Source: Bacteroidales bacterium
GTDB taxonomy: Bacteria > Bacteroidota > Bacteroidia > Bacteroidales > VadinHA17
Length of the DNA stretch: 64,000 nt
NCBI GenBank assembly: GCA_003141895.1
Contig: PLNT01000018.1
Coordinates: 257,884-321,883 of the forward strand
Reading direction: 5' to 3'
In this document: in pieces, positions 1-64,000 of the stretch
Layout of the letters: each line of letters begins with the position of its first letter
Position numbering within the stretch: the stretch's first letter is position 1
Position numbers and translations under genes: made by a program
Notes under the pieces: model-generated
The model's input: the letters and a program-made list of their open reading frames with translations, nothing else
Told to the model about the DNA's origin: nothing
Databases searched by the model: none

Positions 1-541
1 CCACCTCAAATCCATTTTTCTTTAATTTTTTCACTTGAGGTTCCCAATATTCTCCCATTATTTTAAAAAGAAAATAACGGGGATCTAGTCTATTTGCCAA
101 TTTGTCTATAAAAAACTCGCGTTTACGACCATCTTCCTGTACTCTGCATGACCAACCGATTACTATTTTTCTTATAGGCATTATTCCATCATGAGCAGGA
201 TTGACATAACATAATTTATTTTTATCAACTCCTAACATTGCTAACTTATCTGAAGTTTCTTTTGACATACAGATAAGTGCAGATGCATTTTTGGCCTGTT
301 CAGATATATATTTCAGTTTATCGATATTATCAATGTGAGTAATCATTAGTGTTGTTATTCCTTTATTTGGACACTCATAAACATTATAAGGAATGTAATG
401 ATTTATGTCGGCTTTTTCATCTGGAGTTTCAGCAATGTCAACTTCAATACCATTTTTCTGTAAATTTTCATACATTTTATTGACAAACTTGCCAAAAATC
501 CATTGGAAACAACTATTGAGACAAACAATTCTTACCTTCAT
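1..541 (-). CDS. Putative glycosyltransferase, N-terminal part only (ORF runs off the left edge of the window)
   Basis: My own translation of the minus strand from the ATG at 541-539 gives MKVRIVCLNSCFQWIFGKFVNKMYENLQKNGIEVDIAETPDEK... It stays open to position 1, about 180 codons. It is absent from the ORF track because there is no stop in the window. The function is inferred from the glycan-cluster context only. Confidence 0.5.
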   Translation of the reverse strand, partial: MKVRIVCLNSCFQWIFGKFVNKMYENLQKNGIEVDIAETPDEKADINHYIPYNVYECPNKGITTLMITHIDNIDKLKYISEQAKNASALICMSKETSDKLAMLGVDKNKLCYVNPAHDGIMPIRKIVIGWSCRVQEDGRKREFFIDKLANRLDPRYFLFKIMGEYWEPQVKKLKKNGFEV

Positions 542-552
542 TTACACCAATA

Positions 553-1674
553 TTACCTTTTAAAATTGTCAATTAACTCACAAATAAACTCGATTTTATC
601 TCTTGTCAGGTTACTGCCCGAAGGCAAATAAAATCCATTTTCAGAAAGCCAATCTGTAATAGAATAATTTCCACTTGGATTACATCCGTAATTTATAAGT
701 GATAATTGCCTGTTCATCCCTGTAAAAAAGAGCCGGGTATCGATATTATTTTCTCTCAAATAAGCAATTAATTCAGAGCGTGATCGACCATAAATTTCAG
801 AATTGACCACCAGTCCATTCATCCAATGCACATTGACCACATCGGGATTTGTTCTTTGAACTGAAATACCCGGGATGGTGGTCAAGAACTGTTGATATAA
901 CTCTCCGTTTTTGATTCTCATTTCTCTATACTCATCTGCTTTTTCTACCTGTGCCAATCCAATTGCAGCATGTATGTTTGACATCCGATAGTTGTAACCA
1001 ATATGCTTATGAAGGTAAATACGTGGTGAATCAAGAGGGAAGCACAGGTTCTTATAATATAAAGCTTTCTTATATAATTCTTCATCGGCTGTTACCACCA
1101 TACCACCTTCTCCTGTTGTCAGATTTTTATTTGCAAAGAAACTGAACGCAGTGATAGCTGCTAAAGATCCGGTACGATGACCTTTATATTCAGCACCATG
1201 TGATTCAGCAGCGTCTTCAACTACAACAAGATTATATTTTTTTGCTAAACTCCAGATCGCCTCCATGTTACATGGGTGTCCGAAAATTGAAACCGGCATT
1301 ATTGCTTTCGTCCTGGCTGTAATCTTTTCTTCTATTTTTGTTACATCAATATTCCATGATTCCGGTTCTGCATCAACAAATACCGGTTTAGCGCCCGTAT
1401 AACAGACGGCAAATGCAGATGCAATCATAGTAAAGTTAGGAATAATAACTTCATCTCCTGGCCCAATACCTGCAGCAATTAAAGCCAAATGAACTGCTAC
1501 TGTTCCATTGCAGACTGCAACCCCATATTTTACCTGACAATAAGCTGCGAATTGTTCTTCGAAAGCTTTAACATATTTACCAGAGGAAGAAATCCAACCG
1601 GTATTGATGCAATCTGTTACATATGCCAGCTCATTTCCATTCAGTAATGGCTCGCAAACAGGTATAAAATCCAT
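553..1674 (-). CDS. DegT/DnrJ/EryC1/StrS-family PLP-dependent sugar aminotransferase
   Basis: 373-aa ORF. The N-terminus IPVCEPLLNGNELAYVTDCINTGWISSSGKYVKAFEEQFA and the FSFFANKNLTTGEGGMV region are typical of this family. It sits in a glycan cluster. Confidence 0.85.
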   Translation of the reverse strand: MDFIPVCEPLLNGNELAYVTDCINTGWISSSGKYVKAFEEQFAAYCQVKYGVAVCNGTVAVHLALIAAGIGPGDEVIIPNFTMIASAFAVCYTGAKPVFVDAEPESWNIDVTKIEEKITARTKAIMPVSIFGHPCNMEAIWSLAKKYNLVVVEDAAESHGAEYKGHRTGSLAAITAFSFFANKNLTTGEGGMVVTADEELYKKALYYKNLCFPLDSPRIYLHKHIGYNYRMSNIHAAIGLAQVEKADEYREMRIKNGELYQQFLTTIPGISVQRTNPDVVNVHWMNGLVVNSEIYGRSRSELIAYLRENNIDTRLFFTGMNRQLSLINYGCNPSGNYSITDWLSENGFYLPSGSNLTRDKIEFICELIDNFKR

Positions 1675-1679
1675 AAACT

Positions 1680-2108
1680 CTATTTAATAATTATTTTTTC
1701 ACCTTCATTGCCTTTAAAACGGGTTTTATCTTGTTCTCCAGCATAGGGACCCTGTTTTACTTCTATCATTTCAATTTCTTCCAGAACTTCAAAACCATGA
1801 CCACCTTCAGAAAGTAAAATGACATCTCCCGATACAAGTATATAACTTTCAACATATTCTTGCTCATTGGTATAGAAATCAACCCTCAATTTACCTTTCC
1901 GGATAAATAATACCTCTTTTGTAAAATGCACTTCACGCGGGACGGGGTTATGCACATGAGGTTCAATGATTTTCCCTGTCGGATGTCTCATAAATGCAAG
2001 TTGCTGAGAGAAATCATCGGGCGTAACAAATTTAATTCCAGGTTCGCAAAATTGATTTCTGATTATTATTGCTAGTAGAATATCATTATGTTTAATTTCT
2101 CTTATCAT
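1680..2108 (-). CDS. Cupin-fold protein associated with polysaccharide clusters (possible sugar keto-isomerase or epimerase; subfamily not resolved)
   Basis: 142-aa ORF with a His-rich beta-barrel-like core (EPHVHNPVPREVHFTKEVLFIRKGKLRVDFY...GGHGFEVL). It lies 5 nt upstream of the aminotransferase. Confidence 0.5.
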   Translation of the reverse strand: MIREIKHNDILLAIIIRNQFCEPGIKFVTPDDFSQQLAFMRHPTGKIIEPHVHNPVPREVHFTKEVLFIRKGKLRVDFYTNEQEYVESYILVSGDVILLSEGGHGFEVLEEIEMIEVKQGPYAGEQDKTRFKGNEGEKIIIK

Positions 2109-2146
2109 AACAGTAGTTTATAAATATTAAAAAACTGGTAACCGGT

Positions 2147-3103
2147 TTATTTACGCACAATGCTTTTAACGCCATTTTTTAAAAACCGGTAAAAATCTAA
2201 GCAAATATTCCAAATTTTCCTAATTATTACAGATCGGGAGTATAATAAATATAGTATTGACCTAATTGTCTTTTCAAGTTTATAGGAGTCAGAAAATGAG
2301 GCTCCTGCCATTCCGAAATTATCAGTACGAAGGTAAATTATTCCCAAAGATAGATATTTTGCAGCAAGAGTGGTTTTACCACAATATTTCAGAATATGGT
2401 CTTTATATTTAATAATCAGTTTCTTCCTCCCTTCTGCAATTAATGCATTGTTCATACAAATACTTGGCTCATTTCCATAAATATCACCGTCGTTATGAAT
2501 AATTGCAAGTGGTTCTTTTACCAGACCGATCTTGCAGATTCTGGAAACGCGTAAGCAAAAATCATCGTCTTGTCCGTACACGAATTCAGGATCAAATACA
2601 TCTGGTTTAAGTTCATTAATAACATCTTTCTTAACAATGATGGTTATCATATATGAAAGATAGCCCTGAGTCAGCGCCTCTTTGTAGACATTTCCTTCTA
2701 AATTAAACTGGTAACCTTCGCTTATCTTCCCACTGTTCGAACAACCAAAAGCTCGTGAATATACGGCACCCAGACTCTGATCATTATCGAAACGCCGAAT
2801 CAGTTTCTCCAGGAACTCAGGCATCCATTCATCATCAGAATCAAGAAATGCCACATATTTGCCATTTGACTTTACGACTCCAAAGTTCAAAGCAGCATTT
2901 TGGCCCTTATTTATTTCTTGCTTAAAGTATCTGATCCTTTCGTCTTTAAAACTGCCTATAATCTTATCTGTATTGTCTTTCGAACCATCATCGACAATGA
3001 TCAATTCAAAATCAACCATGGTTTGATTGAGAACGCTTTTTACAGAACGGCTTATCAAATTAGACCTATTAAAAGTTGGGATAATAATAGATACTATTGG
3101 CAT
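2147..3103 (-). CDS. Family 2 glycosyltransferase
   Basis: VSIIIPTFNRSNLISRSVKSVLNQT...ELIIVDDGSKDNT...FLDSDDEW are the classic GT2 N-terminal motifs, including the DxD. Confidence 0.9.
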   Translation of the reverse strand: MPIVSIIIPTFNRSNLISRSVKSVLNQTMVDFELIIVDDGSKDNTDKIIGSFKDERIRYFKQEINKGQNAALNFGVVKSNGKYVAFLDSDDEWMPEFLEKLIRRFDNDQSLGAVYSRAFGCSNSGKISEGYQFNLEGNVYKEALTQGYLSYMITIIVKKDVINELKPDVFDPEFVYGQDDDFCLRVSRICKIGLVKEPLAIIHNDGDIYGNEPSICMNNALIAEGRKKLIIKYKDHILKYCGKTTLAAKYLSLGIIYLRTDNFGMAGASFSDSYKLEKTIRSILYLLYSRSVIIRKIWNICLDFYRFLKNGVKSIVRK

Positions 3104-4119
3104 TAATTTTCTAAATTATTTATTTGTAACCTTCTAAACCTCATAAATAGAATTGTATTTTGATAAATCGCACGAAGAGGATTAGAATACAGTATCCGAC
3201 AAAGAGGCCATAAAGATAGACATATTTTAAAGGCATATCTATTTATTTCGATTCTTGTGAACTTATTTTTTTTAATAAAAAGATTAAACATTTTGTATTT
3301 AAGATCAAACAAAATTTTAAACCTTTCCTGGCTGTTAATTATTTTGTTCGAATAGTTAGAAGGACAAATAAGAGAAGCTGTTTCGCTATTTATGTCACAA
3401 TTAAGTTTGTGTGAAAGATAATCTGCCAGTGCCTTATTCCTTGAATTTACTGAGGAATCTCTATTTTGGTTTGTAATCTGAAAATTGTGTTGGCGATAGC
3501 TAGTTAAATATTTTGGAATATTAATAAGTTCAAACCCTGACAATTCAACTCTAAACCATAGATCAACATCTTCAGCATCAATGTAATCCGAACGATAACC
3601 TCCTAAAGAACGAATCAAATCTGTCCTATACATAACACAAGGATGACCAATCCTTATTTCACCATTCAAATAAGTCCAATAATCAAAATCCTCTTTTTTA
3701 TATGGTAATTTCCAATATGTTAAAGTTATGTCATGTTCATTAATTATCTCCATCCAACTCCCGACCACTCCCACATTTGTTTTTTTTTCAAGCAGATTTA
3801 CTTGATCCTCTAAGCGATTTTGTTGCATAATATCGTCTGAATCAATTCGAGCTATATATTTGCCTATTGCTAAATCAATTCCCTTATTAAGTGCAAATAC
3901 AATTCCATGATTATCCTGATTATGCACCCTAATCCGCTGATCTCTTTTCTCGTACCGCTTAAGAATTTCACTTGTACTATCAAATGAACCATCATTTATA
4001 ATAAGTAATTCAAAATCTCTGTAATTCTGCCTAAGTATGCTTTCAATCGATGCAGACAAGTACTTTTCACCATTATAGACAGGCAATAGTACTGTTACTA
4101 GTGGAGATTTTGCAATCAT
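3103..4119 (-). CDS. Family 2 glycosyltransferase
   Basis: VTVLLPVYNGEKYLSASIESILRQNYRDFELLIINDGSFDST...RIDSDDIM are GT2 motifs. The stop overlaps the start of the downstream GT2 gene. Confidence 0.9.
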   Translation of the reverse strand: MIAKSPLVTVLLPVYNGEKYLSASIESILRQNYRDFELLIINDGSFDSTSEILKRYEKRDQRIRVHNQDNHGIVFALNKGIDLAIGKYIARIDSDDIMQQNRLEDQVNLLEKKTNVGVVGSWMEIINEHDITLTYWKLPYKKEDFDYWTYLNGEIRIGHPCVMYRTDLIRSLGGYRSDYIDAEDVDLWFRVELSGFELINIPKYLTSYRQHNFQITNQNRDSSVNSRNKALADYLSHKLNCDINSETASLICPSNYSNKIINSQERFKILFDLKYKMFNLFIKKNKFTRIEINRYAFKICLSLWPLCRILYSNPLRAIYQNTILFMRFRRLQINNLEN

Positions 4120-4174
4120 GTAATTGACATTTTTGTCAATGATTCAAACAGCGCATTAGCATCAGACATTCCGA

Positions 4175-5080
4175 CTAATCCACTCTTACCCAAGATTCAG
4201 GAATCAGATCAGTTGAATCTAGTTTGAGATCATTAAACCATTTTCCTGGAGCAATGACAATCTTATCCGGATTCCTATTTAACCAGGCTCCCCACCAGCT
4301 AAATGAACTATTAGCAATGATATTATGCTTACACAGGCTCATCAGCCTCAAATCCTCATAATTTTTAGAAGCATCATTTTGGTCAATTATTGTAAAAGGA
4401 TAATTAATCTTAAAGTTCTCTCTAACCCAAACGGGATCATCCGAAAAAATATAGAAATGACAGTCAGGAACCTTCAGAGCTATCATTTGGATCGAAGTAT
4501 TATAATAATCATAAGAACAAACGCCGTGTATTTTGTTTGTTAAAGGATTATGAACATAATCCCCTCGCCTTATATGTATGGAGACTGATTCATGTTTACA
4601 TATAAGTTCGATAAATTCCTTATTTTTATAATTGGGTTCATATTTTATGACAAATTCCCTTAGTAATATTTCTCGTATCTCAGAGAAATATCTCTCAGAT
4701 TGCCAATATCCATCTAAATAAATATTTCCCTTTCTATCTAATATAGCAGGATCAAAACCACTCTTATTTTCTCTGATATATGTTGGATGTTTGTAAAAAA
4801 AAGATGTCGGATATGATGAAAAACCCAATGTCCTGGAGACTTTAGATGACAGATTCGAAAAACGTGTTTTCCTTTTTCTTTTGAAAGTCTCAATTTCTTC
4901 AATTGATGCAATATGTTCCCATATTTCAAAACAATGGAGTCCGTATCTCTGAAGTTTGTATTCTTCGAAACCAGATAAATCCAATTTAAGGAAAGTCGAA
5001 TTTCTCTCTGCAAGATTCCTACCCAAAGCGTATTGAAATAGCTGATTCCCCAAACCACCTATTAATTTAACAATAATCAT
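4175..5080 (-). CDS. GT11-family alpha-1,2-fucosyltransferase
   Basis: MIIVKLIGGLGNQLFQYALGRNLA at the N-terminus, HIRRGDY in the middle and ANSSFSWWGAWLN near the C-terminus are the three hallmark GT11 motifs. gmd and fcl lie in the same locus. Confidence 0.85.
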   Translation of the reverse strand: MIIVKLIGGLGNQLFQYALGRNLAERNSTFLKLDLSGFEEYKLQRYGLHCFEIWEHIASIEEIETFKRKRKTRFSNLSSKVSRTLGFSSYPTSFFYKHPTYIRENKSGFDPAILDRKGNIYLDGYWQSERYFSEIREILLREFVIKYEPNYKNKEFIELICKHESVSIHIRRGDYVHNPLTNKIHGVCSYDYYNTSIQMIALKVPDCHFYIFSDDPVWVRENFKINYPFTIIDQNDASKNYEDLRLMSLCKHNIIANSSFSWWGAWLNRNPDKIVIAPGKWFNDLKLDSTDLIPESWVRVD

Positions 5081-5165
5081 TCAAATAAAATTTTGGTGAA
5101 AACTCAATGCAATTTTTTAAACCAATCTGTGTAAACACACGAGATATTAGAAATCAAGAAAATTA

Positions 5166-5876
5166 TTAAGTGTTTTTGAGTTTCCAATTTTCCCATACGA
5201 ATTCATATTGATAAGTTAAGTAATGAGTTTTACTTAAATTGTTTTGAATAGCGTACATTCTTTCTTTTGCCATCGGAACAAAATCATGAAACTGAACTTG
5301 AATATTTTCGAAAATTGAAATTCTATCACTATGAGTAAGATGTTCTAGTAAATCATATTCCCCTCCCTCAATATTAATTTTCATAAGGTCAACATGCTCA
5401 ATATTATTTTTAACTAAAAAATCATCAATTTTTACCAATTGTATTTCTTCTGTTTCTTGACCAGGTTTAAAGGTCGATGAAGAGTCAGCAGAAATACTTA
5501 GTTTTTCTTTAATATTGGCTTTGGATAAACCATAAGCATAAATCATAACCTTTGAATTTTTTTTGAAACGTTCTTCAATATTATCTGCAAATTTTTTGAC
5601 TGGTTCAAAAACGTGAATTGAACAGACATATTTGCAAAAGATATCGGCTGCCCATTGTCCTTCATACCCACCAAGATCAATCACAACAGATTTTTCATTC
5701 AATTCGTAATTTAAACGGAGTGTTTTATCTCCATTATCTCTAAACCATGGCACCACACGAAGTGCTTGTAAAGAAGATGAGCCTTCATTAAATATTTTTT
5801 TATTAAAAATTATTTTAGAGCTAATATTAATAAGTCTCCTTGTTTTTTTTCGAATATTATTTATTACTGTACTCAT
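5166..5876 (-). CDS. FkbM-family SAM-dependent methyltransferase
   Basis: VIDLGGYEGQWAADI (SAM-binding glycine loop) and ...MKINIEGGEYDLLEHL (the FkbM 'IEG.E' motif). Confidence 0.75.
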   Translation of the reverse strand: MSTVINNIRKKTRRLINISSKIIFNKKIFNEGSSSLQALRVVPWFRDNGDKTLRLNYELNEKSVVIDLGGYEGQWAADIFCKYVCSIHVFEPVKKFADNIEERFKKNSKVMIYAYGLSKANIKEKLSISADSSSTFKPGQETEEIQLVKIDDFLVKNNIEHVDLMKINIEGGEYDLLEHLTHSDRISIFENIQVQFHDFVPMAKERMYAIQNNLSKTHYLTYQYEFVWENWKLKNT

Positions 5877-5916
5877 TAGTCGTTGTATGTTGATAACCTA
5901 ATTTATAAAATCCTTC

Positions 5917-6753
5917 TTAATGCAATAAATCTTTAATAAACTTTTTTAAAAGTGCAACTTTATCCGTAATTATTGGATTATTAATGAGGATTTTGTTAAT
6001 ATTCAGGTTTTCAGATAATAATTTTGGGAAAACGTATTTTGAAGGGACTTTATCTAAAGTTACGTATGGTGGGTTTCCTAATAAGAAACTTTTCCCATCA
6101 TAACCAGATATAAGATAAGAAAGGTGACTATAAACAAATGCATTGTTCAATAAAGGCTCCTGAATTCCAAGTTTACCAAATAAATTTTCTTTTACTAAAA
6201 ATAAATTTGTGTCTGTCATATGAGCTAACTTATATCCTTTATGGTGTGCGAGTTTTAATAAAGACAGTGCTGAACTTCCGAAATACTCTCCACGTTTTTG
6301 AATAATCTCAACATCAGGAGGGATGGTTGGATTATATTCTACAAGAATTAGTCTTGGGGCATAATCAACTAAGCTCTCCAAAATATAATAATCGTCCCCA
6401 TCAATATCAATAGATAATAGATCCAAGTCAAAAGGAAATCCTACTTTTTTTAAAATAAAATCTAAGGATGTTTCTCCTTCTGGAGATACATAGGCAAGAA
6501 AGGGTTGTACGTTAATAGAACTCTTAGTATTACTTACTAAAAGATCAAATTTAACTTTATCACCTTCAATTAATAGAGCTTCCCATCCGTTGTTATGCCA
6601 CAGATTCCAAGAATTGCTTAAATGGATACCATCCCATGCTCCAAATTCAACACACTTTTTGTTTGTAGTCCCAATTCTTGCGAGAATTTCTTCAATAACA
6701 CCATCTTCGCCGAATTGGGACTGAACATTTTTTTCAAATTTCTTCAAGCACAT
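5917..6753 (-). CDS. Putative methyltransferase (FkbM-like or class I)
   Basis: QSQFGEDGVIEEIL...CVEFGAWDG...LLSIDIDGDDYYILE resembles FkbM-type methyltransferase cores. This is less certain than the neighbouring gene. Confidence 0.5.
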   Translation of the reverse strand: MCLKKFEKNVQSQFGEDGVIEEILARIGTTNKKCVEFGAWDGIHLSNSWNLWHNNGWEALLIEGDKVKFDLLVSNTKSSINVQPFLAYVSPEGETSLDFILKKVGFPFDLDLLSIDIDGDDYYILESLVDYAPRLILVEYNPTIPPDVEIIQKRGEYFGSSALSLLKLAHHKGYKLAHMTDTNLFLVKENLFGKLGIQEPLLNNAFVYSHLSYLISGYDGKSFLLGNPPYVTLDKVPSKYVFPKLLSENLNINKILINNPIITDKVALLKKFIKDLLH

Positions 6754-6758
6754 TTTGT

Positions 6759-8063
6759 CTATTTTATATAATTAATAATTGAAATTTCTACATTCATTGG
6801 ATTTAATATCATGCCGGTTCCAGAAGTTCTTATAATACTTTTATCTAAAGTTGAATCTGCTAAATCAGATATTGTTATTGCAGCAACATTTTCTAGATAC
6901 TGTATTGTTCTCTCAAAAGAAGACAGTCCTAATGTAAGATGATATGTACCAGATGCAAATAGCAATTGTTCTTCCTTAAATACAGCTTCATACCATCCTT
7001 TACCTAAATCAATTTCTTTGCTCCAAGTTGTCCTCAAATTTACATTATAAGAATCAGTGATGCCCAGAGCAATAATGAAATATTTTATATCAATATTTAG
7101 CTTAAATTGCACTCTAATTTGCCATGGTTTTCCGGCAGGGATTTCATTTACAAGTTTTCCATCTATATCCTCCACTTGGACCCGATGCACAAAACCAGCA
7201 AGATTCTCTGCATTTATAGGAGCCTTTATGTCATAAATTGCCCTAGTTGTATCACCGGATGCTATATAATTATTTAGGACATCATCAATACACCCTAAAG
7301 AATAAATTTGACCGTCCTTCAGAAGAACTCCTTTATCACATAACTTTCTCACAGCGGCCATATTATGACTTACAAATAATACCGTTTTTCCTTCTCCCTT
7401 GCTAACCTCTCCCATTTTTCCTAAACATTTTTTCTGAAATTCAGCATCACCAACAGCTAAGACTTCATCGACAATTAGAATTTCACTTTCAAGGTGAGCA
7501 GCTACAGCAAATGCTAGTCGAACAAACATCCCGCTACTATATCGTTTAACAGGGGTATCAATATAACGTTCAACCCCACTAAAATCAACAATTTCGTCTA
7601 ATTTGCGTGTTATTTCTTTTTTACGCATACCAAGGATAGCCCCATTGAGGTAAATATTTTCACGTCCAGTTAATTCAGGATGAAACCCTGTACCGACCTC
7701 CAGTAAACTTGCAACCCTACCCTTGATTTTGATTTTACCAGTTGTCGGGCTCGTCACTCTAGATATTATTTTCAATAATGTACTCTTACCGGCTCCATTT
7801 TTCCCAATTATTCCAAGCGCTTCACCTTGGTGAACATCAAAGTTGATTTCTCTTAAACTAAATACAATATCGCTTTTACCTTTTTTATCTCTTGTGTTGA
7901 CTTCACCAATTTTTAAAAAAGGATCTTCCTGTCCCCTGACCTTCATCTTAAACCAACGTTCTAAATCACGACTAATAGTACCTGTACCTATTTCGCCAAG
8001 ACGATATATTTTAGAAAGATTTTTTATTTCAATTACCCTATTCATTAGAATTAAATAAATCAA
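6759..8063 (-). CDS. wzt: ATP-binding subunit of an O-antigen/teichoic-acid-type ABC exporter (Wzt/TagH-like) with a C-terminal extension
   Basis: Walker A GKNGAGKST, signature YSSGMFVRLAFA and Walker B ILIVDEVLAVGD. About 180 aa follow the nucleotide-binding domain, where Wzt proteins carry a glycan-terminus-binding domain. The likely true start is the internal MNRVIEIKN at 8045. Confidence 0.9.
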   Translation of the reverse strand: MIYLILMNRVIEIKNLSKIYRLGEIGTGTISRDLERWFKMKVRGQEDPFLKIGEVNTRDKKGKSDIVFSLREINFDVHQGEALGIIGKNGAGKSTLLKIISRVTSPTTGKIKIKGRVASLLEVGTGFHPELTGRENIYLNGAILGMRKKEITRKLDEIVDFSGVERYIDTPVKRYSSGMFVRLAFAVAAHLESEILIVDEVLAVGDAEFQKKCLGKMGEVSKGEGKTVLFVSHNMAAVRKLCDKGVLLKDGQIYSLGCIDDVLNNYIASGDTTRAIYDIKAPINAENLAGFVHRVQVEDIDGKLVNEIPAGKPWQIRVQFKLNIDIKYFIIALGITDSYNVNLRTTWSKEIDLGKGWYEAVFKEEQLLFASGTYHLTLGLSSFERTIQYLENVAAITISDLADSTLDKSIIRTSGTGMILNPMNVEISIINYIK

Positions 8064-8918
8064 TTATATAGAATCCACAAAATTCTTCTCTGTTTTGTTA
8101 AAAACAATAATGCCAATAGCAAAAACAACTAGAGTCACGATAGCAGAATATCCCAAACTCCAGCCACTAAACTCACCTTTTCCAAGAAGACAATACCGGA
8201 ACGCCTCAATTATTCCGGTCATTGGATTTAGCTCAACCAAATGTTTGTATTTTGCCGGTAAAGATGCGAGAGGGAAAATGATAGTAGTGGTATACATTAG
8301 TAAGGGGACACCGAAGGTAACAAGAAATGCAAGATCGCGGTATTTAGTAGTCATAGCTGTAATAAATAATCCTAATCCGAGACCCAGTATTGCCATCATC
8401 AATACAAGCACAGGAATCATCAACAAAGACCAAGTTATTATAAAGATTGTTCCGTTCAAATAATAGTAGCTCATCATGGCCAGTAAAAGTAACATCTGAA
8501 CTATAAACCTGACCAGGTTGCTTACAACGATACTAAGAGGTAAGATAATCCTTGGAAAATATACTTTGCCAAAAATTTGCAAATTGTCTTTAAATACGGT
8601 GCTTGTTTTAGTAAGACAGTCTGCAAAGTAATTCCATGCAGTGATACCTGCGAGGTAAAAAACTGGTTGCGGCAAATCGTCAGTACTTAATGATGCCAGC
8701 CTACCAAAGACAAAAGTGTAAATAATTGTGGTAAAAAGTGGCTGAACAAAAAACCATATCGGTCCAAGGATGGTTTGTTTGTAAAAGCTGACAAAATCAC
8801 GCTTCACAAACATGACTAACAAATCGCGATAACTCCAGATGTCTTTGAACTTAAGATCAAATAATGAAGTCGAACCTTCAATTATTATATCCCATCCAGA
8901 CTCTTTTTCATTTTTCAT
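8064..8918 (-). CDS. wzm: ABC-2 type polysaccharide exporter permease (Wzm-like)
   Basis: Multi-pass hydrophobic protein directly upstream of wzt. FKDIWSYRDLLVMFVKRDFVSFYKQTILGPIWFFVQP is the typical ABC-2 N-terminus. The track ORF begins at a TTG (8963). The first ATG is at 8918. Confidence 0.85.
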   Translation of the reverse strand: MKNEKESGWDIIIEGSTSLFDLKFKDIWSYRDLLVMFVKRDFVSFYKQTILGPIWFFVQPLFTTIIYTFVFGRLASLSTDDLPQPVFYLAGITAWNYFADCLTKTSTVFKDNLQIFGKVYFPRIILPLSIVVSNLVRFIVQMLLLLAMMSYYYLNGTIFIITWSLLMIPVLVLMMAILGLGLGLFITAMTTKYRDLAFLVTFGVPLLMYTTTIIFPLASLPAKYKHLVELNPMTGIIEAFRYCLLGKGEFSGWSLGYSAIVTLVVFAIGIIVFNKTEKNFVDSI

Positions 8919-9069
8919 TAATGCAGAGTTTATAGTAGAATTTGTATTGACGCGAAAGTACAACCAAGTTCACGTAAATAGTTATAAAAACTCAATCCGG
9001 GGATTTTCAGAACACGAGAATTGTCAAAACTATTATTTGATAAACTTCAGATCGGACGTTAATTCTGAT

Positions 9070-10239
9070 TTATGCTGAATATTTTGAATATATCATTTTA
9101 ATCCCGTCATCAAGGCCGATTTTTTCCTTCCATCCCAGTCGATTGATCTTAGAGACATCAAGCAATTTACGATAAGTACCGTCAGGTTTTGAGTTGTCCC
9201 AATTTAACTGACCTTTAAAACCAACAACTTCTTTGATCAATAAAGCTAAATCCTTTATTGTAAGATCTTTTCCTGTACCAATATTGATATGAGTGTTTTT
9301 AATATCTGTACCGGACTTATGGCTGATGACTGTTTGCTCAGGGCTCAGGGCACAGGGCTCAGGGCGAAGAGCCTTAAGATCATTAAAGTCAACTTCATTC
9401 ATTACAAATACACAAGCTTCAGCAAGATCATCGACATATAAAAATTCACGATAAGGATTGCCAGAACCCCATAAACTTATTGTTACTTGGTGCTTGGTGC
9501 TGGGTGCTGGGTGCTGGGTGATGGGTGATGGGTTTGTGGAAATTCCGTACTTCAGCAGTTTATCCATTATTTCAGAATCTGTAAAAGTATCATTCACGCA
9601 CTCAACGGGATATTTTTTGAAATCCTGACGGATAGAGTTCCAATCATTATTCTCAAGACATTTCCCAAGATGCATTTTTCTGATCAGTGCTGGCATGACA
9701 TGTGATGTTTCGAGATTGTAATTGTCATTTGGGCCATAAAGATTTGTCGGCATCACAGACACAAAATTTGTCCCATATTGTATGTTGTAAGATTCACACA
9801 TTTTTATGCCGGCAATTTTTGCAACTGCATATGGTTCATTTGTATATTCTAATTCTCCTGTTAACAGATATTCTTCTTTTACAGGTTGTGGACAATTCCC
9901 CGGATAAATGCATGAACTGCCAAGAAATAACAACTTTTTTACTCCGTGCTTATAACTTTGATGTATAATGTTATTCTGAATCATCAGGTTCTCATAAATA
10001 AACTGAGCGCGGTAAGTATTGTTTGATAAAATACCACCCACCTTAGCGGCAGCAAGAAAAACATATTCAGGTTTTTCTTTTTCAAAGAACTCTCCCACTA
10101 TAATCTGATTAGTAAGATCAAAAGGCGGATAGGGAGAATAAACCTGATTTGTATATCCTTTTTCGATCAGATTCCGGCTGATAGCGCTACCTACCATTCC
10201 TTTGTGGCCTGCTATATATATCTTACTGGATTTTTCCAT
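9070..10239 (-). CDS. fcl: GDP-L-fucose synthase (GDP-4-keto-6-deoxymannose 3,5-epimerase/4-reductase), copy 1
   Basis: IYIAGHKGMVGSAI...LAAAKVGGI..NNTY.A.FIYENL...NEPYAVAKIAGIK...KPDGT.RKLLDVSK aligns by eye with E. coli Fcl/WcaG. It contains two in-frame short-tandem-repeat tracts (see findings). Confidence 0.9.
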   Translation of the reverse strand: MEKSSKIYIAGHKGMVGSAISRNLIEKGYTNQVYSPYPPFDLTNQIIVGEFFEKEKPEYVFLAAAKVGGILSNNTYRAQFIYENLMIQNNIIHQSYKHGVKKLLFLGSSCIYPGNCPQPVKEEYLLTGELEYTNEPYAVAKIAGIKMCESYNIQYGTNFVSVMPTNLYGPNDNYNLETSHVMPALIRKMHLGKCLENNDWNSIRQDFKKYPVECVNDTFTDSEIMDKLLKYGISTNPSPITQHPAPSTKHQVTISLWGSGNPYREFLYVDDLAEACVFVMNEVDFNDLKALRPEPCALSPEQTVISHKSGTDIKNTHINIGTGKDLTIKDLALLIKEVVGFKGQLNWDNSKPDGTYRKLLDVSKINRLGWKEKIGLDDGIKMIYSKYSA

Positions 10240-10240
10240 A

Positions 10241-10388
10241 TTATGGTGTGATGGTGTTATGGTGTTATGGTGTTATGGCGTTATTGCGTTATTGCGTTAT
10301 TGCGTTATGGCGTTATTGCGTTTTCCGACCTAACAACATAACGTATTAACAACATAACGTTTTAGTGTTATGATGTTATGATGTTATA
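10241..10388. repeat. Octamer microsatellite block: 10 x TTATGGYG/TTATTGCG, followed by inverted AACATAACG units and (GTTATGAT)n
   Basis: Read directly from the sequence. 10241-10320 is ten consecutive 8-mers. 10331-10360 carries the complementary units. 10365-10388 carries further direct units. Confidence 0.95.
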
Positions 10389-10409
10389 AGACAATAAAAT
10401 CTATATTTT

Positions 10410-11126
10410 TCATTTAGGGTTTAAAATCATAGCATTATCAATTGGAGTCCGGTTTTTACCAATCGAATTGTCGGAGCCTAAAAAAAAATCATTAGCAATT
10501 ATCTTTATCGTCTTGCCTACAGCTTCGATATCAAATGGCATAATATGCCAATCAACTGTCGAAAGAAGGATAATCGGGAAACTCGTAATACGCTGTTCCA
10601 CATCTATTTCGTTTATTATCGCTTTATTCTTTGCTTCATTGAACACATTTAACCAGTTAAACATGTAGTGTTGAGAAATTGCATAAATATCAAAAACATC
10701 TTTTGGTTCATCACGCCCTACAATCGCTGTCAGCTTATTAGTCAGTATGTTGAGCGGTGTATCGATGAAGCCGAACCTATATAAGTTTGGAACTCCGCAT
10801 CTGTAAGCAATATCATTTACAAATTCAATCTTAAGCACCAGTTCTTCATCTTCAATATAATATCGCACAAAATCATCATAAACAATGCTTTGGGTTTTTA
10901 AAACCGAAAATTTGCTAACTAGTATTTTTTCAACATTTTTTACAGATGTATGGAAACTATCGCTATTGTTAGTAAAAAAATCCAAATCCTCACTAAACCT
11001 GTGGTTAAGATAAAATCTACCTAATGCAGTGCCTCCAGTCAGATAAAAAGGAGATAAGACTGGTTTCAGAGCAGTAAGTATTCTATCTTGAGTCAGGTAA
11101 AGCTTCCTGTAATCTTTTTCTAACAT
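10410..11126 (-). CDS. AbiEii/AbiGii-family nucleotidyltransferase toxin (DUF1814-like)
   Basis: LSPFYLTGGTALGRFYLNHRFSEDLDFF is the characteristic N-terminal NTase motif of AbiEii-type toxins. The track ORF starts at a TTG (11168). The first ATG is at 11126. Confidence 0.75.
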   Translation of the reverse strand: MLEKDYRKLYLTQDRILTALKPVLSPFYLTGGTALGRFYLNHRFSEDLDFFTNNSDSFHTSVKNVEKILVSKFSVLKTQSIVYDDFVRYYIEDEELVLKIEFVNDIAYRCGVPNLYRFGFIDTPLNILTNKLTAIVGRDEPKDVFDIYAISQHYMFNWLNVFNEAKNKAIINEIDVEQRITSFPIILLSTVDWHIMPFDIEAVGKTIKIIANDFFLGSDNSIGKNRTPIDNAMILNPK

Positions 11127-11388
11127 ACCCGTAATGTTTCCTAAGTGATTTTGGCCATAATGTCCCAATTACTTCTTCTGTTAGCAACTCTTTAATATTT
11201 TCAACAGGCATTAACTGGATAATTGTAAACCAAGGTAAGCCAGTTAGCATTTTGGCGAACAACTTTTCAAGGGTGTAATGACCAGCTTTATTAATTTTGC
11301 CCTTAAGCAGCTTATCCATATCACTAACCGATATATTATAATCCCACATAACTGACTGCAATGTTTTATAGTGTTGCTGTGTGTTCAT
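11083..11388 (-). CDS. Small protein upstream of and overlapping the AbiEii-like gene (probable cognate antitoxin or partner)
   Basis: 101-aa ORF whose 3' end overlaps the AbiEii-like gene by about 44 nt (11083-11126) in another frame. The arrangement matches a two-gene TA operon. I recognised no motif. Confidence 0.5.
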   Translation of the reverse strand: MNTQQHYKTLQSVMWDYNISVSDMDKLLKGKINKAGHYTLEKLFAKMLTGLPWFTIIQLMPVENIKELLTEEVIGTLWPKSLRKHYGYVRKRLQEALPDSR

Positions 11389-11410
11389 AAATTTAAATGT
11401 TACTTGATTA

Positions 11411-11456
11411 AACGTTACGACGTTATGACGTTATTATGTTATGGCGTTATGACGTT
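11411..11456. repeat. Octamer microsatellite (GACGTTAT-type units)
   Basis: aacgttac gacgttat gacgttat tatgttat ggcgttat gacgtttt. It overlaps the last codons and stop of the HEPN gene. Confidence 0.9.
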
Positions 11457-11845
11457 TTAAGCAGCAATGATTCAACTTGTTCCTTTATTTTTAAAGCTTC
11501 CTGATAATATATTTCTGCTTCAACAAGAGTTGGTTTGCCATTTGGCATTAATCCTAAGTCACCGGGATATCGTGAATCAATGTATAAGCGATCCAATTCT
11601 GATATTATCAACTCATTAACAGATAAGTAAACAACATCTTCAATTTTTATAAGCAGAGTTTGAAGATTATGAGTTTTGATTAGCGTTATGCCAAACTCTT
11701 CAATAATTGCCTTTATGGATTTTTCAATTACCTGCTGTGAATGAAAGGCTACAATATTCGTCAAATTCGGATTATTCAGAATATTTTCTATCGTAAGAAG
11801 GTCATCTACTGCTGAATTGAGCCAATCTCTAGTTAACTGCTTCAT
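11447..11845 (-). CDS. HEPN-domain protein (partner of the MNT nucleotidyltransferase)
   Basis: 132 aa and helical. HSQQVIEKSIKA ... DSRYP resembles the HEPN Rx4-6H region. It overlaps the upstream MNT gene by 17 nt. Confidence 0.75.
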   Translation of the reverse strand: MKQLTRDWLNSAVDDLLTIENILNNPNLTNIVAFHSQQVIEKSIKAIIEEFGITLIKTHNLQTLLIKIEDVVYLSVNELIISELDRLYIDSRYPGDLGLMPNGKPTLVEAEIYYQEALKIKEQVESLLLKTS

Positions 11846-12173
11846 ATAAGATTTTCCCTTTAATATTTACCTCATTAGTAAACATGCTTCCAGATTCCAA
11901 TAGCTTTTGATACATCAACTTTGTATAAACGAGCATATCTATAGGAATAAATCTTCTGAATTTTTTAATCAGAATATTGTACTTGTGGTGCAGCTCCATT
12001 CTTTCACGATTCGTATTTGGCAGAAAATTATCCCTTGTTACAACAATAATATCTAAATCGCTATCCTTTCCTGGCATACCATAGGCGTATGATCCAAAAA
12101 GAATAATTTTTTCAACTCCTTCTTCTTTCAATGTATCCGTTATGCCATTAATAATTTGGTCTATGTTAGTCAT
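11829..12173 (-). CDS. Minimal nucleotidyltransferase (MNT) of an MNT-HEPN toxin-antitoxin pair
   Basis: ILFGSYAYGMPGKDSDLDIIVV is the canonical GS...DxD pol-beta NTase motif. Confidence 0.8.
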   Translation of the reverse strand: MTNIDQIINGITDTLKEEGVEKIILFGSYAYGMPGKDSDLDIIVVTRDNFLPNTNRERMELHHKYNILIKKFRRFIPIDMLVYTKLMYQKLLESGSMFTNEVNIKGKILYEAVN

Positions 12174-12269
12174 AACCCTTTTTGTTTAAAGATACAAAAA
12201 AACAAAAAATAAATTTATCAAATTGAAGATTTTATGGTCATTCAGAACGCGTTATAAAATTTTACCAAC

Positions 12270-12326
12270 CTAATGACATAACTAATAACAACATTACGTT
12301 TTAATGTTATGACGTTATGACGTTTT
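12270..12326. repeat. Octamer repeat block (inverted CATAAC units, then ATGTTATGACGTTATGACG)
   Basis: Read directly from the sequence. Same unit family as 10241-10388. Confidence 0.85.
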
Positions 12327-12333
12327 GGCAACG

Positions 12334-12861
12334 CTACTTCTTCCATATCAACATCGCTCCCATCCCATCACCCAGATGAGCCTGTGTTTCGGAGGGAGAT
12401 AGAATCAGGTAGCGGATCTTACGATTTATCAGAGATTCAGTTTTATCTATTAACAAGTGCAGAAAATTCTTATTGATAGCGTTACCTATAAGTAGTATGT
12501 CAATTGTTTTCCCATTCTTTCCAACAGCAAAATCGCCTGTTATATAGGCCTCTTCCACATCGCCTATTTTAGAAACCACCTCGTCAATTATCTGGTCGAT
12601 CCCGATGGTCTTGCTTATAATGCTATGTATATCCTTATAAAGTGGATGCACTATATTAGCACGATACAATTTCTTATTGCCACTTATAATTGACTCAAGG
12701 AGACCTGCTTTTTCAAACCGGTTTAACTCAAGTCTGACTGCATTACTGCTCTCCCCGAATTCTTTCGCCAACTCTTTCAGATAGGCTGAACTGGTTGAAT
12801 TCAGGAAGAATTTCAGTATGAGTTTTAGACGTGTTTTTGATGTCACAAGTGTGTCAAGCAT
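12334..12861 (-). CDS. Winged-helix (ArsR-like) transcriptional regulator with a C-terminal NTase-like domain
   Basis: SSAYLKELAKEFGESSNAVRLELNRFEKAGLL is a wHTH. The C-terminal half (AYITGDFAVGKNGKTIDILLIG) resembles a degenerate nucleotidyltransferase fold. Confidence 0.6.
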   Translation of the reverse strand: MLDTLVTSKTRLKLILKFFLNSTSSAYLKELAKEFGESSNAVRLELNRFEKAGLLESIISGNKKLYRANIVHPLYKDIHSIISKTIGIDQIIDEVVSKIGDVEEAYITGDFAVGKNGKTIDILLIGNAINKNFLHLLIDKTESLINRKIRYLILSPSETQAHLGDGMGAMLIWKK

Positions 12862-12878
12862 TCGTGGGATGAGGGTTA

Positions 12879-12910
12879 GCTGTTATGGCGTTATGGCGTT
12901 ATGATGTTTC
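12879..12910. repeat. Octamer repeat block (GGCGTTAT units)
   Basis: gctgttat ggcgttat ggcgttat gatgtttc, immediately upstream of the wHTH gene start. Confidence 0.85.
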
Positions 12911-13126
12911 AGGTTCTACTTGGAAGAAAGTTTTTTATTCAGGAGAAAACTGAAACAAATAAATATATAATTGCAATTCTAAATATTTGAAATTCAATTA
13001 TATTCGATGATTTTTATATCACACTTTTTTATGGCTTCGCCTCCGTCAGTCCCATTTTGGGATGCTTTAAAATGGCAATTTCGCATTCTTAAAAGTCGAT
13101 TCCTGGTAATTAATTACTACAAATAT

Positions 13127-13153
13127 AAAAAAATCGGGTAGAATAACTACCCG
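13127..13153 (-). terminator. Rho-independent terminator downstream of fcl copy 2
   Basis: On the minus strand: CGGGTAG-ttatt-CTACCCG, then A and a run of 7 T. Confidence 0.7.
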
Positions 13154-13229
13154 TTATCAGCATATATTTTCTAAAAATCATTATTCAATTGCTTTTTAGA
13201 GATATTGTGGAAGAAGGTTTAGCGTTCTT

Positions 13230-13277
13230 CCGTTATGGTGTTATGGTGTTATGACCTTATGACGTTATGGTGTTTCA
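13230..13277. repeat. Octamer repeat block (GTGTTATG/ACGTTATG units) overlapping the fcl copy 2 stop codon
   Basis: ccgttatg gtgttatg gtgttatg accttatg acgttatg gtgtttca. Confidence 0.9.
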
Positions 13278-14426
13278 GTCTTTCGAATAATTTCTATAAA
13301 CTATTTCAATACCCTTATTCAAATCAATCTTTTCTTTCCAGCCCAGTTTATTAATTTTTGATACATCGAGCAATTTGCGATAAGTGCCATCAGGTTTTGA
13401 GTTATCCCACTTTAACTCACCTTTAAAACCAACAGTGTCTTTGATCAATAAAGCTAAATTCTTAATTGTCAGATCTTTTCCTGTCCCAATATTGATGTGA
13501 GTGTTTTTAATATCTGTACCGGACTTATGGCTGATGACTGTTTGCTCAGGGCTCAGGGCACAGGGCTCAGGGCGAAGAGCCTTAAGATCATTAAAGTCAA
13601 CTTCATTCATAACAAAAACACAAGCTTCAGCAAGATCATCGACGTATAAAAACTCACGATAAGGATTGCCTGAACCCCATAAGCTGATTGTTACTATTTG
13701 CTGGGTGCTGGGTGCTGGGTTTGTGGAAATTCCGTACTTCAGCAGTTTATCCATTATTTCAGAATCTGTAAAAGTATCATTCACGCCCTCAACGGGGTAT
13801 TTTTTGAAATCCTGGCGGATAGATTCCCAATCATTATTCTCAAGACATTTCCCAAGATGCATTTTTCTGATCAGTGCCGGAAGAACATGAGATGTTTCAA
13901 GATTATAATTATCATTAGGGCCATAAAGATTGGTCGGCATTACAGAGACATAATTTGTTCCATATTGAATGTTGTAGGATTCGCACATTTTAATGCCGGC
14001 AATTTTTGCAATTGCATAAGGTTCATTTGTATATTCTAATTCTCCTGTTAAAAGATATTCTTCTTTTACAGGTTGTGGACAATTCCCCGGATAGATGCAT
14101 GAACTGCCAAGAAATAACAACTTTTTTACTCCGTGCTTATAACTTTGATGTATAATGTTATTCTGAATCATCAGGTTCTCATAAATAAACTGAGCACGGT
14201 AGGTATTGTTTGATAAAATACCCCCCACCTTAGCGGCAGCAAGAAAAACATATTCAGGTTTTTCTTTTTCAAAGAACTCTCCCACTATACTCTGATTAGT
14301 AAGATCAAAAGGCGGATAGGGAGAATAAACCTGATTTGTATATCCTTTTTCGATCAGATTCCGGCTGATAGCGCTACCTACCATTCCTTTGTGGCCTGAT
14401 ATATATATCTTCGAGGTTTTTTCCAT
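13275..14426 (-). CDS. fcl: GDP-L-fucose synthase, copy 2 (the copy sitting in the gmd-fcl operon position)
   Basis: 383 aa and nearly identical to copy 1 over most of its length. It differs by a 7-codon (3 heptamer) indel in the repeat tract, by scattered substitutions, and at the C-terminal end. Confidence 0.9.
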   Translation of the reverse strand: MEKTSKIYISGHKGMVGSAISRNLIEKGYTNQVYSPYPPFDLTNQSIVGEFFEKEKPEYVFLAAAKVGGILSNNTYRAQFIYENLMIQNNIIHQSYKHGVKKLLFLGSSCIYPGNCPQPVKEEYLLTGELEYTNEPYAIAKIAGIKMCESYNIQYGTNYVSVMPTNLYGPNDNYNLETSHVLPALIRKMHLGKCLENNDWESIRQDFKKYPVEGVNDTFTDSEIMDKLLKYGISTNPAPSTQQIVTISLWGSGNPYREFLYVDDLAEACVFVMNEVDFNDLKALRPEPCALSPEQTVISHKSGTDIKNTHINIGTGKDLTIKNLALLIKDTVGFKGELKWDNSKPDGTYRKLLDVSKINKLGWKEKIDLNKGIEIVYRNYSKD

Positions 14427-14460
14427 TTAATCGATTGTTAGTTGTATATCAGGCTTTTAA

Positions 14461-14536
14461 AAAACCCACCCCTTGCTCCTCCCAGGAGGGGAACCTTGCT
14501 CTTCAACCCCTGTGCCCTGTGCTCTGAGCACTGAGC
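14461..14536. repeat. Composite spacer: G/C-rich palindromic element plus heptamer block
   Basis: AACCCACCCCTTGCTCCTCCCAGGAGGGGA (CCTCC..GGAGG palindrome) followed by cctgtgc cctgtgc tctgagc actgagc. Confidence 0.9.
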
Positions 14537-14538
14537 AT

Positions 14539-15582
14539 TTATTCTATGCGTTTTTTCGTTTTTTCAAAATCGGACTTAACCATCAGTTTAACCAATTCTT
14601 TAAACGTGGTCTTGGGTTTCCATCCGAGTTTTTCAAAGGCTTTTGCCGGATTACCCAGAAGGAGGTCAACTTCAGTTGGTCTGAAATAACGCTGATCTAT
14701 ACCTATCACTTCCTTACCTGAAGATTTTAAAATACCCGTCTCATTTAGGCCTTTTCCCTTCCAGATTATTTCTTCACCAAAAACTTTGAAGGTTTCTTCA
14801 ACAAATTCCCTTATTGTATGAGTTTCATTAGTTGCTAAAATATAATCATCAGGCTGATCGGCCTGAAGAATACGCCACATGCCTTCTACATATTCAGGTG
14901 CATATCCCCAGTCTCTCTTCGAATCGAGATTTCCAAGAAGTAATTTGTCCTGTTGGCCAAGGATAATTTTAGATGCTGCAACAGTTATCTTTCTGGTTAC
15001 AAATGTTTTTCCTCTTCTTTCGCTCTCATGATTAAACAGAATTCCATTACACGCAAAAACATTATAGGCTTCCCTGTAATTAACAACAATCCAGTAAGCA
15101 TATAATTTTGCAGCGGCATATGGACTTCTCGGATAGAAGGGTGTTTTTTCAGTTTGAGGTATCTCCTGCACTTTGCCATAGAGTTCAGAAGTTGACGCTT
15201 GATAGAAACGTGTTTTTAATCCGGTCTCTTTAATTGCATCAAGAAATCGAAGAGTGCCGACACCATCAACTTCGGCTGTATATTCAGGCACTTCGAATGA
15301 GACCTGTACATGTGATTGAGCCCCCAGATTATAGATTTCTATAGGCTTTATTTTTTCAACTAATCTGTTTAAATTACTTGAGTCGGTTAAATCGCCATAA
15401 TGCAGAAAAAAGCTCTTATTAATGTAAAGAGGATTATTGTAAATATGATCAATCCTAAAGGTATTAAACGAACTTGATCGTCTCATAATACCATGAACCT
15501 CATATCCTTTATCTAATAATAATTCCGTAAGGTAAGAGCCATCCTGCCCTGTAATACCTGAAATTAATGCAACTTTTTTCAT
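14539..15582 (-). CDS. gmd: GDP-mannose 4,6-dehydratase
   Basis: [42 protein letters not shown]...SEL YG...[12 protein letters not shown] are textbook Gmd motifs. The track ORF begins at a TTG (15621). The ATG at 15582 gives MKKVALISG. Confidence 0.95.
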
Positions 15583-15788
15583 TTTTTCAAATGTTAGCTT
15601 ATGTTCAAGGATTATATCCAATAATCTTTAATAGGAATCTTGATTCTAATCTCATCCGGGATTTGGTGTTCACTGGTTAAAATCAAATAACCGCCACCAC
15701 CAAGATCAAAACATCCGCTCACAAAAACCTTTTCAGGGTTCTGTATGATTAATCCTTCTAATCAAAATTTTAATGAATAAAAACGGGC

Positions 15789-17717
15789 TTATATTATTGA
15801 CTTAATAGAATACTCTGATTTATTGAGTACTTCAAATTTGCTTTTATAGCCCGGAACAATTTCCTGCATATCCTCAATTATCTTTGTTTCTGTAATGTCA
15901 TTGAGGGAACCAAGAATTTTGTTGATTTTTCCGCTTAGTAAGTTATAGTCATAATCTGCCACCTGGGCGATGCTGATCTTTGGATGATGTGTTGGTATCA
16001 TTGGTTCATCGACTGCAAAAAGTTCTTCATACAACTTTTCTCCGGGTCGTAATCCGATATATTTTATTTTAATATCCTTATACGGAACCAGACCGGAAAG
16101 GCGAATCAGGTTTAATGCAACATCAAGAACTTTAACCGGTTCTCCCATATCAAACACATAGATCTCGCCTCCATTGCCCATAAAACCGGCTTCAAGAACC
16201 AACTGACAAGCCTCCGGGATCGTCATGAAAAAACGAGTTATATCAGGATGTGTTAAAGTTATAGGTCCTCCTTCTGCAATCTGTTTATTGAAAAGGGGAA
16301 TAACTGATCCATTTGATCCAAGCACATTACCAAATCGAGTTGTTATGAACTGTGTAAAGTTATCCCTCCTTCTGGACTGGGCATGAACAAGAAGCTCACA
16401 TATCTTCTTGGTTGCACCCATCACATTTGTTGGGTTTACTGCTTTGTCAGAAGAAATAATTACAAATTTTTCAGCTTTGTATTTAATTGCCAGATCGGAT
16501 ACGATTTTTGTGCCCCCAACATTCACTCTGAAAGCTTCATGAGGATGGACTTCCATCATAGGAACATGTTTATATGCAGCGGCATGAAAGACAATTTCAG
16601 GTTTATACTTTCTGAATATTTTCTCCATATACTCCTGCCTTGTAACATCGCCGATAATTACTTTAAAATTGCACTCAGCTAATTTATTCTTCAATTCCTC
16701 TTCAAGATAAAAAGAAGGTGTTTCAGCCTGATCAACAAGAATGAGCTGTTTTGAATGAAAGCGGGTAAGCTGTCTGGCTATTTCTGAGCCTATTGATCCG
16801 GCTGCACCGGTTACCAGGATGGTTTTCCCAATAAGCCCTTTTTGTATCTTTTCAAGATCAAGCTTAATGGGGTCTCTTCCGAGAAGATCTTCGAGCTTTA
16901 CTTTTTTAAGGTTTTTTACATCAAGTTGTCCGTTCATCCAGGTATCGAAAGATGGAGTATCAAGAATTTCACATCCAAATCCAATCATAGATTGAATCAC
17001 ATCCTTCTTCCTTGCCGGAATCATTTTACTAATAGCAATAATAAAGACCTTTATGCCTTTTTGCTCAATAAAGTCCTTTGTTAAAACTTGTCTTGAAAAT
17101 ACCTGGTAACCATCAACTTTTTTCCCCTGAAGTTTTCTATCATCGTCAATAAACCCGATTAATCGATATTGATTTTTTGGATCTCCTTCTAATAATCTTT
17201 TTACCAGAATTCCCATTTCACCAGATCCATAGATTAAGACATTTTTACGCTCATGGGATGAGGATGAAGCAAATTCATAGAAAATTTTTATAAAAACCCT
17301 GAAGAAGAATAGCAATATGGTAACTGCTCCCGAATTAATTACAAGAATCGATATTGGAATATTAAAAAACCTGCTCCAGACGTCATTTCTGGCCATTATT
17401 GTGACAAAAGCCAAGACAACCAGTGCACAAGAGTTAGCTATTACAATTTTATAAGTATCGCGAATAGTGGTATGCCTGATCATCCCTGCATAGGACTGAA
17501 AAATTAAAATGAATATAGCATATACCCCTAATACAAACACTCCCTGTCTTTCTGCCAGGGCAATATTAAAAGTATTAACTTCAAAATTATACCTTAAAAT
17601 ATATGCAATTAGGAATGAAAAATAGACAGCACCTGAATCAATAAGAAAGACTAACCACCTGGGTAATGAGTGATTCCTAAAAATCTCAACAATCTTCCCT
17701 TTTAATATGTTTATCAT
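15789..17717 (-). CDS. Membrane-anchored CapD/WbpM/PglF-type polysaccharide biosynthesis protein (nucleotide-sugar 4,6-dehydratase)
   Basis: 642 aa. It has N-terminal transmembrane helices, then two Rossmann regions (LIYGSGEMG; ILVTGAAGSIGSEI) and the YKH.PMME... region typical of CapD-like proteins. Confidence 0.85.
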   Translation of the reverse strand: MINILKGKIVEIFRNHSLPRWLVFLIDSGAVYFSFLIAYILRYNFEVNTFNIALAERQGVFVLGVYAIFILIFQSYAGMIRHTTIRDTYKIVIANSCALVVLAFVTIMARNDVWSRFFNIPISILVINSGAVTILLFFFRVFIKIFYEFASSSSHERKNVLIYGSGEMGILVKRLLEGDPKNQYRLIGFIDDDRKLQGKKVDGYQVFSRQVLTKDFIEQKGIKVFIIAISKMIPARKKDVIQSMIGFGCEILDTPSFDTWMNGQLDVKNLKKVKLEDLLGRDPIKLDLEKIQKGLIGKTILVTGAAGSIGSEIARQLTRFHSKQLILVDQAETPSFYLEEELKNKLAECNFKVIIGDVTRQEYMEKIFRKYKPEIVFHAAAYKHVPMMEVHPHEAFRVNVGGTKIVSDLAIKYKAEKFVIISSDKAVNPTNVMGATKKICELLVHAQSRRRDNFTQFITTRFGNVLGSNGSVIPLFNKQIAEGGPITLTHPDITRFFMTIPEACQLVLEAGFMGNGGEIYVFDMGEPVKVLDVALNLIRLSGLVPYKDIKIKYIGLRPGEKLYEELFAVDEPMIPTHHPKISIAQVADYDYNLLSGKINKILGSLNDITETKIIEDMQEIVPGYKSKFEVLNKSEYSIKSII

Positions 17718-17954
17718 ATGCTTAAGTTGTGCACGAAGGTAAACAAAATTTCTTGAAACTGAAAATCGAAATGCAAATGAGCATTAAAAGCTATCTAAAA
17801 ATAACTATTAATAAACAACTGAAAAATTCAATTAATAGAAATTTTAAGGATTCAAATTCTCAATGTTTTCTAAAGCTATCGCATCGTCAGTCACACGACT
17901 GAAGTCTGTATATGTCTGACTATATGAATTTTGGACAAGTTTTTGTAACAAATG

Positions 17955-18944
17955 TTACAAATTTGCCCAATACCATTTTACAGCCTCTTTTAAACCCTGC
18001 GACACATTTAATGTCGGCGAATAATGTAAAAGTTTCTTAGCCTTTTCAATGGACGCTAAAGAATGAGGAATATCCCCCATCCTGGCAGGTCCATAAACAG
18101 GTTCAATCTTCAAAATCTCTTTATCAAATTCGGAAGCCAGCTCCCGGATTGTAAAGAATAACTGATTAAGTGTTGTACGCTCGCCATGAGCAACATTGTA
18201 AACCTGATTAATTGCGGCTTTTTCCTGAACTACAGAGGCAAGATGATTTGCCTGGATTACATTATCTATATAAGTAAAATCACGGGAAACAGATCCATCT
18301 CCATTAATCATTGGGATTTCGTGCTTCATAAGTGATTTCATAAATTTCGGAATAACTGCAGCATAAGCTCCATCCGGATCCTGGCGTCTCCCAAAAACAT
18401 TGAAATACCGAAGTCCTATTACATCGATACCATAAGTTTTTGTGAAATTATTAGCAAAGAGCTCATCAACGTATTTTGTTATGGCGTAAGGTGACAAAGG
18501 AGATCCGATCGTGTCTTCAACTTTCGGTAAATCAGGATTATCACCATATGTTGATGAACTTGCTGCATAAATAAATCTTTTAACTCCCGATTCCTTAGCT
18601 GCAAAAAGCATCTTGACAAAACCGCCGATATTAACATCGGTAGATGTAACCGGATCCGTCATTGACCGTGGTACCGATCCCAGAGCCGCCTGATGAAATA
18701 CAAAATCAATATCCGCAACAGCCTTTAAACAATCATCATAATTGCGGATATCACCTTCAATAAGTTTAAATTCAGGATTGTTTGCAAAGGGCTTAAGGTT
18801 TTCTCTTTTCCCTGTAGAAAAATTATCAAGGCAAACAACTGTATTTCCCGAAAGCAAAAAGGATTCTACAAGATTTGAGCCGATAAAACCTGCTCCTCCT
18901 GTAACCAACACTCTCCTATCCTTTAAGATTCGTTCCATCAGCAA
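17955..18944 (-). CDS. NAD-dependent nucleotide-sugar epimerase (WbpP/TviC-like SDR)
   Basis: VLVTGGAGFIGSNL, SPYAITKYVDE (YxxxK), and the length and architecture of extended SDR 4-epimerases. Confidence 0.85.
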   Translation of the reverse strand: MLMERILKDRRVLVTGGAGFIGSNLVESFLLSGNTVVCLDNFSTGKRENLKPFANNPEFKLIEGDIRNYDDCLKAVADIDFVFHQAALGSVPRSMTDPVTSTDVNIGGFVKMLFAAKESGVKRFIYAASSSTYGDNPDLPKVEDTIGSPLSPYAITKYVDELFANNFTKTYGIDVIGLRYFNVFGRRQDPDGAYAAVIPKFMKSLMKHEIPMINGDGSVSRDFTYIDNVIQANHLASVVQEKAAINQVYNVAHGERTTLNQLFFTIRELASEFDKEILKIEPVYGPARMGDIPHSLASIEKAKKLLHYSPTLNVSQGLKEAVKWYWANL

Positions 18945-18992
18945 TCAAAAAAACAATATTAGTAATTTTAAAAGAAATTCACATTATAAATA

Positions 18993-20156
18993 CTACTCTT
19001 TTTCAAACATCAGGAGTATTTCATTCAATATAAATTCAGCTGTTTTTCCATTACCATAAAAAGCCGGATATTCAAACCCGGGATCGGAATCCATAAAATT
19101 CAGAAACTCTTTTCTGATAAGATCAGGGTCAGAGCCTACAAGTTTTGCAGTACCATTATTCACCAGCTCTATCCATTCGGTTTCTTTCCTTAGTACCAAG
19201 CAAGGTTTTTTGAAAAAATGAGATTCCTTCTGAACCCCGCCTGAATCAGTGACAATCATCCTGCAGTTTTTCTCGAGAAGGATCATTTCAAGAAATGAAA
19301 CAGGAGGGATTATTTTTATATGCGCACAATTCTTAAGATCCTCATATAATTTTCCTAACCAGGTCTTTAACGATATAATAGTCCGGGGATGAAATGGCAT
19401 AACGAGTATTATGTCCTTTTCTTCCGCAAGTGTTTTAAGAGTTACAAGAATTTTATTAAGAACTGTTATATCATCAGTGTTAGTATCCCTGTGGATTGTA
19501 ACCAGAACATAATTATTTCGTATCAGCGACAGTCCCTCCAGAAACTTGTCTTTCTTTTTTTCAGCGAGTCCGGCGAAAAATAAAGTGTTATCATACATAA
19601 TATCACCCGTCAGATAAATTTTGGGGTTACTTATTGTATATGGAGGACTGTTTTCTGGTCTGAAGCCTTCGCTCATCAGGTTCTTGAAAGCAGCATTTGT
19701 AGGAGCAAAAAGAAGGGTTGAAGAATGATCACTCATTATTCTGTTTAATTCCTCAGGCATTGATTTATTAAAAGACCTCAATCCGGCTTCAATATGAATT
19801 ACGGGATAGTGGAGTTTTGAAGCAGCCAGCGCTCCTGCCAAAGTAGAATTTGTATCACCGTAAAGTAAAACACAATCGGGTTTTTCTTTTATAAGTATTT
19901 CTTCAATACCTGTTATCATCAGAGAAGTCTGCCGACCATGGCCTGCAGAACCAACGCCCAGATTATATTGAGGTTTATGAATCTCAAGTTCATCAAAAAA
20001 CACCTCAGACATCTCTTTATCATAGTGCTGGCCGGTATGAACAATTATTTCAGTAATCTGATTTGAAAAATGTTTACGGATAGCCCTGCTGATGGCAGAA
20101 GCTTTTATTATTTGAGGCCGGGCACCTACAATATTAATGAGTTTGATATTCGGCAT
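18993..20156 (-). CDS. wecB: UDP-N-acetylglucosamine 2-epimerase (non-hydrolysing type)
   Basis: IVGARPQIIKASAISRAI...HTGQHYD..MS..FF.EL...LLYGDTNSTLAGALAA.KL..PV.HIEAGLRSF...MPEE.NR...D are WecB/MnaA hallmarks. The first ATG is at 20156 (the track ORF begins at a TTG at 20186). Confidence 0.9.
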   Translation of the reverse strand: MPNIKLINIVGARPQIIKASAISRAIRKHFSNQITEIIVHTGQHYDKEMSEVFFDELEIHKPQYNLGVGSAGHGRQTSLMITGIEEILIKEKPDCVLLYGDTNSTLAGALAASKLHYPVIHIEAGLRSFNKSMPEELNRIMSDHSSTLLFAPTNAAFKNLMSEGFRPENSPPYTISNPKIYLTGDIMYDNTLFFAGLAEKKKDKFLEGLSLIRNNYVLVTIHRDTNTDDITVLNKILVTLKTLAEEKDIILVMPFHPRTIISLKTWLGKLYEDLKNCAHIKIIPPVSFLEMILLEKNCRMIVTDSGGVQKESHFFKKPCLVLRKETEWIELVNNGTAKLVGSDPDLIRKEFLNFMDSDPGFEYPAFYGNGKTAEFILNEILLMFEKE

Positions 20157-20267
20157 TGAATTGACAACTTTTTTATCAGGCCGCAAAGTTAAACAATTTA
20201 TCTGGTAATAATGGCCTGAAACAGAAAGGCACCTTATTCAAGATGCCTTTTTGCCATGATTAATATT

Positions 20268-21833
20268 CTATTTTGCGTAATTTACTGCTCGTGTTTCGCG
20301 GATCACAGTAATTTTAATCTGACCTGGATAAGTCATTTCGTTCTGAATTTTTCTGGCAATTTCAAATGAAAGTCCTTCAGCCTCTTTGTCAGTTACCTTT
20401 TCTGCTCCGACAATAACCCGCAATTCTCTACCGGCTTGTATTGCATAGGTTTTCATAACACCCGGGTACTGGAGAGCAAGTGATTCAAGTTCCTTTAATC
20501 TTTTAATATATGATTCAACTACTTCGCGACGAGCACCAGGGCGTGCGCCTGAAATCGCATCACATACCTGAACAATCGGGGCAATAAGTGTTGTCATTTC
20601 AGTTTCATCATGATGAGAACCGATTGCATTGCATATTTCTGGTTTCTCTTTATATTTCTCCGCCATTTTCATTCCAAGGATAGCATGCGGCAATTCCGGT
20701 TCATCATCAGGCACCTTGCCAATATCATGTAGCAACCCCGCTCTTTTGGCGAGTTTAGCATTCAATCCAAGTTCTGCAGCCATTATTGAACAAAGGTTTG
20801 CTACTTCGCGGGAATGCATAAGAAGATTCTGTCCATAAGATGACCTGTATTTCATCTTTCCGATTAATCTTATCAGCTCAGGATGTAATCCATGTATACC
20901 GAGATCAATTGTTGTTCTTTTACCTACTTCAAGTATCTCTTCTTCTACCTGTTTCCTGGTTTTCTCAACCATTTCTTCAATTCTTGCAGGATGTATTCTA
21001 CCGTCAGTAACCAGCTGGTGAAGAGCGAGCCGTGCTACCTCCCTTCTTATTGGATCAAATGCTGAAAGAACTATTGCTTCAGGCGTATCATCAACAATAA
21101 TCTCAACGCCGGTTGCTGCTTCAAGGGCACGGATATTACGACCTTCACGTCCGATAATGCGTCCTTTCATTTCATCAGACTCAATATGGAATACAGTCAC
21201 TGCATTTTCGATAGCATTTTCGGCTGCAACCCTCTGGATAGTCTGAACAACTATTCTTTTGGCCTCTTTATTTGCAGTCATTTTTGCTTCATCGAGAATT
21301 TCATTTACAAATGACATAGCACCTGTTTTAGCTTCCTCTTTCAGTGATTCTATTAAATGGTTTTTAGCTTCTTCCGCTGAAAATCCGGAAATAGATTCAA
21401 GCTGATCGACTTGTTGCTTATGAAGACGTGCCAGTTCTTCTGATTTTTTGTCGATTAGTTCAAGCTGGGAGGTAAGGTTTTCGCGAATTGAGTCAGCTTC
21501 ATTCTTTTTTCTCTGTGTTTCTTCGAGTTTCTGAGAAAGAGCAAGTTCTTTTTGTTTAATTCTTCCTTCTGCCTGACCTATTCTGCTGTTCTTCTCATTA
21601 ATTACTTTCTCATGTTCTGTTTTAAGTTGAAGAAACCTCTCTTTAGCCTGTAGAATTTTTTCTTTTCTTATTACTTCGGCCTCGGCTTCAGCCTCACTTA
21701 CAATCTTCTTACTTTTGCTTTTCAAGGCTATCTGCCACACGAAATATGAAGCACCAAAACCTATAAGAAGGGCTGAAAAACAGAGGATAATTGAAAGCCC
21801 GTTCGTTAATGTTCCTATAATCAAAGTCATCAT
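20268..21833 (-). CDS. rny: Ribonuclease Y
   Basis: N-terminal transmembrane helix, a long coiled coil, a KH domain ([26 protein letters not shown]) and an HD domain (LLHDIGK). Confidence 0.95.
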
Positions 21834-21861
21834 CAATTGTATTAGTTATATATTTGTTTAA

Positions 21862-22070
21862 TAAAAAACCCGCAAAGTTCCTCCAGATTTTATAAAACCC
21901 CATGTCTGAATGGCTGGAGCTACTAATTCAGTTTGAACTTCCACTGTTCCGCCGTTTGGCGGAAACCCGACGAATCGGAATGAGGCCTGTTCTACCTGAA
22001 CTAAGAGTTGCTCCAAAGTTTTAACTGTTGAGTTTCAAAAATGAATGAAGAAACAATGCGGGCAATTTTT
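21862..22070 (-). ncRNA. Candidate structured sRNA, possibly 6S RNA, between zapA and rny
   Basis: The 255-bp gap has no ORF. On the minus strand the 5' GCCCGCA (22057-22063 region) can pair with the 3' TGCGGG (21869-21874), which is followed by a U-run. Inside lies a long interrupted helix (GGAGC.ACT...AGTT...GAAC // GTTC.AACT...AGT.GCTCC) with two apical tetraloop hairpins (CCGA-ttcg-TCGG, CCGCC-aaac-GGCGG). In E. coli, 6S RNA (ssrS) lies directly downstream of zapA. Confidence 0.4.
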
Positions 22071-22091
22071 TGTATATTTTAAAGAACGCTG

Positions 22092-22385
22092 TTACTCTTT
22101 TGTCTCAAGAACTGAATCAATTTTTTGTATCAGTTCTTTCAAAGTGTCGGGAAGATAATCCTTCTCAAGTTTTTCTTCTTCTTCAGTAAGTTTAATTACA
22201 TACTGAAGAGAAGCCATCGCCAAAAAATCCTGTACATCCTTATCAGTGTACCTTTGTTTGTACTGCAGCACCTTTTCATTAATCATCCTCGCTGCCTTCC
22301 TGATCTTCTCTTCATTCTCCCGTTCTACCTTCAATGGATAATACCGATCCGCCACATTAACCCTAATTGAAAGCTTGTCATCCAT
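22092..22385 (-). CDS. zapA: Cell division protein ZapA
   Basis: 97 aa. IRVNVADRYYPLKVERENEEKIRKAARMINEKV...FLAMASLQ matches the ZapA pattern. Confidence 0.8.
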   Translation of the reverse strand: MDDKLSIRVNVADRYYPLKVERENEEKIRKAARMINEKVLQYKQRYTDKDVQDFLAMASLQYVIKLTEEEEKLEKDYLPDTLKELIQKIDSVLETKE

Positions 22386-22394
22386 TGATATATC

Positions 22395-22688
22395 TTATCT
22401 GTTTAAAAGAGCAACACATCTGTCAATTTCCCGCACCAATTCAGTTATTTTCTTCTTCGCTTCAATCCCGTTCTCTCCCTCACTCAACAATGCTCCTGAT
22501 AATTTGATCCGTTCGTATTTTATTTCTAACTCTTTAACTTTCCCTTCACGATCCTGAAGCTCCGTTCGCAACACTTTATTCCCGTTTTTCAAATCTTCTA
22601 CTTCCCGCTTCAGATTATTATACCGATCCAACAATTCATCAAGTTTTCTGTTTAAAATAATCAATTCCTCATAACCCTGACCGGACAT
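22395..22688 (-). CDS. Coiled-coil protein upstream of zapA (function unknown, possibly division-associated)
   Basis: 97 aa with strong heptad and charged-residue character. It is co-directional and ends 10 nt before zapA. Confidence 0.5.
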   Translation of the reverse strand: MSGQGYEELIILNRKLDELLDRYNNLKREVEDLKNGNKVLRTELQDREGKVKELEIKYERIKLSGALLSEGENGIEAKKKITELVREIDRCVALLNR

Positions 22689-22813
22689 AATAAATTCTTT
22701 AGTGCAAAATTAACATTGTTAATGATATTTTCAAAAATTTGACTGAAATAGTTTGGCTTAATGCACCAGAAGTATAGCTTTGAACGTTTATAGTTCTAAA
22801 AATTTTACTACAA

Positions 22814-24532
22814 ATGATTATTATACGTTTTTTCCTGTTTAGTATATTGTTCCTCAGTAATTTAAATGATATACCTAAAGATAAGACTTTATTCTCTTCA
22901 CCTGTAAACATTCCTCTGTTGCTCTCTGCGAACTTCGGGGAATTGAGAATAGATCACTTTCATTCCGGTCTGGATATAAAAACGCAGGGTGTGACAGGTA
23001 AAGAAGTAGTTGCCGCAGCAAATGGATATATTTCCAGGATAAGTATTACTCCTGGCGGATTCGGAAATGCACTATATATTACACATCCTTCAGGTTATAC
23101 AACTGTTTATGGTCATCTTGAAAAGTTTACAGATAAAATTGAGGGTTATGTTAAGGCCAGACAATATGAGAAAAAAACTTTCCAGATAACTTTATTCCCG
23201 GGTAAAGAGGATTTTCCTGTTAAGCAGGGTGAACTAATTGCCTATTCTGGTAATTCCGGTAGTTCAGGCGGACCACACCTCCACTTTGAAATAAGAAAAT
23301 CTGACTCTGAGAAACCCATAAACCCCCTCCTATTTGATTTGGGAGTAGCTGATAATATAAGGCCGGTTATTGAAAAGCTGGTGATATATCCTGCAAACAG
23401 AAATACACTGGTTGCCAATGAACATGCAATCAAGAAATATAATGTCTCAGGTAATCATGGAGTGTATACTTTAACACCTGCAAACGAAATTACTGTCAGC
23501 GGACTTGCCGGATTCGGAATTAAAGCGTTCGATCTTCTAAATGACAGTAACAATAAATGCGCTGTACATTCTATTGAGTTATCGATTGATTCGGTCTCAA
23601 TTTTTAAATATATAATGGATGGATTTTCCTTTTCAGAATCGAGATTTGTAAATAGTCACATTGACTATGAAACTTTTATGAGAGAGAATACATACATTGA
23701 AAGAGCTTTTGTACTTCCGAATGATAAGCTGAGTACATACAAAGATGTTATTAACAGAGGATTATATAATTTTAGCGATAGCAAAATACATCAGGCTGAA
23801 ATTATTGTAACTGATGCAAACAATAATACATCCGTTTTAAAATTTCATATAAAGGCCGGAGCTTTAAAAATGTCAACGATGGAGATCCCTGATAAAGGCA
23901 TCACTATAATACCTTATAACAAGACAAACAGATTTTCGGCAGAAAATATCTCAGTCAATATTCCAGAAGGAGCGCTTTATGATACTCTCCACTTTTCATA
24001 CAAAATAGAAAAAGGGACAAGTGAGATGTTATCTGATTTACATTATGTCGCTGACAGATTCACGCCAGTTCAAAAACCATTTACAGTATCGATTAAACCA
24101 ACAATTAAGCTATCAGGAATGGAATCAAAAATGTTAATCATACGATTGTCAGATGACCAGACGAAAATCGCAGCAAACAGTTTCTGGTCTGATGGATACC
24201 TCTCGGCAGATGTAATGGCGCTAGGAAGATATTTTATTGGAATTGATACAATTAAACCGGTAATATCAGCAATTGGATTGACAAAGGGTGCAAATTTAAG
24301 CGGTAAGAAAGATCTAAGAATAAGAATTACCGATGAGCTTTCTGGCATAAAATCATATAATGCAACAATTGATGATAAATGGGCTCTGTTCGAGTATGAT
24401 CAAAAAAATGATATGTTGATATATAAATTTGATGAAACGAGGATCACAAAAGGTTCGAAACATAATCTTGTCATGGAAGTTTCTGACAATAAGGATAATG
24501 TAAGTACATTTAAATGTGATTTTACGTGGTAG
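22814..24532 (+). CDS. M23-family metallopeptidase with a large C-terminal domain
   Basis: HFHSGLDI (HxxxD) and GNSGSSGGPHLHFEIR (HxH) are the M23/LytM zinc motifs. The N-terminus is hydrophobic. Confidence 0.9.
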   Translation: MIIIRFFLFSILFLSNLNDIPKDKTLFSSPVNIPLLLSANFGELRIDHFHSGLDIKTQGVTGKEVVAAANGYISRISITPGGFGNALYITHPSGYTTVYGHLEKFTDKIEGYVKARQYEKKTFQITLFPGKEDFPVKQGELIAYSGNSGSSGGPHLHFEIRKSDSEKPINPLLFDLGVADNIRPVIEKLVIYPANRNTLVANEHAIKKYNVSGNHGVYTLTPANEITVSGLAGFGIKAFDLLNDSNNKCAVHSIELSIDSVSIFKYIMDGFSFSESRFVNSHIDYETFMRENTYIERAFVLPNDKLSTYKDVINRGLYNFSDSKIHQAEIIVTDANNNTSVLKFHIKAGALKMSTMEIPDKGITIIPYNKTNRFSAENISVNIPEGALYDTLHFSYKIEKGTSEMLSDLHYVADRFTPVQKPFTVSIKPTIKLSGMESKMLIIRLSDDQTKIAANSFWSDGYLSADVMALGRYFIGIDTIKPVISAIGLTKGANLSGKKDLRIRITDELSGIKSYNATIDDKWALFEYDQKNDMLIYKFDETRITKGSKHNLVMEVSDNKDNVSTFKCDFTW

Positions 24533-24533
24533 G

Positions 24534-24690
24534 TGGCCCCCTGCCGCTGCGCGGCTGTCCCCCTAAAGGGGGACAAATTCGGTATCCTTGATGAATTTAT
24601 TGAAAGACTGAGAATTAGCCCCCCTTTAGGGGGGTTTGGGGGGCCCCGGCAAAACAAAGCGACAGAGGGGCTTTCAATCCCCAAAACAAT
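24534..24690. repeat. G/C-rich palindromic (REP-like) elements
   Basis: GTCCCCC-taaa-GGGGGAC (24568-24585) and an inverted relative CCCCCC-ttta-GGGGGG (about 24619-24634), plus further G/C runs. The background is AT-rich. Confidence 0.9.
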
Positions 24691-24975
24691 ACCTTTTGGG
24701 TGAAACTGATCTTTATCCGAAAAAAATGATTATCTTTGACCCAGGTTATGTAAACATTACGTTATCATAGGTAAGTTTTAGTTTATAATATTTATACAGG
24801 TTTGCCGCAAAGAAACTCCAACACTCAGAGCATTCCATGTTAACAGGGGATAACTTCACATACTTTTATACAGATTATGATAAACGGAATCATTTAAAAG
24901 TGTTTCTTAAAATGTAAAATTATTAAGCACTTAATATCTAGATATTAAACAAATTAACAGGATAAGATAAATACC

Positions 24976-25167
24976 ATGCAAGAAAAAAAACAAACAGTTT
25001 TCAAAACACCGGATATAACAAGAATGCAGGAAGTAGTAATAAACGCAAGAACAAAAATATATATAGCTCTCGGCGCAGATGCCGAAGAAGCAAGAAGTCG
25101 TTATTGGGCACGCCAGGATGCCAAAGGCAAAGTTCTCCTGACGCCTAAAAAAGCCATAGTAAGCTAA
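24976..25167 (+). CDS. Small hypothetical protein (63 aa)
   Basis: A single ORF in a 660-bp gap, basic, with no recognisable motif. Its coding status is uncertain. Confidence 0.3.
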   Translation: MQEKKQTVFKTPDITRMQEVVINARTKIYIALGADAEEARSRYWARQDAKGKVLLTPKKAIVS

Positions 25168-25195
25168 GTTGTTATCAGTTTTATTAAAGAATTTC

Positions 25196-26116
25196 TTAGT
25201 ATAGTTTTGCAGGATATATTTTCCGGCTTATCATACTATTGATGCTTTCGACAACGTATGGTTTATCTTCCCTATAGGTAACACCGAACCATCTCTCGTT
25301 GCTCATGAGATTTTTAATGGTTATTTGTCCGTTTTTAATAAATTTATCAACCGAGGTTGGTATATCAAGTTCTGACTTTGGATCCATTCCGCTTTTTTCA
25401 AGGAATAGTTTGAACTCCTCACCCAGAAATTTAAAACACGATGGTTTAAATCCCCACAGGTTCATCGAAACAACTTCATTCCCGGTAAACTTCTGATAAG
25501 TACCATCAGGAAGAGGAGCCCTTGCGCCATCAGCTGTCTTCTCAATCTGACGTGTCTCCACCATATTCTTGAGAAGTCCGTCTGGTCCCACACCGCACAC
25601 ACCTCTGTTAACATGACCATGGTCAGATAATGTATTCCCCAATTTATATCCGACAATGCAATAACAATTTGGGTCTTTATCATTTACGAGAAAGTCGTGA
25701 AGTATCCTGAATGATTCAACACCATAATAATCATCGGCATTTATAACACCAAATGGTTCCTTTATTTTCTTCTCAGTGACAAGTATTGCATGACTGGTTC
25801 CCCATGGTTTTTGCCTTTCGGGAGAAACTTTAACACCCTCAGGGAGATTGGTTATTTCCTGGAATACATAATCAACTTCAATTTTCCCTTTTAATCTTTT
25901 CACAAATCGCTCTTTAACCTGGTCCTCTATATCACGTCTGATCACAAAAACAATCTTGCCAAATCCTGCCCGTATGGCATCATAAATAGAATAGTCAATT
26001 ATTGTTTCTCCAGAAGGTCCCACTTCATCGAGTTGTTTATTGCCACCATAACGGGTTCCCATTCCTGCAGCCAGAACTAATAGAGTTGGTTTCATAGTTT
26101 CAGAGTTTTTTTGCAT
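25196..26116 (-). CDS. Sugar-phosphate nucleotidyltransferase family protein
   Basis: LVLAAGMGTRYGGNKQL is the G-x-G-T-R-x nucleotidyltransferase loop. The overall GT-A-like NTP-transferase length fits. Confidence 0.7.
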   Translation of the reverse strand: MQKNSETMKPTLLVLAAGMGTRYGGNKQLDEVGPSGETIIDYSIYDAIRAGFGKIVFVIRRDIEDQVKERFVKRLKGKIEVDYVFQEITNLPEGVKVSPERQKPWGTSHAILVTEKKIKEPFGVINADDYYGVESFRILHDFLVNDKDPNCYCIVGYKLGNTLSDHGHVNRGVCGVGPDGLLKNMVETRQIEKTADGARAPLPDGTYQKFTGNEVVSMNLWGFKPSCFKFLGEEFKLFLEKSGMDPKSELDIPTSVDKFIKNGQITIKNLMSNERWFGVTYREDKPYVVESINSMISRKIYPAKLY

Positions 26117-26268
26117 TGCAATAATAACGAAAAAAAAGAATATTTCTAGATAATCATCTGGCTTATAAATACAATTTTATCGGATTTGTTCAAATGGAAT
26201 TGTTGGATTTATTATTTGTAAGGAATGGTCGCGACCATTCCCTACATAAAAATTATTATATTTAAAAA

Positions 26269-27015
26269 ATGGATTTCAAGCTCGAAATATGTGTCGATAG
26301 TATTGAGTCGGCCTTGAATGCCCAGACTGCCGGAGCTCACAGAGTTGAGCTATGCAATAATCTTTTTGAAGGAGGTACTACTCCCAGTATGGGGACTATC
26401 AGTTCTGCAAGAAATAATCTTACTATCGGTTTACATGTTTTGATAAGACCCAGAGGAGGTGATTTTCTTTATACTGATGTTGAATATGATATCATGAGAA
26501 GGGATATCGATTTTTGTGGTGAACTCGGGGTCGATGGAATTGTAATTGGAATTTTAGAAAAGTCAGGAAATATTGATGTAGAGAAGACAGCAAAACTTAT
26601 CGAATCAGCAAGACCGATGTCGGTTACATTTCACAGGGCTTACGATATGTGCAATGATCCCAAAAAGGGTCTCGAAGCTGTTATTGCATCGGGAGCAAAC
26701 AGACTGCTAACTTCAGGCCAGAAAAACAGAGCAGAAGAAGGTATTGAACTGATAAGTAAGCTCATAGAAAAGGGGGGCGAAAGGATTATAATTATGCCCG
26801 GATCAGGAATTAGCCTGTCAAATATTGAGCTCATTGCACGAACAACAGGTGCCAGAGAGTTTCATCTCACAGGAAGAAATGTTTTAGAAAGCGAAATGAT
26901 GTTTCAAAAACCAAACATATCAATGGGAGGATATTCCGGTATGTCTGAATATTCAAGGAAAGTTGCTGACCCTGACATGATAAGAAGCATCATAAAGATT
27001 CTTGAAGATATCTGA
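26269..27015 (+). CDS. cutC: CutC-family copper homeostasis protein
   Basis: LEICVDSIESALNAQTAGAHRVELCNNL.EGGTTPS.G...IRPRGGDF.Y is the typical CutC TIM-barrel signature. Confidence 0.85.
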   Translation: MDFKLEICVDSIESALNAQTAGAHRVELCNNLFEGGTTPSMGTISSARNNLTIGLHVLIRPRGGDFLYTDVEYDIMRRDIDFCGELGVDGIVIGILEKSGNIDVEKTAKLIESARPMSVTFHRAYDMCNDPKKGLEAVIASGANRLLTSGQKNRAEEGIELISKLIEKGGERIIIMPGSGISLSNIELIARTTGAREFHLTGRNVLESEMMFQKPNISMGGYSGMSEYSRKVADPDMIRSIIKILEDI

Positions 27016-27147
27016 TTGTGCTGATTACCAGATAATTTGTCCCAAATAAAGAATTTTGGAGTTTAACATAAACCTGATATCTTTGGGAACTCATTTATTA
27101 TCATTCCAATTTTAGATACATCAAACTTTCATCTTAATTTGCTCAAT

Positions 27148-28878
27148 ATGAAAAAAATAATTTCTTTTTTAATTGTAATGCTATTATCAGCTTTAATGTC
27201 TGTGCAGATTACGAATGCATGTACAAATTACCTTGTCACTAAAGGTGCCTCAGTAAAAGGATCAACAATGATAACATATGCAGCCGATTCACATCAATTG
27301 TATGGAGAGTTATATTATTGGCCTGCGAAAGATTATCCACAAGGCACATTTCTTGATGTTATTGAGTGGGACACCCAGAAATATATGGGTAAAATAAGGC
27401 AGGTGGCACATACATATTCTGTTGTCGGGAACATGAATGAGCATCAGCTTGCAATTGGTGAAACTACATATGGAGGCATTGAAAACATGGTTGATACTAC
27501 TGCAATTGTAGATTATGGCAGCCTTATATATCTTACCCTCCAAAGAGCTAAAAATGCCAGAGAAGCAATAAAAGTCATGTCTGATCTGGTATCTGAATAT
27601 GGTTATGCAAGCGAAGGTGAATCATTTTCAATAGCAGATCCAAACGAAGCATGGATATTTGAAATAATAGGCAAAGGAGTAAATAACAGGGGTGCAGTTT
27701 GGGTAGCACGCCGTATTCCCGATGGATATGTTTCCGGTCATGCCAACCAGGCAAGGATACAGACTTTCCCTCTGTCAACAGGAAAAAAGAACAGTATTGC
27801 AATCACTTCCAAAGAACTTAACAGAATATCAGAGCCAAATATTGAATGTGTTTATGCTTATGACGTTATTGATTTTGCAAGGAGTAAGAATTTATTTAAG
27901 GGGAAAGATGCTGAATTCAGTTTCTCTGATACTTATAATCCAATAACTTTTTCCGGTGCGCGCTTTTGTGAAGTTCGCGTGTGGTCATTCTTCAAATCAG
28001 TTAATTCTGATATGTATCAGTATTTCAACTATGCTTCAGGACATGATCTGAGCAAACGTATGCCTTTGTGGATTAAACCCGATCATAAGATCTCCGATTA
28101 TGATATGATGAATTTCATGAGAGATCATCTTGAAGGAACACCACTTGATATGAGAAATGATATAGGTGCGGGTCCATTCGGTCTCCCCTATCGCTGGCGT
28201 CCTCTTGATTGGAAAGTATCTGATGCTGAGAATGCCCCGAAATATTGCAATGAAAGAGCTACCTCTACCCAGCAGACAGGATTTGTGTTTGTTGCTGAAT
28301 GCCGCAATTGGTTACCCGACCCTGTTGGAGGTATCTTTTGGTTTGGAGTTGATGATGCAGCTACGACAGTATTTACACCTATGTATTGTGGAATTACTCA
28401 AGTTCCTGAATGTTTTAAAGTTGGAAATGGTGATATGCTTACTTATTCTCCTACTTCTGCTTTCTGGATATTTAACACTGTTGCCAATAGGTGCTATTCG
28501 CGCTATGATCTTATGAGCGCTGATGCTCAGAAGGTACAAAAACGACTTGAAACAGGATTCATAGCCAAAACAGATTCAGTTGATGCTGAAGCACTTAAAT
28601 TATCGTCTAAAGATATGAATCTTGCAAAAGAATATCTCACAAACTATTCGGATAAAATGGCGCAGAATACCTTTAACCAATGGAAAACATTAAGTGAATA
28701 CCTTCTTGTAAAATATATAGATGGAAATATTAAAAAAGAAAAAGACGGAAAGTTTGAAAGGAATAAATGGGGTAATCCGGTTATGCCTCTTCAACCAGGC
28801 TATTCTGAAGCCTGGAAGAAATCAGTAGTAGAGGAAACAGGTGATAAGCTATTTGAGCCTTCAAATGCCAGCCATTAA
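27148..28878 (+). CDS. C69-family dipeptidase (secreted)
   Basis: A signal peptide is followed by ACTNYLVTKGAS, the N-terminal nucleophile Cys of peptidase C69. The ATG is at 27148 (the track ORF begins at a TTG at 27139). Confidence 0.85.
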   Translation: MKKIISFLIVMLLSALMSVQITNACTNYLVTKGASVKGSTMITYAADSHQLYGELYYWPAKDYPQGTFLDVIEWDTQKYMGKIRQVAHTYSVVGNMNEHQLAIGETTYGGIENMVDTTAIVDYGSLIYLTLQRAKNAREAIKVMSDLVSEYGYASEGESFSIADPNEAWIFEIIGKGVNNRGAVWVARRIPDGYVSGHANQARIQTFPLSTGKKNSIAITSKELNRISEPNIECVYAYDVIDFARSKNLFKGKDAEFSFSDTYNPITFSGARFCEVRVWSFFKSVNSDMYQYFNYASGHDLSKRMPLWIKPDHKISDYDMMNFMRDHLEGTPLDMRNDIGAGPFGLPYRWRPLDWKVSDAENAPKYCNERATSTQQTGFVFVAECRNWLPDPVGGIFWFGVDDAATTVFTPMYCGITQVPECFKVGNGDMLTYSPTSAFWIFNTVANRCYSRYDLMSADAQKVQKRLETGFIAKTDSVDAEALKLSSKDMNLAKEYLTNYSDKMAQNTFNQWKTLSEYLLVKYIDGNIKKEKDGKFERNKWGNPVMPLQPGYSEAWKKSVVEETGDKLFEPSNASH

Positions 28879-28900
28879 CCAGAAAGGATAAGAGAATATC

Positions 28901-28965
28901 AGGTTTAGGTTAAGGTTGAGGTCGAGAATATGGAACCTTAGCCTTAGCCTTAACCTAGGCCTTAA
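28901..28965 (+). terminator. Hairpin built from inverted heptamer repeats (probable terminator of the dipeptidase gene)
   Basis: aggtttaggttaaggttgaggtcgag / aatatgg / aaccttagccttagccttaacctaggcctta. The arms pair, with several G-U pairs, only when read as plus-strand RNA. Confidence 0.6.
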
Positions 28966-29058
28966 ATATTTTCAGGCATAGTTGGTATTATCAATTTTTT
29001 ATTCGTAAGTTTGCGACCGGATTTTTGAAACCAAATTGAGTATAAAATACTTTGTGAG

Positions 29059-29406
29059 ATGAATTTAATGAATGTTATTGAGAAGGAATTTGCTGTAAAG
29101 AATGAATTTCCGAAATTCGTAGCTGGTGATACCGTTACCGTGCACTATAAAATCAGGGAAGGTAATAAAGAGAGAATCCAGCAATTCAGGGGAGTAGTAA
29201 TACAGAGAAGCGGAGAAAAACATACCGAAACTTTTACAGTAAGGAAAATTTCAGGGAACATAGGCGTTGAAAGAATATTTCCTATTGCATCACCGTTTAT
29301 CGATAAGATAGAAGTTAACAAACACGGTAAAGTACGCAGAGCGAGAATATTCTACCTTCGTGATCTCACCGGCAAAAAAGCCCGTATACGCGAAAAGAAA
29401 TTTTAA
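29059..29406 (+). CDS. rplS: 50S ribosomal protein L19
   Basis: [10 protein letters not shown]...[26 protein letters not shown]...[12 protein letters not shown]. Confidence 0.97.
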
Positions 29407-29431
29407 GAATTGTCTCCATAGAAATATAAAG

Positions 29432-29456
29432 GGCTGCTCAATCGGGCGGCCTTTTC
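29432..29456. terminator. Bidirectional stem-loop between convergent rplS and the AsmA-like gene
   Basis: GGCTGC-tcaatcgg-GCGGCC followed by TTTTC on the plus strand. Confidence 0.55.
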
Positions 29457-29491
29457 TACAATCAATTTTTCTTGCTTTCACCTGTTGAACT

Positions 29492-31960
29492 TCAAAGGAA
29501 TGGCGTAACAACCGGCTTAGTGTATGTTCCGGTTACCTTAACATTAAGCTTTATGATATCAGGCAGTTTAACCTTAATACCTAAAGCGGAAGCCTTCGAA
29601 GAAAGATTATCTATTAATGAATTTACGGACCCTCCAAGATCGGCTCTGGGGAATTCGGTTTTAACCAGATAATTAATGCTCTGATCGAGACCCTGATCGC
29701 CGCTGATATTCATTTTTAGATTACCCGTCTTTATATCAAATGGACTCACATAAACCCTACCATCTGCAATCCTGAAATTTATATTAACATCTTTAAAAGA
29801 ATTTTCATATTTATCGCTGAGCTTAAGGATCTCTTTCATCTTGTCAAAAGTTTTGGAGTCGACCAGAGTAATTTCGTTTGATTTGATATTCCCCTTCCCA
29901 TTGATCGAATTTACAATAGGCATCATGTCTTTGCCCAGCAGACTGGTATATTCAAGTTTTGCGCTTATCTTGCCATCAACTCCTATTGCAGCTGGGGCAA
30001 ATTTCTTAACTGTATTGAATGTATTGAAAGCATCTTTTATAACTATATTCTCTATATCAAAGTCAGCCTTCATAACCGGTCTGACAATATTGCGGGTATC
30101 ATAATCAGCATTCATTGAAATAGTACCTCCAAGAATATTCATTCCTGTTTCGCGGAAAGATAAAATTCCGTCTCTGGCAAATATATGTCCCTTTACCTTC
30201 TCTGCTGAGATATTATCATATGATAATTTCTCAATAAGTGCATTAAAATCAAAATCAATGTTTTTAGGTACAGGAATTATGGGCAGACCTGTTGTATCCT
30301 GAACAGCAGATGTTGAATCTGACATAGAATTCATAATAGAGGAAACGTCTGTAAGGTTTGAATGAATTACCAGTTTGGCGTTCAATATCTTATTCCTGAA
30401 AACATAAGGAATATAGTTTTCAAGATTTCCTGTCACTGAATAATCGCTTTTTCCTGCAACTATCATGTGAGCACTTTCTATCTTCGTAAATGCTGGTGAA
30501 AAGGATAAGACTGCATCTTTTATTTCTAGCCTTGGATAACCGGTAAATGAATAAATCATGTCCTTAATTCCCAGAGTTCCTCTGACATCAAAGCTTTCAT
30601 ACTGTTCTTTCTCAATCATTGATAATCTCCCAGACATCGAGAGGGCCATATCAATCACTCCCGAAAACGACATACGGTGCATCGGGACAGCTTTTGATAA
30701 AGCATTCAGGTTCAGCCTTCCATTCATTGTACCTTTGAAATCAGGGTCACTCATCGGAGTCTTTAAAAAAAATGTCATATCGAATGGACTTCCAGCCAGT
30801 TCAAAATGGAATTTTTGCAGATTGACTGTTGTCCTGTCAAGAACATTTCCATCAATAAAAACATTTGCATTAACATTGATATTGCTGATCTTTTCTGGTA
30901 ATGAAGGATAACTTATAAGTCCATTATTTACCAGGAGGTCAATACTTATATCAGGAAATGTTTTGTCAGCAAGCCTATAAATGCCTTTTGCTGTTCCTGA
31001 TAAAGAAAAATCTCCCGAAGCTTTCAGATCTTCATAACCCTTCATATAAACAGAAGGAATCAGTGACATAAATGTCTTGAAGGATGCTTTATCTGTTCCA
31101 AAATGCAAGTCCGTCTTAATATCTTTTCCCTGCATTTTTACCATCCCTGATAATGAAATCTTAAGATCATTTATTGAAAAATAATTATCTCTCATAGTAA
31201 ATTTCATACTGTCAGGTTCAGCCAGCATGTTGATCTTAGAATCTATTTTTGCTTTGTTAAGGAATTTTACACCGTTCATGATTACAGTTGTCGTTCCTGA
31301 ATTCAGATTCATTTTCAGAAGCGTCTCTGTAAAAGTCATACTACCGGCAATTCTGAAATTCAGTTCCTCAAGACGTGCATAAAGTGACAAGCTCGAATCG
31401 GAGTATACAATTGAACTGTTTTTTATTTCCACCTTTCTGAGCATAACTTTAAAGGAACTGCCTGAAGATGATGTTGAAGAGATTGCCGGAGAAGATTCAG
31501 GTGCGGGATTTGCTGCCTGGGCAACCTGCTGCGTTTTAGTAGTAGATACTGATGGCTTGGTTGTTTCCCAGTTTGCCGTTCCATTTTTCAGGACTAATGC
31601 ATTGACCTTAGCTTGATCTACTATAATTGACTTCACTTCATAACCCGATTTCGATAATATGCTCAGAAGGTTAAATGCAAGATCAAAGGTTTTAAAAGAA
31701 GCAAGGGTATCTCCTTCAAATTTTCCTAAACCGGTTACCGACACATTTTTTAACGAGAATGTCAGGTTGGGAAAATCTTTAAAAAACCCAAGTTTATAAT
31801 CATCAAATTTCACTGTTGCATAAACTGATTTATTGATAACCTGAACGACCTTGCTTTTTATCTGCTCTTTAAAAATAATCGGGATAGTAAATAGTAGAAT
31901 CAGAATTACCAGAATAATTCCAAGAATAACCCTTACAATTAAGCCCAATGCTTTTTTCAT
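29492..31960 (-). CDS. AsmA-family outer-membrane biogenesis protein
   Basis: 822 aa. A single N-terminal transmembrane anchor is followed by long beta-rich repetitive sequence. The C-terminal region (ISGDQGLDQSINY...) is typical of AsmA-like proteins. Confidence 0.7.
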   Translation of the reverse strand: MKKALGLIVRVILGIILVILILLFTIPIIFKEQIKSKVVQVINKSVYATVKFDDYKLGFFKDFPNLTFSLKNVSVTGLGKFEGDTLASFKTFDLAFNLLSILSKSGYEVKSIIVDQAKVNALVLKNGTANWETTKPSVSTTKTQQVAQAANPAPESSPAISSTSSSGSSFKVMLRKVEIKNSSIVYSDSSLSLYARLEELNFRIAGSMTFTETLLKMNLNSGTTTVIMNGVKFLNKAKIDSKINMLAEPDSMKFTMRDNYFSINDLKISLSGMVKMQGKDIKTDLHFGTDKASFKTFMSLIPSVYMKGYEDLKASGDFSLSGTAKGIYRLADKTFPDISIDLLVNNGLISYPSLPEKISNINVNANVFIDGNVLDRTTVNLQKFHFELAGSPFDMTFFLKTPMSDPDFKGTMNGRLNLNALSKAVPMHRMSFSGVIDMALSMSGRLSMIEKEQYESFDVRGTLGIKDMIYSFTGYPRLEIKDAVLSFSPAFTKIESAHMIVAGKSDYSVTGNLENYIPYVFRNKILNAKLVIHSNLTDVSSIMNSMSDSTSAVQDTTGLPIIPVPKNIDFDFNALIEKLSYDNISAEKVKGHIFARDGILSFRETGMNILGGTISMNADYDTRNIVRPVMKADFDIENIVIKDAFNTFNTVKKFAPAAIGVDGKISAKLEYTSLLGKDMMPIVNSINGKGNIKSNEITLVDSKTFDKMKEILKLSDKYENSFKDVNINFRIADGRVYVSPFDIKTGNLKMNISGDQGLDQSINYLVKTEFPRADLGGSVNSLIDNLSSKASALGIKVKLPDIIKLNVKVTGTYTKPVVTPFL

Positions 31961-32120
31961 AACTACTATATATTGATTATCAGTAAAATGTAAAAAGATA
32001 TTTTATGCAGATTGAAACGCATAAAAGTACGCATTATTCCTTAAAACAAATAAACAAAGAGAAGCATCTGTTTATTTAGAAATCCGGATCTGTCTTAACT
32101 TAGGATGTTCCGATTGAAGG

Positions 32121-33350
32121 TTATTTATTCATAACTGAGCTAAAGAAAGCCTTCATCTCGGCAGCATAATAAACTCCATATTTAGAGAAAGTAGCCTTAG
32201 TTGTTTCATCCGGTTTCCAATCGAAAAACGCATGACTGGCACCTCCTGCCTGTACATACTCCACTCTTTGTCCGGCTTTCACAAGAGCATCAACATAAGC
32301 TTTTACAGCATCATCCTTTATAAGAGGATCGTTGGTGCCACGTAAAAAATATTGTGGAACGGCTCTTTCAGTCACATCTGGAATATTGCTCAAAGGTGCA
32401 ATACCATCTTTCCAGCTGTCATCGGCTAAAGGATCATCAGAATAATGATTCAGAAGATTTCCCCCGAATACACCATAGCTTGGTGCTGCAGCCTTTATTG
32501 ATGCCATCATCTCGGTTCTAAGCTGAACGACAGTTTTGTTTTTTGGTACATACGAAGGCAGAAATTCAAAAACTCCTTTCGTTTTTCCAAAGCCGTCTGT
32601 ACCGATTTTGTTTGTCATTGTTGCTGCGAGGGCCGAAAGATGTCCGCCTGCACTATCTCCGGTAAGTCCGATTCTTGAAGGATCGCCTCCATATTCTGCA
32701 GCATGCTCCATTATGTGCGCTATTGCTCCAAAAACGTCATCAACTATATCGATCATGGAATTATTAGTTGCATCTCCATCTAACTTCCCAGCCCAACGAT
32801 AATCGATACTGAATACCACAAATTTTCCATCCTTAGTCAATTCCCGTGCAAGTCCGCGCATTATATCCTCGGTATTCGTTGTCCATCCGCCTCCATGTAT
32901 GATAACGATACAAGGAAGGTTTTTAGCACCCTTTGGGGAATAGACGTCATATTTCAATGATTTTACTCCAGGTTTGGCATAAATTATATCTTGTGTTACA
33001 TTTATATTGGCAACTGCTGATTTTTCAATAAATGAAGCTCCGATATGTTTTTCATGATCAATCGTAACCTGAAAAACCGGGGACATTGACTCAAAATACA
33101 TTTGTCCCCATCTGCCTTTGTCGGAGTAATACACAGCATCGAGCATGTATCCTGGTGCAGGTTCAGCAGTTACTGTAACTATTGTACCTGCAGGATATTT
33201 TCCGTCAGCCGGTAAAGCAGGATCAAGCTTGAATGTTCCGTTTAAAGGCTTATCTATAATAGTGTTGCAGGACTGAGCAATTAACCTGCCTGTCCCTGAT
33301 ATAAGCGCAATAGATGCGCAGACTAACAATTTAATAAATAGTTTTTTCAT
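32121..33350 (-). CDS. Secreted alpha/beta-hydrolase (esterase/lipase-like)
   Basis: HGGGW oxyanion motif and GDSAGG nucleophile elbow. The start is taken at MKKLFIKLLVCASIALISG (33350), a lipoprotein-like signal. The longer track ORF (to 33509) runs through intergenic repeats. Confidence 0.85.
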   Translation of the reverse strand: MKKLFIKLLVCASIALISGTGRLIAQSCNTIIDKPLNGTFKLDPALPADGKYPAGTIVTVTAEPAPGYMLDAVYYSDKGRWGQMYFESMSPVFQVTIDHEKHIGASFIEKSAVANINVTQDIIYAKPGVKSLKYDVYSPKGAKNLPCIVIIHGGGWTTNTEDIMRGLARELTKDGKFVVFSIDYRWAGKLDGDATNNSMIDIVDDVFGAIAHIMEHAAEYGGDPSRIGLTGDSAGGHLSALAATMTNKIGTDGFGKTKGVFEFLPSYVPKNKTVVQLRTEMMASIKAAAPSYGVFGGNLLNHYSDDPLADDSWKDGIAPLSNIPDVTERAVPQYFLRGTNDPLIKDDAVKAYVDALVKAGQRVEYVQAGGASHAFFDWKPDETTKATFSKYGVYYAAEMKAFFSSVMNK

Positions 33351-33404
33351 AATACAGTAATTGTAAATAAATTCAAATCTACTATTAAAATCTGGACTGG
33401 CAAG

Positions 33405-33590
33405 AAGGGGATTGCTTCGGCGCATAGCGCCTCGCAATGACTCTATATTTAGAAAGTTGCGTCTCAATCCCTTTCTCAGATTAATGTCAGGGAAGGTCAT
33501 TGCGAGCAAAGCGAAGCAATCTCATAATGCATGTCTGATCAATATAGCAGCGAAGATCCATTGCGAGAAGCGAAGCGATGAAGCAACCCT
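33405..33590. repeat. Inverted copies of a GATTGCTTCG...CTCGCAATGAC-type interspersed repeat
   Basis: ggattgcttcggcgcatagcgcctcgcaatgac (33409-33441), then the inverted gtcattgcgagcaaagcgaagcaatc (33497-33522), then ccattgcgagaagcgaagcgatgaagcaacc (33558-33588). Confidence 0.9.
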
Positions 33591-33690
33591 CCTATTGAAT
33601 CCTGAATATAAATTAAGATACTTCTCCAAACTTTACTCAACATTAGTTATTTGATTTTTCCAAATATTGCTATATTTGCGTCCTCATAAT

Positions 33691-33764
33691 GGACCTGTAG
33701 CTTAATTGGATAGAGCATCTGGCTACGGACCAGAAGGTTGGGGGTTCGAGTCCCTTCAGGTTCA
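33691..33764 (+). tRNA. tRNA-Arg (anticodon ACG)
   Basis: Folded by hand. Acceptor GGACCTG/CAGGTTC, D arm GCTT...GAGC, anticodon stem TCTGG/CCAGA with loop CTACGGA (ACG), T arm with the TTCGAGT loop, discriminator A. Confidence 0.9.
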
Positions 33765-33775
33765 CTTTTATAAAA
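33745..33775 (+). repeat. attL (tRNA-Arg 3' end)
   Basis: ttcgagtcccttcaggttcacttttataaaa, matching 47273-47303 (ttcgagtcccttcaggttcactcttataaaa). Confidence 0.9.
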
Positions 33776-33813
33776 CGTAATTCAATTATTAATCAATGAG
33801 TTACGTTTTTTAT
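33772..33813 (+). terminator. Stem-loop plus T-run after tRNA-Arg (supplied by the inserted element)
   Basis: AAAACGTAA-20 nt-TTACGTTTT followed by TTATT. Confidence 0.5.
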
Positions 33814-33831
33814 TGCCCTGATTTTAACAAC

Positions 33832-33843
33832 ATTTCTACAACC
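33832..33843 (+). promoter_or_regulatory. ATTTCTACAACC motif (candidate integrase arm-type site, left end)
   Basis: The identical 12-mer recurs at 47129-47140, followed by ATTCTACAAC at 47141-47150, just inside the other end of the element. Confidence 0.35.
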
Positions 33844-33890
33844 CAGGTGAATACTCATTATATTCAGGATGATCTTCACTTTCCAAAACT

Positions 33891-34283
33891 CTATAGTAAA
33901 AAATTGACTTCGGAAAGCTCCTTTCCTATTTGATGAACACCTTGCAATATCCGTTTTGTCTGAATAATTGAAGGTTTTTTATTCCCTTTAATATATTGAG
34001 CTAATAAACTTTGGTTCATTCCTATTCGTTCAGAAAGCGCCTTTGCATTAATAACCTTGTAAAAGTCAAAGAAACTTTCAAGATCATAACTAAATTTTAT
34101 TTCATCAATCCTATAAATAAACCCTTTTACCTCAAAAGCAAGGTTTACAGCTTCTAAGATGTTAGATTTAAGTTCATCAAAGGTATTTCCATCGGTTGCT
34201 ATGAAATTATTTTCTACCGTTGTATTTGCGCTATATCCTATATCTTCTTTAACTACAGTTATGTTGATTTTAGTCTTTTTCAT
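33891..34283 (-). CDS. hicB: HicB-family antitoxin with a C-terminal XRE-type HTH
   Basis: The N-terminal HicB-like fold is (KINITVVKEDIGYSANTTVENNFIATDGNTFDELKSNILEAVNLAFE). The C-terminal HTH is (LSERIGMNQSLLAQYIKGNKKPS). It overlaps hicA by 4 nt. Confidence 0.75.
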   Translation of the reverse strand: MKKTKINITVVKEDIGYSANTTVENNFIATDGNTFDELKSNILEAVNLAFEVKGFIYRIDEIKFSYDLESFFDFYKVINAKALSERIGMNQSLLAQYIKGNKKPSIIQTKRILQGVHQIGKELSEVNFLL

Positions 34284-34477
34284 CTTTTACTCGTTTTAAT
34301 TTCTGCTTGCTTCAATATTGCTTTTAACAAACCTTTTTTAACTTCTTTCCCTGAATGGAACGGAACAGTAAGTTGTTTAGGATTCGTTGGATGCTGCATA
34401 ATTACATGACTGCCTTTTTGTCTGACTTCAATCCATCCATCCTTCTTTAACAACTTGAAAAGGTCATTATATTTCAT
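34280..34477 (-). CDS. hicA: HicA-family mRNA interferase toxin
   Basis: MKYNDLFKLLKKDGWIEVRQKGSHVIMQHPTNPKQLTVPFHSGKEVKKGLLKAILKQAEI is a near-consensus HicA (GSH motif). The start is taken at the ATG at 34477. Confidence 0.85.
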   Translation of the reverse strand: MKYNDLFKLLKKDGWIEVRQKGSHVIMQHPTNPKQLTVPFHSGKEVKKGLLKAILKQAEIKTSKR

Positions 34478-34569
34478 ATACACAAAGGTAATAAATATAT
34501 TACTTTCATGCAAATATTTTTTACTTTTAATTTGAATGTGCAAAAGTGAAATAGGTTTTTTTTGGTTGT

Positions 34570-34922
34570 CAGCTGCAGGATCCGCTCCGGGTCAACACTG
34601 TTTTACCCTGATGGTCGGTCCGGAATCAGTCAGAACCACGACCGGTAGTGATTAAAATTCAGGTAATATTAACCAGGTGTTTATGATCTGCAGCTGCAGG
34701 ATCCGCTCCTGGTCAACCCTTTTTGCCCTGACTAACCGGCCAGAAGTAGTCAGATCCATGGGTCCGTACGGGTTAATTCCGGAGTGATTTTAAGGTTTAC
34801 AGCTGGAGTATCCGCTCCGATCCGCTCCTGGTCAACCCTCTTTACCCTGATGAACCGGCCAGAAGTAGTCAGATCCATGGTCCGTCTGGGATAATTCCGG
34901 AGTGATTTTAAGGTTTACAGCT
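34570..34922. repeat. Three tandem GC-rich repeat units (121, 109 and 123 bp); candidate structured RNA or protein-binding array
   Basis: Units start at 34570, 34691 and 34800, each with CAGCTG(C/G)AGGATCCGCTCC...GGTCAAC...CCCTGA...GTCAGA.... Units 2 and 3 are very similar. Unit 1 diverges in its 3' half. No ORF is present. GC content is visibly much higher than in the flanks. Confidence 0.9.
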
Positions 34923-34932
34923 ACTGACGGAA

Positions 34933-35862
34933 TTAATTCGGTAATTGAAACATAAGAGAAGTTTCAAGGCCGATACTTTCTATTAATAAATTACCTAATG
35001 AGATAATATCCATTCCAATCAAAAGGTCAGCCCTTTCATCTTTATCCTGTATCCCCACCAGGACAGGGATTGCACGCTCATCCCAAAGATGAATATTAAT
35101 CAAACATGTATTAATTTTATGAATTGAATCCACATTCCCCATCAATAATGAACCTACTATTTTAACATTTAATTTTGATGCAAGCGATCGGGAAATCATA
35201 CTCATCCCGGCCCCGCTGTCCCAAGCGGCTAGAACCTTTAATGTTTTAGTGTTTGGTTGTGGAGTAGAAACTTTGCACTGATAACGAAGACTATAAACAA
35301 TTTTACCATATTCTAACCGGATTGAGTTTTCATTCTGATCTCTGTATATTTTATCTGGTTCCTCTATTTTAAACATTGCTGCCTTTTCGTTATCAATAAT
35401 TCGTTCCTTCTCCGGCATGTCAAACCGCACAATAGTCTTAGAATTTACGTTATTAACAAATAAATTCCCTCTGCAAATAATATCCATCCCAATTATAACA
35501 GGAGAGTCCGAGAGCTCCTTTTCCATCAGCTCAACTGGTACAGTGATACCGTTTGGTAAATAAATAAAAGCCTCGTAGCAATTTTTATCATACATTTTTC
35601 CGCTATCGTAATGCTTTATCGTTCGGTGACTTTTCAACCCCATTTTATTAACTAAATCTTTTGATATTAAACATCCACCACAGCCTGTATCCCACAGGGT
35701 TTCTATAGTTAACATTTTTTTCTTACCGTCTTTATCCTCTCTTTCCATTGGAAAAATAATACAATTGAGAACAATTTCTTTTACAACTTCATTATACGAA
35801 GCAGTAAAAGACTGTACTGAATTAAATACACTTCGTGTCAAAGAATACTTTTTGTTTTGCAT
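34933..35862 (-). CDS. Single-chain protein with two retropepsin-like (clan AA) aspartic protease domains
   Basis: Domain 1: LWDTGCGGCLIS ... VIIGMDIICRGNLFV. Domain 2: AWDSGAGMSMIS ... LLIGMDIISLGNLLI. This gives two D(T/S)G catalytic motifs, each with the downstream IGMDI helix motif. Confidence 0.7.
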   Translation of the reverse strand: MQNKKYSLTRSVFNSVQSFTASYNEVVKEIVLNCIIFPMEREDKDGKKKMLTIETLWDTGCGGCLISKDLVNKMGLKSHRTIKHYDSGKMYDKNCYEAFIYLPNGITVPVELMEKELSDSPVIIGMDIICRGNLFVNNVNSKTIVRFDMPEKERIIDNEKAAMFKIEEPDKIYRDQNENSIRLEYGKIVYSLRYQCKVSTPQPNTKTLKVLAAWDSGAGMSMISRSLASKLNVKIVGSLLMGNVDSIHKINTCLINIHLWDERAIPVLVGIQDKDERADLLIGMDIISLGNLLIESIGLETSLMFQLPN

Positions 35863-35966
35863 GATGAATTTATTTTAAAGTTTAATATACCTCTTTCAAA
35901 ATTTGTTCCCCGGAAAAAAGTCAATTTCAATTTAGCTTTTACCTTAAAGTAGGTAATTCCTTAATA

Positions 35967-36141
35967 CCCCCCCTTGAAATCTTCCTTTCAAAAAATACCC
36001 TCCAGAAAAAAACCGATTTTGAATTCAAGCAACCCTTAATCCCTGGATCCTGACTAACCCCCCCCCTCCAGTTTTGACAGAGGCACCGATTCTGAAGGCT
36101 AACGGTCGCAGAGACAAAAGCCCTAGAGAATTCCCCCCCCC
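35967..36141. repeat. GC-rich leader with three long homopolymeric C (minus-strand G) tracts upstream of the retropepsin gene
   Basis: C7 at 35967-35973, C9 at 36058-36066 and C9 at 36133-36141, plus local hairpins (for example CCCC-gta-GGGG on the minus strand). Confidence 0.9.
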
Positions 36142-36357
36142 TACGGGGTACCGGCGGCAGACTATTGTAATCATCAGATAATAAATATATTCCAAAATAA
36201 ATTCCGTATAAATTATCAGTTCACTAATAAATGAACAATATTGATTATCAATCATATATAAAGACTGTTTTATAGATGAGAAGTATTATAACGTTTCTTC
36301 GCATCTATATTATACCCATGCTGATATTTTAATGAATTTTGTATGTTTCTTTTGAAA

Positions 36358-37269
36358 TTAGAACGCTTTATCAATGTTGTGAACTGCAATGCCTTTCTTC
36401 TTTGTCTCTTCCTTAATGTACTTCAAATAGATCATAGTGGTTTTTATGTCCCGATGAGCCATCAATGCACTTACATTGTAGATATCAGTACCTTCATTAA
36501 TTGCTGTTACAGCACAGGTATGCCTAAGACTGTGAGCAGTAATCAGAGGGTCATCTATCCCTATATCTCTGAGTCTCTCTTTAACTATTCTTGACACTGT
36601 CTTAGGATCCATTCTATTTCCATCAGCTGCATAACCATGATTAATAAAGGCAGGTTCTTTATCCGGGTGTTCTCTTTGGCTGAAGTATTCTTGTATAGGA
36701 TTGATCACTTTTAATGTCATACCCTGAGTATCATCTTTACCCTCTCTTCCTTTCCTCTGGATCCGGACCAGCCATTGATCTTCTTCGATTACAAAGTCAC
36801 CAATGTCAAGCCGGCAAACTTCACAACATCGGAGTCCCATCCTTACCATAAGATTAATCATTGCATAGTCACGTTTCCCAATCATCGAGTTTCTGTTAAT
36901 CGAGCATAGGAGATCAGTAACCTGGGAGGGTCTTAACGGTTTTTTCTTAAATATCTGATCCTTTACTGAAGCTTTGAGCTTTTTTGCAACGTTTGGATAA
37001 AGCCCAACATCATCCAGGTAAGAAAAAAACTGCCTTATACAAACGGCATATGAGACAACAGTTGCCTCAGATCTTCCAGTCTTTTTTAGCCAGCTGATAT
37101 AACAGATTATGTTTGCAAATGTGACTGAATGATGATCTATTTCATTAGTTGTCAGCCATTTTATAAATATTGCAAGGTTAACTCTGTACTTTTTTATAGT
37201 GCCAGGCTTCCCCTGATGATCAGCCAGAAACTCTTCAATGAGTTGATTTATATGTTTGCCAGCTATCAC
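36358..37269 (-). CDS. XerC/XerD-like tyrosine recombinase (second recombinase of the element)
   Basis: The catalytic pattern is MGLRCCEV (R), HSLRHTCA (HxxR) and HRDIKTTMIYLKY (H...Y). The N-terminal SAM-like core-binding domain is present. Confidence 0.85.
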   Translation of the reverse strand: MIAGKHINQLIEEFLADHQGKPGTIKKYRVNLAIFIKWLTTNEIDHHSVTFANIICYISWLKKTGRSEATVVSYAVCIRQFFSYLDDVGLYPNVAKKLKASVKDQIFKKKPLRPSQVTDLLCSINRNSMIGKRDYAMINLMVRMGLRCCEVCRLDIGDFVIEEDQWLVRIQRKGREGKDDTQGMTLKVINPIQEYFSQREHPDKEPAFINHGYAADGNRMDPKTVSRIVKERLRDIGIDDPLITAHSLRHTCAVTAINEGTDIYNVSALMAHRDIKTTMIYLKYIKEETKKKGIAVHNIDKAF

Positions 37270-37583
37270 TTCTTATTTCTTTTGAAAAGATATACGTCAA
37301 TGTCATCACAATAGCGCTGGGCTTCAGACACAAGTGCGTCTGTTGTTTCAGTTGAAAGCTTATTATGAGTTTCTTCATCATAGGCTGCAGATATTGATCG
37401 GAATCCTTCTTTTGCCCTGTTTATTTGATGTTTTGCTGATGTTCTGATTCTGGAAGTCTCTTTGTTCATATCAATTGAATAGTAAAACTGTTCCAACTCA
37501 GCAAGATTATCATTCAAAATTTTCATCTGAGTGGTAAGCTTTTCATTTTTAAGAATAAAATCATTGATAATCATTGTTTTCAC
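37266..37583 (-). CDS. Hypothetical helical protein, paralog of the next gene
   Basis: 105 aa. The N-terminus (MKT)MIINDFILKNEKL matches MIINDFILQDKKF of 37592..37948. Confidence 0.5.
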   Translation of the reverse strand: MKTMIINDFILKNEKLTTQMKILNDNLAELEQFYYSIDMNKETSRIRTSAKHQINRAKEGFRSISAAYDEETHNKLSTETTDALVSEAQRYCDDIDVYLFKRNKK

Positions 37584-37591
37584 ATTTAAGG

Positions 37592-37948
37592 TTAATCATA
37601 ATTCGGAATTGTTTTAAACATAGGAGGAGCAATAACGATTCTTTTAAAAATATCTTCAAGTTCTTTACACTTGGCTGTTATTTCAGGAATAATGATTTCA
37701 GTAATTTTATCCTGGTTTCTGTCTATATGTTCTTTCTGGTTATATGCTGTTTCAAGTCTGTGGAAAGATATTTGCTCAAGTTTAATTACTCTTCCTAACC
37801 AAAACACCAGATCATAGTTAGTACTTTCTAATAATTTGCCTGACAACACTAATGTTCTGAAACTTTCGAGCCTGTCAATTTCTTCGGCGTAAGCCTTCAT
37901 TGATGCTGAGAACTTCTTGTCCTGTAAAATAAAATCATTGATAATCAT
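37592..37948 (-). CDS. Hypothetical helical protein, paralog of the previous gene
   Basis: 118 aa, with a shared N-terminal motif and a shared ...AY(D/N)... central motif. Start and stop overlaps with the neighbouring genes suggest translational coupling. Confidence 0.5.
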   Translation of the reverse strand: MIINDFILQDKKFSASMKAYAEEIDRLESFRTLVLSGKLLESTNYDLVFWLGRVIKLEQISFHRLETAYNQKEHIDRNQDKITEIIIPEITAKCKELEDIFKRIVIAPPMFKTIPNYD

Positions 37949-38196
37949 TGTTTCTCGTTTTTAAGGTTTATAATATTTCTGAATTGAATTAATCTTTGAA
38001 AATAAGGCCGGTACCTTCTATTTTTGCTTTGAAATTTTGAAATACTCAAATGAGTCTTTATGAACAAGGGGATATCCGTAATAGTGCTACATTGATCTAG
38101 TTTTATTGGTTCAGATGAAAACTTTATATTTTCGAAGAATCTCTCTAATTCTTCAATTTCATATTCAATGATAATATTTTCAAAGTCTACTGTCAT
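37945..38196 (-). CDS. Hypothetical protein (83 aa)
   Basis: The ORF has 4-nt overlaps with both neighbours, which supports coding. I recognised no motif. Confidence 0.45.
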   Translation of the reverse strand: MTVDFENIIIEYEIEELERFFENIKFSSEPIKLDQCSTITDIPLFIKTHLSISKFQSKNRRYRPYFQRLIQFRNIINLKNEKQ

Positions 38197-38879
38197 TTCC
38201 GCTTATCATTGCCAGGGAAAAGAATTATGTTAAACATCTGCATCATACGTGAAGCAACAAATTCTCCATATTCTTTTCTGATTTGTTTAGGCAGCATATT
38301 TGTTGAAACATGAGTTAATTTAAAAGCCTCAGTATAAATATAATATCTTCGCTGAATGAACTCAGCAATGATATTTGTGTTGTTTCCAAAGTGTTTTATT
38401 GTACTTGCAGACTGACCCAGATCATCCAGAAGTAAATGTCCGGGACCATAACCAGATCCAGTCCCATAAGATCCTCCAAAATAGGTCATATAAAAACCAA
38501 TGTTAGATAAATATTCAAACCCTTTTTGTGCAAACCCGGTAACAAGGTCATTCACGTTAATAACTGAAAAATTGTTTTCTCCTGGCGACTTGACAGCTCT
38601 GTTAAGAATGTTGAAAATCTTAAAGTAGATTGTTTTACCAACACCAACATTCCCATAAACATATAACCCTTTTCGAAGGTCATAAATACTGGTTTTGTCA
38701 CCGGCAAAATATTTTATTGGGTTTAAGTAGATCTCTCTGTTGTCAACATCCATTTCAAATCCCGGGCAAATTGTCAGTGCAATTTTATTAAATGCTTCAA
38801 GGCGCATCTGAAAGTCATAATCCGTATGAAGTAAATACTCCCCCGGTTTTATACTACTTAAGAAATCAGCTTCAGTCAT
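38193..38879 (-). CDS. DnaC/IstB-like AAA+ ATPase (helicase-loader-like)
   Basis: Walker A YVYGNVGVGKTIYF and Walker B HLLLDDLGQ. It lies directly downstream of the replication-organizer-like gene. Confidence 0.65.
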   Translation of the reverse strand: MTEADFLSSIKPGEYLLHTDYDFQMRLEAFNKIALTICPGFEMDVDNREIYLNPIKYFAGDKTSIYDLRKGLYVYGNVGVGKTIYFKIFNILNRAVKSPGENNFSVINVNDLVTGFAQKGFEYLSNIGFYMTYFGGSYGTGSGYGPGHLLLDDLGQSASTIKHFGNNTNIIAEFIQRRYYIYTEAFKLTHVSTNMLPKQIRKEYGEFVASRMMQMFNIILFPGNDKRK

Positions 38880-38882
38880 CTT

Positions 38883-39752
38883 TTAAAAAGTTGTTTCAGG
38901 TATTTTATAATCTGAAGATTTATTGTCCCATAATTTATTCACCCGTTCAGGAACCCGGTCATTATTAATGTTTGTTCTATGGTTTCCATTGATTCTGTTC
39001 TTAAAAACTGTGAAATACAAAAGCCCTTCTTTATTTTTTCTTCTGAGCTTTAATACTGACAAAAAATTGGATCGCCAGAATTCGTCTTTTCTTGTACTTT
39101 CAATCACGCTGATAATTTCATCTGAGGAGAATCCATCTATCCGATTAAGTTTATCCAACGTTTCGCACCACTCATTTTTTTGAGCTTCGGATTTTGGACG
39201 GCAACTTTCATCGAAAAAAGCAACAACTTCATTATACAAAACTTCTATCTGGGATTTATTTTGATTTTCGGAATTTTCAACCTTTTTACCTATACCATTA
39301 CCATTACCATTACCATTACCATTACCATAGGGGCTCCTTAGCCCCTCCTTAGCCCCTTCAATAAATTCAATAATATCATTGATTTCAAACTTATGTTTAT
39401 ACACTTCAAAGCGCTTAAATATTCCCCGGTGAGCATTATTTTTTTCCGGATTTAAAGGCAAGTTTTTCTGATGCTTTAAAAAAGTGCGAATATAAATACA
39501 ATCATTTGAATTAGAACAGATTAAGCCCCTCCTTAGCCCCTTCAAAGCCCCTTCAATTATTTTCTTATCTAAGCCGATATCTGTACTCCATCTTTTAATG
39601 TTCAATTCAATAAATCCCGCTATGTCACAATTCTCATATAGGTATATAAAGAGAAACTTTTCATTTGGTTTCAAATTAGAGAACCAGGAATCACTCCATT
39701 TCTCAGTATTAGTATATCGGTAAGCCATCAGGTTATTTTTTTTTGTTTTCAA
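38883..39752 (-). CDS. Putative replication initiator / replisome organizer (winged-helix N-terminus), with an internal (Gly-Asn)n linker
   Basis: The N-terminus WSDSWFSNLKPNEKFLFIYLYENCDIAGFIELN resembles phage replisome-organizer/DnaD-like N-domains. The central GNGNGNGNGNG is encoded by (CCATTA)6 at 39295-39330. Confidence 0.5.
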   Translation of the reverse strand: MKTKKNNLMAYRYTNTEKWSDSWFSNLKPNEKFLFIYLYENCDIAGFIELNIKRWSTDIGLDKKIIEGALKGLRRGLICSNSNDCIYIRTFLKHQKNLPLNPEKNNAHRGIFKRFEVYKHKFEINDIIEFIEGAKEGLRSPYGNGNGNGNGNGIGKKVENSENQNKSQIEVLYNEVVAFFDESCRPKSEAQKNEWCETLDKLNRIDGFSSDEIISVIESTRKDEFWRSNFLSVLKLRRKNKEGLLYFTVFKNRINGNHRTNINNDRVPERVNKLWDNKSSDYKIPETTF

Positions 39753-39776
39753 CTAAAACAGTTTGAATAAAAAAAA

Positions 39777-39956
39777 TTACTTCTTTAGGAGATCATGAAA
39801 CTTTTTGTTAATCCGGATAAAAAAGAATCCATCAATCTCCACCAAGTCTACCTGATCATCTTCGCCAAGTTTGCGGACCCATGCCGCACTTTTATTGTTC
39901 AGTTTAGCAAACTTCGAGATTCTCATCAAAGATTTTGTATCAACCAATTCATTCAT
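39777..39956 (-). CDS. Small HTH (excisionase/AlpA-like) protein, 59 aa (below the ORF-track cutoff)
   Basis: My own translation is MNELVDTKSLMRISKFAKLNNKSAAWVRKLGEDDQVDLVEIDGFFFIRINKKFHDLLKK. It shows the HTH followed by the 'V.IDG..FI' strand typical of HTH_17-type proteins. Confidence 0.45.
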   Translation of the reverse strand: MNELVDTKSLMRISKFAKLNNKSAAWVRKLGEDDQVDLVEIDGFFFIRINKKFHDLLKK

Positions 39957-39982
39957 ATTTTTTATTTTTAAATTAATTATAC

Positions 39983-40020
39983 TTTTAAAAAGGCTACCCA
40001 GGGGGACCCCTCTCCCCTGG
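39983..40020 (-). terminator. Stem-loop ending the structural-gene block of the element
   Basis: On the minus strand: CCAGGGG-agaggggtc-CCCCTGG, then gtagcc and TTTTT. Confidence 0.4.
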
Positions 40021-40200
40021 CAGCCATCCTAACTGAGATGGGGATACAGTCAGGAGTAGGCATTTTAGACAATAGGACCTTTAAACATTTTGTAAGTATT
40101 CATGCGTAAAATAATTCAACTCAGTTTTAAAAAAGGTACCGCATCGGTAAAATTCAGAAAACCTTTAGCGGTCCCTGGGCAAACGTTTAATAATCAAACT

Positions 40201-40332
40201 TCAAAGAATATCAAAATTGGTAATAATTGGCTTTTCTCCACGCTCTTTGGCACGGGCATTAATCCTAACCGCTGCGATTAATCTTTCAGTCCTTTCGTAT
40301 GCATCAATCTCCCTTTGCTTACTTTCCAGCAT
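40201..40332 (-). CDS. Small coiled-coil ORF (43 aa from the internal ATG), in frame with the prohead protease across its TAG stop
   Basis: MLESKQREIDAYERTERLIAAVRINARAKERGEKPIITNFDIL. The whole 63-codon stretch 40201-40392 is open in the protease frame. Confidence 0.35.
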   Translation of the reverse strand: MLESKQREIDAYERTERLIAAVRINARAKERGEKPIITNFDIL

Positions 40333-40392
40333 GTTTGAGATCCTTTTAATTTCTGAAGGCGTTAGATTACCTGATGCATCCTTCTCCCAAAG

Positions 40393-41088
40393 CTATTTTC
40401 TAATGTTTTGCGGGCTTCTATCTCTTATCCCTGCATCTTTACCGTCCAAAAGCGTTAACACGTTATAAACCTCCATATTTTCAATCTGTGATAGACTGAA
40501 ATCCATTCCCAGTTCAGAAAATGCATATAATAAACCAGATTGAGCCTGAGAACGCATTGACCCCATCCCTCGTTTACCACTAGAAGCATTTGAAGGGATA
40601 TTAACTACAGACCATTCAAGTAATTCCTGACCGGCAAAGCGATAAGTCTCATTTCCCCCCCCCTGGGCTTCGTCTCCTTTTCCCCAGGAGCCCGCCCCTA
40701 TTTCAAGAAAGCCAACTGATACAGCTCTCAGAGATCCCAGCATTAATTTGCGAAAGATTTTGTCTGCCAAAGGATTTATATCTGCAGTCTCAAAATAAGC
40801 ATCAGCACTTAATACTGTTCGTCCGGAAATTGTTTCTATCCCGATCCGCTTAGTCGATCCTATCACATCATCAGGATTTGAAGAAGTGAATGAGTTCCCA
40901 TAAAGATTATGCATATAACCAATCACAGGATTTTTACGGTAATTATCGAGGATCCAGTTAGCCTGATTGAGTACAGTATGATGTCTATCCCGGTCAGGAG
41001 TACTGACTATAAATGGAATTATGCGAGATTGCTTTGCATCTGTCGGAATATCTCGAACCTGTCCATATGTTATAACTTTATTCTTCAT
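40393..41088 (-). CDS. HK97-family prohead serine protease (S78/U35)
   Basis: RIIPFIVSTPDRDRHHTVLNQANWILDNYRKNPVIGYMHN...DVIGST follows the conserved N-terminal pattern of caudoviral prohead proteases (xSTxxxDRxxxxI...W.L..Y.KNPV....H). Confidence 0.7.
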   Translation of the reverse strand: MKNKVITYGQVRDIPTDAKQSRIIPFIVSTPDRDRHHTVLNQANWILDNYRKNPVIGYMHNLYGNSFTSSNPDDVIGSTKRIGIETISGRTVLSADAYFETADINPLADKIFRKLMLGSLRAVSVGFLEIGAGSWGKGDEAQGGGNETYRFAGQELLEWSVVNIPSNASSGKRGMGSMRSQAQSGLLYAFSELGMDFSLSQIENMEVYNVLTLLDGKDAGIRDRSPQNIRK

Positions 41089-41119
41089 CTCTTTAGATTT
41101 AAACTTATAATTGTAGTTT

Positions 41120-42706
41120 TCAGATAATTGGTGATCCGTCCTGATAACAAAGGCAATTGGTTGTTAATAATGCGGCATTCCCAAAGTCAGTCCCTTCAGT
41201 AATCAGAAGTTCTACATCGGGCAAAGTTTCGGGTTCAGTGCTATTTATAAACTCAGCAATAACTTCTGAAGGATTCGGGGTAGCAAGGTTTACTCTCAGG
41301 CCCTGATAAGCAACAAAATATGATTCCCCAGTGATAAAGGGATGATGTTCAGAAGGAGGTTCTAGTTTGATTTCCAGAAGACCACTTCCAGGTAATGGAT
41401 CTGTTATTATCTGAACGTTTGAAAACTCTGGCAGATACGAGCTGCTCGCTTGTAGGTTTAATTTAATATAGGCAGGAACAGCAAGCCATCCTTTAAGGAT
41501 TTTGCCATTAGAAAGAGTAATAACATCATTAGTAAGATACCACACGGTCGATCCTACAGTAATAGTCACTGTAATTTTGAATTCAAGATTATAAGCATTT
41601 GGAGTACCGTCTGCATTCCTATAGATAGTACCTACGTTGATTGCAAAAGAAAAAGCCTGCCCGGTTACTGATTCAACTTCAAGAGATTGGCTCAATGAAA
41701 TAGGAATAGGAAGTCCTGTAAATGGAATTAAAGCGTATGGGAGCCCGAAATTGTCAAATGCTTGTTGTACAGTACCACTCCCGCTTTGTGTCCAGTTTTC
41801 AAAATGCGGATCATAAATCATCTGATCACTTAATAGACTAAATTGAGCAAAGTCAGAGTTCAAAAAAAGGTTGTCTTTTAATTTGATAGTCTTTTTAACT
41901 TTGACTTGCTTACCACCTGGCACCAGAGACATCTGTAAGCTTCCCACGGGAGAAACTTCAATGCCGGGACCAGGATAACCCAGATTTAATACTGCAGGAG
42001 CTGATTCGGTACCTTGATAGGCCCCGCCTGAAGAATAAAGCATACGGCTGCTTTTAACGTCAGATGAACGTGTTATTCCCCATCGACCGAGCCGTTGTGT
42101 AATCTCAGCATTAAATATTTTGAGAATATTTTCTATTACTTCATAGCAAGTAAGTCCTGAAAAAGTTTCGGCAGAAATATATGTTTGTTCCAGGGGTGAC
42201 CGGCTATGATCGTGCAAAGTAGCAAATAGGTTAATAGCAATAGAATATCCTAGCACCAACTCCGTTTTACTTATGCAATAAATTATTATCTGAAGCAAGC
42301 TCATGAACCCGGACAAAGGAAAGGATTCATTTTTAAGCAGTCCTAATCCGTCGGTAGCTATAAAGGTCACAGTATTTGGGACAGGCGTATAAGGTGTTGA
42401 ATATTGTTGTGGTAGATTATAACCGACCCACATAAGGACATCAGAAGGACCATAAAGCTCAACTTTTATAGCTTTAGTTTTGTTAGTGTAAAATTCGAGA
42501 AACTCAAAATCAACCTCCTCAATAATTGAATATTCAAAGGATGTCCCTCTAATATAATCAGCTTTATCTTTTCTTAATTTAAAAGGTGATATCGGAACAT
42601 TGCGATCTATTTGATTACCGACATAACCATCAAAATAAACTTTTGCTTTGTAAAGATTTCCTTTTTTGCTTCTACACAAGAGCTCATATTTCAGACCGTA
42701 AGCCAT
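41120..42706 (-). CDS. Phage structural-like protein (tail/baseplate-like N-terminus), function unknown
   Basis: 528 aa. The N-terminus MAYGLKYELLCRSKKGNLYKAKVYFDGYVGNQIDRNVPISPFKLRK...VELYGPSDVLMWVGYNLPQQY resembles a pattern I associate with tail proteins of Bacteroidota phages. This is not verified. Confidence 0.35.
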   Translation of the reverse strand: MAYGLKYELLCRSKKGNLYKAKVYFDGYVGNQIDRNVPISPFKLRKDKADYIRGTSFEYSIIEEVDFEFLEFYTNKTKAIKVELYGPSDVLMWVGYNLPQQYSTPYTPVPNTVTFIATDGLGLLKNESFPLSGFMSLLQIIIYCISKTELVLGYSIAINLFATLHDHSRSPLEQTYISAETFSGLTCYEVIENILKIFNAEITQRLGRWGITRSSDVKSSRMLYSSGGAYQGTESAPAVLNLGYPGPGIEVSPVGSLQMSLVPGGKQVKVKKTIKLKDNLFLNSDFAQFSLLSDQMIYDPHFENWTQSGSGTVQQAFDNFGLPYALIPFTGLPIPISLSQSLEVESVTGQAFSFAINVGTIYRNADGTPNAYNLEFKITVTITVGSTVWYLTNDVITLSNGKILKGWLAVPAYIKLNLQASSSYLPEFSNVQIITDPLPGSGLLEIKLEPPSEHHPFITGESYFVAYQGLRVNLATPNPSEVIAEFINSTEPETLPDVELLITEGTDFGNAALLTTNCLCYQDGSPII

Positions 42707-42763
42707 AGAATTATATATTAAAACTTTTATTTTTTTATATCAGTTTATTATCAACAGGTTAGG

Positions 42764-43504
42764 TTAATCAGTAAGGTTACAGGGTTTTAATATTTTGTCA
42801 GTTATAGGATCTTTTTGAAATTTTAATTCAGATAATATCTGAGATCGTTCCTTTGAACTATATGAAGGTGCAAGATCAAAGTATCCACCCTCCAAAAGTT
42901 TTCTTAATTGCTTTTTTACAATCTTGCCCGTTTGTCCAGGAGAATAAGCATATTCAGAATGCGAGTTCTTGCAGATAACTGAAGCCCATTCCTTCTCGTC
43001 ATAAACCAGAGGCGGAACAAGGGGCTCAACATAATCATCTGCCATTAATTCAATTAATCCAACATCAAGTAGTCGCTCAGCTTCAGCTTCTGATATTCTG
43101 ATTATAGACCCTTCCTTTTCAGAACGGTTCCCCCCAGGCTTTAATATTCTCGCATTTACCTTATCTTCCTCTAAAACTTCCTTAACCGGGGGCAGTTCTT
43201 CGAAAATAAGTTTAACATAACCTTGTGACACTAAGCAATTATCTCGTATCTGTTCAAGTTGAAGAGATACAATTTTTCCTTTTTCATAAGTTAATTTGGG
43301 ATGCTTTTGCATAAATTCAACTTTGCAATATGACTTTCCTCTCGAGATAATCCGGCCATATCCTAGTTCTAGCAGCTGATTATAATCAATGAAGTGTTGA
43401 TTCAGCATTGCTACATGCCCTTCATTCCAAATAAACTCCGGATGTTTTTTTAGCCAGTAAAAGTAAATATCTCCTTTGTACTCATTTTTTTCACTTGTTT
43501 TCAT
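42764..43504 (-). CDS. Hypothetical protein built from about four ~40-aa repeat modules
   Basis: The recurring module is (K/Q)KHP..(Y/W)..G.(I/V)..(L/M)...(L..GY): LKKHPEFIWNEGHVAML...LELGYGRI; MQKHPKLTYEKGKIVSL...VSQGYVKL; ...SIIRISEAEAERLLDVGLIEL; NSHSEYAYSPGQTGKIV...LEGGYFDL. Confidence 0.5.
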   Translation of the reverse strand: MKTSEKNEYKGDIYFYWLKKHPEFIWNEGHVAMLNQHFIDYNQLLELGYGRIISRGKSYCKVEFMQKHPKLTYEKGKIVSLQLEQIRDNCLVSQGYVKLIFEELPPVKEVLEEDKVNARILKPGGNRSEKEGSIIRISEAEAERLLDVGLIELMADDYVEPLVPPLVYDEKEWASVICKNSHSEYAYSPGQTGKIVKKQLRKLLEGGYFDLAPSYSSKERSQILSELKFQKDPITDKILKPCNLTD

Positions 43505-43534
43505 TTATGATTGTTTTACAGTTAGTTGAATTCT

Positions 43535-43855
43535 TTAATTTTCATTTTCTATCAGTTCGACATAACAGAGGTTTACCAGATCTTCAACGTCCTCTGAGCG
43601 AATTTTACCAATATCGCCAACCGAATATGCATAACGATGGTGCGGTTTTATAAAAATTACTTCAGTATAGTTTTGGGGAATAGGTTTAACCTTGTCCTCT
43701 TCCTTGGTGGGGCTGGCGTATCCCAATTCAATAAGTTTTGAAGCGTATTTTCTTTCCATCTGGCAGAAATCGCCTGGGGATTTCCCGGATTGAGGATGTT
43801 TCAGGAGAAATGTAATTTCCATTAATTCTAAATTGTTCTCAGTTGAGTTTTTCAT
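43535..43855 (-). CDS. Hypothetical protein with two copies of the same ~40-aa module
   Basis: LLKHPQSGKSPGDFCQM...LIELGYASP and IKPHHRYAYSVGDIGKI...LCYVELI. Confidence 0.5.
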   Translation of the reverse strand: MKNSTENNLELMEITFLLKHPQSGKSPGDFCQMERKYASKLIELGYASPTKEEDKVKPIPQNYTEVIFIKPHHRYAYSVGDIGKIRSEDVEDLVNLCYVELIENEN

Positions 43856-43878
43856 TGTAAAAATATTAACTGTGTTAA

Positions 43879-44184
43879 TTATGCCTGGCCCAATATTTTT
43901 TCCAGATCAGATCTTCTGTATCTCTTTTGACCTCCGATCCGTAGCGGTTTTGTTAGCTTCTTTTTGTCATAGTTCCAAAGCGTGACTAATGAAATACCGA
44001 GGGCTTTCGCAAAAGCCTGAGGTTTCATGTATTCCTCGACATCTGGTTGTTGGTTCATCTTCATTCTTTCAATGGCTCTCTCTGCAACATGTTCACCAAA
44101 AGCGATCAGATCACTTCCGGAGACTTCCAATCTTAAGCCTTTGGCTAGCTCCGGGTTATCATTTAGAATATTTAAAAGATCCAT
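43879..44184 (-). CDS. HTH DNA-binding protein (excisionase/MerR-like HTH_17)
   Basis: KPQAFAKALGISLVTLWNYDKKKLTKPLRIGGQKRYRRSDLEKIL. Confidence 0.6.
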   Translation of the reverse strand: MDLLNILNDNPELAKGLRLEVSGSDLIAFGEHVAERAIERMKMNQQPDVEEYMKPQAFAKALGISLVTLWNYDKKKLTKPLRIGGQKRYRRSDLEKILGQA

Positions 44185-44220
44185 TACCGTTTATATTGAT
44201 TCAAAACAAAATTACAGCAA

Positions 44221-44248
44221 TAAAAAACCCCGAAACATAGTAACGGGG
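44221..44248 (-). terminator. Rho-independent terminator inside the element
   Basis: On the minus strand: CCCCG-ttactatgttt-CGGGG followed by TTTTTT. Confidence 0.55.
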
Positions 44249-44272
44249 TACGTAACCGGTTACGTAACCGGT
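44249..44272. promoter_or_regulatory. Tandem 12-mer TACGTAACCGGT x2 containing the perfect palindrome GTAACCGGTTAC (candidate operator)
   Basis: Read directly from the sequence. It lies between the 274-aa gene and the HTH gene. Confidence 0.4.
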
Positions 44273-44297
44273 CACAATCAGTTTTTTAACTCTTTGT

Positions 44298-45122
44298 CTA
44301 CAATCCAGTAGACGCGTCCATTTCTTTGGTAGCCTGATTTATAGCTTTGCTGACATCACAAGAAGTAAATGTTTTTAAAAGACCGATAGATTCTATCATT
44401 TTATTTACATTTTTTATACTCTTTCTAGTATTCTTATTCTTTAATTCGGGCCATCTCTTCCTGATCACGTTGAAGGAGTAACCAGAAAACTCGGCGATTT
44501 TATTATAAATGCATGTTTGACTACCCATCTCTAATTCTTTGAAGGGATAACAATAATTCTGTTTACAGTAGATATAGGCCATAACGACACTTGCAACGGA
44601 GTAGCCCTGGTCTTTAAATAAACTCTCTGAAGATTCTGAAGATGTATTTTGATTCGCTTTGGAATTCTCTGCAGGTTGTAGCCAAACCCCATCCCGATGG
44701 TTTTTTAAATATGCCTTCACCCCCATTCTTTTTAAAAATTTTTCCCGCTTAAGCATGTGATCAGTAATAAGGTCACAAATTCTCTTTACTTCAGAATAAT
44801 TATATAAACCTGAGTTATAATTTTTGGCCAAAAAATCAAATTTCTTTTTGTATTCAGCTCTTTCTAACGGCAGGTTCTTAAGCTCTTCTGGTGACAAGGG
44901 TAAGGTTTTATACCCTTTGTAATCGGGTGTCGACGTTATCAATCGATCAATTTCCTCCTTTAGTGTCCTAAGAAGCTTATCTGAGAAATCATAAACATAT
45001 ATTACTTCACTATATTTTAGAGCTGTAAGATGCAAAGGTAGTTTTTCGATTTCTTGGTAAAGATCCCTTACCTGGTCTTCAGTTAGTAATTTTGTCATAA
45101 TGTTCGTTAATAAATTTTTCAT
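44298..45122 (-). CDS. Hypothetical protein (274 aa)
   Basis: Long ORF co-directional with the element genes. I recognised no motif. Confidence 0.5.
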   Translation of the reverse strand: MKNLLTNIMTKLLTEDQVRDLYQEIEKLPLHLTALKYSEVIYVYDFSDKLLRTLKEEIDRLITSTPDYKGYKTLPLSPEELKNLPLERAEYKKKFDFLAKNYNSGLYNYSEVKRICDLITDHMLKREKFLKRMGVKAYLKNHRDGVWLQPAENSKANQNTSSESSESLFKDQGYSVASVVMAYIYCKQNYCYPFKELEMGSQTCIYNKIAEFSGYSFNVIRKRWPELKNKNTRKSIKNVNKMIESIGLLKTFTSCDVSKAINQATKEMDASTGL

Positions 45123-45162
45123 GTTTAACCTGAATCATTAGTACTTCCCGGACTGCCATTCC

Positions 45163-45696
45163 TTATCCAACTTCTTGAAGTTCTTCAACAGGATAGCTCT
45201 TAAGCTGATAAGTTTCCGATCTGATATCATCAAAGGTGTCGGCAATCTTTTTTATATAAAACAACTGTTCGACTAAATCCGGATTATTTTCAAAGATTCC
45301 ATGTTCACCTTTATCAAATGATGAAAGAGAAGCTTCAACAATATCATTGTGTAATGTTCTGAGTGTTTCAATGAGTACGCCTATTCCCCCACATTCAATT
45401 ATATCTTTCAGCGGAGAGAGATCATAATCAATAAGCCTCCGTTTTGTAATTGGGGCACCAGGTTCATCTTGAATAAGTTCTTCACAAGTCAATACAGCAT
45501 TTTGTTGTTCTGTATGGTTCGCTTTAAGTGTTAAATTTTCTTCCAACAGTTTTTGTACATCAATACCCATATTCAAAAGCGTTTTGAAAGAGTCTGTCCA
45601 GGGACCTTGAGCACCAAACAAAATTTGTCTTTTAATTTTTTCAGATTGATCCTCTTGTTTCTGGATCTCTTGGTTGTTGTTAGTTACATTTTTCAT
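45163..45696 (-). CDS. Hypothetical protein (177 aa)
   Basis: ORF directly downstream of the integrase. I recognised no motif. Confidence 0.5.
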   Translation of the reverse strand: MKNVTNNNQEIQKQEDQSEKIKRQILFGAQGPWTDSFKTLLNMGIDVQKLLEENLTLKANHTEQQNAVLTCEELIQDEPGAPITKRRLIDYDLSPLKDIIECGGIGVLIETLRTLHNDIVEASLSSFDKGEHGIFENNPDLVEQLFYIKKIADTFDDIRSETYQLKSYPVEELQEVG

Positions 45697-45732
45697 CTTA
45701 AGTGGGGTTTAAATTATTACGTATGAAGAAAG

Positions 45733-47073
45733 TTATGATACAATTTTTAAATTTGAATCTTTATAATAAGGATGATTCGCTAACTTTAGGGCTGTCTCTT
45801 CTGAAGAAATTCTAATATACTCGAGGAGCTGTTTATCGCTCGAATGACCTGATATTTTTCTTATGTCAGTTAATGAAATACCAGCTTTATACATATTTGT
45901 ACAAGCTGTTCTCCTTCCGGTATGGCATGTAATAATTTCCCACTTTTTTGCGGATCTTGGATACTTCTTTCCAAACTTAACCCCCTCCCAATTTATTTCC
46001 TCCGTTATACCACAAGAAAAGGCTACTGTTTTAATGTATTTGTTTACGTACTGTTCTGGTATCTGAGGTAATTTATTTCCATATTTCTTCCAGATCTCCT
46101 CAAATCTGGGAGTAAGTGGAATGATTACCGGCGTACCTGTTTTAGTCTGGCTTATGTCAATAAAACGCTTACCTTCAATATTGCGAATATTAATATCTAT
46201 TTTTTTGTAGTCGGATATTCTTAAACATGTTTCACAAAGAACAATAAAGGCATCACGGGCTAATTCCTCCCTCGGAGACAGAGAGAGATCCTTTGTGTAA
46301 ATTTGATCTAACTCGTCCCGGGTAAGGTAAATTGAATGGGTCTTTTCAGAAATACCGTGAAATGATTCATATTTAAATTCTTGGTTTGTATGTAATTTGT
46401 CAACTTCCAGGGATTTTCTCATTATTAACTTTAAACTCTTTATAAATCTACCTATCGTGTTTAAAGCATAACCCTCATTAGTCAAGAAATTAACAAACGA
46501 ATTATAAAAATCAATATTGATATTCTCAAAATCTAACTTCCTTAGTGGTCTTAATGGTTTTTCTTTTCCTCCGTGCTTCTCTTTGTCTTTATGCCATGCA
46601 ATTCGCTTTTCCGAGTAAATACCCTGATACTCTCCAAAGATGCGTTTAAAACCCTCTAAGATGCGTATGGTGCCAGGTGCAAGATTAATTGATGACTTAT
46701 TCTTTCTATCCCCTGCCTTTGCCTCTTTAATGAAATTATCAATGTATTGATTCAGGTTCTTTGCCTTAACATTCTTTTTATTGTGGAACTTATCAATAAC
46801 ATCTGTCAACCATTCTTTCGAATAACCGTCATGAAAATTCTTAACCTCTGTCTCAATATAGTCTTTTAGGTCATGCAGTTTTTTGATTAGCTTATCATCA
46901 TCTTCTGTTGTGATCCTTTGTTTTATGGTCTGTGTTTTATTACTCCATCTATCAGCATCAACTAAAAGTAGCGTTTTTACAATTATATCAACTTCTCTCC
47001 CGGCTGATAACCTTACATAAATGGGAGCCAGATCCCTCTTTTTTGCAGACACAAAATAATTAACAGTAGGCAT
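45733..47073 (-). CDS. Tyrosine-type site-specific integrase (Bacteroidota large integrase type)
   Basis: 446 aa. The catalytic pattern is CETCLRISD (R), CHTGRRTACT (HxxR) and ISGHSSDKQLLEYIRI (H...Y). There is a long N-terminal arm-binding/SAM-like region. The gene lies 200 bp from attR. Confidence 0.9.
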   Translation of the reverse strand: MPTVNYFVSAKKRDLAPIYVRLSAGREVDIIVKTLLLVDADRWSNKTQTIKQRITTEDDDKLIKKLHDLKDYIETEVKNFHDGYSKEWLTDVIDKFHNKKNVKAKNLNQYIDNFIKEAKAGDRKNKSSINLAPGTIRILEGFKRIFGEYQGIYSEKRIAWHKDKEKHGGKEKPLRPLRKLDFENINIDFYNSFVNFLTNEGYALNTIGRFIKSLKLIMRKSLEVDKLHTNQEFKYESFHGISEKTHSIYLTRDELDQIYTKDLSLSPREELARDAFIVLCETCLRISDYKKIDINIRNIEGKRFIDISQTKTGTPVIIPLTPRFEEIWKKYGNKLPQIPEQYVNKYIKTVAFSCGITEEINWEGVKFGKKYPRSAKKWEIITCHTGRRTACTNMYKAGISLTDIRKISGHSSDKQLLEYIRISSEETALKLANHPYYKDSNLKIVS

Positions 47074-47128
47074 ATTCTTAACTTTTATTAATTCGAATCC
47101 TTTCAGGACTCAACTAAACAAAGATAAT

Positions 47129-47150
47129 ATTTCTACAACCATTCTACAAC
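47129..47150 (+). promoter_or_regulatory. ATTTCTACAACC + ATTCTACAAC direct repeats (candidate integrase arm-type sites, right end)
   Basis: The same 12-mer occurs at 33832-33843. Confidence 0.35.
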
Positions 47151-47272
47151 ATAATTTAAATCTATTTTAATCCATGTTAATAAAATAATCTTACATGTAT
47201 AGCCCATCTATTGACTAGATGGGAGAATGATAATTTTTTATAATTAAATTGAATTAATATAAATAGGGTTGA

Positions 47273-47303
47273 TTCGAGTCCCTTCAGGTTCACTCTTATA
47301 AAA
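47273..47303 (+). repeat. attR (duplicated tRNA-Arg 3' fragment)
   Basis: ttcgagtcccttcaggttcactcttataaaa. No tRNA 5' half lies upstream, so this is a partial copy. Confidence 0.9.
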
Positions 47304-47308
47304 ATAAA

Positions 47309-47347
47309 TACCCTTGTAATTCAATACTTTACAAGGGTATTATTTTC
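47309..47347 (+). terminator. Probable original tRNA-Arg terminator, displaced by the insertion
   Basis: TACCCTTGTAA-ttcaatactt-TTACAAGGGTA followed by TTATTTTC. Confidence 0.6.
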
Positions 47348-47468
47348 ACACACAACTAAATTCGCATCCCAGAGTAATGTTTCATAAGCATCGGGAATAG
47401 AGCACCAAAATAGTCGCGTTGTGCCTGAATTAATGATAAGATCTTTAGAAAAGATATTTAAGCCTGAG

Positions 47469-47954
47469 TTAATTGTTTTTTTTAGTAGGAACAATTAATA
47501 GCGGAATTGAAGTATGATGCAGAACTTTTTCAGTAACACTTCCCATTACTATATTTTCCAGCCATTTCCGGCTATGTGATCCAACGACAATGATATCTGC
47601 ATGCAACTCCTTTGCAGTTTCTAAAATAGAATCAGCAAAATCACCCTCTTTAACAATGGTCTTAATGGTTTTATCACCAAGGTGTTGTTTTGATTTATCA
47701 AGATATTGAAGGGATGCATTTTTTAGTCCATCAACATTGTCTAATTGCATGGCACCCATATCCATATAACCGTTAAAGCCCATGATTGGTGAATATCCGG
47801 AAGTGGAATAAAACACCGGATCGGTTATTACATGAAGTAGTATTACTTCTGCATTCATGGATTTTGCCATTGAAAATCCCACCTCTGCAACTTTTTGTGC
47901 AGTTGGATTATAATCAAGTGCTATCAATACTTTATTTACCTTTTCTGTTTTCAT
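47469..47954 (-). CDS. Universal stress protein (UspA family)
   Basis: KVLIALDYNP...AEVILLHV...ADIIVVGSHSR....I.MGSVTEKVLHH...PLLIV. Confidence 0.85.
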   Translation of the reverse strand: MKTEKVNKVLIALDYNPTAQKVAEVGFSMAKSMNAEVILLHVITDPVFYSTSGYSPIMGFNGYMDMGAMQLDNVDGLKNASLQYLDKSKQHLGDKTIKTIVKEGDFADSILETAKELHADIIVVGSHSRKWLENIVMGSVTEKVLHHTSIPLLIVPTKKNN

Positions 47955-48247
47955 GATCGTTATAAATTTTATATAATATTTGGGTATCCGAGATTAATCA
48001 CAGATCCCTGTCGCGCGCGTTTCATATTGTCACAAGATCACTTTCTTCTTCTGTTCAATAATAACCAAGCAGGATTCCAATGAACTGGCAATTTGTTTAA
48101 GATTATTTAAAGATTTATGTCCTGATTTTTATATTAAACAAAACATGATCGGTTTTGTTATAAACGCTTTCACTTCTCAGATAGAGTTTTTATCGCAAGT
48201 GAAGCCTCTACAGGAGCAGTTCCTCGTCCTGTGTGACACTACATTAC

Positions 48248-48688
48248 CTAACTTAATAGAGCAGCACCTCCTTTAACAACGGACTGCCAGAAAAATCCAT
48301 ACTGGAACGAGACGAACAGTACTAAAAACGTTGGTTCGTTGTTGTACAATTTTAAACTTGAATAGAGTCCCTGATAAGTAATCATACAAATGACAAAAGT
48401 TATAAGTCCAATACTTAATAACTCTTTTGATTCGGGAAATGAAATTTTAATCTTATCAGATTTGTCTGTACCAGACTGTGTCACTTCCTGACTTTTGCCT
48501 ATTTCTGAAACAGCCTTTTGCGTAGGTGAAGCCTTTATTCCATTAATGCCGGTAATTAAGAAACTAAAAAAAATGCCAAGGATTAACCCAGCCAGAGAAA
48601 GAACAATCCGCCGGGTAGGAATCGGTCCCGTCTCCCTGATAATCTCTGAGTCGGGGCTTTTCATAAGTAAATAATCGAGGATTTTCAT
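48248..48688 (-). CDS. Hypothetical membrane protein
   Basis: Several hydrophobic helices. The ATG is at 48688 (the track ORF begins at a TTG at 48712). Confidence 0.45.
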   Translation of the reverse strand: MKILDYLLMKSPDSEIIRETGPIPTRRIVLSLAGLILGIFFSFLITGINGIKASPTQKAVSEIGKSQEVTQSGTDKSDKIKISFPESKELLSIGLITFVICMITYQGLYSSLKLYNNEPTFLVLFVSFQYGFFWQSVVKGGAALLS

Positions 48689-48867
48689 ATTTAAACGAAT
48701 TAGATACAGCAAGAAATAATGATATTACCCAGAGTAAAATTATTAAATATTTAAATTCAAGTCAAATATGAATTCTTTTCTATATTTCTAATTATGAGTA
48801 TGTTTGTTTCACTTTTAGAAAATCATTATTGTACAAAAAACCTTAAAAATTCAAAGATATTCTGAAT

Positions 48868-49830
48868 CTAAATGCTTTTACCTGCTAAACGTGTCATTCC
48901 GTAATATGCACTCCCCAGCAGAGATGCCCTCGATCCAAGATTTGCTCTTTCAATTTTCACATCCGAACGGCAATTTTCGAGTGAATTAGCAAAAGCACTC
49001 GCTTTTATCATTGATAAATAACTGTCGTTTGCTTCAGACATGCCACCACCAAGAACAATTATTTCCGGGGCAAAAATTGTAATAAGATTAGCCAGACCTA
49101 TTCCGACCATCTCGGCATTTTCTTTTACCACCTTTACAGCAACAGGTTCATTTATATAGCTTAATTCAAATATTTCACGACAGGTTATGGCTTTTAATCC
49201 CTGATGATTTTCTGATCCGATTTCTTCCCGATATCTTCTCATGATCGCGGAGGCTGATGCAAATTGTTCATATGATCCTCTGATTCCTTTATCGCTTATT
49301 TCATTCTCAAAATTTATGATCATCTGACCAACTTCCCCACCTGCATTGTTCATTCCCCGGTACAACTTGCCATTTATTATTATACCCCCTCCGATCCCTG
49401 TACGAAGGGCAACGAAAACTATATTGCTATAACCTTTCGCAGCCCCGAATCTATGCTCAGCAATTGTCATCATATTGGCATCATTACCTACATAAGCAGG
49501 CAAGCCTGTCTCCTGATTAATAATCTTTGCCAGTGGAACATTAACCCAGTCTTTAATACCCTGATCAGGACCTATTACCACACCTGAAGCATGATCAATA
49601 AATCCTTTAGCTGCTGTACCAATACATATTGGATTAATACCATCAGAAGCTACTGATTGCCTTATTTCCCTGATAGCTTCAAGAATTCCTGAGATTATAT
49701 AATCCTTAGTCTGAACCAGATTCAGGGGAAACGATTTGGTTGAAATAACTTCTCCATGGATCCTTACCACTGCGATTCTGATTGCATTCCGCCCGATATC
49801 GATTCCTATGGCTGCTGCATGATTAAACAT
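48868..49830 (-). CDS. ROK-family sugar kinase-like protein
   Basis: AIGIDIGRNAIRIAVV (phosphate-1), GNDANMMTIAEHRFGAAKG and GIGGGIIINGKLYRGMNNAGGEVGQM (ROK signature region; the usual His and zinc Cys motif are not obvious). Confidence 0.7.
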   Translation of the reverse strand: MFNHAAAIGIDIGRNAIRIAVVRIHGEVISTKSFPLNLVQTKDYIISGILEAIREIRQSVASDGINPICIGTAAKGFIDHASGVVIGPDQGIKDWVNVPLAKIINQETGLPAYVGNDANMMTIAEHRFGAAKGYSNIVFVALRTGIGGGIIINGKLYRGMNNAGGEVGQMIINFENEISDKGIRGSYEQFASASAIMRRYREEIGSENHQGLKAITCREIFELSYINEPVAVKVVKENAEMVGIGLANLITIFAPEIIVLGGGMSEANDSYLSMIKASAFANSLENCRSDVKIERANLGSRASLLGSAYYGMTRLAGKSI

Positions 49831-49916
49831 CCTTTACTAAAATTGATAATTCAATACAAAAATAACTTTAAATCGTAAAAGTCTGCCATCGATTTTGAAT
49901 AATAACAATATGATAA

Positions 49917-50004
49917 TGCAAGTTGCAGGGTGCATGTTGCAGAATGTTTAGTTATTTATTATGTTGCATAGCATTACTCGCATCGTGCATCTTGCATCTT
50001 GCAC
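49917..50004. repeat. Inverted blocks of TGCAAG/TGCATC-type heptamers
   Basis: tgcaagttgcagggtgcatgttgcag ... cgcatcgtgcatcttgcatcttgcacc. The arms are roughly complementary. Confidence 0.85.
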
Positions 50005-50095
50005 CATCAACAATTAATATAGTTCTCTATTATAAGTGATGCAGCATTCTCTCACTAATTTTTTTTAATAACTTTGGCACAAGTATATTTATGAT

Positions 50096-50713
50096 ATGAT
50101 AGAAAAAGTCAGGGAAATATTTAGAAAAGAGGCAAATGCCATTGAGAACATTCCTGTAACTGAAAGTTTTGAAGTTGCAGTTGATATTATTTACAGGCAT
50201 GTTCATGAAAAAAACGGGAAACTGGTAACCAGCGGAATGGGAAAAGCCGGACAGATAGCTCACAATATTGCTACTACCTTCAGTTCAACCGGAACTCCTT
50301 CAATCTTTCTTCATCCCAGTGAAGCCCAGCATGGCGATCTTGGAATTCTACAGGAAAATGATGTTCTTCTTGCAATTTCCAATTCCGGAAAAACAAGGGA
50401 GATCATCGAACTTATTGATCTGAAAAATAATCTTTATCCCCAGATACCAGTTATTGTTATAACCAGCAATAACGACAGTCCTCTGGCACAAAAAGCCGAT
50501 TGTTTCATTCTCACCGGTGCACCTGAAGAGGTATGTATTCTCGGTCTTACTCCTACTACTTCAACAACGATGATGACTGTTATCGGCGATGCACTTGTTG
50601 TGCTCCTGATGACTAAAATCAAATTTAACGCCGATGATTATGCCAAAAGGCATCACGGGGGATATCTTGGGATGAAATCAAGAGAAATTTCGGGTAAGAA
50701 TAACCACTTTTAA
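50096..50713 (+). CDS. SIS-domain sugar-phosphate isomerase-like protein (KpsF/GutQ N-domain type, no CBS pair)
   Basis: GKLVTSGMGKAGQIAHNIATTFSSTGTPS.FLHP.EA.HGDLG...DVLLAISNSG.T.E. Confidence 0.75.
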   Translation: MIEKVREIFRKEANAIENIPVTESFEVAVDIIYRHVHEKNGKLVTSGMGKAGQIAHNIATTFSSTGTPSIFLHPSEAQHGDLGILQENDVLLAISNSGKTREIIELIDLKNNLYPQIPVIVITSNNDSPLAQKADCFILTGAPEEVCILGLTPTTSTTMMTVIGDALVVLLMTKIKFNADDYAKRHHGGYLGMKSREISGKNNHF

Positions 50714-51186
50714 TATTCAGATCCGGATTTTTCGTTCTGAATTGTTTCCATTGTACTTTCGAGAGATTCCTGGAACTTGTTAGCATTCTCTATCCAGTTG
50801 AGAATCTTTTCACTCGCCAGGGGATATTCAGGTGAACGCATCGAGACAGTCCTGTAGGCATATTCCTTTAATTCAGCTACATTCTCAAGCACTCTTTTAA
50901 AATATACCCTGAAAAATGAGTCAGTAATAAAAAAATATCTTTTCCGGTCAGATGGAAAGGTCTTGTAATCAATGAGTTTATTTTGAAGAAGAAAATTCAA
51001 TGAATTGCTTACTGAACTCTTGCTGGCTTTAAAATATTTTACCAGCTCTTCAAAGGTTTTTTCAGGGGGATCACTGACGGTAAAATAAGAAATAATCCTG
51101 CCCTGCATCGGGGTCAGACCAAACTTTTCAAAAACTTTTCCGGTCTCTTCTATTGTCTCCCGGATCCTTTTTTCCTGAACTAACAT
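50710..51186 (-). CDS. MarR-family transcriptional regulator
   Basis: The wHTH region is FEELVKYFKASKSSVSNSLNFLLQNKLIDY. The start is taken at MLVQEKR (51186), because the upstream 16 codons of the track ORF are read from the 8-mer repeat block. Confidence 0.7.
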   Translation of the reverse strand: MLVQEKRIRETIEETGKVFEKFGLTPMQGRIISYFTVSDPPEKTFEELVKYFKASKSSVSNSLNFLLQNKLIDYKTFPSDRKRYFFITDSFFRVYFKRVLENVAELKEYAYRTVSMRSPEYPLASEKILNWIENANKFQESLESTMETIQNEKSGSEY

Positions 51187-51207
51187 AATTCCTGAATCGT
51201 TAATGTT

Positions 51208-51280
51208 TATAAAGGCATAAAGGCGTAAAGGCATAATGGTAAAAGTTAAATTGATTTGCCCTTAAGCCTTTAGGCCTTTT
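51208..51280. repeat. Hairpin of inverted 8-mer repeats (ATAAAGGC x3-4 versus GCCTTTAG-type)
   Basis: tataaaggcataaaggcgtaaaggcataatgg / spacer / gcccttaagcctttaggcctttt. Confidence 0.9.
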
Positions 51281-51424
51281 ATTGTACAAATTTAATTTAA
51301 ATCCGAATCAGTTCTATAGCTTTTGAACTAAAAAAACAAATTTATTTTTTCTTGCTTCCGTCAGATAAAAAGATTAGTTTTGAAAGCTTCAGTATAAAAA
51401 TATGTTAAAATTAAATCCATATCT

Positions 51425-52765
51425 ATGACTACCGGCACCCCTATTAACGCTATCAGTAGAAAAGATTATATCTTTTCAGTTTCAATCATCGGACTGTTCT
51501 TTTTTATTTTCGGATTTGTTACCTGGCTTAATGGAATTCTTATCCCATTTCTTAAAACAGCATGTGAACTGAACAATTTTCAGGCATATTTTGTAACGTC
51601 TGCATTTTATATCTCCTACCTTGTAATGGCTTTGCCTTCTTCAGCACTGCTTAAAAAAACCGGATTTAAAAATGGAATGACTGTCGGTTTATGGATTATG
51701 GCAGCAGGTGCTCTGATCTTTATACCAGCAGCAATGACCAGAACATTCGGCCTTTTCCTCCTGGGCTTATTTGTTGAAGGCACAGGATTGGCTCTTCTGC
51801 AGACAGCATCTAATCCCTATATAACAATTATTGGCCCACCTGAAAGTGCTGCGAAAAGAATCAGCATAATGGGAATCGCAAATAAATTTGCCGGAGTTCT
51901 TGCCCCTATTATACTTGCCAGCATTATATTAAAAGATGCAAATATTCTCGAACAAAAACTTTCACAGGCCGCTGACGCAGCTTCCAGGGCAGTTTTACTC
52001 AACGACCTGGCCAGCAGGGTAATATTTCCATATATCGTTATGTCGGTAATTCTTGTCCTCCTGGGACTGTTACTCCGTTTTGCCCATCTCCCTGAAATTG
52101 ACACCGATGCAGAAGATGCTGCAAGCAGTGAATCAAATCTGAATAAAACAAGTGTATGGCAATTTCCACACCTGATAATCGGTGTGATTACATTCTTCTT
52201 TTACGTCGGTGTTGAAGTTATTGCCGGTGATACGATCATAAGATATGGTCAATCGCTTGGAGTAGCTATGAGCTCAGCAAAGTATTTCACTTCTCTTACA
52301 TTGCTCAGCATGATTGTGGGATATCTTTTAGGGATAACATTTATACCAAAATATATCAGACAGGTTACAGCATTGAAAATCTGTGCAATTCTTGGTGTAA
52401 TCTTTGCTCTTGCAGCAATTATAAGCCCTTCCCATCTGACTTTTACAATTCCATTTATTGATATCGTTACTTTTTCACCATTAAAACTTGTTTTGCCTTT
52501 AACAGTTCTTTTTGTTGCTTTAATGGGTCTCGCAAATTCACTGATGTGGCCGGCACTATGGCCAATGACAATAAACGGCCTTGGCAGGTTTACAAAAACT
52601 GCTTCGGCTATGATCATTATGGCAATTGCAGGTGGTGCTATTCTCCCATTGTTATATGGGAAACTGGCAGATATTTTTTCAACCCAGTCAGCATACTGGA
52701 TATGCGTTCCTGCATACCTTATCATAATGTATTACGCTTTTATCGGACATAAAGCGGGGAAATAA
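51425..52765 (+). CDS. MFS sugar transporter of the FHS (fucose/glucose/galactose:H+ symporter) type
   Basis: 446 aa and about 12 transmembrane helices. The N-terminus FFIFGFVTWLNGILIPFLK..CEL...QAY.V..AFYISY is characteristic of FucP/GluP-like permeases. Confidence 0.8.
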   Translation: MTTGTPINAISRKDYIFSVSIIGLFFFIFGFVTWLNGILIPFLKTACELNNFQAYFVTSAFYISYLVMALPSSALLKKTGFKNGMTVGLWIMAAGALIFIPAAMTRTFGLFLLGLFVEGTGLALLQTASNPYITIIGPPESAAKRISIMGIANKFAGVLAPIILASIILKDANILEQKLSQAADAASRAVLLNDLASRVIFPYIVMSVILVLLGLLLRFAHLPEIDTDAEDAASSESNLNKTSVWQFPHLIIGVITFFFYVGVEVIAGDTIIRYGQSLGVAMSSAKYFTSLTLLSMIVGYLLGITFIPKYIRQVTALKICAILGVIFALAAIISPSHLTFTIPFIDIVTFSPLKLVLPLTVLFVALMGLANSLMWPALWPMTINGLGRFTKTASAMIIMAIAGGAILPLLYGKLADIFSTQSAYWICVPAYLIIMYYAFIGHKAGK

Positions 52766-52766
52766 T

Positions 52767-53861
52767 ATGGTTTATAACCTGAAGGAAATATTTGATTATT
52801 TCGACGCTGATGGTACGTTTTTAAAAGGAGAACCATACGGCAGCGGACATATTCATGATACCTTCAGGATTGAAACCGTTGAAGCAGAGAAAGATGACTA
52901 TATTCTTCAACGGCTCAACAATAGGATATTTAAAAATATTCCTGAACTTCAGCATAATATTGAAAGAGTTACAGTCCATCTCAGGAATAAGTTAAGCTCT
53001 ATTCCTGGTTCAGATATTAAAAGGGAATGTCTGCAGCTGATCCCTACCGGGGAAGGTAAAACCTGGTTAGTTGATAATGATGGCAACTATTGGAGGATGT
53101 ATATATTCATTTCCAACCATCATTCCTTCAATGTTGTTGACAGTCCGGATGAAGCCTTCGAAGGTGGAAAAGCAATAGGTCGTTTTCAGGCAATGTTATC
53201 GGATATGCCGGGAGGCCAATTGTTTGAAACAATACCATCGTTCCATGATATCGAAAAAAGACTTGAGGCATTTTTCAAAAAAGTAAATGAAAATCCGGTC
53301 GGCCGTGTTGAGTCAGTAAAGAAAGAAATAGATCAGATCAGCAGAAGGACTGATGAAATGAAAATAATACTCCGTTTAGGAAAAGAAGGCAAAATACCTC
53401 TCCGGATCACTCACAATGACACAAAGTTCAATAATATACTGCTCGATGAGAATAATAAGGCATTGTGTGTTATTGATCTTGATACCGTCATGCCAGGATA
53501 TATTCATTATGATTTTGGGGATGCAATAAGAACAGCTGCAAACACAACCTCTGAAGATGAGGATGATCTATCAAAAGTTAAAATGGATATTAGTCTTTTT
53601 AAAGCATATGCTGAGGGCTATCTTTCGGAAACTATTTCAACACTGAATGACATTGAAATAGAATATCTTGCATTCGCTCCAAAGCTGATTACCTACACAA
53701 TCGCGGTACGTTTTCTGACCGATTTTATTGACGGTGATAATTATTTCAAAATACATCATAAATTTCATAATCTTCAACGAACCAGGGCCCAGTTGAGTCT
53801 GGTAATGAGCATGGAGGAACAATATGAAGAGATGAAGAAGATCATAAGAAACCTTACGTAG
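52767..53861 (+). CDS. APH-fold anomeric sugar kinase, N-acetylhexosamine 1-kinase (NahK)-like
   Basis: EPYGSGHIHDTFRIE...YILQRLNNRIF parallels the NahK EPYGDGHINTTY...YILQ..N..IF. The catalytic region is ITHNDTKFNNILLD...VIDLDTVMPG. The start is 1 nt after the MFS stop. Confidence 0.65.
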   Translation: MVYNLKEIFDYFDADGTFLKGEPYGSGHIHDTFRIETVEAEKDDYILQRLNNRIFKNIPELQHNIERVTVHLRNKLSSIPGSDIKRECLQLIPTGEGKTWLVDNDGNYWRMYIFISNHHSFNVVDSPDEAFEGGKAIGRFQAMLSDMPGGQLFETIPSFHDIEKRLEAFFKKVNENPVGRVESVKKEIDQISRRTDEMKIILRLGKEGKIPLRITHNDTKFNNILLDENNKALCVIDLDTVMPGYIHYDFGDAIRTAANTTSEDEDDLSKVKMDISLFKAYAEGYLSETISTLNDIEIEYLAFAPKLITYTIAVRFLTDFIDGDNYFKIHHKFHNLQRTRAQLSLVMSMEEQYEEMKKIIRNLT

Positions 53862-53940
53862 GCGTGAGGTGAAGACTTAAAGACTTAAAGACTTAAAGAC
53901 TTAGAGACTATATAAACGATAAACGCGGAACGAGAAACGA
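53861..53940. repeat. Tandem 8-mers (AAGACTTA x4) followed by AAACGA-type short repeats
   Basis: gtgaagacttaaagacttaaagacttaaagacttagagact...aaacgataaacgcggaacgagaaacga. Confidence 0.9.
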
Positions 53941-53942
53941 TT

Positions 53943-54557
53943 ATGGATTGGACAAAAGAAGAAGCAAAATTTCTGGAGACTTTAAATGATCCTGATAAAA
54001 TTCAGGGATTTCTCGATACAGTCGATTATAACCCCAAATACGAATGCAAATCTCCTCGCTGGGTAATGAGGAAAAGATCAGCTCATTGTTTTGAAGGCGC
54101 TCTCTTTGCTGCCGCAGCATTGCAGTTTAAAGGATATAAACCACTCATAGTTGACATGAAATCTCAAAACGATGATGATCATGTACTGGCTGTGTTTAAA
54201 AAAGATGGCTATTGGGGTGCCATCGGCAAATCAAATTTTACCACATTAAGATACAGGGAACCTGTTTATCGCGACCTGCGTGAACTCATTATGTCTTATT
54301 TTGATTTCTATTTTAATATGAATGGGTATAAATCATTGCGATCGTATTCAATTCCGCTCGACCTAACTGTTTATAACAAGCTTAACTGGGCAACTACTGA
54401 TGATGACCTTGAGTATATTGGAGATAAACTGGAAAAAATCCGTCATTACCCGGTTTTGTCTGAAAATATGATCAAAAATCTGAAAACAGCCAGTGATGTT
54501 GTTGTAAAAGCAGGCTTGATGGGATCGAAGGCTGAAGGATTGTTTAAACCAAAATAG
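53943..54557 (+). CDS. Transglutaminase-like/cysteine-peptidase-like hypothetical protein
   Basis: A possible Cys-His-Asp arrangement (RSAHCFEGALFAAAAL ... DDDHVLAVF ...). This is a weak assignment. Confidence 0.35.
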   Translation: MDWTKEEAKFLETLNDPDKIQGFLDTVDYNPKYECKSPRWVMRKRSAHCFEGALFAAAALQFKGYKPLIVDMKSQNDDDHVLAVFKKDGYWGAIGKSNFTTLRYREPVYRDLRELIMSYFDFYFNMNGYKSLRSYSIPLDLTVYNKLNWATTDDDLEYIGDKLEKIRHYPVLSENMIKNLKTASDVVVKAGLMGSKAEGLFKPK

Positions 54558-54686
54558 CATGGGGCTAAGGGCAAAGGGCATAGAGCATGAAGCTGGGATT
54601 ACTGAAATCAATTCCCCTCCTCCGGAGGGTTTAGGGGTGGGTTAACATGGGGCATGGAGCATGGAGCATGGAGCATGGAGCATGCA
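54557..54686. repeat. Composite repeat: GGGCNAA-type heptamers, a G-rich palindromic element, and (CATGGAG)5
   Basis: ggggctaagggcaaagggcatagagcatg...; CCCCTCCTCCGGAGGGTTTAGGGGTGGGTT (54614-54643); catggggcatggagcatggagcatggagcatggagcatgc. Confidence 0.9.
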
Positions 54687-54820
54687 ACCTACAGTCGAAA
54701 TTTTTCCTTGCTTATCATATTATTTATCAAGATATTACAATATTCAGTCTCATTGCGGTCGAAGGATATTTGTAATTAACGTGATATTGTCTATTTTTGA
54801 TACCTCAAAATAAGCAAGGA

Positions 54821-56377
54821 ATGGATTTATCAGGTAAGTATTATAAAGCCTTTATTGATCGTCAGTCGGCAATTGAAAAACAGTATAGCCCAAAACAAGC
54901 TGAAAAGCAACATTCTAAAGGTAAACTTACCGCCCATGAACGGATCAATCTCCTTTATGACAAAAATACATTTGAAGAGATCGACGAATTTGTTACACCT
55001 GCTGATCAGCCAGTTGAATTCGGGAAAGTTGACAGGGCGTATGGTGACGGAGTGATTGTTGGTCATGGAAAAGTTAATGGAAGGTTGATTTTCGCATATG
55101 CCCAGGATTTCACAATAATGGGAGGATCGCTGGGAATTGTTCATGCAAAAAAAATCGCCAAGATCCAGGAGATGGCTCTTAAAATGGGTTCTCCGATAAT
55201 AGCCCTGATAGATTCCGGCGGTGCAAGAATACAGGAGGGTGTTGCCAGTCTGAGCGGATATGCAGCAATTTTTCAGAATATTATTCATTCCTCTGGCATA
55301 ATACCTCAGATCTCAGTTATAATGGGTCCGGCAGCCGGAGGCGCTGTCTACTCCCCTGCCCTCACTGATTTTGTCTTCATGGTAAATCATACGAGTTATA
55401 TGTTTGTTACAGGACCTAATGTTGTTAAAGAGGTCCTTAATGAAGAGGTAACAGCTGAAGGACTCGGAGGGGCAGAAGTTCACGCCCGCAAAAGCGGTGT
55501 TGCCCATATGATTTATGATGATGAAGAAAATACCATTCTCGCCCTGAAAAAATTTCTTTCATACCTTCCCTCAAATAATGTTGAAAACCCACCTGTTGTA
55601 AGTGACGATGGCTCAATAAGCGATGTAAATGAAAAACTTCGTGACATTATTCCTGAGGATCCCAATAAAGCTTACGATGTCAAAGATATTATATCCCAGA
55701 TTGTCGACAGAAACAGTTTTTTTGAAACTTCAGAACTCTTCGGTGCAAGTCTTGTTACAGGTTTTGCCAGATTGACGGGTAAAACCATCGGTATTGTAGC
55801 CAATCAGCCTAAAGTTCTGGCAGGTGTTCTCGACATTGATTCATCGACGAAAGGTGCAAGATTTATCAGGTTCTGCGATGCATTTAATATACCAATACTG
55901 ACTTTTGAGGATGTTCCCGGATTTCTTCCCGGCGTGGACCAGGAACATGCCGGAATTATCAGGCATGGTGCCAAATTACTTTTCGCATACAGTGAAGCAA
56001 CTGTACCTAAAATTACAATAATACTGCGTAAAGCATACGGTGGAGCATTTATCGTAATGAACAGTAAAAATCTTGGCGGTGACTTCAGCTTTGCCTGGCC
56101 TTCTGCAGAAATCGCAGTAATGGGACCAGACGGAGCAGTCGCAATTCTGTACAGGAAAGAACTTGCTGAATCTAAAAATCCCGTTGAACTAAAAAAGGAG
56201 CTTGTTAAAAAATACCGCGATAAGATAGCGAATCCATTTATTGCTGATGAAAGCGGATACATTGATGAAGTAATTGATCCTGCTGTAACCCGTAAAAAAA
56301 TCATATCGGCTCTAAATGCACTTAATAATAAATGGGTAAAGGTGCCTGCCCGGAAGCATGGAAATATGCCGCTGTAA
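54821..56377 (+). CDS. Acyl-CoA carboxylase carboxyltransferase subunit (propionyl-CoA carboxylase beta / methylmalonyl-CoA decarboxylase alpha family)
   Basis: GKLTAHERINLL.D...F.E.D......GDGV..GHG.V.GR.....AQDFT..GGSLG...A.KI......A...G.P...L.DSGGARIQEG. The ATG is at 54821. Confidence 0.9.
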   Translation: MDLSGKYYKAFIDRQSAIEKQYSPKQAEKQHSKGKLTAHERINLLYDKNTFEEIDEFVTPADQPVEFGKVDRAYGDGVIVGHGKVNGRLIFAYAQDFTIMGGSLGIVHAKKIAKIQEMALKMGSPIIALIDSGGARIQEGVASLSGYAAIFQNIIHSSGIIPQISVIMGPAAGGAVYSPALTDFVFMVNHTSYMFVTGPNVVKEVLNEEVTAEGLGGAEVHARKSGVAHMIYDDEENTILALKKFLSYLPSNNVENPPVVSDDGSISDVNEKLRDIIPEDPNKAYDVKDIISQIVDRNSFFETSELFGASLVTGFARLTGKTIGIVANQPKVLAGVLDIDSSTKGARFIRFCDAFNIPILTFEDVPGFLPGVDQEHAGIIRHGAKLLFAYSEATVPKITIILRKAYGGAFIVMNSKNLGGDFSFAWPSAEIAVMGPDGAVAILYRKELAESKNPVELKKELVKKYRDKIANPFIADESGYIDEVIDPAVTRKKIISALNALNNKWVKVPARKHGNMPL

Positions 56378-56422
56378 GGGCTCAGGGCGCAGTAAATTTA
56401 ATGCTAAATAAACTTATGTTGA

Positions 56423-56440
56423 GACTGCTCGTGAGCAGTC
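56423..56440 (+). other. Intercistronic stem-loop between the carboxyltransferase and biotin carboxylase genes
   Basis: GACTGCT-cgtg-AGCAGTC followed by TTT. Confidence 0.4.
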
Positions 56441-56474
56441 TTTGACAGAAATTCTAAAACAGAATATGAATCTG

Positions 56475-57980
56475 ATGAAAATAAAAAGAATATTAATTGC
56501 TAACCGTGGTGAGATTGCTGTCAGAATTATGAAAACTGCATGTCTGATGAAATTAGAGACTGTGGCAATAAAAACAGCTGTCGAACCCAATGCAATGTAT
56601 CTATCATCAGCAGATGTAATATTTGATAATACCGATGATACTTCTGAAATCCCAATATTTCTAAATATTGAGAAATTGATTGAAATAGCAGTTACAATGA
56701 ATGCCAATGCTATTCACCCGGGGTACGGTTTCCTTGCAGAAAATGCCTATTTCGCCCAGAAATGTCTCGATAATAAGATCATTTATATAGGACCCTCACC
56801 AGAGGCAATTTATAAAATGGGGAATAAGACTATTGCCAGGAAAATTGCTCTCACAAGCGGAATTCCAATGGCAATGGGAAGTGAAGGAAATATTGCGAAT
56901 GAGGAAGAAGCAGTAGCTATAGCTGAAAAAATTGGTTACCCGGTTATCATTAAAGCGGCTTCAGGTGGCGGCGGAAGAGGTATGAGAATTGTTCGGAAGG
57001 CTGATGAAATGGAGAAGATGTTTATCATTGCCAGTAAAGAAGCTGAGATAGCATTCCACGATCCATCGGTATTTGTTGAAAAATACATTGAAAATCCAAA
57101 ACATATTGAATTTCAAATACTTGGAGACACCAAAGGCAACATAGTACATCTTGGAGAACGGGAATGTTCAATTCAGCGAAAACATCAGAAGCTTCTTGAG
57201 GAAGCGCCATCATCAGCACTTGATGACAAGCTTCGGAAAAAAATGGGAGATATGGCAGTTGAAATTGCCAGAGCTGTTAATTATCATTCAGCAGGTACAG
57301 TGGAATTCCTTCTTGATTCTGAAAAGAATTTCTATTTCATGGAAATGAACACCAGAATACAGGTTGAACATCCTGTAACGGAGCTTATAACAGGGTTAGA
57401 TTTGATAGAACAGCAGATCAGAATTGCCAATGGTGAAGAACTCTCATTCAAACAAAAAGACATTAAATTAAAGGGATGGGCAATAGAATGCAGGATAAAT
57501 GCTGAAGATGTGCAGGCTGGTTTTGCCCCTGATCCCGGGAAAATAGAAAGTCTGCATATGCCAGCCGATCAGAATATACGGATAGATACCGGTGTCCAGG
57601 CAGGATCTTCAATTGTAGCCAGTTATGATTCAATGATAGCTAAACTGATTGTAAAAGGCAAAGACAGAAAGGATGCGATTAAAAACTGCAAGATGGCTCT
57701 TGATAAAGTGTGGATAAAGGGAACCAAAACAACACTGCCTTTCTTTCGAATGCTGGTAAGGCATCCAAAATTTCAGGATGGAACCTTTACAACATCGTTT
57801 ATTGAAAAAGATCTTGAAAAGTACTATTTCAACAGTGAATATGAAGAGATGCTTGCAGCATGGCTGGCAACAAAACTTTTTATTGAAGAAAATCTTAATG
57901 ATGATAGTATAAATGTCAATTTCGAACATGGAAAAGTAATGAGCCCATGGCTGTTGAATAAACGTATAAATCAATTTTAA
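56475..57980 (+). CDS. accC: Biotin carboxylase subunit
   Basis: MKIKRILIANRGEIAVRI...HPGYGFLAEN..FA......GP......MG.K..A......P...G...; ATP-grasp motif GGGGRGMRIV; EMNTRIQVEHPVTE. Confidence 0.9.
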   Translation: MKIKRILIANRGEIAVRIMKTACLMKLETVAIKTAVEPNAMYLSSADVIFDNTDDTSEIPIFLNIEKLIEIAVTMNANAIHPGYGFLAENAYFAQKCLDNKIIYIGPSPEAIYKMGNKTIARKIALTSGIPMAMGSEGNIANEEEAVAIAEKIGYPVIIKAASGGGGRGMRIVRKADEMEKMFIIASKEAEIAFHDPSVFVEKYIENPKHIEFQILGDTKGNIVHLGERECSIQRKHQKLLEEAPSSALDDKLRKKMGDMAVEIARAVNYHSAGTVEFLLDSEKNFYFMEMNTRIQVEHPVTELITGLDLIEQQIRIANGEELSFKQKDIKLKGWAIECRINAEDVQAGFAPDPGKIESLHMPADQNIRIDTGVQAGSSIVASYDSMIAKLIVKGKDRKDAIKNCKMALDKVWIKGTKTTLPFFRMLVRHPKFQDGTFTTSFIEKDLEKYYFNSEYEEMLAAWLATKLFIEENLNDDSINVNFEHGKVMSPWLLNKRINQF

Positions 57981-57994
57981 ACCATGCTGTTGTT

Positions 57995-58522
57995 ATGGTG
58001 AACGACAAACTTCACATAAAAAAATTATATGCACTATCTTCCGAAAACCGGAAATACAGCTTTTCTCTTCCTTTGAAACACACCATCAGAATAGGTAAAA
58101 GGGATTATGAAGTCAAGCTTAAATCTGATGACAAATACGGTACTTATATACTGTGGAAGAACCGGAAATATCCAGTTGAGATTATTCGCTCGAGTCAGAA
58201 TAAATATGAAATTCTTTTTAACGATATAAGTTATACTTTTACCGTGGAGACGCCTTTCTCACTAAAACGGAAGAAAGTAATTGACTCAACCCGCGGTAAA
58301 ATTGAAAAAGAGACAATTAAAGCTCCAATGCCAGGCAAAATAATTGATGTGATTGTAAGAGAAGGCTCTACTGTTCTAAGGGGAGAACCTCTTCTGATTC
58401 TGGAGGCAATGAAGATGCAGAATGAAATAATCTCCCCGGTAAATGGTACTATTGTTAAAGTATTGGCTAAACCTAATTCCAATGTAATGAAGGATGACGT
58501 CCTTCTGGAAATAAAGCTATAG
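57995..58522 (+). CDS. Biotin carboxyl carrier protein (biotinyl domain at the C-terminus)
   Basis: The C-terminal APMPGKIIDV.V..G..V..G..L.ILEAMKMQNEI.SP..G contains the EAMKM biotinylation motif. Confidence 0.85.
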   Translation: MVNDKLHIKKLYALSSENRKYSFSLPLKHTIRIGKRDYEVKLKSDDKYGTYILWKNRKYPVEIIRSSQNKYEILFNDISYTFTVETPFSLKRKKVIDSTRGKIEKETIKAPMPGKIIDVIVREGSTVLRGEPLLILEAMKMQNEIISPVNGTIVKVLAKPNSNVMKDDVLLEIKL

Positions 58523-58632
58523 ATAGGCTTGCAGTTCCCGAGTTGCTCCGCTCTCGGGATTTGGCTTCGCCGAACTCTCCCGCTACGCGGGATCGGTTCG
58601 TCACTTCGTTCCTCAACTTGCGGTCTTGCGGT
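58523..58632. repeat. GC-rich repeat/hairpin-filled spacer between convergent genes
   Basis: CCCGAG-ttgctccgct-CTCGGG, CCCGC-tac-GCGGG, and cttgcggtcttgcggtct short tandem units. Confidence 0.85.
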
Positions 58633-60093
58633 CTAGCTTTTAACCGGAATATGATTTAGAGTTTCAATCAGAAAATCCCAGAATTTTTTAACCGATGCAA
58701 TTTCAACTTTCTCATCAGGAGAGTGTGGATAGCGGATAGTGGGACCAAACGAGATCATATCTAGATTAGGGTATACACCTCCTATAAGACCACATTCCAG
58801 ACCTGCATGTATAGCTTTAATATCGGGAATCTTGCCATACATGTCAATATAAACTTTACTCATTGTTTTCAGAATAGGTGAATTCACATTTGGTTTCCAT
58901 CCAGGATACGCCCCTTCAAGCTTAACGTCAGCATCTATGAGATGGAATGCTGCAGCTATCCTCCAGGCAGTTGATTCTTTAGCGGAGTCAACGGAACTTC
59001 TACAAAGGCTATATGCTTCAAATTTACCATTCATGCATTTTACTATGGCAATATTATTTGAAGTTTCCACGAGTCCTTTCATTGCCTGACTCATTCTAAC
59101 AACTCCGTTGGGACAAACAAAAACTGCTCTGATAATTCTATACTGATCTCCAGCATTCATAACTTTTGCAGGAATGGAAGTTTTCTCACACGAAAATGAC
59201 ATATCAGGCTCAGTCTCTGCAAATTCAGCCCTGTACATTTTTTCATAACACTTAACAAACTTCTCAAATTCATTTGCTTTAATCTCCGGTACAAGAAGGA
59301 TTGAATATGACTCCCTTGGAATTGCATTACGGAGATTTCCTCCCTCTTCTTCTGAGAGTCTGATTCCAAAATCAGATTCTGCCTGCATTAAAAATCTGAA
59401 CATTATCTTGTTCGAATTTGCTCTTCCCAGTGCTATATCAACTCCGGAGTGACCACCTTTTAATCCTTTTGCTACTACCTTGTATGCCACCATCCCATCA
59501 GGAGATTTTTCTTCTGCATAGGTTTTAATTGCTGAGACATCAATGCCACCTGCACAACCCATATATAGCTCACCTTCATCTTCTGAATCGAGGTTCATGA
59601 GGATATCACCTTTAAGAAGTCCCTTTTCAAGTCCGAATACTCCGGTCATGCCTGTCTCTTCATCTATGGTAAAGAGTGCTTCTATAGGTCCATGCTTAAT
59701 TTCTTTTGAAGCAAGAACAGCCATAGTTGATGCCACTCCGATACCATTATCAGCTCCAAGAGTCGTACCGTTCGCCCTTACCCATGCACCATCAACAATA
59801 GTTTCAATCGGATCTTTTTTAAAATCATGTTTTTTATCGCTATTCTTTTGAGGAACCATATCGAGATGTGTCTGGAAAATTACTCCTTTTCTGTTTTCCA
59901 TTCCTTTTGTTGCAGGTTTCCGGATAATTACGTTACCTACTTTATCGACAGTGGTTTCAAGGTTATTTTTTTTACCGAATGACTTCATAAATTCAATCAT
60001 CCCCTGCTCATATTTGGAAGGACGAGGTATCTGGTTAATCTCATGGAAATAATTCCACAATTGTTTAGGCTCAAGATCACGGATGGTGCTCAT
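58633..60093 (-). CDS. pepD: Aminoacyl-histidine dipeptidase (PepD, M20C)
   Basis: LEPKQLWNYFHEINQIPRPSKYEQ... HLDMV ... GADNGIG ... DEETGM are the typical PepD order and motifs. Confidence 0.9.
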   Translation of the reverse strand: MSTIRDLEPKQLWNYFHEINQIPRPSKYEQGMIEFMKSFGKKNNLETTVDKVGNVIIRKPATKGMENRKGVIFQTHLDMVPQKNSDKKHDFKKDPIETIVDGAWVRANGTTLGADNGIGVASTMAVLASKEIKHGPIEALFTIDEETGMTGVFGLEKGLLKGDILMNLDSEDEGELYMGCAGGIDVSAIKTYAEEKSPDGMVAYKVVAKGLKGGHSGVDIALGRANSNKIMFRFLMQAESDFGIRLSEEEGGNLRNAIPRESYSILLVPEIKANEFEKFVKCYEKMYRAEFAETEPDMSFSCEKTSIPAKVMNAGDQYRIIRAVFVCPNGVVRMSQAMKGLVETSNNIAIVKCMNGKFEAYSLCRSSVDSAKESTAWRIAAAFHLIDADVKLEGAYPGWKPNVNSPILKTMSKVYIDMYGKIPDIKAIHAGLECGLIGGVYPNLDMISFGPTIRYPHSPDEKVEIASVKKFWDFLIETLNHIPVKS

Positions 60094-60319
60094 ATAAATC
60101 AGTTTTAATTTTCAGTTAATATTTAATAAAAATAATATAAACACAACATAAAAACAATGATTAAATAACGATGAACAATAATAATTTAAAATGTAACAAA
60201 AACTTAACAACATTGTTCTATTGATTACATATCAATGTATTTACTTTGTATAAACCTGAAATTGCTGATATTGAAATGTTATAACAGAGATTTCGAGCAC
60301 ATTTTTTAACTGCTTCAAA

Positions 60320-61309
60320 ATGACCTTTTTGTATATTGTAGTTGCACTGGTTATTATATTCGATTTCATAAATGGCTTCCATGACTCTGCAAATTCAATA
60401 GCAACTGTTGTATCAACAAAAGTTCTCTCCCCTGTCGCTGCAGTAGGTATGGCTTCATTTTTTAATTTTGTGGCATTCCTGATTTTTCCGCTTAAGGTTG
60501 CCACAACTATGGGAAAAGGAGTCATTAATCCCGATATCATTAATCTGACAGTTATTGCATCAGCTCTGGTTGCTGCAATATTATGGAACCTGCTTACATG
60601 GTGGCTAGGACTGCCGTCGAGCTCTTCACATACGCTTGTGGGAGGATTGGTTGGAGCAGCAGTTGCAAGCTCAGGATGGGGTTCAGTTGTCTACGTGGGA
60701 GTAATAAAAATTGTAATCTTTATAGTAATTGCTCCCGTTCTAGGAATGATTATGTCGTTTTTTATTTCAGCTATAGTAATCTTTTTTGCCAGGAATCATT
60801 CACCGTCTGTAATCGATAAACATTTTCGAAGACTGCAGTTATTATCTGCGGCATCATTTAGTCTTGGACATGGAGGAAATGACGCACAGAAGTCAATGGG
60901 AATTATCTGGGTTGCGTTGATTGTTTCCGGACTTGCCACTAAAAATGATCCAATCGCTTTATGGATAGTATTATCGTGTCAGGCAGCAATTGCACTGGGG
61001 ACATTGCTGGGAGGATGGAGAATAGTAAAGACGATGGGACAAAAGATCACAAAGTTAAAACCATTTGAAGGATTTTGTGCTGAATCAGCGGGTGCAATAA
61101 CACTTTTCGGAGCCACAGCCCTTGGTATTCCGGTCAGCACAACTCACGTTATAACAGGAGCAATAATAGGTGCAGGGGCAAGAAAGGGAGTTTCAGCTGT
61201 GAAATGGGGAGTTACCACGAATATTTTCTGGGCCTGGATTCTGACTATTCCGATCTCTGCGATCATAGGTTCATTAATGTTTCTTCTTCTAAATACGATA
61301 ATTGGTTAA
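60320..61309 (+). CDS. PiT-family inorganic phosphate transporter, copy A
   Basis: FDFINGFHDSANSIATVVST..LSP and GHGGNDAQKSMGII, ...PVSTTH.ITGAI.G are PHO4/PiT signature repeats. Confidence 0.9.
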   Translation: MTFLYIVVALVIIFDFINGFHDSANSIATVVSTKVLSPVAAVGMASFFNFVAFLIFPLKVATTMGKGVINPDIINLTVIASALVAAILWNLLTWWLGLPSSSSHTLVGGLVGAAVASSGWGSVVYVGVIKIVIFIVIAPVLGMIMSFFISAIVIFFARNHSPSVIDKHFRRLQLLSAASFSLGHGGNDAQKSMGIIWVALIVSGLATKNDPIALWIVLSCQAAIALGTLLGGWRIVKTMGQKITKLKPFEGFCAESAGAITLFGATALGIPVSTTHVITGAIIGAGARKGVSAVKWGVTTNIFWAWILTIPISAIIGSLMFLLLNTIIG

Positions 61310-61339
61310 AGATTTCAGGTATTTACTACTTTTACATTT

Positions 61340-61990
61340 ATGAATATTGATCGCATTTTAAAAATCTTCGTTCCTAAAGATCATTCCTTCTTCCCGCTTT
61401 TTGAAAGCGATGTGCAGAATCTGGTAAAAGCCAGCGAATTGCTCAAAGAACTTGTCGGAAGCAATGAAACGGCAGACTATGAAAGACTTCACAAAAATAT
61501 AAACGATCTGGAACACATTGGCGATGAGATAACAATTAAAACTTACGAACAACTTAACAAATCCTTTATTACTCCTTTCGACAGAGAGGATATACACGAA
61601 CTTACAGCACACATCGATGATGTCCTCGATACAATTAATGGTATCTCCAGGAGGATATTCCAATACAAACCAAAAAAATTAATGCCCATTTATAAAGAGC
61701 TGGCTGAATTGATTTATAATGCTGCTAAAGAAATAGAATCTGCTATTGATTGTCTGAATGATCCTATAGCTAATAAAGAAAAAATAGCAAAGGCTTGCGA
61801 TAGAGTTTCAGCAATTGAGCACATTGCAGATGAACTGTATTTCAAAGGCGTTTCTGAACTATTTGAAAAAGAAGAAGATACAAAAGAGCTTATTAAAAAC
61901 AACAAGATACTTGAGCTTCTCGAAAGATGCGTTGATGAGGAAGAGGATGTAACAGATACCCTGAAAACGATTCTTATAAAGATGGCATAA
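61340..61990 (+). CDS. DUF47 (TIGR00153, PhoU-like) phosphate-transport accessory protein, copy A
   Basis: F.PK...FF.LFE........A...L........E......I..LEH.GD.IT......L...FITPFDREDIH.L....DDV.D. Confidence 0.8.
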   Translation: MNIDRILKIFVPKDHSFFPLFESDVQNLVKASELLKELVGSNETADYERLHKNINDLEHIGDEITIKTYEQLNKSFITPFDREDIHELTAHIDDVLDTINGISRRIFQYKPKKLMPIYKELAELIYNAAKEIESAIDCLNDPIANKEKIAKACDRVSAIEHIADELYFKGVSELFEKEEDTKELIKNNKILELLERCVDEEEDVTDTLKTILIKMA

Positions 61991-62035
61991 TCTTTATTTC
62001 GCCTTATAATTATTATCTTTTGCGTTAACCTCATA

Positions 62036-62060
62036 CTTCATTCCTCATTCCTCATTCCTC
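62036..62060. repeat. Heptamer repeat (CATTCCT x3)
   Basis: cttcattcctcattcctcattcctc. Confidence 0.85.
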
Positions 62061-62273
62061 TTACACTTACTACTTTACCTGTTTTTCTGTTAACAAGAAA
62101 CCATTAATTTGAAACTTACGATAGAATCATTTTGAATTCTGTTCCAATTTATTTATTTTGTGACACCTGATTAGAAAAAAAACAGATTAAATAAATGGCT
62201 ATAAATGAATACGTTCTACATTTCAATTCAGTAATAGCCCTCATAATTTTTAAAAAAGTCTGCAAAAAGTAAG

Positions 62274-63260
62274 ATGGTCTTCCTGTATATTGTAGTCGCA
62301 TTAGTCCTGATTTTTGACTTTTTAAACGGATTTCACGATTCAGCTAACTCCATTGCAATTGTCGTCTCAACAAAAGTTCTATCACCGGTATTTGCGGTAA
62401 TAATGGCAGCTTTTTTCAATTTTATTGCCTTTACTGTTTTCCCGTTGAAAGTTGCATACACTATCGGAAACGGAGTTGTAAAGCAAGATGTTCTCACTAT
62501 GACTGTTATTGCATCTGCCCTCGTCGCTGCAATAACATGGAATCTCATTACGTGGTGGATAGGACTTCCCTCAAGTTCTTCTCATACTCTTGTAGGCGGA
62601 CTTATCGGAGCTGCAGTAGCTCATTCAGGTATACATACAATTATTTTTCCAATAGTATTCAGAATAGTAGCATTTATTTTTATTGCCCCTATTCTGGGAA
62701 TGGTTTTATCATTTTCAATTTCAACTATTGTTGTATATATTTTCAGAAAATTCACACCTTCTAATGTCGATAAGATCTTTCGTAAACTTCAAATAATTTC
62801 ATCCTCAACACTTAGCCTGGGACATGGAGGAAATGATGCACAGAAATCTATGGGAATAATATGGCTGGCCCTGATTGTTTCCGGCTTAGCTACTAATAAA
62901 AGTGCAATTCCCTTATGGGTGATTTTATCATGCCAGACAGCTATTGCCCTTGGGACACTTTTCGGGGGATGGAGAATTGTGAAAACAATGGGGCAAAGGA
63001 TTACTAAAGTGAAACCTTTTGAAGGATTTTGTGCAGAAACTGCAGGAGCCCTTACTTTATTCGGAGCGACGCACTTTGGGATACCGGTAAGTACAACCCA
63101 CACAATTACCGGGGCGATTGTCGGAGTCGGTGCAAGAAAAGGAGCCTCTGCAGTAAAATGGGGTGTCACCAAGAAAATATTCTGGGCCTGGATCCTTACG
63201 ATCCCCGTCAGTGCTGTCATCAGTGGTATTATGTTTCATTTCTTCGACTGGATTTTTTAA
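62274..63260 (+). CDS. PiT-family inorganic phosphate transporter, copy B
   Basis: Collinear with copy A over its full length, and roughly three quarters of residues are identical by eye. Confidence 0.9.
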   Translation: MVFLYIVVALVLIFDFLNGFHDSANSIAIVVSTKVLSPVFAVIMAAFFNFIAFTVFPLKVAYTIGNGVVKQDVLTMTVIASALVAAITWNLITWWIGLPSSSSHTLVGGLIGAAVAHSGIHTIIFPIVFRIVAFIFIAPILGMVLSFSISTIVVYIFRKFTPSNVDKIFRKLQIISSSTLSLGHGGNDAQKSMGIIWLALIVSGLATNKSAIPLWVILSCQTAIALGTLFGGWRIVKTMGQRITKVKPFEGFCAETAGALTLFGATHFGIPVSTTHTITGAIVGVGARKGASAVKWGVTKKIFWAWILTIPVSAVISGIMFHFFDWIF

Positions 63261-63299
63261 TTAGTAGTTTAATGAGTTTATAAATTATAATGACAGAAT

Positions 63300-63950
63300 A
63301 TGAATATTGATAAAATTCTCAAGTTTTTTGTACCAAAAGATCATTCGTTTTTTCCTTTGTTTGAAACTGATGCAGAAAACCTGGTTAAAGCAGCTGAACT
63401 TCTAAAAAAGCTTTTCAACAGTTCTGATATTGAAGAACATGAAAAGATATTCAAAGAGATAAAGGATGTTGAACATATAGGTGATGAGATCACTAATAAA
63501 ACATATGAACAGCTAAACAAATCCTTTATAACTCCTTTTGACAGGGAGGACATCCACGAACTGACTGCGCATATTGATGATGTAGTGGATTCTATAAATG
63601 GAATTGCACGACGAATCTGTTTGTATCGTCCAAAAAAGATGATGCCAATATATAAGGAGATGTCGGAACTTATCTTCGATGGCGCAAAAGAAGTCGCTAT
63701 CGCAATTCATTGTCTGAAGGATCCTGTAGCAAATAAAGAAAAAATTACCCGTGCCTGCGGAATAGTTACCGCTATTGAACATAAGGCTGATGAATTATAT
63801 TTTACCGGTGTTCAGGAACTATTTGAGGAAGAAGAAGATCCAAAGGAATTGATAAAGAATAACAAAATCCTTGAGATTCTCGAAAGATGCGTCGATGAAG
63901 AAGAGGATGTTACAGATACCCTCAAGGCTATCATGATCAAGATGGCGTAA
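63300..63950 (+). CDS. DUF47 (PhoU-like) protein, copy B
   Basis: Collinear with copy A. Both are 216 aa and share the C-terminus NNKILE.LERCVDEEEDVTDTLK.I.IKMA. Confidence 0.8.
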   Translation: MNIDKILKFFVPKDHSFFPLFETDAENLVKAAELLKKLFNSSDIEEHEKIFKEIKDVEHIGDEITNKTYEQLNKSFITPFDREDIHELTAHIDDVVDSINGIARRICLYRPKKMMPIYKEMSELIFDGAKEVAIAIHCLKDPVANKEKITRACGIVTAIEHKADELYFTGVQELFEEEEDPKELIKNNKILEILERCVDEEEDVTDTLKAIMIKMA

Positions 63951-64000
63951 TAAGTAATGCGAATTAAAATACTTCAGACATCCTTGTTATAACTTATTAT

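Follow-up and report, generated by a model that had tools for sequence, protein, structure and literature searches.

A putative HK97-type cos site and a variable cargo region at the tRNA-proximal end of a probable phage satellite from a Bacteroidales genome

Five co-directional features lie in a row beside a tRNA-Arg gene in a 64,000-nt stretch of a Bacteroidales genome, here called the window: a small tyrosine recombinase gene, a G-rich leader, a gene for a protein with two retropepsin domains, an array of ca. 120-bp repeats, and hicA-hicB (Table 1). A preliminary description regarded these parts as one novel module, and the locus therefore raises the question of whether they form a single system. 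Our results indicate that the region probably belongs to a 13.5-kb phage satellite of the cos type that resides in tRNA-Arg, of which it forms the end next to cos, with a backbone segment followed by a variable cargo hotspot.

Table 1. Positions in the window of the features at the tRNA-proximal end of the element and of its integrase.
Feature	Position	Strand	Evidence and remarks
tRNA-Arg(ACG)	33691..33765	+	ARAGORN; Rfam 64.9 bits
attL core (last 21 nt of tRNA-Arg)	33745-33765		second copy of the 21-mer TTCGAGTCCCTTCAGGTTCAC at 47273-47293
HicB-like antitoxin, 130 aa	33891..34283	-	overlaps the hicA stop codon
HicA toxin, 66 aa	34280..34480	-	Pfam HicA_toxin 1.2e-25
Repeat unit 3 (121 nt)	34573..34693	-	bounded by CTGCAG...CTGCAG; fold z -2.98
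Repeat unit 2 (109 nt)	34694..34802	-	TRF period 119, 92% match; nhmmer; fold z -0.11
Repeat unit 1 (116-118 nt)	34805..34920	-	12 nt past the protease stop codon; TRF, nhmmer; fold z +1.05
Single-chain bilobal aspartic protease, two retropepsin-like halves, 309 aa	34933..35862	-	Pfam; catalytic D58, D215
Promoter-like motif, two copies (TTGAC/TCGG - N - AAAtTTTGAAAG)	35893-35927 and 35985-36019	-	direct repeat
cos core (HK97-type, putative)	36055..36148	-	G7-9 / AAATCTCT / N17 / GCGACCGT / N22 / TGTCAAAAYT / G7-9
cos core, second tract G9	36058-36066	-	
cos core, block TGTCAAAA	36072-36079	-	putative terS-binding side
cos core, block GCGACCGT	36102-36109	-	putative nicking region
cos core, block ATTCTCT	36125-36131	-	
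cos core, first tract G9	36133-36141	-	
13-nt inverted repeat TATAGATGAGAAG / CTTCGCATCTATA, 13-nt spacer	36271..36309	.	directly 3' of the recombinase stop codon
XerC/D/A-like tyrosine recombinase, 303 aa	36358..37269	-	Pfam Phage_integrase 1.5e-27; PHROG
Tyrosine integrase, 446 aa	45733..47073	-	PHROG integrase 2e-21; adjoins the distal att repeat 47273-47293

The five features had been correctly placed at the tRNA-proximal end of an element that is satellite-like and integrated. It spans 13,528 bp, and a 21-bp sequence from the tRNA-Arg 3' end recurs at its two borders, at 33745 and 47273. The 446-aa integrase is likely the enzyme for the tRNA-Arg site; the 303-aa recombinase was rejected as the integrase for this site since the 446-aa protein adjoins the other att repeat. 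Circular assemblies of relatives, with terminal overlaps of 127 bp and 123 bp, showed the order protease, att core, and integrase, with a 131-aa gene between the att core and the integrase gene in the circular form of L014. The element carries head-protease-like, capsid-related, and replication genes, and no terminase gene was detected within it. The satellites were 12.2-13.5 kb and the phage contigs 35-44.5 kb in size, matching the satellite:phage size ratio of about 1:3 in cos-type SaPIs (PMC5052747). None of the cultured relatives carried the full element.

In these respects, the element resembles P4 (helper P2) and the SaPIbov5-type PICIs (helpers phi12 and phiSLT), which are integrated elements of ca. 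12-14 kb with their own integrase and att repeats, lack a terminase gene, share cos with larger phages, are about one-third the size of their helpers, as the element is of its candidate helpers (PMC5052747), and have an accessory or defence hotspot adjoining cos (PMC9122126). It differs from them in its Bacteroidota host, its capsid-related and prohead-protease-like genes, the second, small tyrosine recombinase beside cos, and the retropepsin-type protease that is usually the first hotspot gene. Propagation of the element would depend on a helper phage.

The 303-aa protein is, as first described, a XerC-like recombinase with a full catalytic set. It matched XerA in the PDB (8.8e-18) and the NCBIfam XerA and XerD models (132 and 125 bits, respectively, each under the cut-off), and alignment to XerA/XerD structures revealed the Arg, His-x-x-Arg, His, and Tyr positions. 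In satellites and Bacteroidota-type phage contigs, the recombinase was always encoded upstream of a conserved sequence in the leader, hereafter the cos core; where the upstream side was checked, the core came after the small recombinase gene in all 14 of 14 versions, and a second function of the core tied to the recombinase is therefore possible. The recombinase and the leader form a conserved backbone found in true phages too, which argues against the five parts being one novel module. Assignment to accessory cargo is thus appropriate for the protease, the repeats, and hicAB, which lie in the variable region, but not for the recombinase and leader. As a guess, the recombinase serves in multimer resolution or in the formation of a circular replicon. 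The 13-nt inverted repeat behind its gene, kept in the window-type recombinase lineage (L003, L016, L018, and L027), is a candidate terminator or a candidate recombinase site.

The leader is the 495-nt gap at 35863-36357, and its three G tracts measure 9, 9, and 7 nt, the shortest being located at 35967-35973; about 0.7 such tracts would be expected by chance across the entire 64-kb window. Its length and tracts agree with the preliminary description, whereas the GC-rich hairpins reported there were not supported by the fold of the whole leader (z -0.93). Twenty distinct versions of the core were collected, in which the blocks occurred at essentially fixed spacing, with one core per element. 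Covariation analysis of both strands of the core gave 0 compensatory pairs, and no RNA fold is conserved. The G7 tract sits between the two copies of the promoter-like motif, which was also present 5' of the protease gene in L001, L006, and L003 and 5' of another cargo gene in L016. This pair of motifs may act as a promoter.

In phage contigs, the core immediately precedes P27-family terS and terL genes. The next gene was a Pfam-confirmed terS in L020, L023, L036, L037, L039, and L041, whereas L038 and L042 had a terS-type ORF at this place; TerL was encoded next in line in L024, L041, and L042. Some of these phages had no recombinase gene beside the core, and L041 had an HNH gene in its place. 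The left half of the core is shared with the experimentally defined cos region of HK97, whose right end reads G9-A-TCAAATCT-TC-N18-GACCGC, seven nt from the end of the record; this match covers the left half only, and HK97 was not reported by nhmmer on its own. The deposited ends of HK97 and AS1 coincide with the block matching GACCGT. The joined ends of AS1, for which no paper was found and which may not be experimentally determined, matched the core profile (E 4e-5 and 1e-4) and end at the ACCGT block.

The likeness to HK97-like cos sites (HNH - cos - P27-family terS - terL) thus comprises the G9 tract, TCAAATCT, a spacing of 17-18 nt, and GACCG(C/T), placed beside the genome end in HK97; the position directly 5' of terS in the phage relatives; and a single copy per genome. 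Besides, a G plus A-tract motif lies 20-30 bp to the terS side, comparable to the TerS site of HK97, which is composed of G plus an A-tract and is found at +15 to +29 bp from the cut, on its downstream side (PMC10370121). Unlike HK97, the core has TGTCAAAAYT and a second G tract, and the gene immediately upstream in the Bacteroidota lineage encodes a tyrosine recombinase instead of an HNH protein. We read the leader core as an HK97-type cos site common to the satellite and its helper phages, at which cleavage would occur. The suggestion that the locus holds a pac- or ori-like protein-binding array was therefore partly right: a packaging-type protein-binding site is present, but in the leader and not in the repeats.

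Similarity of cos is decoupled from that of the recombinase. Between the window and L001, the recombinases were 28% identical in amino acids and the cos cores 80% identical, and between the satellite L029 and the phage L023, the cos regions were 87% and the recombinases 47% identical.

The G tracts admit other interpretations. One is that the two tracts, as G3-N-G3 pairs, enclose a 67-nt loop in a G-quadruplex, instead of or besides acting in cos; such a structure would control the late or cargo genes downstream or mark where recombination or replication starts. In most versions, each tract comprises 7 or more G, and the interrupted tracts of relatives keep a G3-N-G3 form instead of a homopolymer (GGGTATATGGG, GGGAGGGG, GGGCGGG, and GGGGAGGGGG), which a quadruplex constraint would predict and homopolymer slippage would not. 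The G-rich strand is the coding strand in every case, and the first tract is present in HK97 and AS1 too. To our knowledge, nothing in cos-site biology accounts for the G3-N-G3 pattern in both tracts. However, a central loop of 67 nt is very long for a stable intramolecular quadruplex; the second run pair is unclear in some phages (none in L039, only GGGG or GGGGG in L036, L038, and L042); and the conservation of the blocks between the tracts as sequence at fixed spacing points to protein binding. A quadruplex, including either proposed role, is compatible with cos, yet we consider it unlikely.

The long G tracts beside a recombinase gene and 5' of another gene had also suggested a phase-variable unit, in which tract slippage or recombinase-mediated inversion toggles the protease gene. 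This seems very improbable given that the tract lengths of 9, 9, and 7 were unchanged in six independent assemblies, that relatives have interrupted tracts, that no inverted repeats flank the promoter-like region, and that the orientation of the core relative to its neighbouring genes was the same at all loci.

Downstream of the putative cos site, gene content changes between related elements. The retropepsin-type protease is the first and commonest occupant of the cos-adjacent slot, and because of this frequency, it may be semi-core instead of cargo. The description of the 309-aa product as a double-retropepsin protein was confirmed, since each half matched retropepsin Pfam families (A2-like, homodimeric) and both active-site motifs (D-T-G at 58-60 and D-[ST]-G-A at 215-218) were invariant in eight relatives. 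In Foldseek, its AF2 model (pLDDT 81, pTM 0.81) aligned full-length with renin, plasmepsin, and cathepsin D (probability 1.0), and as in the pepsin family (A1), there is one D-[TS]-G loop in each lobe of the predicted bilobal fold. It is, however, much smaller than typical A1 proteases, with no Pfam A1 match. The 309-aa chain is a rare pepsin-like fusion of two retropepsin halves. The halves are 27% identical to each other and nearest to bacterial single-domain, often SEC-C-linked retropepsins; since sister satellites have a single-domain form at the same locus, the fusion looks like an independent, recent duplication. The protease may act on virion proteins of the helper or satellite, or in defence.

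The three tandem repeats behind the protease gene are GC-rich (0.50 vs 0.36 for the window) and start 12 nt, not 10 nt, after its stop codon. They had been called structured, but in RNA folding only unit 3 surpassed shuffled sequences; neither unit 1, unit 2, nor the unit of L016 did so. For unit 3, the folded sequence was the CCAGG variant of L008, L010, and L012, one base different from the copy in the window. In other assemblies of the same element, unit 3 is the amplified type, with four copies in L010 and L012 and at least four in L008, where an N gap is unresolved; because copy number differs among assemblies, the value of three may be that of the assembly. The 11-mer shared by the leader (36049-36059, two bases from its reported position) and unit 2 (34727-34737) does exist, but such sharing was reached in 55 of 2,000 shuffles and the 11-mer is not conserved among related elements. 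No copies of the repeats were found in the rest of the window or in the reference-genome and viral collections. Across the assemblies compared, the repeats appear to be non-essential, copy-number variable, and specific to the element family.

Such units invite comparison with integron attC sites and ERIC/MITE palindromes, to which they are alike in being imperfect palindromes of ca. 110-120 nt with inverted ends, right behind stop codons in a variable gene region. The locus could be an integron-like platform, in which cargo genes such as the protease and hicAB are captured and shuffled by the recombinase, the leader serving as its attI-like site and the CTGCAG-bounded imperfect palindromes serving as attC-like sites. 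Related elements do differ in cargo downstream of the recombinase and leader; relatives of the repeat lie right behind cargo stop codons or between cargo genes in L016, L001, L006, and L027; the two ends of a unit are inverted copies (CTGCAGATC ... GATCCTGCAG), and unit 3 folds into a long imperfect hairpin; L001 and L014 part directly after a common CAGCT; and copy number shifts in whole units. However, the integron-integrase model scored 62.8 bits against a cut-off of 265, matching only the recombinase C-terminus, and 303 aa leave no space for the IntI-specific insertion. The leader core sits at terS in phages without any recombinase and does not co-vary with recombinase type, and one repeat motif accompanies two recombinase subtypes that are a mere 28% identical. 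Consistent R'/R'' (GTTRRRY) boxes are absent, the folds of units 1 and 2, like that of the L016 unit, are no better than those of shuffles, cargo genes carry their own promoter-like motifs, and the hicA of L001 breaks into a unit instead of being bounded by units. Furthermore, the units are in tandem without genes between them, only one type folds stably, and unlike ERIC/MITE sequences, they are not dispersed. An integron-like platform is therefore improbable.

The last two genes are hicA and hicB, as had been proposed. The HicA domain was clear. For the product of the overlapping downstream gene, homologues were found in more than 3,191 clusters at 77-99% identity, which JGI and NCBI list under the HicB family or as XRE regulators. 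A weak XRE-type HTH was found at residues 81-106 of the antitoxin (HTH_3, E 0.011), and its N-terminal domain had no Pfam match, the only departure from type II HicAB systems. This HicAB is a ubiquitous Bacteroidota pair with canonical make-up.

With the repeats just 5' of hicA, in a cos-adjacent hotspot where satellites keep defence genes (PMC9122126), and with a weak local PADLOC match of the protease active-site region to the candidate PDC-M08B (E 3.9e-5), the region might be conceived as a defence or abortive-infection module, in which a repeat-made RNA controls the protease and HicA in the manner of type III ToxI. We regard this as highly unlikely. L016, L027, and L006 have relatives of the repeat but no hicAB, the same HicB family is found in more than 3,000 clusters in unrelated contexts that lack the repeats, and the protease without repeats or hicAB is common (L014, L015, L002, L003, L018, and L021). 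HicA has a cognate protein antitoxin, promoter-like sequence separates the repeats from hicA, no Rfam match was obtained, and two of the three units do not fold beyond chance.

We propose that the P27-family TerS and the TerL of a helper phage, probably together with an HNH protein, would form the terminase that recognises cos and nicks it near GCGACCGT, with the TGTCAAAAYT/G-tract side as the TerS-binding side, and that this cut would lead to packaging of the satellite DNA. The promoter-like motifs in the remaining leader would drive the next gene. The genes behind cos would constitute an accessory hotspot like the defence hotspots documented beside cos in P4 and P2 (PMC9122126), in which the protease comes first, then the repeats, and finally hicAB as an independently mobile pair with its own promoter. 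The five features probably represent the packaging-site end of a satellite rather than one new five-part system.

The last 21 nt of the tRNA-Arg(ACG) gene (from 33745) recur at 47273-47293, and these att repeats delimit an element of 13,528 bp in which all called genes lie on the minus strand. The window is AT-rich (GC 0.36) and resembles Bacteroidota DNA, and a near-identical copy is carried by a MAG contig (PMEL01000079.1, GCA_003154725.1). Since a 446-aa tyrosine integrase adjoins the distal att repeat, the 303-aa tyrosine recombinase is a second, internal recombinase. Further genes of the element are excisionase-like, DnaD-like and DnaC-like (replication) and head-protease-like, and HK97-fold capsid genes are present in its relatives. 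The 446-aa integrase may use the copies of TTCTACAAC near the two att cores as arm-type binding sites. Over ca. 5 kb of host DNA upstream of the element (9336-14526), units of 7-8 nt (TTATGGCG, ACGTTATG, GTTATGGC/T, GCTCAGG and GGTGCTG) recur in numerous short tandem arrays.

Features of the integrated element and its tRNA-side target (positions in the window)
Feature	Position	Strand	Remark
tRNA-Arg(ACG)	33691-33765	+	
TTCTACAAC, tRNA side	33834-33842	+	one copy, near tRNA-side att core
130-aa putative HicB-like partner	33891-34283	-	overlaps hicA; weak HTH_3 match
hicA	34280-34480	-	Pfam HicA, 1.2e-25
Three tandem repeat units	34573-34920		units of 109-121 nt
309-aa two-domain retropepsin protein	34933-35862	-	
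Leader	35863-36357		495 nt
Promoter-like motif	35893-35927 and 35985-36019		two copies, in leader downstream of cos core
Conserved core, probable cos site	36055-36148	-	
GCGACCGT block of core	36102-36109		
303-aa tyrosine recombinase	36358-37269	-	catalytic residues present
446-aa tyrosine integrase	45733-47073	-	beside distal att repeat
TTCTACAAC, integrase side	47131-47139 and 47142-47150	+	two copies, 11 bp apart, near integrase-side att core

The preliminary description had joined five components into one candidate novel system: a recombinase, a G-tract leader, a two-retropepsin protein, three repeats, and hicA with an overlapping gene. All five are present, and the observation was largely right; the interpretation as a single system was wrong. 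The order small recombinase, non-coding leader and protease recurs in the contigs of full-length protease relatives (L001, L002, L003, L006, L014, L015, L018 and L021), which also carry the same upstream genes (DUF6965 and helicase-loader-like). Neither the repeats nor hicAB occurred in L014, L003, L018 or L021; the repeats of L001 are degenerate and its hicA is inverted, and L006 retains a single repeat remnant. In other relatives of the recombinase, the genes that follow differ: L016 has an HslV-like peptidase with three further genes, L027 a SEC-C gene and one of 98 aa, L025 and L034 small ORFs, and L029-L033 a single-domain retropepsin of 138 aa. Since the same recombinase-leader order is followed by differing genes, the recombinase and leader are backbone, and the stretch from there to the att arm is variable. 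The five parts are thus a backbone segment and a cargo hotspot. A scan with defence-system models (PADLOC) gave a weak local match for the protease only.

The best-supported part of this analysis is the identity of the leader core and its satellite context. When the leaders are aligned, a core of ca. 95 nt emerges; it consists of G7-9, (T)nAAATCTCT, a variable stretch of 17 nt, GCGACCGT, 22 nt of which the last are TGCC, TGTCAAAAYT, 3-5 nt and G7-9. The spacing of these blocks was essentially invariant across the aligned leaders, and a profile search found exactly one core per element. A structured RNA was considered and rejected: RNAalifold on 11 versions of the core yielded -1.8 and -0.1 kcal/mol for the two strands with no compensatory pairs on either. 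In addition, Rfam searches at gathering and permissive thresholds returned only tRNA, and the leader, to which GC-rich hairpins had been ascribed earlier, folded as a whole no better than shuffles (z -0.93). Sequence blocks held at fixed distances without covariation point to protein-bound DNA. The 11-mer that the leader shares with a repeat, noted previously, is weak, having been reached in 55 of 2000 shuffles.

The leader contains G tracts of 9, 9 and 7 nt, and phase variation by slippage was considered. These lengths were identical in six assemblies, and the tracts of the core are either at least 7 nt long or, if interrupted, keep two G3 runs (GGGTATATGGG, GGGAGGGG, GGGCGGG and GGGGAGGGGG); both facts argue against slippage. 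The preservation of G3-N-G3 looks like a G-quadruplex-type constraint. A fourth G9 tract (40655-40663, minus strand), inside the head-protease-like gene (40393-41088) and encoding Gly-Gly-Gly, is the sole G tract of at least 7 nt in the 64-kb window besides those of the leader. The promoter-like motif of the leader was also found before cargo genes in relatives and presumably acts as a promoter.

By gene-independent pattern scans, the core was also located in L020, a Bacteroidetes MAG contig, and in phage contigs of IMG/VR with parent contigs of up to 35-44.5 kb; a first, stricter leader pattern gave no match, and cultured phages had none to the core by blastn. In all phage-type contigs, the core has the position of a cos site in phages: the gene immediately after it encodes a P27-family small terminase, and TerL follows. 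The gene directly 3' of the core matched Pfam Terminase_4 in L020, L023, L036, L037, L039 and L041, and a terS-type ORF was located there in L038 and L042 (terS scores of 1e-16 to 3e-27 for Terminase_4 and 2e-30 for phrog_83). The recombinase was absent upstream of the core in L036, L038, L041 and L042. In L041, a Pfam HNH gene was present at this place, giving the same layout as in HK97-like phages (HNH, cos, terS, terL); HNH genes upstream of cos in L036 and L042 were not confirmed by Pfam. Between terS and terL, the phage contigs L020, L023 and L024 carry several paralogous genes of 138-156 aa with repeated antisense-readable segments and an RVT_1 reverse transcriptase (1e-19), an insert resembling a diversity-generating retroelement.

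The right end of HK97 (NC_002167.1) reads ...CAGGGGGGGGG-A-TCAAATCT-TC-(18 nt)-GACCGC-CGCCAAA, where the record ends, and the left end continues with GTTTGAATTTAACGCTAACCCGATTTTTTTAG, followed by terS. The arrangement is thus G9, TCAAATCT, N18 and GACCGC in HK97 as against G7-9, TCAAATCT, N17 and GACCGT in the window family. The similarity to this experimentally defined cos region therefore comprises the G tract, the TCAAATCT octamer and the spacing to GACCG, and is confined to the left half of the core. In Marinobacter phage AS1, which has HNH at its right end and terS at 70-531, the joined ends read GGGGGCGGGG-TCCAAACTTTC-...-CACCGTC/ACCGTCC-...-TGGCAAAATTGAGGTA-GGGGGGG (slash, join), and the junction matched the family profile across the join (E 4e-5 and 1e-4). 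As deposited, the HK97 and AS1 records end 0-7 nt from the block matching GACCGT. Through these deposited ends, the two cultured phages appear to tie the element to real genome ends; no published account of the AS1 ends was found in the literature. In HK97, the overhang measures 10 nt, and the TerS site, 15-29 bp downstream of the cut, requires a G beside an A-tract (PMC10370121). In the window, TGTCAAAA is found 22-30 nt from GCGACCGT on the terS side; this geometry is comparable to that of the HK97 TerS site. Taken together, the core is probably an HK97-type cos site. The G9 tract and TCAAATCT block of HK97 are ca. 45-60 nt inside the right end, and no discussion of them was found in the HK97 terminase paper (PMC10370121). 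That phages of E. coli and of Bacteroidota both retain them suggests that they take part in packaging, perhaps in termination.

No ORF of the window element matched a terminase gene, terS included, and tail genes were likewise lacking. Its cos is common to phages ca. three times larger, and the cos core was up to 87% identical between satellite and phage (L029 and L023). Since the element is integrated, flanked by att repeats, equipped with its own integrase, free of a detected terminase and furnished with a phage-shared cos, its profile is that of a cos-type phage satellite. SaPIbov5-type islands of ca. 14 kb similarly have a cos site in common with helpers that are ca. three times larger, and their packaging is HNH-dependent (PMC5052747). 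Two relatives, L014 and L022, were assembled as circles with terminal overlaps of 127 bp and 123 bp. L014 has the order protease, att core (tRNA 3' fragment), 131-aa gene and large integrase; this circle appears to be the excised form of a roughly 13.5-kb element. The 13,300-bp contig of another relative, L015, is a complete circle but for 5 nt, and it is opened ca. 50 nt upstream of the cos core; this opening may be an artefact of coverage or may be connected with physical ends. In P4 and P2, a defence/accessory hotspot directly adjoins cos (PMC9122126), and in the window the variable stretch from cos to the att arm is a slot of the same kind.

The small recombinase was kept beside cos by every satellite and every Bacteroidota-type phage version; this lineage has a tyrosine recombinase where HK97-like phages keep HNH. 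Despite its catalytic residues, it scored below the cut-offs of the curated Xer equivalogs (XerA, 132.5 bits against 220; XerD, 125 against 329.6; XerC, 107 against 335) and of the integron-integrase model TIGR02249 (62.8 bits against 265, C-terminus only); it is not an IntI-type integrase. No close relatives were found in the viral contigs collection. At least two subtypes, ca. 28-33% identical and with differing C-termini, occupy the same position (L001, L006, L021 and L022 as compared to the window). We also considered that the leader is the recombinase's own site. This was rejected, as the core occurs in phages without the recombinase, and the two similarities are decoupled: between the window and L001, the recombinases are 28% identical and the cos cores 80%, and the recombinase of satellite L029 is 79% identical to that of the window and 47% to that of phage L023, yet the cos of L029 is 87% identical to that of L023. 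Such independence is predicted by a helper-matched packaging site and not by a recombinase-binding site.

Directly after cos, in a slot that it occupies more often than any other gene, lies the gene of the two-domain retropepsin protein. Among eight family members (23-59% identity), the motifs W-D-T-G (57-60), G125-x-D127, D215-[ST]-G-A and G283-M-D285 were invariant, so that each lobe has a catalytic Asp (D58 and D215) in D-[TS]-G. The two halves are 27% identical to one another. One of five AF2 models was confident (pLDDT 81, pTM 0.81), and Foldseek matched it over its full length to bilobal pepsin-family enzymes and also to a putative endopeptidase of Bacteroides fragilis (both probability 1.0, TM ca. 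0.5). The sequence matched only the retropepsin families PF13650, PF13975 and PF08284, and not the pepsin A1 sequence family. Full-length relatives are very few: an exhaustive profile search of 1.84 billion representatives gave about a dozen two-domain clusters as against roughly 1800 single-domain relatives at 1e-10, and no close relatives were found in the genome contigs collection. Since the halves are related, the model is pepsin-like and sister satellites have the unfused 138-aa form in the same position, the protein appears, from sequence and model, to be a natural retropepsin duplication and fusion, i.e., a minimal pepsin-like enzyme. In L016, an HslV-family peptidase (6098-6652; phrog_1040, 5e-20) directly follows cos instead, meaning that two unrelated protease types occupy one position. 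From this and its placement, we infer that the protease may act on virion or helper proteins, or in interference. A 445-aa protein beside capsid genes in L034 (1-1245) has a retropepsin-like N-terminal domain, 41% identical over 49 aa to the single-domain protease of L029; retropepsin domains may therefore also occur in the head module of some such elements.

The partner next to HicA belongs to a family that is spread across Bacteroidota, with more than 3191 clusters (77-99% identity) under the names HicB family or XRE. The pair has the make-up of a type II toxin-antitoxin system, a HicA toxin with an adjacent HicB-family antitoxin having a DNA-binding domain, the HTH_3 match being weak and HicB being assigned by homologue names. 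It appears to be a standard, independently mobile cargo pair. The suggestion that the repeats form a ToxI-like (type III) antitoxin is not supported, because HicA has its own HicB, and the repeats occur without hicA elsewhere and hicAB without the repeats.

The repeat units start with CTG(C/T)A and end with the conserved motif TTGACCAGGAGnGGATCC(T)GCAG, their junctions forming the near-palindrome GGATCCTGCAG|CTGCAGATC. The repeats had been called structured; this is true of unit 3 alone (z -2.98), as units 1 and 2 folded no better than shuffles (z +1.05 and -0.11). Relatives of the repeat motif were found after the protease gene (L001, L006 and L029), between other cargo genes (L016) and between cos and the first cargo gene (L027), with both recombinase subtypes; several sister elements lack them. 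Copy number varied within the same element: three in the window, four in L010 and L012, and at least four in L008, which has an N gap. Genome-dispersed repeats are an unsuitable explanation, since neither the remainder of the window nor the reference-genome and viral collections gave a match. Integrase arm sites were rejected because the candidate arm sites have a different motif, TTCTACAAC, and an essential origin (P4 crr-like) because sister elements having the same replication genes lack the repeats. An attC-like role is very improbable: there is no consistent GTTRRRY/RYYYAAC pair, and two of the three units fold as shuffles do. The repeats are untied to hicA, non-essential and mostly without fold beyond chance, and we provisionally file them as family-specific palindrome-ended intergenic repeats. 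L021 has a different palindromic repeat family ca. 100-330 nt downstream of the protease stop, with two copies of AACCAACAGCGAC and the inverse GTCGCTGTTGGTT. It is a very long shot that the small recombinase and the CTGCAG-bounded palindromic repeats form a satellite-borne, integron-like system for site-specific cargo exchange in the cos-adjacent hotspot; if true, this would account for the second recombinase in every one of these tiny elements.

Recognising the striking combination as backbone and cargo hotspot removes a false lead, that of a five-part system. The protease exemplifies a known idea in a small, naturally occurring and rare form, apparently two retropepsin halves fused in a pepsin-like manner, with the unfused form at the same locus in sister satellites. 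The finding points to a family of 12-13.5-kb cos-type satellites of uncultured Bacteroidota, which probably have an HK97-type packaging signal in common with phages of about 35-45 kb. Part of cos is deeply conserved: an E. coli phage and Bacteroidota phages have in common the left half of the HK97 cos region, with a G tract that acts like two G3 runs. This is a concrete motif by which metagenomes can be searched for cos sites and for pairs of satellite and helper, and the cos-adjacent slot could be mined for satellite cargo, as in P4 and P2.

Follow-up and report, generated by a model that had tools for sequence, protein, structure and literature searches.

A GC-rich tandem repeat of varying copy number marks mosaic junctions in the cargo region of phage-satellite-like elements from peat

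Our data show that a short array of non-coding tandem repeats, located between a retropepsin-like gene and the toxin gene hicA in a 64-kb window of Bacteroidales DNA (i.e., the whole stretch that we analyzed), is unstable and marks mosaic junctions. The best reading of the array, to which we assign a probability of roughly 0.4, is a DNA-level minisatellite that lies in the cargo hot spot of a satellite and acts as a recombination hot spot for cargo exchange. The context is the firmer gain, in that the element hosting the array appears to be a cos-mimicking satellite of HNH / P27-terS phages.

The initial annotation had described three contiguous repeats of about 120 bp, with hicA on one side and a retropepsin gene on the other, and both the positions (Tandem Repeats Finder and a MAFFT alignment) and the neighbours were borne out (Table 1). 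The array (34570-34922, minus strand) consists of head-to-tail units that start at 34570, 34691, and 34800, with a mean column identity of 77% across the three. Tandem Repeats Finder reported 34700-34922 with a period of 119, 1.9 copies, and 92% matches, and it also called the 10-nt internal duplication that had been noted in unit 3; this duplication is translated as well in P0224, a gene call on a second, unrelated contig. As the annotation had also stated, the alignment shows units 2 and 3 to be nearly identical, with the divergence of unit 1 confined to its far half. Three occurrences of the motif GGATCCGCTCCTGGTCAAC were counted in the 64-kb window, all of them in the array, and none is expected from shuffled sequences; the rest of the window contains no further unit copies. 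The reported island of ~50% GC in flanks of ~30% GC was measured at 0.43-0.53 against 0.26-0.35, and the array was rightly called non-coding, its longest ORF being 42 aa with stops in every frame.

The assembly did not create the array, which is covered end to end at single-copy depth by unitigs of four independent peat metagenome runs. One unitig (34590-34717) displayed ~2-fold the depth of its neighbours in four of four runs (49.5 vs 24-27, 28 vs 11-18, 18 vs 9-10, and 11.6 vs 4.5-5). Moreover, it can be entered from a second unitig, and past 34724 one contig runs on into unit-1-like sequence. Given this doubled depth, second path, and continuation, the source array probably holds four units, the fourth being a unit-1-like copy that was collapsed in the assembly. 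The unitig depth of the array was 1-2x that of the flanks, and therefore the repeat is not dispersed.

Table 1. Features of the window, and repeat units in the related elements
Feature or element	Position	Strand	Description
tRNA-Arg(ACG)	33691-33765	+	ARAGORN, Rfam
attL	33745-33768	+	tRNA-Arg 3' end; direct repeat of attR
hicB-like	33891-34283	-	protein partner of hicA; cargo toxin-antitoxin pair 33891-34480
hicA	34280-34480	-	PF07927, 1e-25
Unit 1 (type Y)	34570-34690	-	121 bp; homologous to L140 units B and C
Unit 2 (type X)	34691-34799	-	109 bp
Unit 3 (type X)	34800-34922	-	123 bp, with 10-nt duplication at 34810-34828
Two-domain retropepsin-like aspartic protease gene	34933-35862	-	array follows this gene in the subclade carrying it
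Conserved cos-type element flanked by G-runs	35990-36170	-	upstream edge of the cargo region
Xer-like tyrosine recombinase, 303 aa	36358-37269	-	not an integron integrase
Integrase, 446 aa	45733-47073	-	tyrosine recombinase adjoining attR
attR	47273-47296		repeat of tRNA-Arg 3' end; delimits the element with attL
L140			4 full units (205, 118, 119, and 205 bp) + 1 partial
L161/L162			2 units + 1 partial
L010			2 units + 1 partial
L142			300-aa ORF flanked by pieces of units
L144			1 unit
L012			stub only (last 35 nt)
L146			degenerate trace of a unit
L011, L013, L151-L157 (including phage L154)			no units

In gene orientation (the minus strand of the window), units span CTG(CAG) to GATCCTGCAG; unit 1, for example, reads CTGCAG...GATCCTGCAG. 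Each unit is made up of a variable 5' part and a terminal block of ~50 bp, to which conservation is limited (34570-34621 in unit 1; 34691-34742 in unit 2, with the core CAGCTG(CAG) at 34691-34699). The block is composed of GATCC-ATCAGGGCAAAGAGGGTTGACCAGGAG-NN-GATC followed by the palindromic core CTGCAG/CTG(CAG), so that the junction between two units forms a perfect 12-bp palindrome, CTGCAG/CTGCAG. The variable 5' parts fall into three subtypes that recur in differing orders among the elements, and some units are chimeric (unit 3 and the extra unit-1-like copy). Short sub-repeats are also found inside the units (GGCTGATCCA twice and ACCTG three times). When the junctions were checked for cruciforms, three of them displayed a weak outer stem of 7-9 bp in differing registers (z only -1.1 to -1.8), a junction-centred hairpin was missing from some of the junctions examined, and cruciforms were set aside.

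The array is carried by a 13.5-kb element integrated at tRNA-Arg (33745-47296), all of whose genes lie on the minus strand. Read along the plus strand, the order is hicB, hicA, the array, the retropepsin-like gene, a conserved non-coding element, and the gene for the Xer-like recombinase, followed by DUF6965, DnaC-like, and DnaD/Rep-like genes, a head-protein/protease-like gene, an excisionase-like HTH gene, and the gene for the 446-aa integrase; the element thus bears two tyrosine recombinases (446 and 303 aa). No terminase match was obtained among the scanned ORFs of the element, about eight of which had no family match at all. Given a cos signal and no terminase match, the element is best described, from its sequence, as a cos-type phage-satellite-like element, with an integrase and att repeats, its own replication genes, a helper-type packaging signal, and no terminase detected. 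The array occupies the cargo region between the cos signal and the tRNA attachment end. Most relatives are integrated at tRNA-Asp, and two (L155 and L156) at other tRNA genes.

The non-coding element upstream of the array comprises ~100 conserved nt (TAGGGGGGGT.AAATCTCT ... GCGACCGTAAGCC ... TGTCAAAAYTGGAGGGGGGGTAT), and a cos-like element of this kind was found in all related elements; in the window it lies 1.1 kb from the array. In phage L154, it is located directly upstream of terS-terL-portal-capsid (L154:7615-7710). A pattern derived from it matched 86 IMG/VR contigs (L163-L248), compared with an estimated 7 or so expected by chance, and in those contigs the cos-like element has an HNH endonuclease gene on one side and a P27-family terS on the other, an arrangement that is the HK97-type HNH-cos-terS module. 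The element has no Rfam family. We consider it probably to be a cos packaging signal that terminase-less satellites have copied.

Several other features of the element were observed along the way. A dyad (TAGATGAGAAG-13 nt-CTTCGCATCTA, 36273-36307) follows the stop codon of the Xer-like recombinase gene at a distance of 50-55 nt and is conserved in L013, L142, L144, L146, and L151; we take it as a candidate core site for that enzyme, perhaps as part of a Cre/loxP-like module beside cos. Most satellites examined have a retropepsin-like gene downstream of cos, which in the majority of these follows cos directly; the genes come in one-domain, two-domain, and SEC-C-tailed forms (e.g., L146:2459-2875 and L144:9108-9620), and their link to defence consists of a single weak PADLOC match (PDC-M08B, 4e-5). 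In the window alone among the elements, a sequence just downstream of the cos element (36030-36060, GTTAGTCAGG...AAGGGTTG) matches the start of the unit-2 block through a 10-mer and an 8-mer; this could represent the degenerate remnant of a unit on the upstream side of the retropepsin gene, or a chance match.

To assess the occurrence of the repeat, we reached relatives through homologues of the retropepsin and the recombinase, which led to syntenic contigs, and added L140, L161, and L162 by an exact-pattern scan of JGI metagenomes and a pseudo-peptide search; units were then counted using nhmmer with unit and block profiles. The initial annotation had suggested searching for homologous repeats in related elements, and nhmmer indeed found them in L140, L161/L162, L010, L142, and L144. 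It had also suggested BLAST searches against phage sequences, which returned no unit matches in phage and plasmid collections. Likewise, scanning viral contigs with two unit patterns gave only chance matches, in high-GC DNA, scanning them with the retropepsin and recombinase proteins gave no matches, and a pattern scan of genome contigs produced at least 119 chance matches, with no real extra copy among the matches listed. Among the matches listed, homologous units are therefore confined to a few related peat elements. Every copy has the orientation of the genes and is located between cos and the attachment end, usually directly after the retropepsin gene. The number of full units varies between 0 and 4, the latter with an additional partial one, even where the flanks are 94-99% identical; L140 and L161, for instance, share flanks that are 94% (left) and 96% (right) identical, yet contain 4 and 2 full units, respectively.

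Several breakpoints of cargo and of homology coincide exactly with the core. L010 and L011 are 98.8% identical over 5315 bp, and this homology ends exactly at CAGCT, past which L011 runs straight into the attachment arm, whereas L010 carries units and a toxin-antitoxin pair. In the window, the retropepsin stop codon is followed by a degenerate core (GTAGCTG, 34917-34923), after which the array begins, and the array ends, with unit 1 last, exactly at a CAGCTG core (34570-34575) beside the hicA promoter. The L012 stub terminates at CAGCTG, the right edge of the cargo ORF module in L142 is CAGTTG, and a 50-nt insert within a unit of L161 has the edges CAGCTG and CAGCTC. In addition, L010 and L140 are 96% identical to the right of the array, and blastn detects no match between their retropepsin genes to its left. 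Collectively, the differences in copy number, the breakpoints at the core, and the mosaic flanks show that the repeat is unstable and marks mosaic junctions. The signal of breakpoints at the core may be partly definitional, since any array made up of complete units should terminate at the edge of a unit.

In the minisatellite reading that we favour, the array would act as DNA and not as RNA. The repeated block would supply homology for recombination, with the 12-bp palindrome as a possible break-prone point, and unequal crossing-over as well as exchange between related elements at the array would expand or contract it and swap the downstream cargo (toxin-antitoxin modules and other small genes). 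The repeat is confined to one family of elements, keeps one orientation, varies in copy number, has breakpoints at its core, is not dispersed, and bears no RNA, coding, or transposon signature, as this reading would have it; we infer the recombination mechanism itself, as well as the absence of a further dedicated function, from about eight arrays that are related by descent. The units also fit the definition of a variable-number tandem repeat, being head-to-tail and non-coding and differing in number between close relatives. They resemble bacterial and phage minisatellites (VNTR loci) in having head-to-tail non-coding units of ~100-200 bp, varying number, chimeric units, and a single locus, but differ from them in a sharply conserved 50-bp end with a perfect 12-bp palindrome, in the coincidence of the array with cargo-exchange breakpoints, and in GC and GATC contents above those of the surroundings. 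As in P4-like and other satellite hot spots, variable cargo lies between cos and the attachment end and consists of toxin-antitoxin genes and small genes of no assigned function; what differs here is a host from peat, apparently Bacteroidota-like judging by context, and a presumed helper belonging to the HNH / P27-terS cos type. To our knowledge, no satellite cargo hot spot structured by a tandem repeat family has been described.

Two aspects of the repeat could also point away from recombination alone. Unit blocks are 87-90% identical between elements whose retropepsin proteins are only 55-59% identical, a pattern that speaks for the recombination reading, yet such conservation above that of the neighbouring genes, together with the constant orientation, could reflect selection rather than recent exchange. 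Furthermore, the high GC content and the excess of GATC and palindromes hint at a sequence-specific function that the recombination hot spot leaves unused. One such function would be a methylation-sensitive protein-binding platform, in which a stack of GATC, CCWGG, and short palindromes is bound by a regulator, nucleoid, or packaging protein that governs how the cargo is expressed or the satellite packaged. Possible analogues are the pac site of phage P1, which is rich in GATC, and phase switches that depend on Dam. Compared with the remainder of the window (4.1 per kb overall), GATC is 4-9 times denser in the arrays, with 6 sites in the 356 bp of the window array, 20 sites in 729 bp of L140, and 6 sites in 160 bp of L142. 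In addition, 6-bp palindromes are 2.5-3 times more frequent than in shuffles, and CCGG, GATC, and CCAGG are enriched over the diverged units. Because of these enrichments and the short sub-repeats, a binding or methylation-sensitive role stays as a rival, to which a GC-rich array of constant orientation in AT-rich DNA would also be suited. However, the unit types do not share their GATC positions, the presence of units is not tracked by any candidate binding protein (the gene sets of L010 and L011 being the same), the array is dispensable in close relatives, and the real packaging signal appears to be the cos element 1.1 kb upstream. On balance, we regard a binding platform as unlikely.

A second rival, which we rate slightly lower, is a site-specific cassette platform akin to integrons or pdif modules, in which the block and the CTGCAG/CAGCTG core form a recombination site, the unit is the end of a module, and the Xer-like recombinase of the element or a host tyrosine recombinase moves the small modules. 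Every unit-bearing element has an Xer-like recombinase gene at a distance of 1.4 kb, and the breakpoints at the core would be expected, including the apparent 'empty site' CAGCTC in L011 where L010 has units and a toxin-antitoxin pair; the 300-aa ORF between unit pieces in L142 also agrees with a cassette. Toxin-antitoxin genes are typical cargo of integron cassettes and pdif modules, and such genes are found here as well. The array further resembles integron attC arrays and Acinetobacter pdif modules in its same-orientation sites near a tyrosine recombinase gene and in the gain and loss of cargo at those sites, with a near-identical relative that has an 'empty' site. On the other hand, the recombinase is not an integron integrase (TIGR02249, 62.8 bits vs a cut-off of 265), it is equally present in unit-less relatives and in the complete phage L154, and it has its own dyad, which is unlike the unit core. 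The units show neither attC-like R''/R' symmetry nor a stable imperfect palindrome, nor a 28-bp Xer site, no unit follows hicAB, and most 'cassettes' would be ORF-less stretches of 110-205 bp. More speculative still is the idea that the units are attC-like sites of an undescribed, non-integron gene-capture system on cos-type satellites, in which a non-IntI tyrosine recombinase acting at the CAGCTG core would shuffle toxin-antitoxin or defence modules just downstream of the packaging signal; we hold both the system and such shuffling to be improbable.

The least probable rival is an array of small non-coding RNAs, among them a type III-like antitoxin or a decoy for HicA, in which transcripts of the gene strand would be processed to unit length. 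Such a reading is invited by the GC-rich island, as these are often RNA genes in AT-rich genomes, by the position of the array between two genes on the same strand, and by the hairpins that the initial annotation had pointed out (CTGACTA-12 nt-TAGTCAG, a 7-bp stem, in unit 2 and CTGAT-12 nt-ATCAG in unit 1, with one apparently compensatory pair). These two hairpins exist, but the corresponding region of unit 3 is chimeric (CTGATGA...TAGTCAG), which breaks the stem and undoes the compensatory pair; the L140 units break it too, and relatives lack this hairpin. Folding of each unit on both strands, as had been proposed, was no better than for shuffles (z -0.28 to +0.84), RNAalifold on eight diverged units gave no consensus fold (-2.8 kcal/mol), and Rfam returned no match at the gathering threshold and only chance-level ones at a permissive threshold (E 0.4-4). 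For the unit-2 hairpin together with a long-range stem, 71% of cells were paired compared with 70% in shuffles (155 of 500 shuffles were as good), with no excess of covariation over shuffles. We found no per-unit promoter or terminator pattern, and three metatranscriptomes from the same study yielded no contigs on the element, a weak test at its low abundance. Thus, of the two roles that had been proposed for the GC island, structured RNA did not hold up, whereas a dense protein-binding site is still a candidate.

The analogy with type III antitoxins fared no better. In the window alone, the array shares with ToxI, CptI, and TenpI an arrangement in which non-coding tandem repeats directly precede a toxin gene and have its orientation. 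Unlike those systems, it has units of 109-205 nt and no signal of RNA structure, and HicA already has a protein antitoxin, HicB. The hicAB pair downstream of the array is not kept in relatives: it is ordered hicB-hicA, inverted relative to the window, in L140 and L161, the hic genes are absent from L142 and L144 despite the presence of units, and L011 lacks both units and pair at 98.8% identity to L010. A ToxIN-like array was therefore rejected, the adjacent genes being HicA and a HicB-like ORF in place of a ToxN/AbiQ/CptN/TenpN-type endoribonuclease, the units not being 34-45 nt long, and the arrangement of repeat and toxin varying in relatives.

We also considered several other identities for the array. 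The claim that it is not a CRISPR array was upheld: in place of 23-47-nt repeats and unique spacers of similar size, there is a conserved block of ~50 bp with intervening parts of 60-155 bp that recur as three types, and no cas genes were found among the annotated ORFs. A coding repeat was rejected; the frame ...RVDQERILQLQ, which served solely as the handle of the pseudo-peptide search, recurs, yet stops and a 1-nt indel interrupt it, and third positions show no concentration of substitutions. A pile-up of tRNA or tmRNA fragments at att was discarded, as ARAGORN and Rfam find only tRNA-Arg, to which the units are dissimilar. The units are not MITEs, having no terminal inverted repeats (end-to-end alignments resemble shuffles beyond CTGCAG(GATC)), and no dispersed MITE-like copies were found in the window or elsewhere among the matches listed, at single-copy depth. 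An integron was rejected on the TIGR02249 score and on PRK15417 (35 bits vs a cut-off of 435), the best matches of the recombinase being generic Xer models, all below their cut-offs. As for attC sites, the unit-2 boxes AATTAAC/GTTGACC each miss the R''(RYYYAAC)/R'(GTTRRRY) consensus, pair at 4 of 7 positions, and, as read from the sequence, are not kept in units 1 and 3. A replication origin was likewise set aside, since iteron-like repeats sit elsewhere (39286-39562), by the Rep-like gene.

Those repeats (TACCAT six times, and CTCCTTAGCCC and AAGCCCCTCCA units) lie inside or beside the Rep/DnaD-like gene (38883-39752) and are probably the replication iterons of the element. Further repeats were seen in other parts of the window. 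Arrays of 8-nt units (GTTATGGC / ACGTTATG, up to 10 copies) at 10241-10387, 11412-11456, 12306-12324, 12882-12903, and 13232-13274 surround a run of small and mid-sized minus-strand ORFs, and arrays of 7-nt units (GCTCAGG and GGTGCTG) occur at 9336-9533 and 13544-13720, ~4.2 kb apart. Lastly, a two-gene block of ~1.65 kb is duplicated in tandem at 60317-61969 and 62271-63929, with 70-74% identity between the copies.

At present, the repeat is an uncommon oddity limited to one lineage. Should it turn out to be a genuine site-specific platform or a binding array that is sensitive to methylation, it would represent a novel mode of organising satellite cargo. If the array is instead a recombination hot spot, as we favour, environmental satellites would swap accessory genes by means of a private repeat rather than a dedicated integron, and the repeat would serve as a marker for cargo turnover in peat metagenomes.
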